A stretch of DNA of 64,000 bases from assembly GCA_050273025.1 (NCBI GenBank), contig CP158635.1:682001-746000 (forward strand). The letters are read 5' to 3'. The DNA comes from Cenococcum geophilum. Taxonomy: Eukaryota. Below the pieces are notes generated by a model. That model ran no database searches. It saw nothing but the letters and a program-made list of their open reading frames with translations, and was not told the DNA's origin. Every line of letters begins with the position of its first letter. Position 1 is the stretch's first letter. Below, one piece after another: positions 1 through 64,000 of the stretch. The position numbers were made by a program, and so were the translations under genes.

Positions 1-1759
1 CGTGGAGTCTGCTGACTATGGAAATCAACTATCGTCGCGCTTCATCGATGGGAATTCCCCTCGTTCGCCTTATAATTGATCCCCAAAATCTCCTTTGGAT
101 GGTACTCGAATCGCACCTCTGGCCGTACCTTGACCGTCTTCCTATCAATTTGGGCAACTTTGGTCGCTACGCCCGGAGAGGATGGCACTTTGGCGATAAA
201 GCAGACTCTCATTTACGATATGGACCAGTTTGGGCGCTAGTTACTCCTGTTGACGTCTATGTCCACGTCGCCGACGCCGACAGTATCCATGATATCTTTG
301 ATCGGCGGACAGACTTCCTTCGTCCAAGCAAGATGTACAGTAAGTGGGCAATTTAGATTTAATCTTAATGTAAGCAATGTTTAACGCTATTTAGAGCTGC
401 TTGAAGTCTACGGGCCTTGCATCTCTACTGCGAGTTGGACGGATTGGCCACGCCACAGAAAAGTCCTTGCAACGCCTTTCAATGAAAATATTATGACATT
501 TGTCTGGGACGAGACTATTCAGCAAACTGGCCAAATGTTGGAATCGTGGACAGGCCCAGCTGTACAGCATATTCGGAGTTTTGCCAAAGATACGCGCACT
601 CTTTCATTGAACATACTTGCCGCAACGGGTTTCCGTCGGTCCTACAAGTTCCGCAGCGCCAACGAGCCAGCGGCAGATGCTGACCAGGTGGGAAGCTATC
701 GAGATGCTTTGCAGACGGTCCTGGACAACATCATCATGCTTATGATTTTATCACCCAAGCTGCTCTCTCTCTCTTTCGCACCAGAGTCTTGGCATCGCAT
801 CGCACGAGCCGCGGCAGATTTCAAAGAGTTCATGATTCACATGCTAGATGAGGAAACAATCGCTTTGAAAGAAGGAAAATCTGGCTCAGGAGGTCTCATG
901 ACTTCGTTTGTCCGCGCATTAGACATGAAGCAGAAAGAGGACACAAAGGGCAGTGCCAACTCAGCACCCCTTAAGGGTCTAACGGTGGATGAGATCTTTG
1001 GAAACATCTTTGTAATTAACTTCGCAGGTCATGACACCACCGCCAATACTTTGGCTTTCAGCATGCTACTTCTTGCAGCGCATCCCGATGTACAAGATTG
1101 GGTCGCAGAAGAGCTTCAGGAGCTTACACCAGCGAACGAGAAATGGGAGTATAGTTTCCTGTTCCCAAAGCTCAATCGGTGTAAAGCTGTATTGGTAAAG
1201 TTATTCTATGCTTACTCAAGTTGCCTCGCGCTCATTTAGACAGCTTGAGACACTCCGACTATATCCCCCGATCATGTCCCTTCCGAAATGGACCAACGAT
1301 GTCCCACAAAGACTGAAAGTCGGAGATCAAATCATTGTGATTCCCCCTAATACAGGCGTCATGCCTAGTCTACTTTCCGTCCAAACTCACCCTAGGTATT
1401 GGAAAGACCCTCTTGTTTGGAAACCGTCACGCTGGATCTCTAGCCCCGCGGCGCCAACTTCTGAATTTGCTGCTGGATTCCAACGAGAAGTGGTCCTTAC
1501 ACCCGCAAAATGTACTTATTTTCCCTGGTCAGACGGCCCCCAGAACTGCCCCGGTGCAAAGTTCTCTCAGGTCGAATTCGTTGCTGTTCTGGCGTGTTTA
1601 CTGCGGGATCATCGAGTCAATGCTGTTCAGAATCCGGGTGAGAGTTTTGGGCAAGCCCGGATGCGAATTCTGGCTACGGCGGAAGACGTTGATATGGAGA
1701 TGTTGTTGAGGATGAAGGACGCTGATAGAGTATCATTGGTGTGCAAACGCGTTTCGTAA
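1..1759 (+). CDS. Cytochrome P450 monooxygenase, probably 5'-partial; exons <1-339, 395-1194, 1244-1759
   Basis: Motifs FAGHDTT (I-helix), ETLRLYP (ExxR), WKPSRW (PERF-like) and heme-binding FPWSDGPQNCPG. Introns GTAAGT(340)..TTAG(394) and GTAAAG(1195)..CAG(1243) join the frames (MYK-LLEVYGPC; KAVL-LETLRL). The frame is open upstream of ATG 18, so the start is probably before the window. Confidence 0.93.
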
Positions 1760-2243
1760 ACAAAGACAATGAGTATTAAAAGATGTTTGGGCGGCAATGC
1801 TTCTATAAAATAGTCTATCGTCATAGGTTACTGCGAAGTATCGACATCAGCGGTAGTGACTGCGGCTGTTTGCCAGGACCCGAAATTGGACCAGTGATGG
1901 AATTGGGCTGGGTTAATTCAGGAGCTCCATGGTGGAGGCGTATTTTGACTGGACTGGATCCTGTCGATTTAATTGGTTGGATAGAGTGGATTTAAAGCTG
2001 CGGAGCTCTTGGAGCTCTAATTCTCTAACCCAATTCGGCAGGCGTAACAAAAGGATAGAGCCAATTAGTAACGTCAACAACAAAATCCAATTTTAGAATT
2101 AGGTGTACGAGCCATATAATCTGGTAACTCTAGTGTATATATATGTCGTTCGGGCTCCATGAAATCGGCCTCTGCACCTCCACGCGGTGGAGCCCGGGAA
2201 CCTAGCAGTACTATCAGCGTTCCGTCAGGATTGTGCTGACAGA

Positions 2244-5200
2244 CAGACTTGCTGATAAACAAACCCCGTTTGCTAGTTTGTTTGTTTGTTTGCTTTATAA
2301 TCAAACAACCAATCAAACCCAGAGGCCCGATTTTAGCAGTCAATCAAGCCCTATATCGTCTCGTTTGATTGAGTTGGTTTGCTCGTTTAATACATAAGAT
2401 ATAGGGGTTCTTGGTGGTTGATTTTGGGCAGTTCTATAATATACTACGATTGTGATATAATATACGCGCCGAAAATAAACATCCAAACGCGTCTTTTTGA
2501 CTTAAGCCTACCAAAATCTCCTCTTTTACCTACCAATTCCTATCGCTATACTGCCTATATTATGTCTTCCCATCTTTCTAAAGCTGGCCCTATTAATTCA
2601 GCAGAGAATACGTCTGTAATTGCGCCTAGCGAAGCCTACGAAGGTTCTAATACCTTATTAGAATTAACCCCCCTTAAGGACGAATACGAAGGCCTTAATT
2701 GGGACCGTGTAGAGAGATATTAACGGCCTTATTAAGACCTCCTTAGAACTCTAAGCTTTATATAGGACCATAGCTGGCAGCTCTAGTAAAGATTTAGTAA
2801 GAAAATAACCGTTTTCTTATATAAATATTGCCATCTATATAAGATTAAGGTAACTCTATATAAGACTAGTAGAGCCACTACTTCTGCGGTAGGACACCTT
2901 GCTAAGGATATAGATGGCCATTAGGTTAATTTTTATGGTCCTATTAATTATACAGTGTCTTAGAAGTGGAAGGCTTTAACTATTCTAGAGTAGATTTAAC
3001 GAACCCACTATATATTATAAGCAGTTGCTAATGAGCTTATTAAGTCCTATAACTCCAATATCTTTAAACAGGCGGTTATACTATGGATTGCCGCTAGAAA
3101 CCACCCTCTACGAGAAGTTGAGCGACCTAAATTTTAAGCCCTAATTGCGGCCGTAAATAAAGACGCCGAGCCTAATCTATACTAAAACTATAAGGCAATT
3201 TATAATTAAGTTCTCGCTAAATATAATAGCAATAAAGGTATAGTAACGGAAGAACTGGCGCGATTAATGACGAGATTTTATATATTATTTGATGGCTGGA
3301 CAACGCGCGATAAGAAGAAAGCTCTTACTAGTATCTATATTTATTACTTAGACAATTAAGGCTAGATTTAAGACTTTATGCTTACTATACTAGAGCAGCT
3401 TAGCCTATATAGCGGCTATAACTACTATAACGTTATTAGTAATATTATTACTAAGTATAATCTTAGTAGTTAAATTGGCTGGTTCGTTATAGATAACGCC
3501 TATATTAACTTCCTTGCAGTAGAGCTTAGATTTAATAAATAGCAATATTAGGTGCGGTGTGCTACCTATATATTTAATTTAGTGGCTTAATTAAGTCTAT
3601 TTGGAACTAATAAAGATATATTTAAGAACGGTGATAAGAACTTAACGGTAGGCGTTTTCTTACTATTAATTTAATTAAAACTAAGACTTCTATAGGAAGA
3701 GCAGTAGTTCCTAGAGGAGTGGCGAAAAGAAGGCCCGCTTGGAACTCTTATTAATTTTATTTATTTAATCTACTTACCACAAAAGTATAAATAGTTCTAT
3801 ACCTTTTAGTAAGAGGAGAACGCTATACTACCGCGCGCCAATTTTAAAGTCCTTAAGCTCGTTAAGCCCGTTAAGACTAGGTGGAATAGTTATTTAATAA
3901 TATTTAAACGAGCTATTGAGCTTTAAGGCCCTATTTCCTTAATAATATAGCACGATATTAATAAATGGAATAGGAAGCTCGCAACGATTAAGTCTAATTA
4001 ATAACGTAGAAAGAATTTAAACCTATATTAGAAGCCTTTTAATCGCCCTCTCTACGTATAAGTTAGCGGCCTTGCTTCCTATAATTAAGACGTTATTAAG
4101 CAATATATTTAGCTTCTTAAGCTGCTTTAGTAAGCTATACTTAAGCTTAAAGGAAGAGGCAAGGCTAGGCGCAATAGTGTAATATAGGAAGTTATCCCTT
4201 ATATAGAGTTTCTAATAAGGCACTACGAAGAAGCTAAAGCTTAATTAACTAAGGCGATAACGGAGGATTATCCTAATTAAGAGGCAATTGAGGATTACTA
4301 CGAAATTAATGTTAATTGCGGGTAGGCAAAGCTTTAAAAATACTACGTGGCGCTTAATTAGACGCCTATCTACTATATAGCTTGCCTACTACACCCTAAC
4401 CTTAAGCGATTCTACTAAAACAACTAGAAAGAGAGGCCTAATTAGATAACTAGCTATAACGCTTCCTTTTAGGAGCTCTGGCTTAAGTATAAAGAAAAGA
4501 AGCTATGGTTAGTAGAGCAAGCCTCTAAAAAGAATTAGCCTTTATAATCTAATATTAATAACTTTATTAGAAGCTTTATAGGTACTGCCTTTACTATAGC
4601 ACCTTCCTTATCTAATGATTAAGAAGATGAGTATAAGCAGTAGAAGAAACTTAATCTACTAGTAGAAGATTATCTATTGGCTCGTGATCCATTTTTATAC
4701 TAGAGGATAATAGTAATAGAGTTTCCTAACCTTAGTTAAATAGCGCTTAATATACTAAGTATACTACTATTAAGCTGCGATTATAAACGATTGTTTAGTG
4801 AGCTTGGTAATATGCTTAAGCCTTATTACTTATAAATACGGCCTAATATTATTATAGCCTTACAGTATACGCGAAGCTAGAACCGTAACGACTTTATTAA
4901 ATATAAAAAATAACCTTTCCTAATAAGGAAATCGTATACTGGTTTAGACTTAACCGGAGATCGCGCCATTTAATTTGGTTTGCTGACTTTTAAATAGTAC
5001 AACGTCCTACCCAAATTTTCAATTCTGGCCTCTAACTTTGGCGCTATTAAGAGGCGCGATCTCCCACTTTAGGAGCTGTTTTGTATACATATAATAATAT
5101 ATAGGGAGGATTGGCTATATAGCCAGGTCGATATTACTGCTGTTATAGTAGGCGATTAATTTTTTAGGCATCTTTTATATAGGAAAACTCTGCATTAAAT

Positions 5201-5634
5201 TTTAAGTTATGTGACCTTCCTTAGGAACCGCCAGAGCGACAATAAGGTTTAATCTATACTATAGTAAGCTATTCTTATATAATATTTAGATATTATTATA
5301 GTAACTAATATTAATAGATTTGCCGCTTTAGATTAATATAATTAGACCTTACTGTTATTAATACTAGGGGTGATTAATTTTATTCCCTCTTGACTTTTAA
5401 GCTTAGCGCGAGCATTATAATACTAAACGCCTATTACCAGATTGTAGCGTAGAGCTCCTAGATCCTCTTACCGTCGCGTAAAAATGTATATAAATCTATC
5501 CAAACAGTTAAATCTATTTAAACCGTTTACTAGTTTAATTAACTAAACGAAATAAATAAGCTTAAAGCTTTAAAATATCCAATTAACCAAACCAAAGATC
5601 CGTGATTTGAATTGTTTGTTTATTAGCAAGTCTG
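2244..5634 (+). mobile_element. hAT DNA transposon, full length, RIP-inactivated
   Basis: 21-bp TIRs: CAGACTTGCTGATAAACAAAC (2244-2264) and GTTTGTTTATTAGCAAGTCTG (5614-5634), one G>A difference. 8-bp TSD CTGACAGA (2236-2243) / CTAACAGA (5635-5642). Subterminal (A)AAC/GTTT repeats. Confidence 0.93.
2562..4912 (+). pseudogene. hAT transposase relic with many TAA/TAG stops
   Basis: De-RIPed motifs FDGWT (~3289), VxDNA (~3486), RCxxHIxNL (~3555), KTRWNS (~3873) and dimerisation-domain LSIPxxSCDCERLFS (~4755-4800). End coordinate approximate. Confidence 0.85.
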
Positions 5635-6506
5635 CTAACAGACTACTAGAACAAACGCAGGGACGTACGTACGGCTGCGCAGCGCCGGCGTTGCGACGTG
5701 GTAGTGGTGCGAAGAGTTTTCTTGCTGGGAGGGTGAGCCCCAGCGGAGGCCTACGAACACGACACCACGTCTTTACGTACACGTCTAGTACACTCGAACC
5801 ACGGCACCCACCTACGGCAGCGACCCCCTTCTTCTTATGCGGTAAAGCGATATACCGTACGGCACCTACACGAATCGTATACACCTTGCAGCAGTGCTTT
5901 TATTAATATTCGATATTAGGATTTAGCTATAGTAAAATCTCCTTAATACGATATAGGGTATATAACGATATATACCCCTTAATTAAGCCTTTTTTGGTGT
6001 AATATTACGATAATCTAACTTTTGCCGATATTGTTAAGCACCTACTACTAATATTGGTATAAGCAGATTTTGATTCATTAGATTTGACCTTTGCTTACCA
6101 TAAGTTTAGCCATTAAATATATTATATAACGATTAAAATCCATTAAAATTACCCTTAAATCTTACTCTCTATACTTAATTCTATTTTATTTACTATAGTA
6201 AGACATTAAAATTCTACGAGGTAGCGCTGTTACGGCTTTACTAATTATAAGCGCCAGAAAATACGCGCCTACTGTTAGCGACTTAGTTAATTAAGGCATG
6301 AGCACAGTATAAGGGACGTGTAAGCCTATATAATTAGATTATCTATAAACGAGAATCTAAAGCTAGAGAAAGGAAAGAAGAAGAAGAGCAGCGCCAGTTA
6401 AAGTAGGGTTCTTTTATATGGTCCTCTAGTCACATAACCGCAAAGTTCTACTAAGTTCTGCCACTAAGTTCTACCATTTTCTGCCAGTGCTGTAATATTA
6501 CCCCCC

Positions 6507-8204
6507 TGTTACGGCCCTGATGCGTAACTTAGATAGGGGGCTTAGTCAGGGTTCGGCTAAAGGCTTGGCTCCCCCTTGTATATAGACGTGTCCTCACCGC
6601 CATCTTCTTCTTCTCCTTATCTTGATATCCGGGTCTATAAACATTCCAATTGTACAGGCTTGCATACGTTCTAAACGGCGCTCGTGCCTCAATTAACTGA
6701 GTCGCTGTGATATTATATTAAGATCCCTCAACCGATCGCAGGCTGTTGTATCCCAGGTTAAAGAAGCCCTGTGGCCTAGGGTAGTTAATAGGTGATGGAG
6801 CCCTATATACTAGCAGGCAAAGGAAGGAAGGAGAGCCTAACTCCTATAACAAAGAAGGTAGAAGAGCATACTCTAAGATAAAGCAAGACTCGTGCGAAGT
6901 CCTATGGTGGCTAGGTATGGAATCCCTACACCGTGCAGGCACCCCTTATGCTCATTGTTACCGTGGACCTATAGTGGCTGGGTATAGAATCCCTACACTT
7001 ATAGGTACCCTCCCTTATATTCTCTTCTTTTTTTCTTTTCTCTCTACTAAACGGCCGCCTATGCTATGGGGAAGCACGTGCTGAACGGTAACCTCTTTCC
7101 GACCGTACGATCTCGTCGACCGACCGAGCAACGCGTACACCTACTGACCAATCGATCGATCGAACGACGACCCTTCAAACGACCACCGTACGTCTCTATC
7201 GGACGCTTGCACTGTACTGCTACCTAAATAGTCCTTTTTAACAGACACTAAGCCACGTATACTGTGAGGAACGAAATCGGTTGATACTAAGACTAGTGCT
7301 ATGCACTAGCTGCGATAAACGACCCTAACTAATACTGAGTAATACGAGCTTTGAGGAACGAAATCACTAGGACTATCAACGCTGGCATTACTCTACTATT
7401 GACTACCGATCGTGCCGATATGCATACGATCTCTATACTAGACAACAGTAGCGCTAATACGCCTGCTACTACGACCTAACAACAACTGTGCTGGTACGCC
7501 TACAGTCCTACCGACCGTACGATCGTGCCGTTACGCCTGCGATCCACGACTTCCGCTTGCATCGTACTGCTATAATAAACGACTATACTACCCTGCCACA
7601 GTTGACGAGACAATAATCGTGCCTCTACGCCTACGATCACTCGACCAATTAATAGCCCGACCTTTACGTTTAACCTGCTATCATAAGATAACCGATAGAT
7701 GAGCTCTGTGCTCAACCACTATTATTACCACCGCTAGTACCGTACTACTACCCGAACACAGCTGCTCCTGCCTGCAGCTAAACCTTATTTTGACTACTAC
7801 TGCTCCTGCCTGCAGTACCATAATTGACTTCTGCTGCTACGCCCGTAGCACTATGATTGACCCTTGCTGCTCTGCCTGCAGCATCTTATCGACTACTGCT
7901 GCCCCACCTGCAGCAAATAACTACAACTGTATAAGAGGTAGAAGATAAGCACCTAAGGATAAAGCTTGAGGGCAAGCTTTTTTTAAAGGGGGGGGTGATG
8001 TTACGGCCCTGATGCGTAACTTGGATAGGGGGCTTAGTTAGGGTTTGGCTAAAGGCTTGGCTCCCCCTTATATATAGACGTGTCCTCACCGCCATCTTCT
8101 TCTTCTCCTTATCTTGATATCCGGGTCTATAGACATTCCAATTGTATAGGCTTGCATACGTTCTAAACGGCGCTCGTGCCTCGATTGACTGAGTCGCTGT
8201 GACA
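6507..8204 (+). mobile_element. Non-autonomous LTR retroelement B (TRIM/LARD-like, 1.7 kb); LTRs 6507-6712 and 7999-8204
   Basis: 206-bp LTR pair (TG...CA on the right copy), G-rich PPT before the right LTR, inserted in the poly-C run of A (CCCCC on both sides). No gag or pol motifs seen in the 1.29 kb interior. Confidence 0.9.
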
Positions 8205-11200
8205 CCCCCCTCTATAAAAGCCTGCCCTTAGGCTTTATATATCCGTATTATACCTATAGGGCGTTTTTATCTTTATATTCTTTTAGTAGCCTATTATCTT
8301 TACTATACTAGCACTTTATCTACTCGTTTAGGTACTTTAAGGATCCTAGTTTACTAGGGTAACAGCTATAAAATTCTTAAAGCTTATAGGGATTACTAAT
8401 AAAGTTTTATACGGGGTACTAAGTAGGATCTAGGTTATAGCCTTTCTAACTAATACGGTACTTTAACATTTTCCATACTAGTTTATAGGTTAATATTTCT
8501 TTAATTTCCCATTTATTATCGCTACTAACTTAAATTAGTAGGGGAGGTTCGTTCTTTTATCTAGGTAATAGGTTATTTATAGCCTTCTATAGCTTATCTG
8601 GTAAGAAAATAGGGTAAACCTTAATTAAATCTAGGAGCTTTACTTTATATAAGTTGCCTATTTTTTTAAGAATTATATATAGCCCTGCTATCTAATAGTC
8701 TAGCTTATAGCTAGGCCGTTCCGTCTTTTAGTTCTTTATTATAACCTAAACCATATTACCTACGGTAAAGTTAGGCTCTCGCCTATGCTTATTTGCCTAC
8801 TATTATATTAATTTTTAGGCCTTTTCTAAGTTTATATAGGCTACTATCTAGGCTTCTTCTAAGCGCTTAGCGTACCGCTAGGCTTCCTTATAAGATAGTT
8901 TCTTACGTACGGTCTATAGTCCTTCTAGCCTATTCTAGTTAAAGCTTATTTAGGGTAAATACCCCATTTCTAGTTAGATAGGTGTAAATCCTATAAAGTT
9001 ATAGGGTAGGGTCGCCTAGGCGTAGTTTATAAGGGGTAGTAGTTTACCCTAGTTGTCTTAAAAGTAGTTAATAAAGGGCTAAAGTCTCTAGTCTAAGTAT
9101 TAATTTATAATCTCCATCTGGCTATTTGTCTAGGGGTAGTACGCTATAAAAAGCTTTAGCCTAATTCTTAGGATCTAGGTAAACTTATTCTAGAAAGCTA
9201 ATATAAACTACGGTCCGCAGTCCGATATAATAGTATCTAGTAGTTTATAAATTTAGTAGATATAATAGATGTATAGTTAGGCCACCTCTTTAGTATTAAT
9301 ATTCTTATTATAAGGGCGCGAAGAGACTTTGGGGAAGATTTAAAGGAATAATATAAATTCTATCTAAATCTAAGGGTATATAGCTCTCGCTAAGAACAAG
9401 ACGTTGCGTAAAGAAGAGAAAGAAATAACAAGAGAATTATATAATTAAATAGTTAGGGGCTTAGTGGTCGATGCGTGCGCACGTGCGCACGCGGTCTTCG
9501 ACGGACTTCGGTAATTCGATTAATCTAGCAGATTTTGGTTAAAGCGTCGGAATTTATCTATTAAGTATTTCACTAAGACATTCCTACTATAACTGGGCTA
9601 GTCCCGTTATAGTACCCACCCTTTTAGCCGAAGGTCTAAATAATTTAATTTAAGTTAAGACTTATAACTTATCGCGTATTGTGTTTTTACGTTAGGTGGC
9701 AGTATAGGGTTTTACTAATTCTATTATTAAATGGACTAATTAGGATTTTCTATCCCCGGGATAGAAAATTGCTATTGGCTTAGTTAAGGCGGTAAGCAGA
9801 ACTAATATCTTTATAGTAGGTCTTAGCAAGGTAGATCTAACTAATTAGATAACTTTAACCGGCGGTTAAAGTTCCTTAATATCTTGCGTATTATATAATT
9901 GTATTATAAACGTTATAACGTATTTTAAGTCTTTTTTAATTTTAAGCTTCCTGCTATTATGTTTTATATATTTATGTTAGGTAGCAATTATTTACTTTTA
10001 TATTATATCCATCTAGCCAAAATAGGCCGCGAAGGATAGTCCTTATAAAATTCTTTTACTAGGGAAGGCGTATTAGTCTTAATTTGGTTATAGGTTTCCT
10101 AAGTTTATATTTTATATCCTTCCTATTTAATAAGAAGTTTAAATTATTTAGATTATATCTTCTATTATATATCGTTAATTAAGTTAATAAAGTAAGAACC
10201 GTTACCGTTGTTAACAATTATAGAAGGTAGCGGTGGTACTTCGCAAGTTATAGGTTTACCCTTTAAGGGTTATAGCAAGTTTACATAAAACGTTAGATAT
10301 ATTTTTATTTTAGTTAGTAGTTTAAGTTTATAAGTATATAGGCTTAGTTTCTTTTTAACTTAGTATAGGCCCATAAACTTCTAGTCTAGTTTCTTTAAGG
10401 GTCGTTAAGTCTTTAGGTTTCATATATTTAGGTAAACTATATTATCTTCCTTAAAGTCCTACGCGGAAGCTTGTTCTTTGTTCATATACTATTTCTATAC
10501 TATTTAAGCGTATGCTAATTTACTTTATAATAGTTCCGTTAACTACTTTATTTAATTAGCGAAGTTATATACGTTAATTAGTTAAATCCTCTTAATTATG
10601 GGTCCTATTGTATTAATTTTAGGTTATAGTTTAAATCTAAATTAAGGGTTTTGTCCGTAGGTTGCGTAGAACGGCGTTACGCCTATTAATTCGTTTCTCG
10701 TATTATTTGCAGTAAACTTAGCTAACGGTAGCTATTTTTCCCAGTCGTCTTGTAGGTAGGAGCAGTATATTTATAGGTATTATTCTATAATCGCGTTTGC
10801 AATTTCAGTTTAACTATCTATCTCCAAATAAAATGTAGTTAAGAGTTGTATTTATATGCTTAATTATTTATATAGGGCTTGCTAGAAGTCTAAAACGAAC
10901 TAGCTTCCGTAGTTAGATATTATTAAATTAGAAAGTCTGTATAGCTTAAAGACGTACTTAATAAAATATTTAGCTACTAATATTACATTAATTAAGTCTA
11001 TAGGAATTATATATTATATTTTCGTAAGACGGTTAATAACTACTATAACATTTATAAACCTATTACTGTTAGGTAGGTTAACTACGAAGTTAATTAAAAT
11101 ATCTTGCCATCTTTATATTGGAATTGGCAACGGTTGAAGTACTCCTTACTTCTTTATATAAGAGGTCTTCCTATATACATATATTCTATATACTTAAACA

Positions 11201-14200
11201 TATTTTCATATATAGTTGTGTATTATAGGCTAGCAATATGCTTATTAAATAATCTTATAGGTCTTTATACGGCTAGGATGCCCTACTATAGGGGAATTAT
11301 ATACAAATTCGAGTATCTTAAATTATAAAGGTTTAGAATTTAGGACTACTATCTTCTATTAATAGTACAACCGGTTATTACGGATTTCGCATTTAGCGAG
11401 TATAATATCCTTATATTACCGTTTCCCTATTTAAATCGCTTTTATTATATCTGCTATTTAGGGGTTGTTCTTATATTTATGCTCTATTAATTTATTAATT
11501 TCTATGTCCCACTTATTAATTTCCAATTTATTCCTATTAAGCTCCGCGTCTAGGAATATAGGGCGTAGTTTCTTAAAGCATTTAGGGGGTAGTAGAATTT
11601 ATAATTAATTTATAATCCGTTTATTAGAGGCGTTTATAAGTAAGTCTTATAATTATTATATTAATAAGTTAGGCTTTTAATTAAGTTTGCTAGGTTAGTA
11701 CGTAATCTTAAAGTTAAATTATAAAAGGTATTCGGCCCAACGAATTTGGTGCTGCGTTAATTGCTTTATAGTTATAAAGTACTATAGGTTTTTATGGTCC
11801 GTTAATATGTATATTAGGAATAATAATCCTTTAAGTTCTAGGCGCCATTGTTTAAAGTATCTAATAATTATAAGTAGTTCCTTATTATATATCTTATAGT
11901 TTAGTTTAGTAAGGGTAAGTTTCTAGGAGAGGAAGGCTACTGGGCGCAGCTCGCCGTTCTTATTATATTGCGATAATACTCCTCCTAGTATATGGTTAGA
12001 CGAGTCTATTTTAACGATATATTTAAGGTCTAGATTAAAGTAGGTGAGAATTAAAGTAGTTATAAAACGATATTTTAGGTTGTTAAAAGCTTGTTTATAT
12101 TTAGTAATCTATTTAAATCTTATATTCTTTCTTATTAAGTTTACTAATAGCTAAATAATTTTTAAGAAGTAATTAATAAATCGATGGTAGAAATTTGCGA
12201 ATTTTAGAAATCCTTAAATGTCTTATACACTATTAGGACTTTCCTAGTTTATAATCGCAGCGATTTTTTTAGGGTCTATTTTAATTCCGTTGTAGGATAT
12301 AATTAGGCCTAAGTACGTGACTTTAAACGTATAGAACTTGTATTTTTTAATATCGTATTATAAGCCCGCGTCTTATAGGCGTTTAAGGACCATTTGGACG
12401 TGCTTTTAATGCTTAGAAAGTAAAGACAAATAAATTAAAATATTATTAATATACGCAGTAATAAATACATTAAGGAATTCGCAAAGTATATTGTTAATAT
12501 ATTATTAAAACGTACTAGGACCGTTCTTTACACTAAATAGCATTACTAGGTATTTAAAAAGTCCCTATTATATACGGAAAGCCGTATACTTTTTATCTCC
12601 TTTATAAATACGGATTTAATTAAAGGCGGCGACTACGTTAAGCTTTATAAAGTATTATGCTTTTACTAAGCGGTTAAGCGTTTCTTAAAGTAGAGGAATT
12701 GGATATTGGTTTTAAATTATAATTACATTTAGGGCTTAATAATTAACATAGAATTTTAAGCCTCCTCTAGGTTTCTTAATAAATAGTATAAATAAGGTAA
12801 ATAGTAATTAACTAGGGCGAATAAATCCTTTCTTTAGGTACTCTTTAAGGTATTATTATATTATAAGCAGTTCTTCTTGTAATATACTATATAACGGGCC
12901 AAACTTTAGTATTATACTAGGTTTAAGTTCTATCTTAAAATCGTGCTTATCTTAATATGGGGGTAATTAGTTTACGAATTGTTTCTTAAACGTATTAATT
13001 AGATTATGATATTTTTTAGGTATAAGAGGTTAGGGGTTAATATATTGCTTTAGTTCTAACGCCCTTTTAATATCTTTTAGTGTTATAGAAAAGATCTTAT
13101 AGTCTCATTTTCTTACTAATAAATAAAAGGGTGCGGCTTATACTATATGAATTTTAAAGGGTTTTAATATATTATTTTCGCATTCTTTACCGCGATTAGC
13201 AGTTATAACTTTATTATATTAGTTTAAGGTTTATAGTAAGGGTAATTTATATTATATTAAATTCGAATAGTTATATGCATATTTATAGGGTAGGTAGTAT
13301 TTTAAGCAATAACTTTGGTAGTAGGTTGTACGGAATTTTAGTATTTCTTTAACCCAGCTAATTAAAGGGTTATATTATTTTAGTTATCTATATCTAAGTA
13401 TTACTTTATAATGCTTTAAGGGTATTATAAATAGGGAAACGTATTTAAGGTGTTTGCCTATTCGCATCTTTATAAGAGCATAGTATATTAATTTACTGTG
13501 TATTAAAGGCTTACTATTAAAGCCTTATAGGCCTTAGGGCTTATTAAGTTTCCTTAAATTTAAGCGTTAAGTTTTTGCGTAGTTTGTATTAATAAAGCCT
13601 ATATTAATAGCTCCGCTATTTATAAGGATTTATACTTCTTTCTATTTTCTAAGTATTTAAATTTCGCTAAGTATATTAAGGGAGTTGTGTTATATATTAG
13701 CGCTAGAAGAGCTTAGACACTTATACTCTTCCACTTTTTATCTTAAGGCGTAACTTAGCCCTAGGATAATTCGTTTTCTAAGTTAACTAAAGGCAAGATG
13801 CTTTATAGCAACTAAGTATAATTTATAAAATAAGTGCGACTTAAGGACTAAGAGGAGCTACGGCGGACCTTTTTAAAAGGGTAAGTTTGGTAATCCCTTT
13901 AAATATATCCCTTCTTTCTATATCCGAAATATTCTTTATTTACGGCTTATATTCTTTATTTATTAGTTCCTAAGGGTATATAGGATTAAGTGGCGTTAAG
14001 GTCCATAGGGTTATACATAAGGCTTTTAGGTCTTAAAGATAGGTCGCGCTTTAAAATATATATTAGTTTTATAGAGTTTTAGGCGCGAGATATAGTTAGC
14101 TTTAGAGAACGAGTCTACTTATTATATTAGAGGTCTTTATTAATTCGTTAATATATTATAGTAAATTTGGGTAAGTTTTTTGGTATATTGGTAAAATATA

Positions 14201-14519
14201 GTACCCTACCAATGGCCTCAATGGTTAGTGGTTGACGCAATTGGCGCGTAGTTAAGGGCATTTGGTAACTTGACCGACTAGCCTATGTCGTGTTTTTTTG
14301 ATATATAGCCTGCGCGTAGTTTGCGCGCAACCTATATGCAACCTGCGCGAAACCTGCCAGTAATCTACGCATTTGGCAACTATAATTATATTTACCTCTT
14401 TTATACTAATAGCATATTTTAAATAAATAAAAGCTACTTTAAGGCTATTTATAAGGCTAGCAAAATAAATATTATTTTAGATAATTTAATATAATATAGT
14501 AATGGTTCTCTTCTACTTA

Positions 14520-14925
14520 TCTACCTATTAACTTACCTACCTACCTATTTACCTACCTACCTACATCGCCTACCTGTTTATATTGCCTACTTGTTTATAT
14601 CACCTACCTATCTACATTGCCTACCTATCTATATCGCCTACCTGTCTGCATCGCCTACCTATTTATATCGCCTATTTGTTTACATTGCCTACCTATCTAC
14701 ATCGCCTACCTATCTGCATTGCCTACCTGTCTGCATCGCCTACTTGTCTGCATTGCCTACCTATTTATATCTACCTACCTATCTATATCTGCCTACCTGT
14801 TAGCATTTACTTACCTGTCTACATCTGCTTGCCTATTTGTATCTAATTACTAGTCTATATCTACCTACCTATCAGCATCTGCCTACCCGTTAGTATCTCC
14901 CTGTTTGTGCCTACCTGTCTATGCT
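14520..14925. repeat. Tandem array, 17-bp unit TCGCCTACCTGTCTGCA with CTAC tetramer runs
   Basis: Unit read directly; the overlapping ORFs cycle through frames as expected for a 17-nt period. Confidence 0.85.
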
Positions 14926-14974
14926 GCCTTGATTTAATCGATCGATTGAATCGTTTATAGTGTTCGCTGGCTAG

Positions 14975-15325
14975 TCGTTGTCGTCTAGCTCTGGCGACGG
15001 TCGTCTGGTTCTAGCAACGGTCGTCTAGTTCTAGTAATGGTTGTCTGGTTTTAGCGACGATCGTCTAGTTCTGGCGACGGTCGTCTAGCTCTGGCGACGG
15101 TCGTCTGGCGACGGTCGTGTGGTTCTAGTAACGATCGTCTGGCGACGGCGACGGTTGTCTGGTTCTGGTAACGGTTGTCTAGTTCTAGCGATAGTTATCT
15201 GGTTCTGGCGACGGTCGTCTTATTCTGGCGACGGTCGTCTGGTTCTAGTAACGGTGTTCTAGTTCTAGCGACGGCGACGGTCGTCTGGTTCTAGTAACGG
15301 TTGTCTAGTTCTGGCGACGGTCCTC
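14975..15325. repeat. Tandem array, 20-bp unit TGGCGACGGTCGTCTGGTTC
   Basis: Read directly, with RIP variants and partial units. Confidence 0.9.
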
Positions 15326-15440
15326 TACTAGCTACCATTTTAGTGCCTCCCTAGGTAGGGAGGATATAAGGAAGGATAGATGGATAAAAAAAATAAGGTA
15401 GCTATATAGGAGAGGCTATTAGGAATATAGCGGGGACCCG

Positions 15441-15890
15441 ATGTAGAGCTTTGTGTAGAGCCTCTGTACGCAGAGCTTCGCGTAGAGCCTTGTGTAGAGC
15501 TTCGTGCAGAGCCTCGTGCAGAGCCTCCGTACGCAGAGCTTCGCGCAGAGCCTCTGTACGTAGAGCTTCGGGCAGAGCCTCTGTACGCAGAGCTTCGTGT
15601 AGAGCCTCTGTACATAGAGCTTCGTGTAGAGCCTCGTGTAGAGCCTTATGCAAAGCTTTGTGTAGAGCTTCGTGCAGAACTTCGTGCAGAGCTTTGTGTA
15701 GAGCTTCGTGTAGAGCTTTGTGTAGAGCTTTGTGCAGAGCTTCGTGCAGAGCTTTATGCAGAGCTTCGTGCAGAGCTTTGTGCAGAGCTTCGTGTAGAGC
15801 TTTGTGCAGAGCTTTGTGCAGAGCTTCGTGCAGAGCCTCTATACGCAGAGCTTCGTGTAGAGCTTTGTGTAAAGCCTTGTGCAGAGCCTT
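15441..15890. repeat. Tandem array of 12-bp (GCAGAGCTTCGT) and 15-bp (GCAGAGCCTCTGTAC-like) units
   Basis: Read directly; source of the repetitive ORFs (CRAS / HEAL / RSSA). Confidence 0.9.
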
Positions 15891-15984
15891 TAAGTAATAA
15901 AACTGTATAAAAATTCATTTGCGTAATTAGCATATAACTTTACCTTAATTGCATATTAAGGAATATATAGTTAGCTTTTAAAGT

Positions 15985-16375
15985 TATTAAGTAGGTTAAC
16001 TGCGTATTATTTAACTTTTAAATATGTTAAGTAGGTTAACTGCGTATTAAGTTAATTAAATTATATATTAAGTAGGTTAACTGCGTATTAAGTTAGTTAA
16101 ATTGCATATTAAGTAGGTCAACTACGTATTAAGTTAGTTAAATTACATATTAAGTAGATCAACTGCGTATTAAGTTAGTTAAATTATATATTAAGTAGGT
16201 TAACTATATATTAAGTTAGTTAAATTGCATGTTAAGTAGGTTAACTGCGTATTAAGTTAGTTAAATTGTATATTAAGTAGGTTAACTACGTGTTAAGTTG
16301 GTTAAATTATATATTAAGTTGGTCAATTGCGTATTAAGTTGGTTAATTGCGTGTTGAGTTGGTTAAATTGCATGT
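15985..16375. repeat. Tandem array, 41-bp unit TAAGTAGGTTAACTGCGTATTAAGTTAGTTAAATTGCATAT (a 20+21 dimer)
   Basis: Read directly. Confidence 0.88.
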
Positions 16376-17700
16376 CAATTACGCGAAACGCGAATACTAA
16401 AGTCAACTTGAATCTCATCCTGCGAATATTTTCCCGATGTAGTTCTCTACCTACTAACTATACTCTAATTTTATCTAAAATAGCTTAACGGAGAGCAGTA
16501 ACTCTAGCGGCTTTATTTTAATCTAGTTTACTAATAAGGCCTAAAAATTCTGAAAAAAAGCTAGTAAAGTATCGGTTCCGTTATTATAGGTTTTTAAGTT
16601 TAATAATAGCTATATATTCGCGGCTGGCGTTATTATATATTTGTTCTAATAGAGAGATAAAGATTTTAAAATTAATAAAGGTGCTGTTATAAAAGAATAG
16701 GTCTATAGTTCGTATAGCGTTTTTGCTTAAATAAGATATTCTATAGCTAATCTTGCTAGCTTTAGTAGGGTATTAGTTATAGTTTATTAAAAGTTTAAAA
16801 TAGAGCTTAGTTATAAAGGGATATAGGTTATTTTAATATCTATTAAACATTAGAGGGTTAGGGAGCTTTTTAAATTTTATAGTAGGTACTAGGTTTATTA
16901 TAGGTATGGGTTAAGCTACTATTACTAGTTTAGGGTTTGTATTTAATAGGTTGGGTTCGCATATAGTTATTTTAATTTTATTTATAGGTATTATTATTAG
17001 GGTTTCTAACGCAAATACTTTAGCGTCGTGAAGTTCTTTATATATTGCTTTAATTAATTACTAATACTAAGCTTTTAGTATAGTTTGTTACTAGGCCAAG
17101 GCATCTATAAAGGACTGTTATATTATAGTCATTTATTCCCTAACTAGGGCCATAATAGTTAACGTGGCGGATTTAAGTTCGTTTGCTATTTTAAGGGTAT
17201 TAGTATTAACGCAACGTAATATAAAGGCGCGAAGAGACTTTAGGGAAGATTTAAAGGAATGATATAAATTCTATCTAAATTTAAGGGTATATAGCTCTCG
17301 CTAAGAATAAGACGTTGCGTAAAGAAGAGAAAGGAATAACAAGAGAATTATATAATTAAATAGTTAGGGGCTTAGTGGTCGATGCGTGCGCATATATACA
17401 CGCGGTCTTTAACGGACTTCGGTAATTCGATTAATCTAGTAGATTTTGGTTAAAGCGTTAGAATTTATCTGTCGAGTGTTTTACCGAGACATTCCTACTA
17501 TAACTGGGCTAGTCCCGTTACACTTATAATAGGGAATTAAAAAAGGGCGTTTGCTAAAACGGTTAACTAAGATTATAACTAAGATTATAACCGTTACGGT
17601 TTACTAGTAGTTTATAAAAGTCTATAGAGATATACTATTAGGGGCGCTCTAATATCGGGAGTGGCTTTAATAGTCCTAGGGTTTTATCTTGTAGGATTAT

Positions 17701-18019
17701 CCCTTATAACGCTGCTTCGCGTCTAACGGTTATTGATAAGGATTAGCTAATTAAATCGTTAGGATAAATAAGTCGTGATAAGATATTTAAAGCTTTTAAT
17801 ATGTATATAAAATGCTATATAAGCTTGATTTTTGGTAGAGAGTTATGTAATATATAAGCCCTAGCACTCGTCCTTTCTGCAGAATGGAATTCTACAGGCG
17901 CGATTAGAAGGCATAGTGGTTAATTATATTTCTATATAATTGTATAGACGCGTTTACAGACATTTGAAAATGGTGTTTACGCATAGACTAACTCTTATTA
18001 GACGCTAGCGTTGCAAGGG
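17701..18019. mobile_element. MITE (319 bp) with CCC...GGG ends, inserted in the integrase of A
   Basis: TIRs CCCTTATAACGCT / AGCGTTGCAAGGG (identical after de-RIP) plus subterminal GCGTCTAA / TTAGACGC. Flanks TTAT and ATAA. The homologous position in G (~48946) is uninterrupted. Confidence 0.87.
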
Positions 18020-21000
18020 ATAAACCTACGGTAGTTATTATAGTTCTATATATAACGGTTAATATCTATAACTATTCCGGGCTAGTAGTAACGGTTACTA
18101 ATAATTTTATAGGTCTTATTTTTTTTAGGGTAAGCCGTAGAGACCTAGGTATATGCTTTAGTAATAAGCCAGGTTTATAAGTTCTATTCTTTTACTACTA
18201 CTAGCCGTTTCTAGTACTTAAGCAGTCTATTTTTAAGGGACTATAGGCTAGTAATATCCTTTACCTTTTTACAGTACTCCTATAGAGAAGGGTCCGTATA
18301 GTTTGCTTATAGTAGTTTATTAATAAGGTTAAAATTTATAGGGTTAATAGGATATATCTCGGCGCTTAAAGATTTAGTACTTAGTTCTTCCCGTATTTAA
18401 GGGTTAAGATACTCTAGTTATAGTAGCGTTTAAATCCGTAATAAGATCTTTACAGCTATCTAGTTATTTAAGTCCTATTTACGCCTTATAAAAGCGTCCG
18501 CATAGTTAATAGCGCCGGGCCTATATATAATTAGGAAGTTAAACTAAGATAGAATATCTGCCTAGCGCGCCTACCAGGCCGTAAGGGCTTTTATTATTAT
18601 AAAATATTCTAAGGCCTTATAATCTAAAACCACTTAAATAGGTTTAGGGGTCCCTTTTAGCTATACTCGCTAGTTCTAAAAGCTATAAATAATAGCCAAT
18701 ATTTCTTTATTATAAATTGGGTAGTTTAGCTTAGTATCTATTATAGTCTTTAAGTAGTAAGTAATAGGGTGCTATTCCCCATCTATCTGCTTTTGGGAAT
18801 AAATACTAGCAATAATACTATCTAAGGCATCCGTTTTTAGTATTAAGGGCTATTTTAGGTTAAAGTAGGCGAGTAAAGGAGCGAAGACTAGCTATTTCTT
18901 AAGTTTATTAAAAGCCTGCCTATATACAGTATTAAAGTAAAAGGGCCGGTCCTTTATTATAAGGCGGCTAAGGGGCTAAGTAATTCTACTGTAGTTCTTA
19001 ATAAAGCATTAGTAAAAGTTATAGAAGCCTAGGAATAACTATATCCCTTTTACGGTCTATAGTAGTTCCTATTAATTAATTACGGCTGTCTTTTCTAGGT
19101 TTACCTTAATTCTATTTATACTAATAATAAACCCTAGGTACTTTATTTACTTTATATTAAACTTTAACTTTTTAATATTAGCCTAGAGGCTAGCCTTATA
19201 GAGCCGTTATAGAACTTTATAGACGTGCTCCTTATATTCTAACTTATTTTTAGAGTAAATTATAATATTATCTAGGTAGGCTGTATAGAAGTTATTAAGG
19301 TAGTTAAAGAGTATATTATTTATATATTGTTAGTATATAATAGGTTCGTTAGTTAGTCTAAAGGGGAGTACTTTATATTTATATAATCCGTATTAAGTCC
19401 GAAATATAATAAGGTCTATAAATTTAGGGTTTATTTTAATTTGGTAAAAGGCCTAGCGGATATTAAGCTTTATAAATACCTTAGCTCTATTTATTTAGGC
19501 CAACGTCTTATCTAGTAAAGGTAGTAGATAACGGTCTTTACGGGTTATATTGTTAAGCTTATAGTAGTTAATATAGAAATAAAGTCCTCTATTTAGCTTT
19601 TTTATAAAGAAAATAGGGAAGGTAAATAGGGCCTAACTAGGCTTAATAAACCCCTTTACTAGGTTATCTATAATATACTACTTAGTAGCCTATAATTCGG
19701 CAATAGATTATTTATAAAGGGGGGTATAGCTAAAGACGTTTTCCTTATCTAGTTTAATCTCGATCTTATAGTCATATAGTTAGTAGGGTAGGAGTATATT
19801 AGATACTACCTTAGAGAATATATTTTTAAACTCTTAGTACTAATAGGGTAGTTTCCGTTCTACTAGCTCCTTATTTATAAGCTTATCCTCCTCTTAGACT
19901 AGGGTCTCTTTTTCTTTAATTATTTAATTAATTTTATATAAGCTAGTTATAAAGGTAATGGTATTTAGCTAAACTAAGTTCTAGTAGAATCCTATAGCAT
20001 TAATATAGCAGATATTAACTGGTAGGAGGTCCGTAGGTTTCTTTACGGATATTTATTAGGCCGTATTTTGCGGTATAAGGTTTATAGTCTTTCTTAGCTC
20101 GCATTCTATTTTCTATAAGTTATCCTTTTAATTTATTAGTTTAGTATACCGTCTAATATTCCTAGCCTTCTATTATAGCTATATAGGGCTTAGGTTCTCT
20201 ACTAGGGACTTAGGTAAGTCACTATTAACTTCCTAAGTCTATAGTGCGGGTAGCGTAATATAGGTAGTCTAGGGGCGGCGTAGTATATAGATCCGTTGCA
20301 GGTTAAGCTATATATCCTTCTTAAAGGCCTAGTCTTTACATATAGCATCGGCTTAGTAAATAGTATTAATCTAGGGTTATACTAGGTTTTCTATTATAAT
20401 GCTAATTTTTTTTTATAAAAGAAGGGGTTAGGGGTAAGGTTTTAGGCTAGATAAGCCGTCTACTTTATATATTAAGCTATAAGCCTAAATAGGCTAGCTA
20501 TTTCCTTCCTAAGATTATATTATAGCTTCTAAGGTCCGTAATTAAGAAGGGGATATTATACTACCTTCGCCTATTAACGCGGAGGTATATTCGCAAAATA
20601 CTTATAATAGGTTGCCTTACCCGTCCATTATACCCGCAAATAAGAATTAGTTTAGGTAGGTCTTCTATAGGTATATTAAGAAAGTTAGCTAGCTTTATAG
20701 CATACTAGGTATTAATTAGGGTAAAGGTATTTACTTTAGAGTTAGCTAAGGTAAAAGTTAAAACTTAATATCTATTACGGAATAAAGTATAAGGGATAGT
20801 GCAGCTTCTTCTACTAACTAGCCAACCTAGATTAATATATAATATATTAATCCCTTTTAACCCTAAAGAAGAGTCTTTCTCTAGGGTTCCTCTTTTTTTA
20901 ACTCTATACTATCCTCCTAGATTAATAAAACCTTATCCGCTTTTACCTTTATTAGGCAGTTCCTTATAGGGTGGCCTTTTTAACTATATAAAAAGTAAGC

Positions 21001-22156
21001 CCCTTAATCGCTAAGGGCCTATATATAGGGGTTGCTATAGGTAGGCTAAGTAAGTACTTAGCCAGCGGTAGGGCTAGCTATATGGCTAGTTACTAGGTTA
21101 GTAGCTAGTATAGTAGGCATTATAGGTTAAACTAGGGTATTATAGGCCGTTCTTATATTACTTATAGCTTAATTTAGGGGATTCCTAGCCTTTATCTAAT
21201 TAGCTTATACCTTAATTTAATAAAGGCCTTAGTTAATAGCTAGGCAGTAGTCTATAAGTTCTTTTAACGTCTATATAGTAGTAAAAGCTAGTAATACGGC
21301 CCGCTATAGGTTTAGGGTAAGCTTATTAAAGAGATCTGGAAGTAGGTCTTTTTAAAAAAATCTAGGCTTATCTAGCTAGGTATAAAAAGCGGGTTTAAAA
21401 GGCCGAAAAGGTCTTCGTTATTTTTATGTTTAGACTTTTATAGCTAAGGCGGGCGTTTTATACCCTAAAAGGGTCCTTATAGATAGAAGATAGGTAGTTA
21501 ATTATTTCTTCTTTAGAGAGGAAGGGTTTTGCTAAGTCTTAGGCGTATCGCGGACGTAAATATGTCTATACGTCTTTACTAGTACGGCTAAAAACGTAGG
21601 CCATTTTAGCTTAAGTAATAGGGAAGTGGTCCGCATTAACTTTAAGCTTATCCTATAATTAAAGCTTCTAATTATTAAATATAGGGTCGGCTCCGTCTAT
21701 AAGTAATAGGGGGTTTATAACCTTTGCGGACTATAATAATTCTAATACTATATATTAGGCTAGGGCCTTAAAGACTATAGTAAGTCTATTTAATGGGTCC
21801 TTACTAGATATAGGGGTGCTTTTAGTTTTAAGCAGTTTTTATAGCCGTTTAATTTTAGTATTAGCTACTACAAGCTCCGCCTAAGGGGTTAAGATATTAA
21901 TTATTTCTTTATCTAAGGCGTTTATAGGTCCTATAGCTGCTTTACCTACTACTATGTTTTATAGCATAGTGCTAGGGTATTAGGTAATTCTAAGTAATTT
22001 CTTTAAGGGTTCTAGTCTATGCGTATCTTATAGGTCCTTTCCTTAGGGTTCTATTTTTTTTCTTTAGGTTCTGTTCTTATGGTCCTATTAATGTCCTTAA
22101 GGTCCTATAAATATATTTAAATTCCTTCTTAGGAAGAAAGGGTGGTTTAAGCTTTA

Positions 22157-25100
22157 TGTAATGAAACCTTGTAGCAAGAACTACGGTGGGTCCTATTATT
22201 AGGCTAGGTGTATAGGAAATGCAATTACAAAAGTCAATAACGTAATAATAACTAGTGGAGTGGTTGCCTAATAGATTAACTTTAATTATATTCTAAGAAT
22301 CACTACAAGGAAGGAACTATCTAGGTAGGGACTAAGGGTCCTTAAATACACAACCGTACTCTTATAAAATCCTTCTTATACGTAATATACGTCTTATATA
22401 TAAGGTATATAAGTTCCTCTCGTTCCTCTCGTTTAATATATAGTATATTATATAACCTTAGTTACCATTCCTCGTTATATAGCTTTATCGGCTTTATCTT
22501 AGACCGTACTTAAATTAACTAACTAGCTTCTTCTAACTCTTCCCTAAGTAGTTATAATATTGTACTTAAAGCGTCCATAACACTATCTCCCTCCTCTTTA
22601 TCTTTGTCCTTAAAGATTCCTAATATCTCTAAGTTATTTATTAGAGGTGTAATATCCGTCTAATTAATTTAGTTAATATTATTGCTTATTATACCTAAAG
22701 CAATTTCTTCCTTATACGCCCAATGTCGTGCTCGCACTATTACTGCAATATTATCTCTTGGTAAAATTATACTAACTCTATATTTTTGTTATTTAAAAGA
22801 GGGGCTAGTTTATATTACGTTAGCGAACCCATCTTCGTAATAACTATCCTCTTATTTAAAGTGCACTAAAGCAAATATTTATTCGTCCTATGACGTTTGC
22901 TCTACCTCTAATGCTAAATATATACAACCTATTACTCTTAATAGTCGTCTAGTTCCTTAATTAATTTGTCTTAAGGTCTTATATTTAATCTACTACTGCG
23001 CGGCTAGATAGTAAACTATCTTACGCCCTAGCTAAGCTAGAATGTTCTTATAATGCGGAATAAAAGGCCTTAGATACTTAGATCGCGGCGTTTACTCGCT
23101 TACTTTGTCTTAAGAAAGTTCGTAAAAAGGTCTATTTTAAGGAGTAGAAACTTATAGAATAAGGTTTATAGGAACTTAGTAATAAAAGAACGGATTCTCT
23201 TTTAATAGAGAAGGAAATAGATCTAAGTAATTCGGTAACTACTCTTCTTAGGTCCCCCTTAGGTAACTTATTCTTTAGTAATCCTTCTTTATTAATGCTA
23301 CCTAACCTAATTTCTTCTAATACTCCTGTACCTTTCTTATAGCATTCTTTAAATTTTCTAGTAGTTTTTAGGTAGTCTTATTATAGCCTGTCTACTTAAC
23401 CTCGTACTATATTTTGTCGTTAATATCCTTATAGTTAACGATCTTTAAAACTTGCTATTTGTCTTCTTCCTATCCTCTATATATATCTGCCTTATAAACT
23501 AATGGCTTAATATTCCCGTGTGCTGGTTCTAGCATTATAATATACTATATAGGGTAGATCTTTATTTTAGCTAGTAGGTTTAATTTAAACGTAACCAGTG
23601 AAATCCTTTATGTAATTTTAAAAGATTTTAGTCTAACATAGTCCAACTTCTTACTTAGTTATCAACTCTTAAAAATTTTGTATAGTAGCCATACTTTATC
23701 TCCCTCCTTAAGATCTAGTCCCTTAGATCTCTTAGCATCATAGTACCTTTTTATTCTCTCTTATACTCTTTTTACTAATTCTATAAGGTCTGCATAAAGA
23801 TTTATTAATGTCTTTATTCTTTCTTTAGCTGTACTACTTATTTTCTTTACTTACTGTAGTAATAACGATGTTCTTAGCTTATACCCGTAATTTGCCTTAA
23901 ATAGTAATATACCTATTCCTTTTTAAGGTGCTGTATTATATGCAAACTATATAACTAGTAATAGCGATACCTAATTATTTTATGTATAATTAATATAATG
24001 TTTTAGATACTACTCTAGTATCTAATTTAGTCTTTTTATTTAACCGTCTATCTGCGGATAATATGCGGTAGAAGTTACTGCTTAAACTCCTTACTCTACT
24101 AAGAACACTTCCCAGAATACTGCTATAAATCTTAGATCTTTATCTAATATAATCTTACTTAGTACTCTATATCTTATAAGCACTTCTTTAATATAGATTC
24201 TAGCGACATCTTCTACTAAGATTTCTTCTATACATGCTATAAAGTATCCCTACTTTGTAAGCTTATCTACTATTACTAAAATCGTATTATAATCTTATCC
24301 GGTAATAGGATCTCTTAACTTTAGTAACTTAATAATAAAGTCCTATAATATAACCTCCTATGGTCTCTTTAGTATTTTAATAGGTTATAGCCCTCTATAT
24401 GGCTTATACCTCGTTAGTTTATTCCTTTAGCAATTTAGATACTCCTTTATTACTTTTCTTATAATATTCTAGATTCTATTAATAATATACTCTTCCTAGA
24501 GTCTTGACACTAAGCTTATAACTCTATTATATCCTTAAGTTAATCCCTTATAGAACTCTTCCATAAATTACTCTACTATGCTTCTTAGGATATACCTTAC
24601 TTCTTAGTTTTTATATATATCCGTTTATAGATCTTCTAGTTATACTTTTAGAATTCTTTATACCTAAAAGCTTTCTAGTATCTTATAGACTTTCTCTAGT
24701 TCGTTACTCTCTTAAGTTGCTATAATTTTTAGATAATTAAATCTAATTAATCCGTCTGTATCTTTTCGCAGTAAAGCCCTTAATGGCTTTTTATCATTTT
24801 GTAGTTTAGCTTTATAGCTCAGAGCGTCTGCCCGCATATTATCTATACCCTTAGTATACTAAATCTCAAAATAGTATTCTATAAGTATCTCTGCCTATCT
24901 AACCTGTCTTTAGTTAAGCTCCTTTATTATTAGGAATTCCGTTAGGTTTTTATAATCCGTTTTAACTATAAATGGTTTCTTTATACCTTATAAGAATGCT
25001 CTCTATTTCTTTAGTGCTGTAACTATACCTAGCAACTCCTTATTATAGATATTATAGTTTAACTCTAGTAGTGTTATCTTTTAACTATAATATGCCACTA

Positions 25101-28100
25101 GGTGCTATTTATTTTAATATTTCTATATAAAGTACGCCTTTAGTATATAGTCTAATATATCTATCTCTATAACCGTCTTTAGTCCTAGTTAATAGATCTT
25201 AAGAACTGGCTCCTAGGTAAATAACTCTTTAATTTTCTTAAATAGTTCTTACTACTCCTTTCCCTATACCTATAGTTCTTCTTTCTTTATTAATCGTGTA
25301 AATAGTTTAATATCCTTTAACTACTACGCTATAAACCTTCTACAGTAATTGCAAAGCCCTAAGAATAATCTTAACTATATAACGTTCTCTAGTTTTTACT
25401 AATTTACTATAGCCTTAATCTTCTTTAGATCTATGCTAAGTTAGCCTAGTTTAATAATAAATCTAACAAAAACGGTCTTCCTAGTAAAGAACTCGCATTT
25501 CTTAATTGCTATTAGTATCTGTTCTTTTTATAGTCTCCTTAAGACCCATTTAACGTATTCCCCGTATTCTTCCTTAGTTATTAAGTAGATAATAATATCG
25601 TTGAGGTATACTATAACAAATTTATCTAAGTATTCTCCTAATATATTATTAATACACTTCTAGAATATTGCTAGTGCGTTTATAAGCCCAAATTATATAA
25701 CTAATAGTTTATATAGTCCTTCCTTTAACCTAAAGGCTGCTTTTTATTTATTGCCTTCCTTAATCCTAATCTAATAGTACGCCTATCTTAGATTTATCTT
25801 TATAAAGATTTACGCATTACCTATCCTATCTTAGATTTTACTAATTAAGGGTAAAGGATACCTATCCTTTCTAGTAATGCTGTTTAACTATCTATAGTCG
25901 ACATACAGCCTTAGTTTGCTATTCTTCTTTATTATAAATAGTACTAGATAACCCGCTAATAACTGCGATGGTCTAATATATCCCTTTTATAAATTTTCTT
26001 AGATAAACTCTTTTAGTACTCTACCTTCCTCTTTAGTAAGCTTATAGATTGGAAAGAACTTTAGACTTATTCTTAGTTCTAACTCTATCTTATAGTCCTA
26101 TACTGTATATTCTAACACTTTCTCACTTTTAGGTAACTATAGTTTCTTACCGTACTTATAGTATCTCTTTAGTACGTAACTTAATCCCTTATCTATTTCT
26201 TTATAGGTCGCTCCTACTTAGTACTATACTAACTTAGCTTATTATTATATCTTACGGCGTTAAGTATCTCTAATATCGACTTAACCTGTAATCTAATTGA
26301 TCCTTAGATTATATTCCTATAACTAAGGTATTTCTAATACTACCTTATCCTATCCTAATAGTAGGATATTAAAAGATATCTTAATTTGCCTTCCTTTAAT
26401 AGTTAGCTAAATAGGTCCTGTTTTAAGATTAATAATCCCTCCTCTATAGGCTATTAGATCTCCTAAAATCGTAACTAATAGGTAAGGTTACTCCTTCTGT
26501 CTATAAGGTAGTCCTATTCTTTTAACTACTGTTAGTAAGATATAGTTTCGCGTGGCTCCACTATTTATTAGCGCTTTAAACTGCTAATCTTACCATTTAA
26601 TTCTTAAATTTAGGTGTTGTCTTTAAATTCCTTTAAGGGTCTAAGGCTCTATTACTGGCTCCCTTTAGTCCTATAGGCCTCTACTTTTCCTAAATATTAG
26701 CTACTTAATCCTGCTATACTTGGCTTACTCTTTAGCTAATATCTAGTTCGCTTTTTATCTTTAATATACTATAGATACGTATTCTTTAGGCAATCCTACT
26801 ACTGTTATCCGTTTAAGCATTCTTCCGTAAGGAATCTTCCTAGTTAAAGTATTAAATCTCCTTCCTTTTAGACTTCTGCTGGATGCTATCTATGCATATA
26901 TTTAGCATTTCTGTACTATTACTCGTCTATTATCTAGTATATCCTTATAGGGTATTTCCAATTCTTTTCTTTTAGATTTTTGTGTATCTCGCATATATTA
27001 TCTATGTATGCAATCCATAATAGCGTGTAATATGCTAGATGCTTTAGGTTAACTCTTAACTTATCTTTATCTTTAAGTTTAAACCTTTATCGTGCTAATC
27101 TAAATGTTATAACTTTATTTATAGGTACTAAGATGCGTCTCTTGCTTCTTTAGTTCTCTAATGGTTTCTCTAGATCTTTTAACGTCATAATTAAGGCTCC
27201 TTTAATATAATTTATAGCCTTTTCCGTAATTGGGTGGTCTTGGATAACTTTCTTATCTAACTATATATAGAAATCTTCCTATTTATCGTTGTGCCTCTGC
27301 CTATACTACTTTTAATATAGTTGCTAGAGTATATACGGCTTATCTATAAGAAAGTATCTTCTTATTATTGCGTTATAACAGCCCTTTATATGTTGTTCTT
27401 TAAACCTAGTAGGAATTCCTAAATCCTCTTTATTTTCCAGTTTAGTAAGCCACTTAGCTCTTAGTGTGCCTATTCTTAGCCTATTAGTAATTCTTTATAC
27501 TAGCGCTCTGTCCTTTATATGTCCCACTATGCTAGATTTCTTATCTAGTTTCTATTCTTGCTATGCGATAATTCTTTGTCTAAATTCTTCTATGGTTTCT
27601 TTAGGTTTACGTCTCGCGCTTTAATCCTTAAAGTTCTCTTACTTCTTAATCTTAGTATTAACTTTTTGATTTTTAGTCTAAACACTATATTCTACTAATA
27701 AGTCCTTTAGGTTTATGTGTCTGTCTCCTAGTCTGGTTACTATTTATACTATAGATTCTCTAATCTATAAAGAAGCTCTTTGCCTCTTATCTGTAGGTGT
27801 CCTAATTTGTTCTCTAAATTCTTAGTCCCTTAGATTCTTTAATCCTAAGCTTACTTCTAACTTAAGCTTAGCTCTAGCCTTAGTCTAACTAGGCTTACTT
27901 AGTATTCTTATCTCGTCTTAAGAGTCTTAAATCTTACTTATCTTATCTTAAGAGTCTTGTGCCTGTAGGAAACTTTGTCCTAAGCTTATTTGTATATCTT
28001 TAAACTAAGCTACTACTTTGCTCTATTGGTTATTGTTTATTATAAGTCCTTAAGCTTACCTTATCTTATTTTAAGAATCTTAGTTATCTCTTATCTTATC

Positions 28101-30115
28101 TTAAGAATCTTAAGCTTTTAGCCTTTTGCCTTTATTAAGTGCTAAAGTAGTTTACTATCCTACTTTTCTTATATCTTATAAAGCGATAGACATTATGTCT
28201 AGTAGGGTTTCGATCTCTACTAATATTCCCTATTCTATAGTAGAATTATCCTCTGCTTTTAGTATAATATCTCTAATAGCTATATGTTCCTAGTAAACCG
28301 CTCTTATTACCTTATTGTTATAAAATATTTCGCCTATATTAAATTTATCGTCTTTAATATCTAATCTGCGAACTAGTTTATTAATTTCTCTATATCCTAT
28401 AGGTATTAGCTCTTATAGCTAGTAGCTTACGCCGTACTTAGCGTCCTTATAAATTTAGTATGCGTTATTATAATAAAACGCAAAACTTTTAATTAAATAC
28501 TCTTTTGTTCCTTGCAGTATATTATTATCCCTCTATATATATATGTTATCTACTATTAGTCTAGTTCCCTTTATTATATAGTATCTCTAACTATTTTTAT
28601 AATCCCTTATAAATTAACCTTATTTTCCGTAATTTATATAAGCTCCTTCTCTAAACTATTACTTTTACTATAGAGTCTGCCTAAACGTCTTCTGCTACTA
28701 AGATCCCTGGTTTAGCCTCTGCTCCTTAGACCTTTAATTACTTAATTCTTATTAGCTAGATTTCTACGGTTTCTTACTTTATCTCTTATAGGCTTCTTTA
28801 GTACTACTTAGGTCTATTAGCTCTACACTATACTATAGTTTTTAACTTAGCTTTAGTTGTTATATACTTTACGCCTTATATAACTATAGAACTCTATCCT
28901 AGCCCTTCTTAGCCTATTCCCTTTAGTAGATCTAATTATTAATCTTAATTGCTTAATCTATTAGTTCCCTTAGGGTATCCGCATCTTCTATTAGGATAAT
29001 TATATCCTAGACTTTAGCCTTAAATCCTTACTTATACTATGCTATAAGCGCCCTATTATTTTACTTAACTTATATTGCTAACGTTTAGAACTACGTTATA
29101 TACTTAATTACTAAGGTTTATTGCGTAATATCTTAGAGTTTTCTTTCCGCTATAGTTACTGCCTCTAGGTCTCCAAATATTTGTATAAGTCGCTCTATAA
29201 ATCCATTCTAGCTTAAGAATATAAACCGTACCTCTTAGTTTATAGTTATTATTCCGTTTACCTAGATTTCTATAAGGTAAGGCTTAAATTATTTAAGTGC
29301 TTTTCCTGTTAAGAATAATCCTATATATGCTATTTAATCTATAGGTATTGCCAGCTTAGCTCCCTCTTACGCGACCTTAAAGTGCATTTGCGTAAGAAAT
29401 CCTTTAAGCTTTAATCTCTCTCCTAAGTATCTTTTAATCGATAGTAACTTAACCTTTACTGCGCCTATCCCGTTAATCCTATTTTTTAACGTTATATTAT
29501 TTTCTATTAACTAGTTAACTATCTCTTATAACTATCTAACCGTTATAGGTTACTATAAGTTAGTGTCTGCTATACTAGTGTCGTTACCTAACCTTAATAT
29601 AGTTGCCGCCATTAATGGCGTTATAGTGGCTGCTTTTAGTGGCATGTTATTTAACTTATTATTATTAATACCGTAACTAGGTAGTAATTGTATAACGGAA
29701 CCTTGTAGCAAGAACTACGGTAGGTCCTATTATTAGGCTAGGTGTGTAGGAAATATAATTATAAAGTTAATAACATAATAATAACTGGTGGAGTAGTTGC
29801 CTAATAGATTAACTCTAATTATATTCTAAGAATTACTATAAGGAAGGAACTATCTAGGTAGGGACTAAGGGTCCTTAAATACACAACCGTACTCTTATAA
29901 AATCCTTCTTATACGTAATATACGTCTTATACGTGAGGTACGTAAGTTCCTCTTATTCCTCTCGTTTAATACGTAGCATGTTATGTAACCTTAGTTACCA
30001 TTCCTCATCACATAGCTCTATCGGCTCTATCCTAGACCGTGCTTAAATTAACCAACTAGCTTCTTCCGACTCTTCCCCAAGTAGTTATAACATCGTACTT
30101 AAAGCGTTTGTAACA
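22157..30115 (-). mobile_element. Ty3/Gypsy chromovirus D (7.96 kb), inserted in the primer-binding region of A; LTRs 22157-22582 and 29691-30115
   Basis: ~425-bp LTR pair, TSD CTTTA (22152-22156 / 30116-30120), PPT AAAGAGGAGGGAGATAG on the minus strand. gag from ~29645, CCHC knuckle ~28620, protease ~26560, RT VYLDDII ~25600, integrase and chromodomain YEVKWTGY ~23400. Confidence 0.92.
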
Positions 30116-31103
30116 CTTTAGATAATATTAGCGACTTAGTTAATTAAGGTATAAGTATAGTATAAGGGACATGCAAGCCTATATAATTAGATTATCTATA
30201 AACAAAAATCTAAAGCTAGAGAAAGGAAAGGAGAAGAAGAGCAGCGCCGGTTAAAATACGGTTCTTTTATATAGTCCTCTAGTTATATAACCATAAAGTT
30301 CTACTAAGTTCTATTACTAAGTTCTGCCGTTTTCTACCAGTGCCGTAATACCTACTACTAAAAATACCCCGGTCTACTATAATTAGAGGTTACTTGCTAG
30401 GTAAGTAACCCCCTCTATTATAATATTAATTAATCTTTAATATTAGAAATATTAAGCGATAAATTCTAACAGCTTAATTAAGCTAAATTATAACGTAGGC
30501 AAAGTATATAAGAGTAAAAGAGAGCTGCCGAATATCCTCTTTTAGAGGAGGCTCTCTTTAAGTGGCACTAACGCCTATAGAATTTTTGCATTTCTATTAC
30601 TAGCGACCTTATACGTGCTGCAGCCACTTAATTATAGTAATAAATACCTATATTAGCGATAAGAACTAAGCTAAAGTGGTTGCTTAGCTAGTTAAAAGGC
30701 TTTAAATCTTATAACGGTATTTATAAGAGAAAGTAGTATGGTAAGGCTGCCTTAGCTAATATAGATGGAGTAGAAGATTGTATAGTAAAGCTTTAAGTAA
30801 TTATTAAGCCTTATTTACTAAAGGATATTTACAATATAGACGAGATAGGGCTATTTTAGAAAGCTATACTAGATACTATATTAGCTATTAAGGCTCTATT
30901 AGGAATAAAGAAGTAAAAGGCATAAATCTCTCTAGGCAATTACTCTAATATAAATGGCTTAGATAAGCTTTCTTTCCTTATAATTAGCTTATTACTAAAG
31001 CTATATTGCTTCTTATATAATTATATTAATATAGCCTTAATAAATATTATATGGAGGCATAATAAGAAGGCCTAGATAATAACAGTAATTATACTTAAGT
31101 AAC

Positions 31104-34100
31104 TGTTACGGAACCCCACCGCAGGGGCCTCTATAGGAGAGCCCCGTGCTCTCGCGTACACCTCGCGTATAGCTTATGTCAGCTACGCGTAGGTATATCA
31201 CCTCCTTACGCCCTCGACCCTTACGATCGATCGCGTAACGTCTTATAGACTCCTTGAATACATACGCTTTATAGCCACTGCCCCCGTCCCATAATATTAC
31301 GTTACGCCTTTTTTACTACTAACGTTTAGCCTACGACTAATTCTACGTCTTTATAATACTGTAGGCGCTGCTAAAAGCAGCGTATTTATAAATTACCTTA
31401 CTTTATACTTCTAAGGAACCTATAATAGTAAGACAATATCCCTTATTAGCTACTATATTAAACCTAAAGAATAATCTAATACCTATACTTAACCTACAAC
31501 ACTAATTAATCCTAAGAGAATTTAATTTATTAGCCTTAGCCTTAACCCCTAAGGAGACGGACACCGATAATATCTTATTGTTTATTAACTATATAACTAC
31601 AGATAAGCAAATAGAAGGGCTACTACCTATTAAAATTAAAATATAAGACGCCAAGATATTTGTAAAAATGGTAGTATAAGACCCTAATAAATACTACCGC
31701 CTTCTATAGAACTACTACCTAAAGCTTATATAAGCTGAGATGCGTACTACCTAAGATTGCGATATTATTTAGGACCTATAAGCTTATAAGGCGCTTACTA
31801 ACAATATATATTAAGAAACTAAAGACAGCCTTTGTATATCTAAACGCGACATTTAATAGTTAAAGAAGGCTAAGATTATACTAATTGCTATAGTTACTAA
31901 AAGAGAAGGTATAATTAAATACCTATAATCTTAGCTTAATAAGTATATTTATAACAACGCTAGACACCTCTTTACTATATATAACACCACTTAAGTCTCT
32001 ACGCCCCTAGTAACTTTACCTACTTAACGCTTAACGGGGGGCTAATGCTAAGCAGCTTTACCTAATAGGAACCCCTACTAAAGTAGCAATAATAAAAGCC
32101 ATAATAATTAGACCTAAACTGCTACTATAGGGTCTAATATACGCTACCTTAATCCCCTAGTCTTTTAGGGAGACTATAAAAAATATAGCTACTAGAAGAT
32201 GCAAATCTATAAAAAAAAACTAACTTAGAGCGCCTGCCTTTTTTCTATAGAAGATATTAAAATTGGCTATATTATCGGGCGAATAAAGGGTATACTATTT
32301 AATAGACTCTTCGCCTAATAGGAGACTAGTAGCCCCTAGAAGTGGCAGTCCTACTAAGAAGTCCTTAATAATCTTAACCTAATATACTACGACTATAACC
32401 TACTAGCCACTAACCAAACTAAACTACGTGCCCTAAAGATAAGCCCTATTAAATTATTTAATAAATTCTATATTAAATTCTAGGAATACACCAGAGTTTT
32501 TACCTAAGATAATACTAAAGACTAAGAGGACCTTCTTAAAAAAGTTACTTATTGCCTTAGTTACGCAGCCGCTAGCCATAACTATAATAATATTTATAAT
32601 ATAGTAGTAGCTTTACAAAAGATCGAACGACAACTAAATTAGATTACTACTACTAACTCTTACCTAAATACCTCTCTATAAAAGCCCTTTGGGCCTACTA
32701 AACCTATATATACTAAGCCACTAATACCTACTACCTTAAGTACTACCGGAACTAATATTAATTTCTTTATACTAACCTTCCTATAAAAACTTCTAGATAG
32801 AGAATATAAGCTACTCTAAAAACTAGGACGCTGCTATAGATACCATTAAAAAGGCTATTATTATAATAACCTAAACTGCCTAATAGCTAGGTTTAGTAGC
32901 TACCGCTTAATATCTAACCTAATACCCTAAATACTAAATACGTTACTATATACCACTACCGTTTAAGATAAAGATATAGTAATAGCGGTAAAGTTAAATA
33001 CAGAAACGGAAAACGCTAAGTCCTAGCCCTAAGTCGTAGGTTAGGATACCCTAATAACGGAGGGATCTATATATCGGCTTACTTAATAGATAACTCTATA
33101 AAGATAAACGGACGAAAATAGATAGTTTTACCTATAATAGGAACTACTACCAAAAAATAATATAAAAGCCGTTCTATAATTAATTGTGGAGCTACTAATA
33201 AATTTATAAATACCTAATTTGTATGTACTTATAACCTACCTACCTTACCCTTTACTAAAGCCCGCGCCCTATAACTTGCTAATAGTAATTATACTATATA
33301 AAAGATTACCTATATAGCATAACTCTACCTAGATATAAATAGGCACTAGGAAGAACTCTGGGCCTATATTATTCCACTTACTAACTACCCTATTATCTTT
33401 AGAATAAACTAGCTTAAATAATATAACCCCGCCATTAACTAGAAGAAGAAAAAAGTAATCTTTAACTCTAAATACTATAGAGAGACTTACCTAGGGCATA
33501 GCCTAGCTACCTCTATTTACTCCCTAGGATATTAACCTAAGGAACCTCTTATTATCCTACCTATAACTAATTACTACTATATAAGTGCCCTAGCCTTCTA
33601 CCGTATAGCATATAAGAAAGGCTAAACCATTACTATAGCCTTTTAATTACAACTATATAAGCTTAATAAAGAATAGGACTATGTCCTTTATAGTAATAGA
33701 ATAGACATAGTTAACCTTCTAGAAGACGACGCCCCTACGGAACTCTACGGACTTTTACCTTTAAACTTTAAGAAGTTTATAAAGCTTAAAAAAGGACTTA
33801 CTAATAAAGAACTCTATAAGCTCCTCCTTAAGAGGTACTATAATTTTACTAATATGTGCTTATAAAAGAGCGTAGATATACTCCCCCTATATTGACCTAA
33901 TAACTATACTATTAATATTAAATAAGGAAAAATGCCACCTTATAAGAGACCCTACTTAATATTAAAAGATAAACTTCTAGTTATAAAAAAGTATATTAAT
34001 AAGCACTTTAATAAAGGATTTATTTATCCTAGTATATTACTAGCAGCTACCCTTATCCTTCTTACTAAGAAGCTAGGAGAAGGTATTTAATTCTACGTTA

Positions 34101-37100
34101 ACTATAAAGGACTTAACGCTATTACGATTAAAAACTAATACCTAGTACTGCTTATATATAAGATCCTTAAGCGGCTTAGTTAAGCCAAAATCTATATTAA
34201 GCTTAATATTATTGCTGCCTTTAACTGGCTCTAAATATAGGAAGATAGTAAATAGAAAACCGCATTCGTATTATACTTTAGCTAATTTAAATATACTATT
34301 ATGCCCTTTAGCGTATATAACGGCCTAGGCACCTTTTAAAGCTATATTAATAACGCCTTACGGGACTACCTTAATAACTTCTACTCTGCGTACCTAGACG
34401 ACATACTTATTTATAGTAATAACCTCTTTAAGTATACTAAACATATTTGAAAGGTCCTATAGCGCCTTAGGGACGTAAGACTTTATATTAATTTAAAGAA
34501 ATGCGAAACCCTAATTATAGAAGTAAAATACCTTAGACTAATTGTTATTACTAAGGGTATCTATATAGACTCTAAGAAGGTACGTATAATTACTAAATAG
34601 TAAGCCCTTAACTGCATTAAGGATATATAAGCCTTCCTTAGTTTCACTAACTTCTATTCAAATTTATATACAACTTCTTAGGCGTAGTAGTACTATTTAG
34701 AGCAATAATGCGAATAAAGGGCCTTTCTATAAAAGGAAGAAAAACGTACTTACGCTTTACCTAGATGCCTAAATGCAAGAAGGCGTTCTAAGACCTTAAA
34801 AATGCCTTTACTAAAGCACCTATCCTAGCTTACTTTACACTAAGATAACAACTCTACCTTAAAACCGACTCCTTAGACCACGTTAATGTAGGCGTTCTCT
34901 TTTAGATAGGTAATAACAGTCTTCTTTACTTAATCGTATTCTACTTATCTAAGTTTATATTATAAAAGTATAACTATAAAATCTATAATAAAGAACTCCT
35001 TATAATTATATAAGCGTTTAAAGAATTTTAACTAGAACTCTTTTTAGTAGAGCTTAATTAGCTAACTAAAGTCCTTACGGACCATTATAACCTTAAGTAC
35101 TTTATAACTATAAAGCAGCTAAACTAACGCTAAGTATATTAGAACGAGTTCCTCTCTAGTTTTAACTTTAAAATTATATATAGACTAGAAGTATAAGGTA
35201 CTAAACTTAATAGCCTAATACGCCGCTTATAAGACCTTCCTTAGTCTAAAGATAACCCTTATAATTAGTTTTAATAATAGATAATCCTAAAAGTACGAAA
35301 TTTGGCCCTAGGTATACTACCTATAATTATTACGGCTTAAACAAATACCTCTAAACCGAAGCTTAAACGAATACTATATTACAAAGATACTAAGCTAAAG
35401 AGAAGGAAAAGGGGTCGCTAGGACCGATATAAACAAATATATAGGGTGAGCCGCTAAGGCGCTAGCTTTGGGCGGGCCAAATTATAGGTTAGCAGAATAT
35501 GGCAGAATTTAGCAGGTAACGTGCGATAGCGCTATTACATCACCCCCCTCTTTAAAAGAAAAGCCTACCCTTAGGCTTAGTTAGAAATAGGGTAGGATTA
35601 TAAAATATAAAATAAGGAGATAAAGGGGGTATAAGTATATCTAGACTAAGTATAAAGGGCAATTATAGGCTAAGTAGAAGCACTAGGCTAGAAAGAGTAG
35701 CTACTAAAAGTCTTAGCACGGATCTAACTAATTAGATAACTTTAACCGGCGGTTAAAGTTCCTTAATATCTGAAATTTTACGGTACTAGCAGAAAACGGC
35801 AAAATATGGCAGAATTTGGTAGATAGCTATATTAGGGCTTTGGGGCGTTTTTGTCCCTATATTCTTCCGGTAACTTATTATCTTTATTATATTAGCATTC
35901 TATTTATTTATCTAGGTACTTTAGGGGTCTAGGTATATTAGGGTATTAGTTATAGAATTCCTTAAGCTTTTAGGGGTAGCCTATAAAGTTCTATATAGGG
36001 TACTAGGTTAGGTTAAAATTGTAGCCCTTCCATTAAATATAGTATTTTAGCGTTCCCCGTACTATCTTATAGGCCAGTATTTTATTAACCTCCTATTTAT
36101 TATCACCGTTTACTTAAACTAGTAGGAAAGGCTTGTTCTTTTGTCTAGGTAATAGGTTATTTATAGCTTTCCGTAACTTATCTAGTAAAAAGATAGGGTA
36201 AACCCTAATTAAATCTAGGAGCTTTATCTTATATAAGTTGCCTATCTTCTTAAGAACTTTATATAGTCCTACTATCTAATAGTCCAGCTTATAGCTAGGT
36301 TATTCGGTCTTCTAATTCCTTATTATAACTTATACTATATCGCCAGGGGCAAAATCGGGCTCTTAACGGTGTTTGTTCGCCTACTATTCTATTAACCTCT
36401 AAGCTTTTTCTAGGTTCTCGTGGGCTACTATCTAGGCTTCCTCTAATCGTTTAGCGTACTATTAGGCCTTAGTATAGGATAGCTTTTTTTGTATAGTCTA
36501 GGGTTCTTCTAGCCTTTTCTAGTTAAAGCTTATATGGGGTAAGTATCCCATTTCTAGCTAAATTAGGGTAAACCCTGTAGAGTTATAGGGTAAGGTTGCT
36601 TGCGCGTAGTCTATTAAGGGTAGTAGTTTAGACCAGTTATCCTAAAAATAGTTAATAAAGGGCCTAAGCCTTTAGTCTAGGTACTAATTTATAATCTCTA
36701 TCTAACCGTCTATCTAGGGGTAATAAGCCGTAGAAAGCTTTAGCTTAATACCTAGGATTTAGGTAAACTTATTCCAGAAGGCCGATATAAACTATAGCCT
36801 ATAATTAGATATAATAGTATCTAGTAGTCTGTAGATTTAGTAGACGTAATAAATATATAGCCGGGCTACCTCTTTAGTATTAATATTCTTATAACAGGGA
36901 ATTAAGAATAGGCGTTTACTAAAGCGGTTAACTATAACTATAACTATATTATATCTGTTATGGTCCCTAGGTAGTTTATAAAAGTCTATAAAGATATACT
37001 ACTAAGGGCGCTCTAGTATTAAGAGTGGCTTAAGTAGTCCTAGGGTCTTATCCTATAGGATTATAGCTCTCTAGCAGTCTTTACAGTTCTATATATATCG

Positions 37101-40100
37101 ATTAATATCCACAACTATTCTTGGCTAGTAGTAGCAGTAGTTAATAATTTTACGGGTCTTATTCTTGCTAGGGTATACCATAGAGACTTAGTAATAAGCT
37201 TCGCGGATTAGTTTAGTCCATAGATTATTAACGTTAGGGACTATAAGCCGCTCCTAGTATAGAAGTAATCCTTCCTCCATCTTAAAATTAGGGTCTTCTT
37301 TTACAGCTTATTTACAGAGGGCCCTTAAGGCATTAGCTATACGGTTTATAGTTAGGAGGCAGTTAATTAGCCCTATTAGCTTATCTAAGGACTTCTTTAT
37401 TAGTGCTAGCTTATTTTACTAGGAGTCTAGCTCCTTAAGGATCTATAGGTTAAGCTATTCTAGATAAAGGAGGGCACGCGTCCGATATTAGGTCTTTAGC
37501 TTATCCTAGGGTCCTATATCTTATTCTCTTTAGGTTAAGATATTAGCCTTAAAGTTTTACTTACCAGAACGATATATAATCGTAAAGAAGAATTAGGAGA
37601 GTATTTCGGCCTATTAGGCTTATTATTTAGTAAGCTACTTTATAGTTATAAAGTACTCTAGGGCTTTATGATTTATATATATCTTAATCCAGAAGTTTAT
37701 ACCTTTAAGCTCTACGCGCTATTAGGAGAGTAATTAAATAATAGCTAGTATTTCTTTATTGTGTACTTTATAGTTACACTTAGCCAGATTTATTATCTTT
37801 AAGAAGAAAGCTATAAAGTACTATTCGCCGTCTAGATATAACTATAATAGGATTCCCGCTATAACTCTATTAGAGGCGTCCGTTTCTAGCATTAATTTAA
37901 GGTTTAGATTATAGTAACGAAGGATTAAGGAAGCGATAAGCCGATCCTTTATCTCTTTAAAGGCTTCTATATAGCTATTATTAAAGATAAAAGGCGTATC
38001 CTTCCTAATTAGTCGTATAAGAGGTTTTACTATAATTCCGTAGTTATAGATAAACTATTAGTAGAAGTTATAAAAGCTAAGGAAGAATTAGATTTCTTTT
38101 ATTATATAAAGGGGCTTTTAGTTACGGATTACCTCTACCTTCTTAGGGTTAACCTTAATTTCTTCTATAGTTACGATAAACCTAAAGTATTTTATACGTT
38201 TTACCCTAAACTCGCATTTCTTAATATTAACTTATAAGCCCGCGTTCCGTAGTCTCTCTAGGACCTTCTTAATATAAACTTAATACTTAAGTTTATTATC
38301 TAAGTATATAAGGATATCGTCTAGGTATGCCGTGCAGAATTTGTTAAGGTAATTAAAAAGAACGTTATTTATATACCTTTAGTACGTAGCCAGTTCATTT
38401 ATTAGTCTAAAAGGAAGAACTTTATATTTATAGGAACTATAATAGGTACGGAACGTTGTTAAATCTTTAGATATAGGGTTTATCCTAATTCGGTAGAAAG
38501 CTTAGCAGATATTAAGTTTGGTAAAGATCTTTGCCTAGCTTAGATATATAAGGGTTTTATTAATTAAAGGAATAGGATACCGGTCCTTTTAAGTAATAGC
38601 GTTTAGCTTTTAATAGTCAATATAAAAATAAAGGCCTCTATTAGGCTTTTTTATAAATAGAATAGGGGAAGTAAAAGGGGCTTAACTTAGCTCGATAAAC
38701 CCTTTATCTAGGTTATTAATTAAGTACTACTTTATTACTTTTAGCTTATCCATTAATTAATAGTAGAGGGGGCTATAGCCTAGCAAGTTATTAGCTTCTA
38801 ATTAAATCTTATAATTATATATCTAGTAAGGGGATAACTTATCTAAGGCCGCCTTTAAGAATGCATCCTTATAGTCTATATAAATGGTAAAAAGGAGGCG
38901 TTTAACTAGTTCCTCGTCGGTTTCCTTAGTTAGCCTTTCCTCTCTATTATTAATAATTCGGTTAATTTTATATAGGCTTATTATAAAGACCTTATTATCC
39001 TTCTGGTATATATTAAAGTAAAACACTATAGCGCTAATTGCGGCAATGTCTACGGTAGGGGGGTTACCTAATAATAGGGGCGTACGTAACTTTAGAGACT
39101 TTTAAAGTACTAGCGTTATTATTACTCCTTTTAGCTCCTATTACATCTTTTAAAGGTTATCCCTTATATCCTATTAATACGTTCTTTTCTATACTAGTTA
39201 GATCTATACAATTAGGACATCGTCTATATTACTATCTATCCCACTTTTATACGTAAAGTCCTCTTTAAATATAGCGCTTTAGGAGAGTATCTTTATTAGT
39301 ATAGAGTTCTTTCTAGCTTTATAGCGGGCGTCTTCTTAGGTAAAGGCTAGGTTACGGGCCCAGACATCCTACTAGTAGGTAGGGTTAGCCCTTGCGGCTA
39401 GTGTCTTATAATTAGTTTAGATCTCCCTAATAAAGGAGGGCAACCTTAGTCTATCCTTCGGCTAGATAAACCGTCTTTATTATATATTTAGCCAAATATT
39501 AAAATAGGATATCTATTTTTATCTAAGGATTATATTATAGGACCCTAGGTCTAAGATATAAAAGGGGATACTATATTAGCGTTGTCCGTTAAAAGCGATA
39601 TATAACTTTAAGACGTAGGTAACGGGCTAACCGGCTTAGCCGTTATAGCCTTTTACCTAAACAGGCTTCTCTAGTTAGATAGCTTCTATATTTAGAAACT
39701 TAGTAATATTATTTATATAGGCAGTATTTATAAAGGCAAAGCTATTTACTTTAGTGTTAATAAGGGCTGTTATATTAACTCTATATCCATTTTAAGATAC
39801 TATATATAGAACTATAAAATACTTTCTACCTATTAACTAACTAAAATTAATCTCTTTAAGATCAATAGAGTACCCTAGGGGGGAGTCTTTCCCTAGGGTT
39901 CTTCTTTTCCCGACTTATCGGACGTTTCTCCTTCCTCTATCTCCTTAATATCGCCTATATCCTTTAGCTCCGGGCAGGACGAGGTAAAGTAGCCCTACTT
40001 ATTATAGTTAAAGCACGTAGCCGAGGTAGGGTTAATTAGAGTATTGCGGCGAATACTAGTTAATAGTATAGTATATAACTAGTCGGGCAAGGCTTGCTAG

Positions 40101-43100
40101 TACGTAGTTATAACCATCTTTAGTATAAGAGTAGTCGTAACTTATCTTCCTACTTTAGCTCCTATAGGCGTAGCTAGTGAGTTCTAATTATTATAGAGTT
40201 ACTTTTACTAATTAGGGTAGGCGTTAATCCGCCTTAGTTCTAAGTCTAATAATAGGCAATAAGTTATAAGTCTTTTATAGGTTGGTAGGTTATCTAAGGT
40301 TATAGCGATCTTTTCTTATAGCTAGATTGTTAGCTTATTATATAGGTCTAATTAGTAGTTCTTAAGGGGAACCTAGCCTTCTCCTATAAGGTATAGGAAT
40401 TAAGTCTAGAATTTAGTAAAGGGTTAGTTTAGTTTTATTATTAGGCGATTATAGTTATAACGGGCATCTTATACTTTATTTAGGTTAACATAAATAGCTG
40501 CTAGGTGCTATATTATCTTATTAATAAATATAAATCGGACAGGGAAGTCGTCCTTAAACTTGGCTTAAAGGTGCCGTTAGGCGTCCCTAGTGGTTTAACT
40601 AAAGATATAGAGCATTTTAGCTTCTTTAGAAAGGAAATAGTTATAGTTAACGCAGAGCTTTCCTTATACTTAAATCCTCTAATTCTTAAAGGTAGGGTCT
40701 ATTCTGTTAGACAGTAATAGGGGGTTAGGGAGCTTAACGGACTTTAATTACTTTGTTATTATATCCGTACTCCTTAGTATATTATATTTAGTAGAGTGAA
40801 CAGGTCGGCTAGGGCTTTAAAAAGGGGAAGCTAGGCTATTTTATAGGGCCGTAAGGCTTTCTAGGATCTCTTATAGGGTCTCTTATATATTTCTTACTTT
40901 AAGACAATTGGCTTCCTAGCTAGCTATAAGGGCATAAATCTACTCGCGTATGTCTATAACGTTATTATTATCTTTAATTTCTGATCCTAATTAGATCTTA
41001 GGTTCCTCTTAGGTAAAGGCAGCTCTCTTAAATAAGCTTACTTTAGGTGCTATTGTTAGCTTTCTAAAGTTTGTTGGTATTATACGCTTTAGTTTTAATT
41101 CTAGGGGTATAGGTCCAGTCCTATTTGGCTTATAAGGTAGGATATTATCTAGGCCTTCTTAGGCAATATAGAGTTGTTTTAGTGTCTAAGTATAGCGCGT
41201 TAGTGCGTCGTTATAGACGAAGTTTCTTTAGGGTGGGATATTATTAAGGCCTTCCTAGGCAAGATAGAGAGAGCTTAGTATAATGTTACGGCTTAAATAA
41301 ATGCCTCTAAACCGAAGCTTAAACGAATACTGTATTACGAAGATACTAAGCTAAAGAGAAGGAAAAGGGGTCGCTAGGACCGATATAAACAAATATATAG
41401 GGTGAGCCGCTAAGGCGCTAGCTTTGGGCGGGCCAATTATAGGTCAGCAGAATATGGCAGAATTTGGCAGGTAACGTGCAATAGCGCCGTTACAATAATA
41501 GAGCTAACTATACCCTAGCTTTATACTATAGAACTAGAGTTACCTCCTAAAATTAATAAGCTTATTATTACGGTATATAACACCTCTGTTAACCTATTAT
41601 TGCATTAACTTATTACCATAAAGACCGCTAGCGCCTATATACTACCTACTAACCTCTAAAGTTTAGGTTAGATTAATATAGTAGCTTTAGAAGTAAAAGA
41701 AAATAGGCTCTATTATAGAGGCCGCCTATTTATCCTTAACTTAGAAAATTTATAACGGCAACTAATCTAAATAGCCTACGACCTCTAATTAAGCGGCTAC
41801 TTAGGTAGAGGAGGAACCTATAAGCTTTTTAGCCGATACTACTTTTAGCTAAAAATAATAGACTTAGTTAAACACTTTATAGGCGCCTACTACGGTTATA
41901 AGCGCGCTAAGGCCTTTAATACAAAGTACTAAGGACTACTATACCCTCTACTAGTACCTATATAACAATAGGCAGATATCGCTATAGATTTCATTATTAA
42001 CCTACTACCCTATAAATGATACGGCCGTACCTATAAGAATATCCTTATAATAATATGCTAACTTATAAAAGAGCGCCACTATATCCTAACTAAAGGCGTA
42101 GCCGTTAGTAATATTACTAACACCTTCTTCTATAAAGTATACTAACTATATAGGTTACCTAACTTAATTACGTCTAACTAAGGTATATAATTTAACTTTA
42201 ATATATAGAGATAAATCTACTAACGCCTTAGTATCTCTATTAAAATATCTATATCCTTTTACTATAAAACTACTAGGTAACTAGAAAACGCTAATACTAG
42301 TATAAAAGCGTACCTATAATAGGCAGTTGCCCATAGTTAAGATAACTAGGTAGATTACCTCCTACTAGGTAAATTTATAGTAAATAATTACGTTTTAACT
42401 ACTATAGGACTTATCCCATTCTTTGTAAATAAAGGTTATTACCCCTAATTTAGTATAAAGCTACTAAAACCTATTAATAAGAAACTACTATATAGAAAAT
42501 ACCTTAAGATACTACTTACCGACTAGTATACAAACCGTATAAAAAATCTACTTAACTACTATAAGGGAGAAATGGCCTAGGCTTAAGTAAAGTAGGCCTA
42601 CTTTACTAACTATTATAAAACGCCACCACCAGAGATGCGTATTGGCGACTAGGTATAACTAGATATATATAATATCTCTATATAGAGGCCTATAAAGTCA
42701 CTTAATTATAAAAACCTTGGCCCCTATTTAATTAAATAAGTTATTAATAGGGGAGCCGTATATAAGCTAGAACTCCTATCTACCCTAGCTACCTACGGGA
42801 TATAGCCCATATTTTACCTATAGCTACTATACCTCTATTAGCCTAACCCCTTACTAAAGTAGATATAGCCTAAACCCCTATTAGTACTAATCTAAGATAA
42901 GAACAAAGATAAAAGCTATAAGGAGTAGACCGTTAAATAAATTATTAACTCTAAATACTTTAGTAAAGGTAAAGGACGACGGCTCTACTATAGAGCTATA
43001 TATATAGGATTTAATATAAATTAGCCAGAATGGCAACTATAGAAAGACTTTAAAAATGCAAAGGATTTACTTAGTAACTTTTACTACGCGAACCTATAGA

Positions 43101-43640
43101 AACTAGGCCTAAGTAGAGACTTTATACCTAATCCTCTATAGGAGCCCTTATAGAGTTAAATCGTTATATATTACTATATAAGGGTAAATTACTATTAGAT
43201 TGCCATTAGATTACGGTAAAGTGTAATTATATAACTAAAATATCGTTAAAATGTCTAGGAACTTTAACCAGTGGTTAAAGTTATCTAATTAGTTAGATTC
43301 TTAGATGCTAAGCCCTATTATATAACATTGTTTTAAGCCTTTAGTAATACCCCCCTTTTCTTCTTTTTTATACCTTAAGTGTCCCTTTTATATATATATA
43401 GTAACCACAGCGTCGCTAGAGCTCCGCCTCTATAAGAGGGGGGGTAGTATTATAAAACCCTACTATAGGGGCCTCTATAAGAGAGCCCCGTACTCTTATA
43501 TACACCTTACGTATAGCTTATATTAGCTACACGTAGGTATATTACCTCCTTACACCCTTAACCCTTATGATCGATTACGTAACGTTTTATAGACTTCTTA
43601 AATACATACGCTTTATAGCTACTACCCCCGTCCCGTAATA
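31104..43640 (+). mobile_element. Ty3/Gypsy chromovirus E (~6.4 kb native); LTRs 31104-31296 and 43448-43640
   Basis: 193-bp LTR pair, TSD GTAAC (31099-31103 / 43641-43645), PPT GAGGGGGGGTAG. RT AYLDDIL (~34390), RNase H, integrase (41800-42500) and chromodomain (~42920-43060). Confidence 0.92.
35328..41494 (-). mobile_element. Ty3/Gypsy chromovirus F (6.2 kb), inserted in pol of E; LTRs 35328-35539 and 41284-41494
   Basis: ~212-bp LTR pair, TSD ATAAT (35323-35327 / 41495-41499), PPT next to 35539. CCHC knuckle CFNCxxxGxFxSSC (~39990), RT AYLDDIL (~38320). Confidence 0.92.
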
Positions 43641-46600
43641 GTAACTTACCTAGTTTAATAAAAGAATACACAGTAAAAAGATACTGCTTTTAATTAATGG
43701 CTTTAGCGTCTATAAAGCAGCTATTTAAATACTTATTAAGAATGGCTCTCTTAAGAATATACGCGTAGAGTTCCTTCCTCCTAATTATACCTTAGTATAT
43801 TAGCCTCTTAATTAAGGGATAATTATAAACTTTAAGCTGCTCTACTAGCGATACTAGCTACGATTTATAGTAGAGGTCTCGCTTTAAAATAAGAATCTAA
43901 TTAAGCAGATATACGTTTTATAGGTAATTTAATAGTTAGTTAAAGCTTAGAAGGAAGTTATACTATAGATAATTAAGAATTACTTTATTAAATCTATATT
44001 ATTTAGCTCTTATATAGGCCTACAGCCTTACCCTTAAGATTATTTAGATCCTCCTATGGTTAATAAAATATAGTAAATAGTAGAACAGCTACTTATAGCA
44101 GGAAGGATTTACGCCATAATAAATATTTAGAAATTTATTAAGCTACTAGGTAAGGAAGTAGAAGATTTTTCTAAGGATCTTATTAAGCATATAGTAGAGC
44201 TCTATATAGGGCCTAATCGCGATATAAAGACGGATAAGGAAGCTATTAAGTAACCTTAAATTAAACTTAATAAGGCGCTTATGGCCTTATTATTACGGCA
44301 CTAGTAAAACTTAGCAAAACTTAGCAGAACTTCGCACCGGCAAGTTGCCACAGATTGCCACAGATTGCCGTATATTGTAATTACGTAACGTAAAGATCTT
44401 ATAAAACACCGAACGGCGCTACTCTTCTTCTCCTTTCCTTTCCCTAGCTTTAGATTCTCGTTTATAGACAATCCAATCATACAGGCTTACGCGACCCTTT
44501 TGCCGTGCTTATGTCTCGATTGACTAAGTCGCTAATATTATCTAAAGCTTACTCTACTCTTTCTTCCTAAGAAGGAACTTAAATATATCTACTAAAACAT
44601 AGAATAGGACCATAACGATAGGACCTAAAAGAAAAAAACAGAACCCTAAGAAAAGGACCTACAAAATACGCATAGACTAGAACCCCTAAAGAAATTACCC
44701 AGAATTACCTAATACCCCTACTACCATGCCACAAACCATAGCAGTAGGTAAAGCAGCTGTAGGACCCTTAAATACTTCAGACGAAGAAACAATTAACGTT
44801 TTAACCCCCTAGGCGGAGCTTACGGCTGCTAATACCGAAATTAAACGACTGCGAGAGCTGCTTAAAGCTAGAGATACCCCTATATCTAATAATAAGTCAT
44901 TATTAGACAACTAAAGACTTACTATAGTCCTTTAGGCTCTATCCTAGCGCCTTAATGGACCTACTAAGGCCTATATAGCACCGAAGCGGTCGGCAAAGGT
45001 CGCGGATCCCCTACTACTTATAGACGGAACCGACCCTATATTTGATAATTGGAAGCTTTAATTATAGAATAAGCTTAAAGTTAATGCAGACCACTTCCCT
45101 AATGCCTAAGCTAAAATGGCCTACGTTTTCGGCCGTATTAGCGGAGACGCCTAGACGCATTTACGCCCGTAATACACTAAAGACTTAGCAGACCCCTTTA
45201 TCTCTAAAGAAGAAATAATTAAATACTTATCTTCTATTTATAAAGACCCTTTTAAAGTATAAAACACCCGCCTTAGCTATAAAAGCCTAAATATAAAAAT
45301 AATGGAGACCTTTTTAGCCTTTTAAACCCGCTTTCTATACCTGGTAGGACAGGCCTAGATCCCCTAAAAAGACCTACTACTAGACCTCTTTAATAAGCTT
45401 ACCCTAGACCTATAACGGGCCGTATTACTAGCTTATACTATAGTATAGACGTTAAAGGAACTTATGGACTATTACCTAGCTATTAACTAAGGCCTCTATT
45501 AAATTAAGGCACGCGCTGACTAGCTAAAAACTAGAAACCTTATAAACTAGGCCGCAAGTACTATAAGTACGGCCCGTAGTGCCCCGGTATAATTAGCAAC
45601 TCCTATAGTTAACCTAGCAGCTAGCTACGCAGCTACCCCTACTATAGGCCTAGTGTATACCCGGCCTATATATAGCAACCCCTATATATAGGCCCTTAGT
45701 GATTAAAAAGCTTACTTCTTATATAGTTAAATAGGCCACCCTATAAGGAACTGCCTAATAAAGGCAAAGACAAATAAGGTTTTGTTAATTTAGGAGGATA
45801 GTACGGAGCCGGAAAAAAAGGAACCCTAGAGGAAGACTCCTCTTTAGGGTTAAAAGGGATCGATATATTATATATCAATCTAGGTCGGCTAGTTAGTGAA
45901 AGAAGCTACACTATCCCTTGTACTTTATTTCGCAATAAATATTAAGTTTTAACCTCTGCTTTAGCTAACTTAGGAGCAAATGCCTTTACCTTAATTGATA
46001 TAAAGTGCGCTATAAAACTAGCTGACTTTTTAAATATACCCCTTAAAGAACTGCCTAAACTAGTCCCTATTTACGGTTATAACGGATAGATAGGACTACC
46101 TATTATAACTATCTTATAAATCTACCTCCGCGTTGACGGATAAAGGTAGTATAACGTCCCCTTTCTAATTACGGACCTTAGAAGCCATAATATAATCTTA
46201 GGGAGAAAATAGCTAGCCTATTTAGGCTTATAGCTTAATATACGGCATAGGCAGCTTATCTAGCCCAAAACTATACCCCTAACGCCTTCCTTTATAAAAG
46301 AGATTAGTATTACAATAGAAAACCTTATACAGCCGTAGATAAACACTATTTATTAGGCTAATGCGACGCGTAGGGACTAGGCTTTTAAGAAGGATGTATA
46401 GCTTAATCTATAACAGATCCGTATACTATACCGCCCCCAGACTGCCTATATTATACCACCCGCACTAAAGACTTAAGAAGTCGATAGTAGCCTAGCTAAG
46501 TCCCTAATAGAGAACTTAGGCCCTACGCAGCTATAAAGAAAGGCCAGGGACATTGGACAATATACCAAACTAATAAACCGGAAAGATAACTTACGGAAAA

Positions 46601-48436
46601 TAGAACGTAAGCTAAGGAAGACCATAAACCTTATACCGCAAAATACGGCCTAATAAATATCTATAAAGAAACCTATAGACCTCCCACCAGTTAATATCTG
46701 CTATATTAGCGCTATAGGATTTTACTAAAACCTAGTTTAGCCTAATACCGTTACCTTTATAACTAGCTTATACGAAATTAATTAAATAATTAAAGAGAAA
46801 GAAGCCCTAGCCTAAGAGAAAGGCGAGCTTATAGATAAGGAGCTAGTAGAACAAAAACTACCCCGTTAATACTAGAAATTTAAAAATACCTTCTCCAAAG
46901 CAGCGTTTAATATACTCCCGCCTCACCGACCGTACAACTATAAGATTAAAATTGAGCCGGACAAGGTGGTTACCCTTAGCTATAGCCCCCTCTAATAGCA
47001 ATCTACTGCCAAATTATAGGCCATAAAGCAGTATCTTATTAATAACCTAGATAAGGGCTTTATTAAGCCTAGTTAAGCCCCTTTTAACTTACCTATTCTC
47101 TTTGCCAAAAAGCTAAATAGAGGACTTTGTTTCTATATCGACTACTATAAGCTTAATAATTTAACCCTTAAAGACCGCTACTTACTACCTTTACTTAATA
47201 AAACTTTGGCCTAAATAAGTAAAGCTAAGATCTTTATAAAAGCTTAATATCCGCTAGGCTTTTTACCGGATTAGGATAGACCCTAAATTAGAAGACCTTA
47301 CTATGTTTTAGACCTATTACGGAACGTATAAATATAAAGTACTGCCTTTTAGACTAACTAACGGACTAGCTACATACCAACAATATATAAATGACGTACT
47401 ACTTAACTACCTTAACGACTTCTATATAGCAACCTAGATAATATTATAATCTACTCTAAAAACGAACTGGAATATAAAGAGCATATCTATAAAGTCCTAT
47501 AACAGCTTTAGGAAGCTAGCCTCCAAGCCAATATTAAGAAGTTAGAATTTAGTGTTAAGCATATAAAGTACTTAGGGTTTATTATTAGTATAAACGGGAT
47601 CGAGGCAAACCTAGAAAAGACGGCTATAATTAACTAATAGGTACCCCTAAGGACCGTAAAGGGGGTACAGTTATTTTTAGGGTTCTATAACTTCTACTAA
47701 CACTTTATTAAGAACTATAGCAGAATTACCTGGCTATTAAGCCTACTTACCTATAAGGACCGGCCCTTTTACTTTAACACTATATATAGGCAGGCCTTTG
47801 ACGAGCTTAAGAAACGACTGGTCTCTACTCCCTTACTCGCCCACTTTGACCTAAAATGGCCCTTAATGCTAGAAACCGATGCCTTAGATAGTATTATAGC
47901 TGGCGTTTATTCCTAAAAGTAGATAAACGGAGAATAGCACCCTATTGCTTACTATTTAAAGACTATAGTAAATGCTGAGCTAAACTACCTAATTTACGAC
48001 AAAGAAATGCTGGCTATTATCTCTAGCTTTTAGCACTGGCGAGCCTAACTAGAAGGCACCCCTAAGTCTATCTAGGTAGTTTCCGATCATAAGGCCTTAA
48101 AATATTTTATAATAATAAAGGCCCTTATAGCTTAATAGGCGCGCTAAGCGAACACCCTATCTTAGTTTAACTTCCTAATTATATATAGGCCAGACGCCAC
48201 TAACCGTGTAGACGCTCTTATAAGGCGTAAACAGGATATAAATAACTAGATAGCCGTAAAGATCTTATTACAGACCTAAGCGCTACTACGACTAGAGCAC
48301 CTTGACTTATAAATACAGGCAGAACTAAATACAAACTCTTTAGATGCTAAGATATGCCCTATTGACTCCATAGAACTAAACCTTATTAATAAACTGCTGT
48401 AGGTAAACCGTACGGCCCCTTCTCTATAGGAGTACC

Positions 48437-48692
48437 TGTAAGGGTACTTTTGGTCCCTTACTCGGCTACATCCCGGGAGCTCTCAGGGGCTGCCAAGGCT
48501 AGCCTTCGGCTAGGCCTTGGCCACCCCTTATAAGCTCCTCGGGCTTGCAGCCTCCTTCCTCCCCCATCGGTTCGTCTCCGTACGAGGCTATTGCCTACTC
48601 TTTACCATATCGTCCTCTTCCATCGACTCCCTATGTGACTCATGCTCGGCTTGCCTGCTCCCTACCGTACACCCTGGCAATACTGCCTTACA
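48437..48692. mobile_element. Solo LTR (256 bp) of another family, inside pol of G
   Basis: TGTAAGG...CCTTACA ends, TSD GTACC (48432-48436 / 48693-48697), TATAA motif at ~48527. GC-rich relative to its surroundings. Confidence 0.9.
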
Positions 48693-50200
48693 GTACCGTA
48701 ATAAGGCAAAGAACGTCTCTAGCCCATAGTCCCTTAAAAGTGGACTACTTAAGCACCGCAAACAGCTAGTAGTAGTAGAGGAACAGAACTTACGGACTTA
48801 GCTTATTGCCGAAGCACATACCTAGGTCTCTACGGCCTACCCTAAAAAAAATAAGACCTATAGGATTATTAGCGACCGCTACTACTAGCCCGGAATAATT
48901 ATAGATATTGACCGCTATATACGGAACTGCAATAACTACTATAGGTTTATAATTCCACGAGATAAAACCCTAGGACTATTAAAACCCCTCCTAATACCTA
49001 ACTGCCCCTAGTAATATATCTCTATAGACTTTTATAAGCTACCTCTAGACCATAACAGATATAATATAGTTATAATCCTAGTTAACCGCTTCGGCAAGCG
49101 CCTGTTCTTAATTCCCTGTTATAAGAATATTAATACTAAAGAGGCAGCCTGGCTGTATATCTACTATATTTACCGAATTTACGGACTATTAGACACTATT
49201 ATATCCGACCGCGGGCCGTAGTTTATATCAGCCTTTTGGAATAAGTTTACCCAGATCTTAGGCATTAAGCTAAAGCTTTCTATAGTATATTACCCCTAAA
49301 CAAATAGCCAAACGGAGATTATAAATTAATACTTAGACTAGAGACTCCGGCCTTTTATTAACTACTTTTAGGATAACTGGGCTAAACTGTTGCCCTTAAT
49401 AGACTACGCCTAAGCGACCCTACCCTACGACTCTACCGGATTTGCCCCTATTTAACTAGAAATGGGTTACCTACCCTATATAAGCTTTGACTAGGAAAGA
49501 CTAAAAGGGCCCTAAACTATATATGAAAAACTATCTTATAAGGAAGCCTAGTAGTACGCTAAGCGCTTAGAAGAAGCCTAGAAAGTAGCCTATATAAACC
49601 TAAAAAAGGCCCAGAAATTAATAAAATAGTAGGCGAATAAGTATAGGCGCGAGCCTAACTTTACTATAGGTGATATAGTCTAGGTTATAATAAAGAACTA
49701 GAAAATAAAACAGCCTAGCCGTAAGCTAGACTATAAGATAGCAGGACTATATAAGATCCTTAATAAAGTAGGCAACTCGTATAAGGTTAAGCTCCCAGAC
49801 TTAATTAAAGTTTACCCTATCTTCTTACTAGATAAGCTATAAAAAGCTATAAATAACCTACTACCCAGACAAAAGAATAAACCTCCCCTACTAATTTAAG
49901 TTAATAGCGATAATAAATAGGAAATTAAAGAAGTGCTGGCCTATAAACTTATAAAGGGAACGTTAAAGTATCGTATTAATTAGAAAGGATATAACCTAAA
50001 CCCTACTTAGTACCCTATATAGAACTTTATAGGTAGTTCCCATAAGCTCTAAGAGTTTTATAGCTATTACCCTAGTAAACCCAGACCGCTAAAGTACCTA
50101 GACAAGTAGATAGAATGCTAGTATAATAAAGATAATAAGTTACTAGAAGAATATAAGGACAAGAACACCCCAGAAATTTCTTAGTTATATAAGGTGTTGA

Positions 50201-50261
50201 GATATCTAGGAACTTCAACCGGCGGTTAAAGTTGTCTAATTGGTCAGATTCTTCTGCCAAG
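50201..50261 (+). promoter_or_regulatory. Conserved 3'-UTR module of Gypsy elements (other copies at 9822-9883 minus, 35712-35770 minus, 43250-43312 plus); function unknown
   Basis: Four copies of GATATYNAGGAACTTYAACCGNCGGTTRAAGTTRTCTRATTRGTYAGATY-(n)-TGCYAAG in the same sense orientation within elements C, F, E and G. A regulatory role is inference. Confidence 0.55.
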
Positions 50262-50561
50262 ACTTTTAGCGACAAAGCCTGAGGGCAGGCTTTTTTGGAG
50301 GGGGGGGTAATGTTACGGCACTGGCAGAACTTAGCAGAACTTGGCAGAACTTCGCACCGGCAAGTTGCCACAGATTGCCACAGATTGCCGCATATTGCAA
50401 TTACGTAACGCGAAGATCTTATAAAACACCGAACGGCGCTGCTCTTCTTCTTCTTTCCTTTCCCTAGCTTTAGATTCTCGTTTATAGACAATCCAATCGT
50501 ACAGGCTTGCGCGACCCTTTTGCCGTGCTTATGTCTCGATTGACTGAGTCGCTAACATTAT

Positions 50562-50858
50562 CCCATGCAACGTTGGTGTCCTACTACAGGTGGTCCGTGC
50601 GGAACACCAGAATTAGAAAGATTAATTTAATCAACCACCGTGCCTTCTAATTGTGCCTTTTTTGATTCTAATATCGTCCAACCTACCAAATGCGTCGTTC
50701 CTCCAACTCGTAGCAAAAGAACTGTCTCCGGAGCTTTGGCGGCTGCCTTCGAGCCCTTTGCCAGAGCTTCATATTCCTCATCACAGCTCTAAGATCCTAA
50801 CGATTTAATTGGCTGGAGCTTATCGATAAGAATAGGACTCAAATCAACGTTGCAAGAG
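50562..50858. mobile_element. MITE (297 bp), same family as 17701-18019, opposite orientation, inserted in the pogo transposase
   Basis: TIRs CCCATGCAACGTTG / CAACGTTGCAAGAG, flanks TTAT and ATAA. Internal blocks match the other copy in reverse complement (ATTAGAAGGCACGGTGGTTGATTA; AGCCAATTAAATCGTTAGGAT). Confidence 0.85.
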
Positions 50859-53064
50859 ATAAAAGCTTCGTCTTTATAAGGAGTAGCAAAGCAATTCTAA
50901 TAGAGACATAATTACGACTCTATTAAGGCATGAGCGTTAAATTTAAGGCCGACGACCTTAAAACACCAAGCAGCAATTAATCGCGACGTATTTTAGTGTA
51001 GCCGATCGCTTAATTACGAGTTTACGCACGTAGATACATAATATTATTACCTAATTTTAATCTTGGGTGCATTTTATATACAAGTATGCAATATAACGAT
51101 ACCCTTAGTATTATAATACGCTCGGCCGAATAAACCATATCGTATTAAAGAGATTTTACTGTACAAAAATTGTTAAAATTAATAATATTATGCACAATGA
51201 CTTATAAGATCTAATTTAATGCTTGGTAATTTTTACTTTCTATAGGTTTACTTAATAAATTTTAAATGCGCACGTATCGTGAGCAGGCCTGAGAGTTATT
51301 TACTAATACATCTTGCCTTATTTTTACCACCTTAACTCTAAAAATCTTTAATATTTAATATCTTTCAGTATTGAACATATTATATTGATATTGACATTGA
51401 CGTTCAATATTCAATATTGAAAATTCAGTAATCAATATTCGATATTGATAAGAGCACTGCCTCGCAGGCGGAAGGCCTACGACGAGCCTCTTATCCAAAC
51501 CGCCCTCTACCCCCTCTATACCTTAATCCACCCAGCGGATTCTAATACGTAGTGCAGCGCGGGTACTTGGCTATAGGGACTTGGTGCACCCCTACAGCCA
51601 GTACTAGGTTGAGCGCGCTATTGGATGCAGGGAGATAGGGGATAGGGTACCTATTGTAAGCTTTTGCAATGTGGGAATTGAACGAGCGACTTAATTGTGA
51701 ATGTAGCTCTAAAGTCTATATATATACGAGGTGGTAGCAAGAAGATGACGACGATGATCCACAATCGCCACTGTAGACAACGCCACTCAGTCGGTGATAG
51801 GTAATAGAAATAGGTAATGGAGATAAGTAGTGAGATATGCGATGGCAAGAAATAGGGTGGCGAGTTATAAGGTAGTGCAAGCTTTAGTACCGGTAGTCGG
51901 TTACACACACCCCCAGATTTAATGGTGTAGTTAAAGCTATAGAAAACAAAAACAAAGGTAGAGACTATATTAAATAGGAAATTTAGATGCAATTTAGGAG
52001 TGGTAAGACAAGTAGGTCTCACATGTGTGCTTACACATTCGTGTCACACCGCCAGAAGAGACCCTCCCGGCGCAGTAGGCGCAGAGTAGTTCGTCCATAA
52101 GCAGCATCCTGCCTGGCCCACAACCCTATGAATCAAACACCAGCAAAGCTTGGCGATCAAACTTTTATTAAGGCACGTTTGTTCTTAAGAATGGTAACAT
52201 TTTCAGAAAAAAAGACGCAGCAAAACCGACGGCGACTTTGCCATCGAAACAAGAGAAACTAGACCAACCAATTCTCAAGATATACTATGACGAGATGACG
52301 AAAGGTAACAAGCCGGGTACAGAAAATGCGAGGTTTCTTAATTCACAAATAATGATGGGACTTCTGAGGGCCGCCGACTTTGATTGCGACCCTTTGACAA
52401 GGACGTCTTGAATTCTATTCGGCATTTACAGCAGCAACGTCGTCTTCTGGGCCTAAGAGTAGAAGCAGGCGGCTGAGAATCATTCGGAGCAAGCCTCTTG
52501 GAGGTTAGGAATGAGGCTTACGAGACTATTGGATTAGAAGGAGTATGATACGCGGAATGCAAAAGGCTTGTACGAATGGCTTGTTTAAACTTTTATTATA
52601 TTTGTACAAGAGATCACTTGACTCAAAGGTCAAACTAACCTGTAATTAGACCGTCCCCTAGCGGGACACATACATAGCTATATCTTTTGAGCTAACTTTA
52701 ATGCTCTCCATCTTCCTTCTCACTGCAATCCACAGAATACCTCAAAACCCATCCGCTACGTCCGTGTAAGTCGTCTGGAGAACCCGGTCCGAGAATCCGC
52801 TAAGGGATGTCGCGACACGTCACCAGGTAACTAGCGGGGGTGCAAGCAGGGAAAACCAGACGCTCGCTGCTAGCGAAGTTAAAGCTGACGAGTAGATCGT
52901 TGTGTATCCTTTTTGGAGCTTCGGATAAAATAATGCTGAGCGTTGGCATGCTCATAAATATCTCAATTGTGAAGTTTGGATATGCCTGCACGCCGGATCG
53001 ACGTGGGTATCACAAATATCAAAACTTTAGTGGAAAAGACAACTTGCCCAGCGTCTTGCAGCCT

Positions 53065-54263
53065 TCATACGATCTCGTTCTTCGTTTGCTCCTGCACAAT
53101 CTGCTTGTGGTGATCCAGGAACATCTTCTGCAGTGGCGCGGTGATGGCCTGCATAGTTGAGTTCGAGAAATCGTTGGCTACGCGGTGCTTGCCGTACCAG
53201 TAATGGCGGACAAATACCCCCTTGCACAGCGTACCAGGGTAGCCGTTCGCCTCGGTGCACGGAATTTCCTTCAGATAGTCCTCGTAGTCATAGCGCACGA
53301 ACTCGCCGAACGCACTCTGCTCGTGGAACAGCGGGTCCTTCCACTGCGAGCAGTTATCATACCGCACGTCGTCCGGGCACTCATGCCAGGCGCGGAGAAT
53401 CTCCTGTGTTCGGTCGCTCTGCTGCGCCACGATGAAACCCGTGTTGCTAAGCGTGCGATTGAATCGGTCATCGTTGGTCCCGGGAGGTCCAGCTGGGTCG
53501 AGTGCCATGGCGAGGGAGATGTCGGGTGTGATTTGCCAGTAGTTCAGCAGCCATTCAATAGGGATGTGCATTTGGTGGAAGGCGGCGTCGGCGTCGAGAA
53601 AGATGACAAATTTATATTCTTTGAGCACATTCGCGATTGAGCTGGGCTTGATCCAGGTGTTGTGGCGATCTTTGAATGAGGCGGCTCTGATAAATTTGTA
53701 GTCATAGCCATGTATCATCGCTAAAGAGAATCAAGAGAATCAGTCGCTGTATTGAAGCCTAGGTTGGCGAGATCCGTACCATAGGTGTAGTGGTTCAGTA
53801 CTCCACCAGAGAGATAGTCAAGATCCTTCCAGCTATAATCGCCATCGTGCATGAGTTGATCCTTCTTGTCTAATGGGCGAGTCTCTAGATCTAGTATGCA
53901 GACTTTCTTCCCGAGCTTTGTGTCGTAGACCTGATTCTCCGGAAGTCTGTACACTTTCCCGTCATCGTCGGTGAAAGCTGGGGTGTTCGGAGAGAACTTG
54001 AGGGGAGCGTAAAGTAGTCGGAGTATTTCCTGGATCGAGATAGGCGCCTTGTGGGTGCTGGGTATAGATCTAGGCGAGGTTAGACAATGACAGAAATTCC
54101 GTAAATCAAGTAATGCATACTCCTCAAAGTGTGTGCCAGGAAAGACAGGGATTCGAGAGGGCAACTGGTATGCGAAGAGTAAAGTTAGCAGTATGAGGGT
54201 GACGGACACAGCGAGGAAGCCTGTCATCCATGGAGCTGATCTTGGTCCCCTCAAAGATACCAT
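53065..54263 (-). CDS. Glycosyltransferase family 34-like (GMA12/MNN10-type) type II membrane protein; probable introns 54120-54070 and 53779-53721
   Basis: N-terminal TM helix; spliced LNHYTYAMIHGYDYKFI; WIKP; DxD motif FLDADA; NTGFIVAQ; HEQSAF. GT..CTAAC/CTGAT..AG introns. Confidence 0.82.
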
Positions 54264-56602
54264 GGCAATGTTGGCAAGTCACAGTAGACAAAAGGAATTG
54301 TGCAAGAACACAGGGTCACTAAGGACCGGGAGTGAGGGGAGGATGCAGGACCATAGGGTTTAAGGGTCTAGAGATGTATAAGTAGTTGTATAGGGGGCGC
54401 AAGGCCTGATAGCGCTGTTGGACACCATCGTGGGATACGATGTGGCTTGGCAAATGGAGCGAATAAGCCAAGAGATCCTGCGGGAAGGGTTTTACGAACA
54501 GGACGGCTTTGCCGACCGTGCTGTCATCGTAAGAAGAGATGAGGTGGAAGATTGATTGGTTCGGTCACAGTTGGTCCACCCTTGGCCTAGCTTGGCACGG
54601 GGGCAGGCTCTGGATGCGCTGCTCTCCAGGTCTCCAGCCTTTCCACCACCGCTCGGCGGAATATAACCCGCAGGAAATCTAACAAAACTGAAACGTGTTT
54701 AATCCTTTCAAGCCTTCTGTCTCATCTACGCCGCCTGCGCCGCACACGCCGCATACGCCGCTCTGGAAGACTTCCGTTCCTCATGCGCTCCTTTTATAAA
54801 GAAAGCGCCGTTTGAGAAACGAGAAGCTGTTATGGCCTGGGCCTTCATAGCCGCTTGCTAGTCTAATACTCTGTATTAAGTTCAGTCTTTTGTTAAGAGT
54901 ATCAGCTAAGAGCATAGGCTTGGCAAAGTACTGAAAAGTACTGAAAGCATCGCGTATGACCAAGGCGAAAATGCCCCTGCAATGATCTGCCCAATAGGCT
55001 ATTCGTTTAAAGGTCCAAGCGTCCGCTGCCGTGAAGATCCATAGCGTAAATTTCGCTACTTAGTTCCTGCACGGACTTCTCATTACGGATCCCATCGGAT
55101 TGGTTGATGCTGCGAAGAAATTCAAACTTCGATGATTGCAGCAACTTAGCTGAGCAACTGCTCAACCCAGCATGGCTTTCGTAACACGCTAATTTGCTCT
55201 GCCTTTTTCTGCGGAGGCAACAATATTGTTGGATGTAAATCTAATGGTGGAAGATGTTTTCAGCGCTAGCCAAGAAACCTCCAAGCCTTGCCAAGCGCCG
55301 TATTGAAAAAGACTGCAGGCTCTTCAACGATGTTGCCTGCACCCGTCCCAGTGGAATCGCCGCCAGGTGCCAACACTATTTGGACATCGAAATGTAATAC
55401 GTTGCGCTGCTAGTTATATACAGTTTTCCCGCGAGCACATAATGCGAATATTTCACCTCATCATGCTCGGAGTCCATGCAAGGAAGGTGACATAGTCAAG
55501 ATGCTGAGGCACGCGTTCCTTGGTTGGGGTTATAGTTCGGTTACATTGCTCAGAAAGCCACATCGAATCTGAAGGAACTCTGATACTCCCGTATATAGCC
55601 TTGAGCGGTGACTGCAGAGTTCGGCAGATACAAATTCTCCTTGACAGGCCCCAGGCTCCTATTCTCCAATAGCATATTCATGCTAGAATTGGTTGCAGGG
55701 CTTCGGCACAATTATCGGCTACTTTCGCAGCACAACAAACACTGAGTTTTGTGTCAATCTTAACATTGACATTCGACGTCCAGAAGACGAACAGTGGTCT
55801 GGACCTCGGAGAGTGGCTATTTCAGCTAACTCTGATGACACTCTTCGCCTCGGGCTCGGTATCGTGTCTTCAAAAGTCCGAAGTTTAGGTGAGATCAACA
55901 TTATGCCGCAGGATTAGTAACGTTGGGCCGGGGACTTATTCTTCTATTGACTGAAAGTACACAAGACCAGCAATTGTCAGCAGCAGTCAGCGGTAAGGTC
56001 TTCAAGAGTTCGTCAACCTCACAGCAACGTTGGAATTGTCCCAACTAAACAGCTGTTTGGGGAGGTTGAAACGAGCGGGAGGAGATTTCGGCAAAACCTG
56101 CAGAACCATTGAACAAGCATTCGCTTAAGCAGAGAATGACAAGCTTTTTACCTACCGATGACGTTCCCCGACAGCAGTTTTGATAGGAAAAAAAAACTCC
56201 AGCCTTGCGACTAAGCAGTCTAGTACGTCTATCCGCCAGTCTTTCGCCATCCCTTCGGCCGCTTGGTCATCGTGACCCCTTCACCATGGTGGCTACCTCT
56301 GTCTTCATTCATAATGCCCCGAGTTACTCAGCCTTCTTGGCTCATCCTCACTGGCCAGAACCCTTTATATTTATGTATTCACCTCTGCGCTCCTGTACAC
56401 TACCTAGGTACATGCGGCGATAATTCCTTATTTCCGCGAGACTCAAGGTTTGAAAAACATCAGTTTCGCCACGCAGAATTGCTTTACTCTCTTCTTGTAT
56501 CATTATATATATATACCGACCGTCGCTAGAAGTGCGTTAGCAAAGGCATTGAACATTTTTGGCGCTCTTGCCTTAGATACAGGTTCGGTATCACTTTCCC
56601 CA

Positions 56603-59192
56603 ATGGCTGAGTCATCGAGGTCGAGCACGAGTAGTAGTCCTGGGGTAGCACGAGCGGGGGGTCGGTCAGTAGACTTTGAGAAAGAGAACCCAATCATTGC
56701 AGATGTTGGCGACGAAGAAGATAAATCAGGATACAATGGCACACAAGAAGAAGAAGAATCAAAAGATTATGGGCCGATTAAAGCAGAAAAGGAATCATCG
56801 AGACCAGTCACATTACATCCGAATGCTCTACAACAGGTCTATTCACACCGCTCATATGCCGCCGGCGATGGTTATACCTGCTTCAGCGAGGACGAAGAAC
56901 GACCGAACATCCCCAGCGGTGACACTGCTGCGGATGCAGAGAAGCAATTCGAGGTGACGTGGGATGGCGATGATGATCCGATGAATCCACGGAGCATGCC
57001 AAAATTACGGCGATGGCTCATAGTGTTGGTTGTATCGGCCAGCTCAGTTTGCGTGTAAGTGTCATGCTGGCTGTTCTCAAGCGTCATTAAAGTGTTGAGA
57101 TAAATGAAGCGGAGTTGCAGAACTAATAAGCTGTATGGCAGGACATGTGCTTCGTCACTATACACTACCACGTATGGTCAGCTGATTACGGAATTCCACA
57201 CCTCACGGGAGATAGCTACCCTGGGGCTTTCGCTGTTCGTTGTCGGCTTAGGCATAGGCCCTATGGTGCTTAGCCCCTTATCAGAAGTAGGTGTCATAAA
57301 TACGTCGTTTGAGACGGCAAGTCCCTGCGTTCAATAACTGACTGCAGATCCTGATCCACAGTTCTACGGGCGCCGGCCCATCTACATTTACTCGTATCTC
57401 TTTTTCCTTATCTGGCTTATCCCATGTGCTGTGGCACCAAATATCGCAACCATGCTTGTGTGTCGATTCCTTGATGGTCTGTCCGGCTCAGCTTTCTTGT
57501 CTGTTGCCGGCGGTACCGTCGGGGATATGTTTACGAGATCTGAACTCTCGGCACCAATGATGGTATATACTGCAGCGCCGTTTATTGGGTAAGTTCAACG
57601 TTGATCTGCCTTGCATTCATGGCGATTACATATTCAGAGAGCTTCCGCGGGGATTAAGGGCTTTCAGATTGTCTGATAAGATGTCGTGGAAGTTCTCCCT
57701 GCTTCGGCATAACTGTTAACTGGGCTTGGGCAACACGAAATTTGGATGCATGAGCTAATTTGGCTTGTTTAGACCGGAACTAGGCCCTCTTCTTGGAGGC
57801 TTCATCAACCAGTATACTACATGGAGATGGTCGTTTTACGTCCTGTTGATTTGGGCGGGAGTACAGCTTAGCCTAATCATCTTATTCGTCCCCGAAACAT
57901 ACCACCCGGTCCTCCTACGTCTGAAGGCCCAAAGATTACGAAAAGAAACTGGAAATGAGGCGTGGAAGGCGCCCATTGAGAGGCTCTCGCGATCAATTCC
58001 TAAAACGGTGCTGTGGTCCTGTATTCGACCCTTCCAGCTACTTATTTTTGAGCCAATGGTGCGTAAGCAAACATTCTGAAACGAATGTGAGCGAAAAAAA
58101 AGATCTGACCTGTCATCAGTGTTTAAACCTCTGCATACTGTCTGCGATACTCCTTGGAATCCTGTATCTCTTCTTCGGTGCGTTCCCGCTAGTGTTCGAG
58201 AAAAATCACGGCTTCACCATCTCACAGACGGGTTTAACCTTTTTGGGGTTGTTTGTGGGTATGGTCCTTGGTATATCGAGTGATCCGTTATGGCGGAGGA
58301 ACTATGCACGGCTCGTGCGCCGGCGGGAGGCGCAGGGAGGCGAGCCTGGGGGGTCTGAACCAGAATTTCGGCTCCCTCCAACAATATACGGCGCTTTTCT
58401 AGTTCCTATTGGACTGTTCGGTAGGCTAGGGATGGCCTCCTGACGTTGAATATGCTGCTAACCCTGATTCGCGCAGGTTTTGGTTGGACCACATATCCAT
58501 GGGTGAGTCGATGATGATCTGACATGCTGGCTTCGGAGCTACTGCTAACCTTGCCCTATAGGTGCACTGGATAGGTACAGAAGCATGCCACGCATTTCGA
58601 AATAATAAAAAGCTGATCACCTGCAGTTCCAATAATATTCTCGGCCATCTTTAGTATTGGGTAAGGCACTACTGATGTCCATTCCGTGGAAATGCAGCCG
58701 CCGGCAATAAATGAGAGCACTGCTGACCAGTGTCCCGTGACGTAGTGTCATCTGGGTCTACTCTGGCGTCTTCACCTTCCTCGTAGACTGTGTAAGCCCT
58801 CCGAAGTCGGACCACGGGCCAATTACTAACACGTTCGTCGCAGTACCCTCTGTACGCGGCTTCAGCGCTGGCCGCGAACAGCTTTGCGCGATCCAGCTTC
58901 GGGGCGGCTTTTCCCTTGTTCGGCGTGCAAATGTACAACAGTGAGTTTGAGACAGCATTGACGGGCAACAATTGCGAAAAGGCGGTCACTGACGAAGGAG
59001 TGCAGACTTGGGGTATCAATGGGCGACCTCGCTGCTCGCCTTCCTGGCATTGGCTATGGCGCCGTAAGAATGACCGTCCCAGCTGAAAGGTCGTGGACTC
59101 GCTAACGACTCTGCGCTACCCATAGATTTCCTTTCCTCTTCTATCGGTATGGGAAGAGGCTCAGGGGCAACAGTCGATTCGCGTCGGGGTAG
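56603..59192 (+). CDS. MFS multidrug transporter, DHA1 family, many introns
   Basis: WDGDDDPMNP motif, LGLSLFVVGLGIGPMVLSPLSE-FYGRRP, GGTVGDMF, GPLLGGFI, PETYHPVLL, PEFRLPP, YAASALAANSFARSSFGAAFPLF; ends ...GNSRFASG*. Exon boundaries inferred from GT/AG and branch sites. Confidence 0.92.
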
Positions 59193-59304
59193 TCTGAAAC
59201 GGGGTGGGGAGCAGGTGATGGGGGAGACGAGTGGATGAGACTATGTATGGGGAGTTGCACGGCAGGATAGTCCGTGGCCTTTCGTTGTAATCCGGCTTTC
59301 TTGA

Positions 59305-59340
59305 GCTGCTATTGCTGCTGCTGCTGCTGCTACTACTGTT
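59305..59340. repeat. (GCT)n microsatellite
   Basis: Read directly. Confidence 0.7.
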
Positions 59341-59997
59341 GGCCACGTGACACAACCTGAAGCCTGCCTGTGGATCCTTCTGTGTGACGAGTAGCAACGC
59401 CACGAGGAAAGCCACGCCAGCGCGCGGAATACAGGACGGGACGGTGCGATTGGGGAGGTGTGAGATCCCCGGAGCGAGGGAACGTGGCCAGCCGGATACA
59501 CGGCGAGATAGAGCAGTGCAGGGGCGTGGAGGGTGCAACGGAGTGGGAGTTTGATGATGGTAGTTGATGTTGAAGTGATGTATGGTGTTTTTGCTTTTGG
59601 GTGGCGGACGGTGTGAGGTGGAGTAATGTTTTGCCCAGGAAGGCGTTGGTGGAGGTTGATAGGAGGAGCCAAGGCAGGCAGGCAAACAACATCGCTCGGG
59701 CGTTCGGTAACTACTCGGCCTAGGGCAGCGGGAGGGCCAGCCCGCACGAAGCAAATCACCGCAAGATCCTCGAGTCTAGCGAGGCCCGCGCTTCTTCTTC
59801 TCTCTCAACTCCAACCTCCTCAACCACCAGACAATTGCGGGGCGACCGATCAAGCTGTCTAACGCATCCTGTACGTATTGCGCCCTTAGAACCCTCTTGA
59901 ACTTGCCACTGCTATTCCCGACGACTCCCCAATCAGTTCTCCCAATTCGTCCACAATTCGCTCCCTCACCTCCTCGGCAAAGAGACGTGCTTCAGCT

Positions 59998-60015
59998 CAC
60001 ACACACACACACACA
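59998..60015. repeat. (CA)n microsatellite
   Basis: Read directly. Confidence 0.8.
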
Positions 60016-60641
60016 ACTAACCACCGGGTGTCCCACAGCATCAAAAGGCTGTGTCGGCTCCCTCCTCAGCGCCCTCCACCCTCTCCCTTTCACTCTGCGT
60101 CTTGCGTGCGTGCCTTGCGTGCGGCCCAGCTTCCCTTCAGCGCGCGCGCGCCTCATCTTGCGCATCGCCTTCCACTCTAGAGCTTTTGCGTTTCCGGCAG
60201 CATGGGCAGCGCCAAGTTGACTTCATCATAATGAGCGCGCGACTTGGAATGCTCCCTCGATTGCATGGACCCCGGGCTTGTACAACGACCGCATTGTTCC
60301 ATTCCTACGTGCCGGATTAGAAGGCCGTGCCGACGCCACCATCCATTGGGCAGCAAGCCAGCCGCCTCCACCATTGGCCTCGTCCCGCAGCTGGGATTGT
60401 GGCACCGCAGTTCACGTTTGCGAACCTGCGCACGCGTGATCGCATTTCTCAAAACACCTAACTGGGGCGCTGCTAGCCCGCACCCTCTGCGCACATTGGC
60501 TGAGCCGTTGCGCCGGGAAAAAGGGCCATCCGAGGCAACATTGACGGGCGCACGCAGAATAAACGTGCGTCTACAAGCAGCGGTAGCTTGCAACAGGATC
60601 TTTGCCTTGGTGCGGAGCGTGTGTTCCTTGGGCAAGATATT

Positions 60642-63085
60642 ATGACCACCTCAGACGCCGAAGATGCATCTCCCTCACCGGATTACAGTGGAGATCAGGA
60701 CGGGAACGACATGGCCGAACAGAAGGGCCAGCGTGCTTCCGGCGATGCTTCGCCTGCGCAACAGACGGGCAATGGCCAGAAGCTAGCTTCCAATGCAAAG
60801 GACCCGTTGAGACCGAGGAGGAAGAAAGCGAGGAGAGCATGCTATGCGTGTCAGAGGGCGCATCTTACCTGCGGTACGTTAGTTTTTCAATTCCTTCGTG
60901 GTTTGGGCCCTGAAAAGGAGAGCCTATCCAAGAGACCTATTCCTTCGTTATTGGATAACTTCCCATGCGATACTGTTGATTTAACTGTGAATATCTATCA
61001 GGCGACGAACGGCCATGCCACAGGTGTATCAAGCGTGGTCTCCAGGATGCTTGCATGGACGGCGTAAGAAAGAAAGCCAAGTATCTTCATGACGCCCCAA
61101 ATGAAGCTCTCATGCCTGGCATCGGCAGTAATTATCATCATTTAAACGGGAGCCAACCACCAGCCATGCCCGGACAAATATCTGTTCCCAACTCAGGAAC
61201 ACCACTCAGCCAACAATCGAACTTCTACCAACAGCCTCAGCCGGGCAATTTCAATATGTATCCGCAGAGTTCTTCACAGGGACCATTACCCCCTCCAATG
61301 CAGGAGAGCGCAGTGATGAACTCGTTTAGCAACCAGCAAACTCCCATTTCACCTCCTTACAGCTCGAATCCTAATCAACGGACGCCTCCTATTCAACAAA
61401 ATGCTCCCAGCTCGATGCCTCAAGCGTCTCAGGCAGATGCTACCCCAATGCATCATTTCGGCGGACCGCTCTTTGACCCCAGTGATCCTGCGTTGTTCAA
61501 CTTCGATATCGCAAGCTTGAATTTTGGCAATCACTACGGTGCTCTAGAGTTTGGAATGCTTGGGCATATGTCTTCAGGTGCAGCTGACACACCACCCAGC
61601 GACAACAGCATGATGAATCCTCTCAACCAAGCAGCAAACATGTTCAACCCGCAAATGGCAACTTCAACAGGTTTTGCTGAGAACCAGGGAGGTATGACTG
61701 CTGGGTTAGCATTTGGGCCGGACGGTCTTCCTGCCACGGAGTGGCAGAACACACAATCCAGACAGGGGAGTGTTACTCAAGTACAAACACCGCACAACAC
61801 CCCTATCGCAAATATTGACGCTCCTCGCAACGATGGGCTCAACGGTCCTCACGCATATGCCATTGGAGCAGGTCCAAGTAGCCTGTCAAGTGCCAGTCCT
61901 CAATCGGCAGGTGCAGATCTCGGGGCGGGTTTCGACAATGGTCCTATGTCTCCCGCCACTTTTTTCGCTCCCGTGAACCAGCAGCATATGCAGCAACACT
62001 CACCAGCGTTCAATCGGCCGCAACAGCCGCAAGTTTATCAACCGCCTCAGTACCCTCAATCGCAGCAAGCGATACAATCGCAGCCCCGCCCAAGTATTGC
62101 CCTCCACCCACTTCAAGGAAACGCTGCTTCTCGAAAACGGCGCCGCGACACCAGCGCCATCTATGAAGGTATCTCAAAAGCTTATCCCTACACCAGTGGC
62201 TTCCACCGCTTCTTCGGACTTATTCGGGAGCGATTCCCCAAAGACAAAGAGATACGGATTGCTAGAGCACTTGCTGCAATCCGCCCATCTTTCATTGCTT
62301 GCACTAAGGATTTAACGGATCAAGATCTCGTGTTCGGCGAGAAGAACCTGCAACGCCAACTGCTTACCTACGAAGACTCGATCGAGAAAATCGGCACGCC
62401 AACTATCATATGCCGTCGGACAGGCGAAGTGGCAGCTGTAGGGAAAGAATTCAGCATCCTTACCGGCTGGCGGCGTGAAGTGCTGTTAGGCAAAGATCCG
62501 AACGCAAACATCAACTGGGGCAGCTCTAGCGGCTCTCAATCAGCGAATACCAGCGGGAGCACGTCTCGCGGCGCCATGACGCCGTTGCTCGCAGGCCAAG
62601 AACAGGACACGGGCCCGCGCCCCGTCTCAATCGCCGAGCTAATGGACGAAGATTCCGTCGTGCAGTTCTACGAGGACTTTGCGCAGATGGCGTTTTGCGA
62701 CTCGCGCGGCTCCGCGCTGCGCTCCATCAAGCTGCTCAAGTACCGCACGAAGGAGGACATGATGAAGCTGGAGGAGCTCGCGGCCAACGAGGGCAAGGGT
62801 GTCAAGGCGGATCCGCCGGTCAAGCTGGAGAGCTCGATCGGTGGCGAGTCAGGCATGTATAGACTCGGGGAAAGAGAGGGTATGGTGCAGTGCATGTGCC
62901 AGTGGGTGATCAAGAGAGACATTTTCGATATGCCTATGCTGATTGTTATGAGTGTACGTTTTTTCCTCGCTTTAACCACCCCATCCCCCTTTCTCCTCCT
63001 ATCTCCATCTCCCCCTATCCACCCTCACCTTCCCCTCATAGGCCACAACTAACGTTATCCTCCGCAGATCTTGCCGGAAATATGA
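60642..63085 (+). CDS. acuK: Zn(II)2Cys6 transcription activator of gluconeogenesis with C-terminal PAS domain (AcuK/Ert1 orthologue); exons 60642-60873, 61002-62953, 63068-63085
   Basis: Spliced cluster [47 protein letters not shown]; conserved [52 protein letters not shown] and [19 protein letters not shown]. Confidence 0.9.
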
Positions 63086-63848
63086 AACGGCTAAAGGAAC
63101 TCCTTTCGCCCAACTTCGCTACTTTCGTTATTCACAGAGCTCGGACATCAGCCCAACCCGAGTTTTCCCGACGAGTAGTCGTTTGTCGCACTATACCATA
63201 TCCGGATTTTCGATTTATTACCTCGCCTGCCTCGTTGCCTTACCATGTGCTTTTCGGCGTTCACCGGCGTTATGCGTGACTATGCGGCCTACGGCTCTCT
63301 GCTACAGCACAGCCTCTCTCAAATACCTCAGAAACAAAGCTTCGACGCACCACAACTAAAAAAGCACAGGAAAAGATCATAGCGTCAATGCACACGAGAC
63401 TTGGCCTTCAGTTGCTGCTGCATCCGGGTATATTTAAGGCCATTGGAGGGAAATTGGGAAATTATAAAAGCATGTGCGTATGGCGACTTTTGCCACATTT
63501 TTTGGGGTTTTTTTCCTTATTATATCTTCGCTTCTATGACGGGCTTGTACATTGTCGATCCGCTTGGACCGACGGTTAATGGCATTTTCAGGATATGTGA
63601 TTGCGGGTCTGCTTTCTGCTGGGATGGGGCCATAGAAATCTGGATAGAGATATGCCTGGGTTGGGTTGCGATTGATCTATATCTATGCATCGTATCAATA
63701 CCAAGTTTAATCTACATGCTGTGCCTAGCCGAGCCTCGATTTTGCCGATCCTAGTCCTCCCGGCTCTAGAAAGAGGCTGAAGGGCGAAGACTCCCTAACT
63801 CCTCCCTATAACACACTACCCCCGTGTGCCTATCTCCCCTCACCACCG

Positions 63849-64000
63849 TCAACTCACCACCTCCCCCTTCTCCTCCTCTCCAACCTCCTCATCCTCCACA
63901 TCGTCAAACTCCACCAGCGCCCTATCCTGCCTATACCGCACATACCCCGGCCGCGCCAAACTCCTCGCCGCAACCTGGATATCGGTCCTGATATCCTCGA
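63849..64000 (-). CDS. 3' end of a protein-coding gene running off the window; product not recognised
   Basis: Open minus-strand frame EDIRTDIQVAARSLARPGYVRYRQDRALVEFDDVEDEEVGEEEKGEVVS* with coding-like composition. Confidence 0.55.
   Translation of the reverse strand, partial: EDIRTDIQVAARSLARPGYVRYRQDRALVEFDDVEDEEVGEEEKGEVVS

Follow-up and report, generated by a model that had tools for sequence, protein, structure and literature searches.

Two MITE-like elements in a RIPed repeat island of Cenococcum geophilum probably derive from a piggyBac clade that inserts at TATA

Two short elements in a RIPed repeat island

The window, i.e. the whole 64-kb stretch of Cenococcum geophilum contig CP158635.1 that was analysed, is a RIPed repeat island in which two short elements, copy 1 and copy 2, interrupt other transposons (Table 1). 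Together with their flanks, the copies read TTAT[CCCTTATAACGCT..AGCGTTGCAAGGG]ATAA and TTAT[CCCATGCAACGTTG..CAACGTTGCAAGAG]ATAA, respectively, and both are bounded by terminal inverted repeats (TIRs) of 13–14 bp. Rereading of the sequence gave the same coordinates, ends and TTAT/ATAA flanks as an earlier, sequence-only reading of this DNA. The copies have opposite orientations: their reverse alignment scores 142 against a shuffle maximum of 82.5, while their interiors in the same orientation do not align (score 42.5, shuffle mean 44.9).

Table 1. Positions of the two elements, their duplicated bases and their neighbours in the window.
Feature	Position	Strand	Remarks
Copy 1, non-autonomous piggyBac derivative	17701..18019	-	319 bp; RIP-mutated; parent type L114
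Copy 1 TIR, core RIP-changed	17701..17713	+	from end sequence
Copy 1 TIR, core unmutated	18007..18019	-	from end sequence
AT, left member of 2-bp duplication, site 1	17699..17700		overlap 2 in 29/29 empty paralogues
AT, right member of 2-bp duplication, site 1	18020..18021		from empty-paralogue comparison
LTR retrotransposon, TTAT on both sides, 4 bp from copy 2	44291..50557	+	includes an uninterrupted homologue of site 1 (48947-48952)
AT, left member of 2-bp duplication, site 2	50560..50561		overlap 2 in 29/29 empty pogo paralogues
Copy 2, non-autonomous piggyBac derivative	50562..50858	+	297 bp; nearly unmutated; parent type L093/L111
AT, right member of 2-bp duplication, site 2	50859..50860		from empty-paralogue comparison
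Presumed pogo-like DNA transposon, RIPed, host of copy 2: 3' remainder	50859..51025	+	upstream part ends at 44290

The host of site 1 is an LTR retrotransposon. An uninterrupted homologue of this site is present within the window and reads TTATAA (48947-48952, - strand), which confirms the empty site given by the sequence-only reading; a second in-window homologue reads TTATAG (37061-37066). Copy 2 lies in a RIPed DNA transposon which we take to be pogo-like, following the earlier label and its translation. This host is also broken by an LTR retrotransposon 4 bp away. Because that retrotransposon (44291-50557) directly adjoins copy 2, the left flank of copy 2 is just 4 bp long, and the host resumes upstream of 44290. 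One RIP-made hexamer was used by two elements, copy 2 and the adjoining retrotransposon, in either order. The TTAT duplication of the retrotransposon (44287-44290 and 50558-50561) lies directly against copy 2.

Parent elements and superfamily

The ends CCC(T/A)TGCAACG are common to both copies and to elements of 2.2 kb, which were recovered in the search for an autonomous partner that the sequence-only reading had proposed and which encode a piggyBac transposase. Copy 1 consists of the first 118 and the last 201 bp of the 2242-bp L114 type, with 264 of 319 bases identical in two blocks. Copy 2 corresponds to approximately the first 246 bp (gapped) and the last 95 bp of the 2250-bp L093/L111 type, with 263 of 297 bases identical. 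The two parent types are 74.5% alike, and either copy resembles its own parent more than that of the other; the alignments therefore identify the copies as separate deletion derivatives inside one piggyBac clade. This corrects the earlier view of two diverged copies of one family, as the parents are different and the orientations opposite. Copy 1 differs from its sister copy L002 at 28 positions, all G>A or C>T, and copy 2 from its sister copy L032 at three.

Both copies show the features of MITEs, being short, TIR-bounded and non-coding, with the ends of an autonomous partner and as repeats of uniform length; the short elements form length classes near 140, 275, 297 and 330 bp. Searches of the 178-Mb genome of the organism with copies 1 and 2 returned at least 44 and at least 49 matches, respectively, with 40 candidates scored in each case. 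The same genome contains 154 exact TIR ends (control pattern 0) and 268 ends under a RIP-tolerant pattern (control 3). The MITE subfamilies are small, none exceeding some tens of the copies recovered.

In the parents, paired ends approximately 2.25 kb apart flank a transposase gene with the Pfam domain PF13843 (E=8e-41). The PDB matches of the encoded protein are limited to piggyBac (6x67) and piggyBat (9c0f), and a protein search gave 110 matches among the 105 scored of 930 candidates. The DDE_Tnp_1_7 domain (PF13843) contains the three catalytic aspartates, in the motifs AVDE, LDNLF and GGVD of the 643-residue L115 frame, and a C-terminal cysteine-rich domain, recognised by its sequence pattern CxxC...CxxC...C...H, could be aligned to piggyBat. 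The TIRs likewise agree with those of piggyBac (12–19 bp, initial C), CCC being present at 141 of 152 curated ends. As the same-ended 2.2-kb parents encode a piggyBac transposase, the superfamily of both window elements, which the sequence-only reading had called unclear, is piggyBac and not ISL2EU/Spy. The 4-bp TTAA target-site duplication that is the hallmark of piggyBac was observed in 0 of 91 called elements and the surplus is 2 bp; the elements are therefore a piggyBac-derived variant, not canonical members. These 91 elements result from best-pair calling, used in place of a loose TIR pairing that gave 249 mostly false pairs.

When no empty site is considered, TA[TCCC..GGGA]TA is the natural parse, with a TA duplication as in Tc1/mariner-like elements and as read for the truffle element Ti_tr1 (PMC3864998). 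An ISL2EU or Spy element would be a related choice, as ISL2EU makes AT duplications (PMC4482050), and such a duplication is present here. With a TA duplication the empty sites should read TA, but they read TATA. ISL2EU has GG ends, an A|AT|T target, two ORFs (THAP-DDE and YqaJ) and an animal range (PMC4482050); the present elements have CCC ends, a TATA target and a single PF13843 gene, and they show neither the AAATTT target nor the PHIS-type transposase of Spy. These readings, to which we attach next to no probability, are ruled out by the TATA empty sites and PF13843.

Target sequence

The flanks of the 91 called elements read TAT|ATA in 77 cases, AT|AT in 80 and TTAT|ATAA in 7. Almost the same picture emerges for 59 elements found by patterns without flank letters (52, 54 and 6, respectively). 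The sequence-only reading had regarded TTATAA as the target of the family, but this hexamer is found at 7 of 74 TATA sites, compared to 9.2% of background TATA (p=0.84), and is outnumbered by CTATAA, CTATAG and CTATAC among the insertion sites. Because 7/74 matches the background rate, the hexamer is not the target; the target is TATA. The flank comparison across copies suggested by that reading hence retains a constant TATA core (77/91), with variable outer bases. In unRIPed flanks, TATA is present at 25 of 27 sites, compared to 7.9% of background NATN, and insertions at TGTA or TACA were found at 0 of these 27 sites. The 25 of 27 indicate that TATA is intrinsic to target choice and not a later RIP artefact.

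The same flanks are found at 26 of 30 transposase loci of related subfamilies with other TIR cores, as well as in three metagenome assemblies, where 29 of 30 elements with CCC ends show them. For the latter set, 71 of 80 loci were examined, 36 of which had no usable inverted repeat and 5 a non-CCC inverted repeat. The metagenome elements are 66–98% like copies in the organism's own genome and may stem from close relatives.

Duplication size and insertion geometry

At each window site, the flanks overlap by exactly 2 bp (AT) in all 29 empty paralogues, and the modal overlap is 2 at 25 of 27 insertions for which the loci analysed include an empty paralogue; the exceptions are L034, with overlap 0 in 2/2 paralogues, and L126, which is ambiguous in a tandem repeat. 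As read from these alignments, insertion adds the element and 2 bp (AT), in agreement with the alternatives of the sequence-only reading, an AT duplication or an equivalent blunt insertion. The letters are identical for both, and the AT duplication is favoured because piggyBac TIRs open with a conserved C and require a 3'-terminal G (PMC5381638). The same properties argue against a blunt TA|TA insertion without duplication by the same piggyBac clade, which would have true ends TCCC...GGGA and a Spy-like geometry. Such an insertion would give the identical outcome at TATA and would suit the near-invariant first flank base (113 of 118 ends), but a metagenome element that reads TAT[CCC..GGG]GTA, a single case, is easier to explain with a target-derived base, and we consider the blunt cut unlikely.

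The enzyme PiggyMac has a 4-nt cut geometry. This domesticated piggyBac cuts at ends flanked by TA, one copy of which remains (PMC8086355), and suggests a further geometry for the present elements, with a 4-nt stagger shifted one base into the element, a dinucleotide-centred cut and a mismatch repaired at each end. One end (L041), which reads GG-TATA, is in line with it. However, a shifted stagger predicts many terminal C residues replaced by a target base, whereas CCC is retained at 141 of 152 ends and a single end fits, and this geometry is exceedingly unlikely.

In the favoured geometry, a transposase of the piggyBac clade would move both MITE-like internal deletions in trans. Because the elements share the CCC...GGG termini of other piggyBacs, the enzyme would join the 3'-terminal G to each strand at T^ATA, with a 2-nt stagger and duplication of AT. 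This would probably proceed through the hairpin mechanism of piggyBac, with the loop shortened, and TATA would be regained upon excision. The structures of T. ni piggyBac bind hairpin and target in a single 4-nt conformation; Y439/N440, together with R275, Y283 and K290 of the omega loop, hold the TTAA loop of 4 nt and the target (PMC7351741). In the parent transposase R275, Y283 and K290 align to T/M, N and P, respectively, with the YN pair retained. A tyrosine at position 283 occurs in 2 of 113 loops, judged by eye, among the 150 best matches. On the basis of these alignments the omega-loop changes are to be seen as a correlate of the altered target, not as its mechanism.

RIP at the landing sites

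The 29 paralogues of site 1 read TTATAG (16), TTATAA (8), TTGTAG (3) and TTGTAA (2), and the 29 paralogues of site 2 read TTATAA (18), TTACAA (9), TTGCAA (1) and TTCTAA (1). Unmutated precursors are thus kept in 5/29 paralogues of site 1 (TTGTAG/TTGTAA) and 10/29 of site 2 (TTACAA/TTGCAA). They match the coding sequences TCT ACA ATC and TTA CAA from which the sequence-only reading had derived the targets, and its claim that RIP made both window targets is upheld. Once the element is inserted, the duplicated base beside the TIR belongs to a CpC dinucleotide, and in the pogo copies the mutated fraction is 0.21 for CpC compared to 0.65 for CpA. RIP before insertion is much the likelier order at both sites, because CpC change is rarer, 141 of 152 terminal CCC are intact and 0 of 27 unRIPed sites are TGTA/TACA insertions; for any single site the order is likely rather than certain, because non-CpA contexts also mutate.

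Precursors of RIP at the inner positions are seen at 8 of 27 testable insertions, including site 1. The young copy L115 lies in a tandem array, in a unit reading TATA; the other units of this array read TGTA (11) or TATA (6). In one DNA run, the site of L116 reads CATG in a paralogue without insertion. The flanks of L115 and L126 represent insertions into GC-rich tandem arrays with units that vary at RIP sites, and related arrays recur at other loci and in the window.

Distribution of copies relative to RIPed DNA

As background, 40 evenly spaced 8-kb stretches were taken from contigs C1-C4, with one on C5, and flanks were classed as RIPed or unRIPed by threshold values. RIPed flanks account for 77% of positions (bootstrap 65–88%) and 93% of 7188 TATA sites (bootstrap 89–96%) in these stretches, with a TATA density of 29 per kb in RIPed and 4.8 per kb in unRIPed DNA. 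In contrast, RIPed flanks surround 38 of 76 curated copies (42 of 91 uncurated), a deficit that is stable across five thresholds. Before this count, curation removed 15 rows: 11 had no AT|AT, owing to mis-pairing or the lack of a terminal base, and 4 were nested or mis-paired. A RIP-tolerant census of contig C1 comprises 35 events, of which 13 are RIPed, 14 are not and 8 are unseen; if all unseen events were RIPed, the upper bound would be 21/35 (60%; p=3e-7 relative to TATA, 0.045 relative to positions). Compared to the density of TATA, the recovered copies are under-represented in RIPed DNA, a depletion that is perhaps partly ascertainment, as the searches favour intact copies and miss those decayed past the pattern. 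In the metagenome elements 21 of 29 have RIPed flanks as a raw count, and a bystander search of loci not picked for piggyBac gave too few matches for a density test.

These distributions bear on the feedback loop of the sequence-only reading, in which the family prefers RIP-made TTATAA and genome defence steers elements into safe havens. Such a loop would be consistent with both window targets and several others being RIP products, with the roughly sixfold higher TATA density of RIPed DNA and with the TATA unit chosen by L115. Against it stand the background frequency of TTATAA, the 38/76 RIPed copies, set against RIPed shares of 77% (bases) and 93% (TATA), and the C1 census with at most 21/35 RIPed. 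The enrichment check that accompanied the proposal, relative to target density, gave depletion instead; attraction into RIPed safe havens is not supported by the recovered copies, and the loop is very unlikely. In another fungus, MITEs are mostly located outside large RIP regions, as reported (PMC9970103).

RIP (CpA>TpA, TpG>TpA) would raise the TATA density in repeats about six times and appears to be the source of the TATA used at the two window sites and in a fair proportion of the other insertions into repeats. It supplies most genomic TATA and perhaps 40% of used targets, the latter figure being half of the copies multiplied by the RIP-made share. RIP would thus act as a passive supply of targets, with insertion or survival tilted to unRIPed DNA. 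The connection to RIP is genuine, if modest: the defence provides targets but does not attract the element. In the literature covered, no description of RIP creating transposon targets was found. Overall, it is highly probable that the elements are MITE-like deletions of a fungal piggyBac clade with a TATA target, a duplicated AT and a passive target supply by RIP.

Relation to known elements

Like canonical piggyBac elements (T. ni, PDB 6x67/6x68; piggyBat, PDB 9c0f), the parents have a PF13843 DDD transposase with a C-terminal cysteine-rich domain, CCC...GGG TIRs of 13–14 bp, a length of about 2.2–2.5 kb and a fixed AT-rich palindromic 4-mer as target. Unlike them, they target TATA, leave a surplus of 2 bp (AT) where canonical elements duplicate the four bases TTAA, lack the omega-loop residues R275/Y283/K290 and contain one intron. 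They thus represent a well-supported piggyBac variant that differs in its target and in the length of its duplication. In the literature covered, no AT-duplicating, TATA-targeting piggyBac was found beyond the non-TTAA truffle case. The Repbase subgroups piggyBacA and piggyBacX have non-TTAA duplications.

PiggyBac is known in Pezizomycotina (PMC5751038), and a 2013 truffle paper describes a piggyBac-like element without TTAA (PMC3864998). This element, Ti_tr1 of Tuber indicum, is likewise an ascomycete PF13843 transposon, but, compared by description only, it is single-copy, has 52-bp TIRs and was read as making a TA duplication (PMC3864998). IES excision by PiggyMac shares a piggyBac-family enzyme and ends flanked by 2-bp repeats of which one copy is left behind, although the enzyme is domesticated, the repeat is TA and not AT, TIRs are not recognised and no mobile element is involved (PMC8086355). 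ISL2EU and Spy, of the PHIS superfamily, resemble the present elements in their AT duplication (ISL2EU) or lack of one (Spy) at an AT-rich palindrome, and differ in transposase family, ends, coding capacity and target (PMC4482050).

A survey of 157 elements gives TTAA as target and takes rare other flanks as mutations (PMC5381638), and the filter of a large mining study requires a TTAACC motif with up to two mismatches (PMC13461360). With the TTAA duplication treated as the piggyBac hallmark and mining filtered on TTAA, TATA/AT elements are likely to have been missed or mis-annotated as TA-duplicating.

A candidate active element and minor observations

The elements L115:1401-3656 and L116:1401-3656 differ at 1 of 2256 bases and occupy different sites. 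Their frame of 643 residues has no stops, one GT-AG intron and no RIP, while most other copies in the genome carry many stops. In 4 of 24 listed runs that were used, contigs, which give neither strand nor level, skip the intron exactly in two metatranscriptome runs and keep it in a DNA run; RNA run X21 covers only element ends of relatives. L115/L116 is, by its sequence, a candidate active element, and an intact, spliced and recently duplicated copy makes it directly testable how the stagger changed. We see about even chances of a widespread, still active fungal piggyBac clade in which the omega loop was rebuilt so as to give a 2-nt stagger at T^ATA, with seamless excision. If so, it would break the rule that ties piggyBac chemistry to a 4-nt TTAA loop, and would provide a natural, footprint-free transposon for TATA, a target mass-produced by RIP.

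Several further features were observed in individual copies. At L005:1500, L082:1261, L035:1788 and L013:1799 the ends are apparently one terminal C or G short with the AT flank kept, which may reflect slippage, assembly error or imprecise joining. A member of the 140-bp family is nested within another member at L081:1184-1891, and in the regions L072:1372-1713 and L089:1269-1715 a short member apparently lies inside a related element with CCCATGCGCC ends. At L295, the inverted repeat around a piggyBac-type transposase match is 47 bp long and lacks CCC ends, which may represent a different type of end. Finally, a palindrome resembling CTTATCGATAAG close to the 3' end and GCGGGAACACCAGAAT close to the 5' end are common to subfamilies with different TIR cores; these subterminal motifs, located in L111, L115 and at positions 17726-17765 and 50795-50840 of the window, are possible candidates for transposase binding sites.

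Follow-up and report, generated by a model that had tools for sequence, protein, structure and literature searches.

Conserved palindromic CGG-CCG motifs and an inverted repeat flanking the polypurine tract (PPT) have been described in Sireviruses, which are plant Ty1/Copia elements (Bousios et al. 2010, PMC2829016; Bousios et al. 2016, PMC4728375; both cited from part of their text). GalEa Copia elements carry a Conserved Hairpin Site, and the available section of the study describing it names Cenococcum geophilum as rich in GalEa (Donnart et al. 2017, PMC5445492). Ty1 contains PAL palindromes proposed for dimerisation, and the primer-binding site (PBS) of Ty3 is bipartite with segments in the 3' UTR, according to excerpts of a review (PMC4974528). 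Here we describe M1, a ~65-nt non-coding cassette built on a perfect 23-nt palindrome, of which exactly four copies lie in the 64,000-nucleotide stretch of C. geophilum DNA that was analysed (the window).

Like the Sirevirus boxes, M1 is a dyad-symmetric, hairpin-capable non-coding motif with a CGG/CCG core amid otherwise very divergent non-coding DNA. The plant boxes too occupy the linker that precedes the 3' LTR, in addition to the LTR itself, and an inverted repeat lies beside the terminal PPT, as far as the cited portions of these papers describe them. The CGG/CCG core is thus present in M1, but its triplets stand in the order CCG-S-CGG, everted relative to the CGG-CCG given in the excerpt of PMC2829016. 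Sirevirus boxes are described there as arrays of 8–32 copies, mostly in U3 upstream of the TATA box, whereas M1 is single-copy, consists of 23 nt with ~40 nt of fixed flanks and lies outside the LTR; the hosts are plant Copia elements in one case and fungal Gypsy chromoviruses in the other, with no sequence relationship to the motifs in the cited portions. We found no tandem U3 array of the Sirevirus type: there is one M1 per element, upstream of the LTR start in 31/31 elements among the matches listed, and the host is Gypsy. The GalEa site also belongs to a Pezizomycotina LTR retrotransposon and is a short conserved palindromic hairpin, with an 'extended' version common to families within one species. 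It differs in lying directly after the 5' LTR, where it replaces the PBS, in its superfamily and in consisting of 9-bp motifs with a variable loop (PMC5445492, same section). M1 differs from both the Sirevirus boxes and the GalEa site in superfamily, position, copy number and sequence.

Retroviral DIS and Ty1 PAL sites are self-complementary sequences of the genomic RNA that can pair between two copies and are places of template switching, and replication cis elements can sit in the 3' UTR of a Ty3/Gypsy element, as Ty3 illustrates (PMC4974528, in the excerpts cited). At the level of sequence, M1 shares the self-complementarity. However, the sites known from that review measure 6–16 nt and are found in the 5' leader or in gag, whereas M1 measures 23 nt and lies 3' of pol rather than at a 5' leader or packaging location.

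To our knowledge, very few cis signals have been described for LTR retrotransposons apart from the PBS, the PPT and the LTR ends, and almost none for the Gypsy elements of ectomycorrhizal and plant-associated ascomycetes. CCAAT boxes occur in LTR U3 regions and in fungal CBC-dependent promoters. M1 resembles such promoters in having an inverted CCAAT with favourable flanks beside other factor-like motifs; it differs in lying outside the LTR and not upstream of the genomic-RNA promoter, so that the place expected of a CBC promoter element, upstream of its own promoter, is not the place of M1. The first-pass annotation of this DNA recognised no described element of this kind, and we likewise found none in the literature searched, a scope that left aside Repbase, Dfam and paper supplements. 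In its main text, a recent paper on the Cenococcum genome and its transposable elements (PMC12910237) mentions neither palindromes nor hairpins.

M1 copies and their host elements in the window

Element G was identified as Ty3/Gypsy by self-BLAST and by Pfam on its read-through translation, which carries RVT_1, RT_RNaseH(_2), Integrase_H2C2, rve and SH3_Tf2-1 in that order. The end of G pol aligns at 42% with residues 1216–1703 of P0001; this homologue carries PF00385 (chromo), and the Pfam scan gave no chromo score on the RIP-mutated G translation itself. This agrees with the Ty3/Gypsy chromovirus organisation, RT – RNase H – integrase and then a Tf2-type SH3 and a chromodomain. The host elements also have the paired LTRs of this class, with the PPT directly before the 3' LTR; a G-run and then TGTTAC mark the LTR start. 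Paired LTRs are 92–94% identical in C, F and G, and all elements of the window are heavily RIP-mutated (GC 0.28–0.40, no long open frames). No tRNA genes were found in the window. It also contains a host gene (61055–63052) for an ERT1/AcuK-type Zn-cluster factor, 88% identical to Glonium stellatum, which points to a fungus of the Gloniaceae and probably to Cenococcum. The features of the elements are as follows.

44293–50562, plus strand: element G
50182–50184, plus strand: stop codon (TAG) of G pol, where the intact homologue P0164 ends
50199–50261, plus strand: M1 of G (nhmmer E 5e-20)
50199–50210, plus strand: upstream box of M1 of G
50211–50233, plus strand: 23-nt palindrome of M1 of G
50235–50248, plus strand: small hairpin with inverted CCAAT in M1 of G
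50255–50261, plus strand: TGCCAAG of M1 of G
50274–50310, plus strand: PPT-proximal hairpin of G (50274–50293), T-run and G-rich polypurine tract; LTR start at 50311
50311–50562, plus strand: 3' LTR of G, pairing with 44293–44542 at 94% identity
31112–43649, plus strand: element E, carrying F
43248–43312, plus strand: M1 of E (palindrome 43260–43282, CCGGCGG core RIP-mutated; nhmmer E 1.6e-18)
35322–41494, minus strand: element F, nested in E
35712–35772, minus strand: M1 of F (palindrome 35738–35760, sense centre C; nhmmer E 8e-20)
9306–17520, minus strand: element C, nested in A
9822–9885, minus strand: M1 of C (palindrome 9851–9873, sense centre C; nhmmer E 9.5e-21)
9730–9784, minus strand: companion module M2 of C (27-nt core 9744–9770), 80 nt downstream of M1 in sense, the sole copy in the window
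8246–9308 and 17523–22162, minus strand: element A, split by the nested C and 80–84% identical to G
8217–8262, minus strand: module-less junction of A, with the pol end joined directly to the PPT hairpin (20 other bases versus ~107 in G)

A RIP-tolerant pattern of the 23-nt palindrome, with at most 2 mismatches allowed, matched the window at 9851–9873, 35738–35760, 43260–43282 and 50211–50233 only. The chance expectation was 0.02 matches, and none of 100 shuffles of the window reached four. An nhmmer profile of the whole module returned four full-length copies at the same places and no others, in agreement with the first-pass annotation, which had seen the module in C, F, E and G. That annotation had also placed the module in element sense and 50–210 bp from the 3' LTR. 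All four copies are indeed in sense, those of G and E on the plus strand and those of C and F on the minus strand, and the distance from the end of M1 to the LTR start is ~49 nt in G, 136 in E, 172 in F and 212 in C. Each lies between the pol stop and the PPT. When the copies are aligned in sense orientation (C and F reverse-complemented), ~65 nt are common to C, E, F and G, and the likeness collapses on either side. The palindrome has a perfect 11+1+11 geometry with the core CCG-S-CGG.

The absence of the module from A, noted at first reading, was borne out by the comparison of A with G. The two share the pol end and a downstream stretch composed of the hairpin AAAGCCTRAGGGCAGGCTTT, a T-run and a G-rich PPT, between which A has 20 unrelated bases where G has ~107 nt with M1; the joined junction of A type, without M1, is also present in RNA-library contigs. 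The difference is a replaced segment (20 versus ~107 nt) and no target-site duplication was found at the junction, so that M1 does not have the form of a MITE or other small insertion; its position and orientation are constant as well. It had further been stated that the LTRs and surrounding UTRs do not align. This stands for the sequence beside the block, which is unalignable between families, but not for G and F, whose flanks do align: their pol 3' ends align at 78% identity to within 29–71 nt of M1, their upstream flanks are 0.96 identical over 114 nt in a RIP-blind alphabet, and the PPT-proximal hairpin is common to both. Because of the common pol end and PPT hairpin, G, F and A form one clade; C and E belong to other clades.

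In G, M1 begins 15 nt and its palindrome 27 nt after the pol stop. The intact G-like P0164 ends with ...DKNAPEIS exactly at the TAG of G, upstream of the module, and M1 is therefore non-coding in G; F-like relatives end with ...DKNAPKA. In G-, F- and E-like copies and those of family (1,0), a frame with pol homology enters the palindrome and ends at TGA or TAA in the right arm, and P0001, the closest long intact homologue, ends with ...FSTGG. Both points would fit the block being the C-terminal coding end of pol (...LR[C/Y]LGTST[G/A]G-stop, the stop lying in the right arm of the palindrome) or a recoding signal. We give this reading hardly any credence, since the intact P0164 stops 27 nt before the palindrome and the F-like relatives end as above, since in C-like and L001-like copies the frame is a different one or a TAA precedes the palindrome by two codons, and since conservation runs 22 nt and more beyond the putative stop. 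Moreover, the ...GG endings among 120 intact homologues are translations of the G-rich PPT region (...SLRASFFxxGG, some continuing to ...GGNVT). Such ends derive from the hairpin and PPT read through in other lineages, and the end of P0001 is thus no evidence for the palindrome. For G and F, a pol that ends or is recoded in the palindrome was rejected on account of P0164, P0155 and P0168, intact homologues that all end upstream.

Conservation and position of M1 across metagenome loci

A scan of metagenome contigs with the 23-mer found at least 123 loci, with 121 non-duplicate oriented copies among the matches listed, including the four from the window. Each of the 121 listed copies belongs to a RIP-mutated Ty3/Gypsy element. 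A further twelve metagenome loci, from other samples, contain the same 23-mer in an unrelated Tourist/PIF-like MITE terminus and were set aside. The 23-mer had no match in IMG/VR and none in 596 Gb of prokaryote genomes, and nhmmer over 0.94 Mb of the loci added only three further, diverged M1 copies.

The cassette is sharply bounded. From position -12 to about +40 around the palindrome, the 121 listed copies differ by RIP-type transitions only, bar positions -4/-3 and scattered single copies, and outside this block transversion minorities jump to 30–60 of the 121. Positions -12 to -1 (AAGATRTYNAGG) and +23 to +40 (RTCTRATTRGTYAGATTC) were left free by the search pattern; the invariance of the palindrome itself is partly forced, as the loci were found with that pattern. 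The differences at -4/-3 are small and family-specific. Beyond the block, a RIP-tolerant TGCCAAG follows at a variable spacing of 2–6 nt in 96/120 of the listed matches, versus 9/119 for a control stretch. The least mutated copies (L055, L059, L082 and L103) back the earlier de-RIPed consensus of the palindrome and the small CCAAT hairpin. Its upstream box GATATC had to be revised, being probably a RIP-mutated GATGTC, with A in 58 and G in 54 of the 121 listed copies at position -7.

Flanks of the listed copies fall into 8 upstream and 11 downstream clusters, numbers that are approximate because single linkage chains partly related families. A pol tree of 27 long pol copies and P0001 resolved four deep clades on branches of 0.56–0.70 changes per site, lengths that are partly RIP-inflated. 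Mapping presence onto this phylogeny, as had been proposed, placed M1 in all four clades and in 24/27 long pol copies among the matches listed. Together with the sharp block, this upholds the proposal of a discrete non-coding cassette common to distinct Gypsy lineages. Among the pol 3' ends in the loci, M1 lies within 500 nt in 47/66 and is absent in 19/66, in a sample biased towards module-bearing loci. Among the 19 ends without M1 are those of an A-like lineage, at least 5 in number, and that of a C-like copy from which ~150 nt have been deleted. Because such sister lineages multiply without it, M1 is taken to be accessory and not essential. No pol-length open frame, and hence no intact M1-bearing element, was found in any of the loci, all copies being RIP-mutated and dead. 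In flank family (5,x) (L002, L003 and L082), no Pfam domains were found upstream in 5 kb of L002 or 1.8 kb of L003. L082 is little RIP-mutated only because its element is truncated beside unique DNA.

The position of M1 is constant. In 31/31 elements with a detectable LTR pair among the matches listed, the LTR starts 52–341 nt downstream of the palindrome, and M1 never lies in the LTR. A same-strand pol lies no more than 2 kb upstream in 47/63 listed copies with enough sequence; 15 have no detectable pol, and one has pol on the opposite strand only. M1 is thus in sense in 47/48 copies with a placeable pol, the exception being the opposite-strand pol of a neighbouring element.

Judged from its sequence, M1 is a discrete, selectively maintained, functional non-coding cis element of a Ty3/Gypsy chromovirus clade, either a control or a replication signal: a sharply bounded block is kept base for base in four pol clades amid an unalignable linker, which argues for function.

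Centre flipping, mosaic 3' ends and the companion palindrome M2

Within the palindrome, transversions vary freely at the centre base alone, which is G in 72 and C in 49 of the 121 listed copies. Five flank families each contain both states, and flank-only trees require at least 13 changes, a rough figure given that the trees were quick and built on RIP-mutated DNA. Twelve M1 copies outside the scan pattern have G or C at the centre, never A or T, and nhmmer, which leaves the centre free, found no A or T centre either. In a perfect palindrome, a swap between G and C at the centre is an inversion of the palindrome. The flipping may therefore reflect strand switching across a hairpin or cruciform.

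Flanks were compared in a purine/pyrimidine alphabet that ignores RIP, in which unrelated flanks score 0.75–0.90 and true relatives at least 0.95. The E-like upstream flank (0.97–1.00 in this RIP-blind comparison) is joined to at least four downstream types, namely the E type, the L004 type (L043, L062 and L117), the C type (L038) and another (L077). Similarly, the pol of L001 and L059 is nested in the E-like pol clade, and their downstream linker is of another type. The breakpoints of these mosaics lie at M1 or within a few tens of bases after it. Exchange of the module between retrotransposon lineages, which the first-pass annotation had suggested, is thus matched by mosaic 3' ends that fit recombination; however, vertical descent under strong constraint also fits the -4/-3 differences and the sister lineages without M1.

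The same observations bear on whether M1 has any function of its own. It could be a patch spread recently among co-expressed families by template switching, as a hitch-hiker or selfish recombination hot spot too young to have diverged. The mosaic 3' ends, the multiplication of M1-less sister lineages and the lack of covariation or any other sign of long-term constraint all suit this account. Nevertheless, we regard it as quite improbable. The borders (-12 and ~+40) are the same in all flank families, where random tracts should end variably, and borders identical everywhere are difficult to reconcile with a very recent sweep; M1 spans four pol clades with long branches (0.56–0.70 changes per site, partly RIP-inflated); and the -4/-3 family differences indicate descent within families.

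A second palindrome, M2, accompanies M1 in many loci. M2 is a 27-nt palindrome, GATTTTCCATSCC-N-GGSATGGAAAATC, whose outer arms carry CCAAT/ATTGG, and it likewise lies in the linker, not in the LTR. Among the matches listed, the loci hold 74 copies in total, and M2 lies 47–108 nt downstream of M1 in 64/121. Its orientation is fixed within families and inverted between families (41 versus 23 listed copies). The centre is complemented relative to the flanks in 10/74 listed copies, and one subfamily shows a symmetric double change, ATCCC/GGGAT versus ATGCC/GGCAT.

Candidate roles of M1

Both M1 hairpins were predicted in 7/7 natural copies folded. The folding z-scores of 91-nt stretches were weak (-0.07 to -2.2). 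In a covariation check, paired positions changed independently, all as RIP noise, a pattern that is neutral as to pairing; for example, the pair 25/36 is C-G in 86, T-G in 16, C-A in 16 and T-A in 2 of the matches listed. The Rfam search proposed at first reading matched no annotated RNA family: Rfam 15 gave no hit to the window at the gathering score, nor any at E ≤ 1 in four less RIP-mutated loci. No complementarity of M1 to the 5' UTR/PBS region of G, F, C, E or A, or to tRNA, was seen by eye.

We also compared the 3' region of G, at ≥80% likeness, with three metatranscriptome runs in the form of contigs and one RNA-seq run in the form of raw reads, and root and fungus metatranscriptome runs contain parts of this region or its relatives. 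Summed depth in the M1 bin (50193–50239) was low, at 23.5 in X1, 4.3 in X2, 64.6 in X3 and 0–1 in the raw reads, in libraries that may hold DNA as well as RNA. The PPT-hairpin bins had very large summed depth that stems from other families, with the same admixture of DNA possible.

M1 is strictly in sense, is included in the transcript and stays clear of the LTR, all of which points to a role in genomic RNA or minus-strand cDNA. A promoter element, by contrast, would need a place in U3, which argues against a promoter role. Tentatively, we favour an accessory cis-acting role for M1 in the genomic RNA or cDNA, in which its palindrome forms a hairpin or links dimers and doubles as a homology patch for template switching. 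From its place in the genomic RNA, the 3' linker between pol stop and PPT, M1 would act as a nucleic-acid structure in replication and not as a promoter. The 23-nt palindrome of M1 and the 27-nt palindrome of M2 could fold as hairpins in the genomic RNA and the minus-strand cDNA, and could join two co-packaged RNAs through an extended duplex, as in retroviral and Ty1 dimer-linkage palindromes. An identical palindrome in different families may further serve as a homology patch at which reverse transcriptase switches template, and template switching at M1 would explain both the mosaic 3' ends and the sharing across families. We infer hairpin or dimer formation, and any effect of M1 on packaging or recombination, from the long perfect palindromes, the centre flipping and the junction mosaics, all of which fit a hairpin or dimer-linkage and template-switch site. 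Against such a structural role stand the lack of covariation, the weak z-scores, the absence of an Rfam match and the dispensability of M1. In addition, every base is invariant, loop included, as would be expected of sequence-specific recognition by a protein more than of a simple stem, and the variable spacing of TGCCAAG looks like the grammar of DNA sites.

These last points lead to a possible, though unlikely, alternative, in which M1 is a regulatory cassette of double-stranded DNA: a dyad site for a dimeric factor of Zn-cluster type (CCG-N-CGG core), a Hap/CBC CCAAT box and a PacC/Rim101 site. The effect of such a cassette would be to make chromatin accessible, or to start or adjust transcription around the 3' LTR, antisense and read-out transcripts included. 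Its motifs resemble Hap/CBC, PacC/Rim101 and Zn2Cys6 sites, with exact extended matches to the consensus of the CCAAT complex and of PacC/Rim101. In the least RIP-mutated copies (L082), the CCAAT pentamer with its flanks reads TCTGATTGGTCAGA, in agreement with the consensus. On the other strand, the flanks of the inverted CCAAT of M1 read CCAATCAG, and the same 8-mer recurs in an outer arm of M2; yet known motifs are many, and some exact 7–8-mer matches are to be expected in 65 nt. Further in favour, every base is conserved beyond what pairing demands, TGCCAAG is enriched at its variable 2–6-nt spacing (96/120 versus 9/119, matches listed), an E-box-like TCACGTGA lies ~25–35 nt upstream in the E-like family (L103), and M2 is tolerated either way round between families (41 versus 23 listed copies). 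The symmetric double change in M2 keeps the dyad symmetry, but it preserves a hairpin equally well. A precedent of a kind exists in plants, where the palindromic CGG-CCG boxes of Sireviruses have been read as cis-regulatory in the cited portion of PMC2829016.

The position of M1 weighs against a DNA cassette. As M1 lies outside the LTR in 31/31 elements among the matches listed, it is not copied to the 5' promoter and could serve the 3' LTR only, which would be of no help to the element. Despite frequent shuffling, it is in sense in 47/48 listed copies and has never been captured into U3. The enhancer reading offered by the first-pass annotation is weakened for the same reason, M1 being upstream of the LTR start in every one of those 31 elements.

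The predicted perfect hairpins of 10–13 bp in the transcript could also give rise to small RNAs or otherwise offer the host a target for silencing, as has been suggested for the palindromes of maize Sireviruses in the available part of PMC4728375. We consider this very unlikely, since a purely harmful feature would not stay invariant across clades and the stems are short for Dicer substrates.

A bolder extension of the dimer-linkage reading is that M1 and M2 link RNAs of different families into dimers: chromovirus families of a single genome, by keeping the 23-nt and 27-nt palindromes identical, would co-package heterodimeric genomes, and reverse transcriptase would re-assort pol with linker and LTR lineages at these palindromes. 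We hold this to be doubtful. If it were true, M1 would be a recombination hub, and the community of retrotransposon families would form one gene pool; the G/C flip-flop of the centre would be a strand-switch footprint, the flip and flop variants pairing perfectly. Should M1 instead prove to be a site for a DNA-binding factor, it would be an example of regulatory sequence retained outside the LTR, a situation for which present models have no explanation.

Gypsy elements fill large genomes of ectomycorrhizal and plant-associated ascomycetes. In practical terms, M1 offers a marker for such elements, as its 23-mer recovers more than 100 metagenome copies and none in 596 Gb of prokaryote genomes. 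Being short, sharply bounded, invariant across deep pol clades, optional and located at recombination junctions, M1 provides a tractable handle on RNA packaging, recombination and regulation in these elements, and on how families interact within one genome.

A second palindromic module and the 23-mer outside M1

Alongside M1, the ~65-nt non-coding cassette built around a 23-nt palindrome (the 23-mer), a second conserved palindromic module, M2, was identified in the Ty3/Gypsy element C:

Window 9730-9784: M2 of element C

M2 contains a 27-nt core, with CCAAT/ATTGG in its outer arms. Among the matches listed, 64 of the 121 non-duplicate M1 copies are followed by M2 at a downstream distance of 47-108 nt, and both orientations of M2 occur, depending on the family. 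The metagenome loci L001-L123 hold at least 74 copies, and one subfamily among the listed matches carries a symmetric C<->G double change in M2.

An identical 23-mer was also found in the terminus of a Tourist/PIF-like MITE (start GGGCCCGTTTCACC...) on contigs of other metagenomes, at 12 loci among the matches listed (L016, L026, L030, L034, L047, L070, L071, L089, L093, L106, L107 and L119). These loci were rejected as M1 relatives. Because MITE and M1 have no other sequence in common, the shared 23-mer is taken as a coincidence multiplied by the repeat family.

E-box-like palindrome and the promoter-like repeats of the G LTR

Members of the E-like family have a palindromic E-box-like TCACGTGA, RIP-mutated to TTACGTAA in most copies, some 25-35 nt before the M1 palindrome; in L082 the E-box-like palindrome is also present, downstream of M1.

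Window 43215-43245: E-box-like palindrome
L103, 270-300: E-box-like palindrome, E-like family example
Window 50311-50440: U3 motifs of the G LTR

Two triple tandem motifs, one of the GGCAGAACTT type and one of the TTGCCACAGA type, occur in the G LTR's U3 together with a TTACGTAA palindrome upstream of a TATAAAA box. Thus, the G LTR has promoter-like repeats of its own, distinct from M1.

Other features of element C and the host gene

The internal region of element C harbors several tandem-repeat arrays (window 14533-16366; periods 12, 17, 20 and 41 nt) in a GC-richer stretch. The window also contains a host gene:

Window 61055-63052: ERT1/AcuK-type Zn2Cys6 gluconeogenesis regulator

Its product shares 88% identity with Glonium stellatum and 99% with an assembled protein, which assigns the window to the Gloniaceae.

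PPT-proximal hairpin and the LTR bordered by two PPTs

In G, F, A and a short element, the LTR is immediately preceded by a conserved hairpin, a T-run and a G-rich PPT:

Window 50274-50310: hairpin/T-run/PPT, element G
Window 35560-35579, minus: hairpin/T-run/PPT, element F
Window 8217-8236, minus: hairpin/T-run/PPT, element A
Window 7961-7998: hairpin/T-run/PPT, short element
Window 6507-8202: short element (LTR, 1.29 kb, LTR)

In many intact homologues the pol reading frame continues through this region, yielding C-termini such as ...SLRASFFxxGG, and some extend as ...GGNVT into the LTR. The short element has 96% identical LTRs, a GC content of about 0.44 and no long ORF. RNA-library contigs whose summed depth over the PPT-hairpin bins is very high, from libraries that can contain DNA, have loose ends matching sequence just 5' of its PPT. 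LTR 7999-8202 is flanked by a PPT on each side (window 7961-8236), that of the short element on the plus strand and that of A on the minus strand; the two elements therefore adjoin one LTR head to head, an arrangement that may reflect LTR-LTR recombination or inversion.
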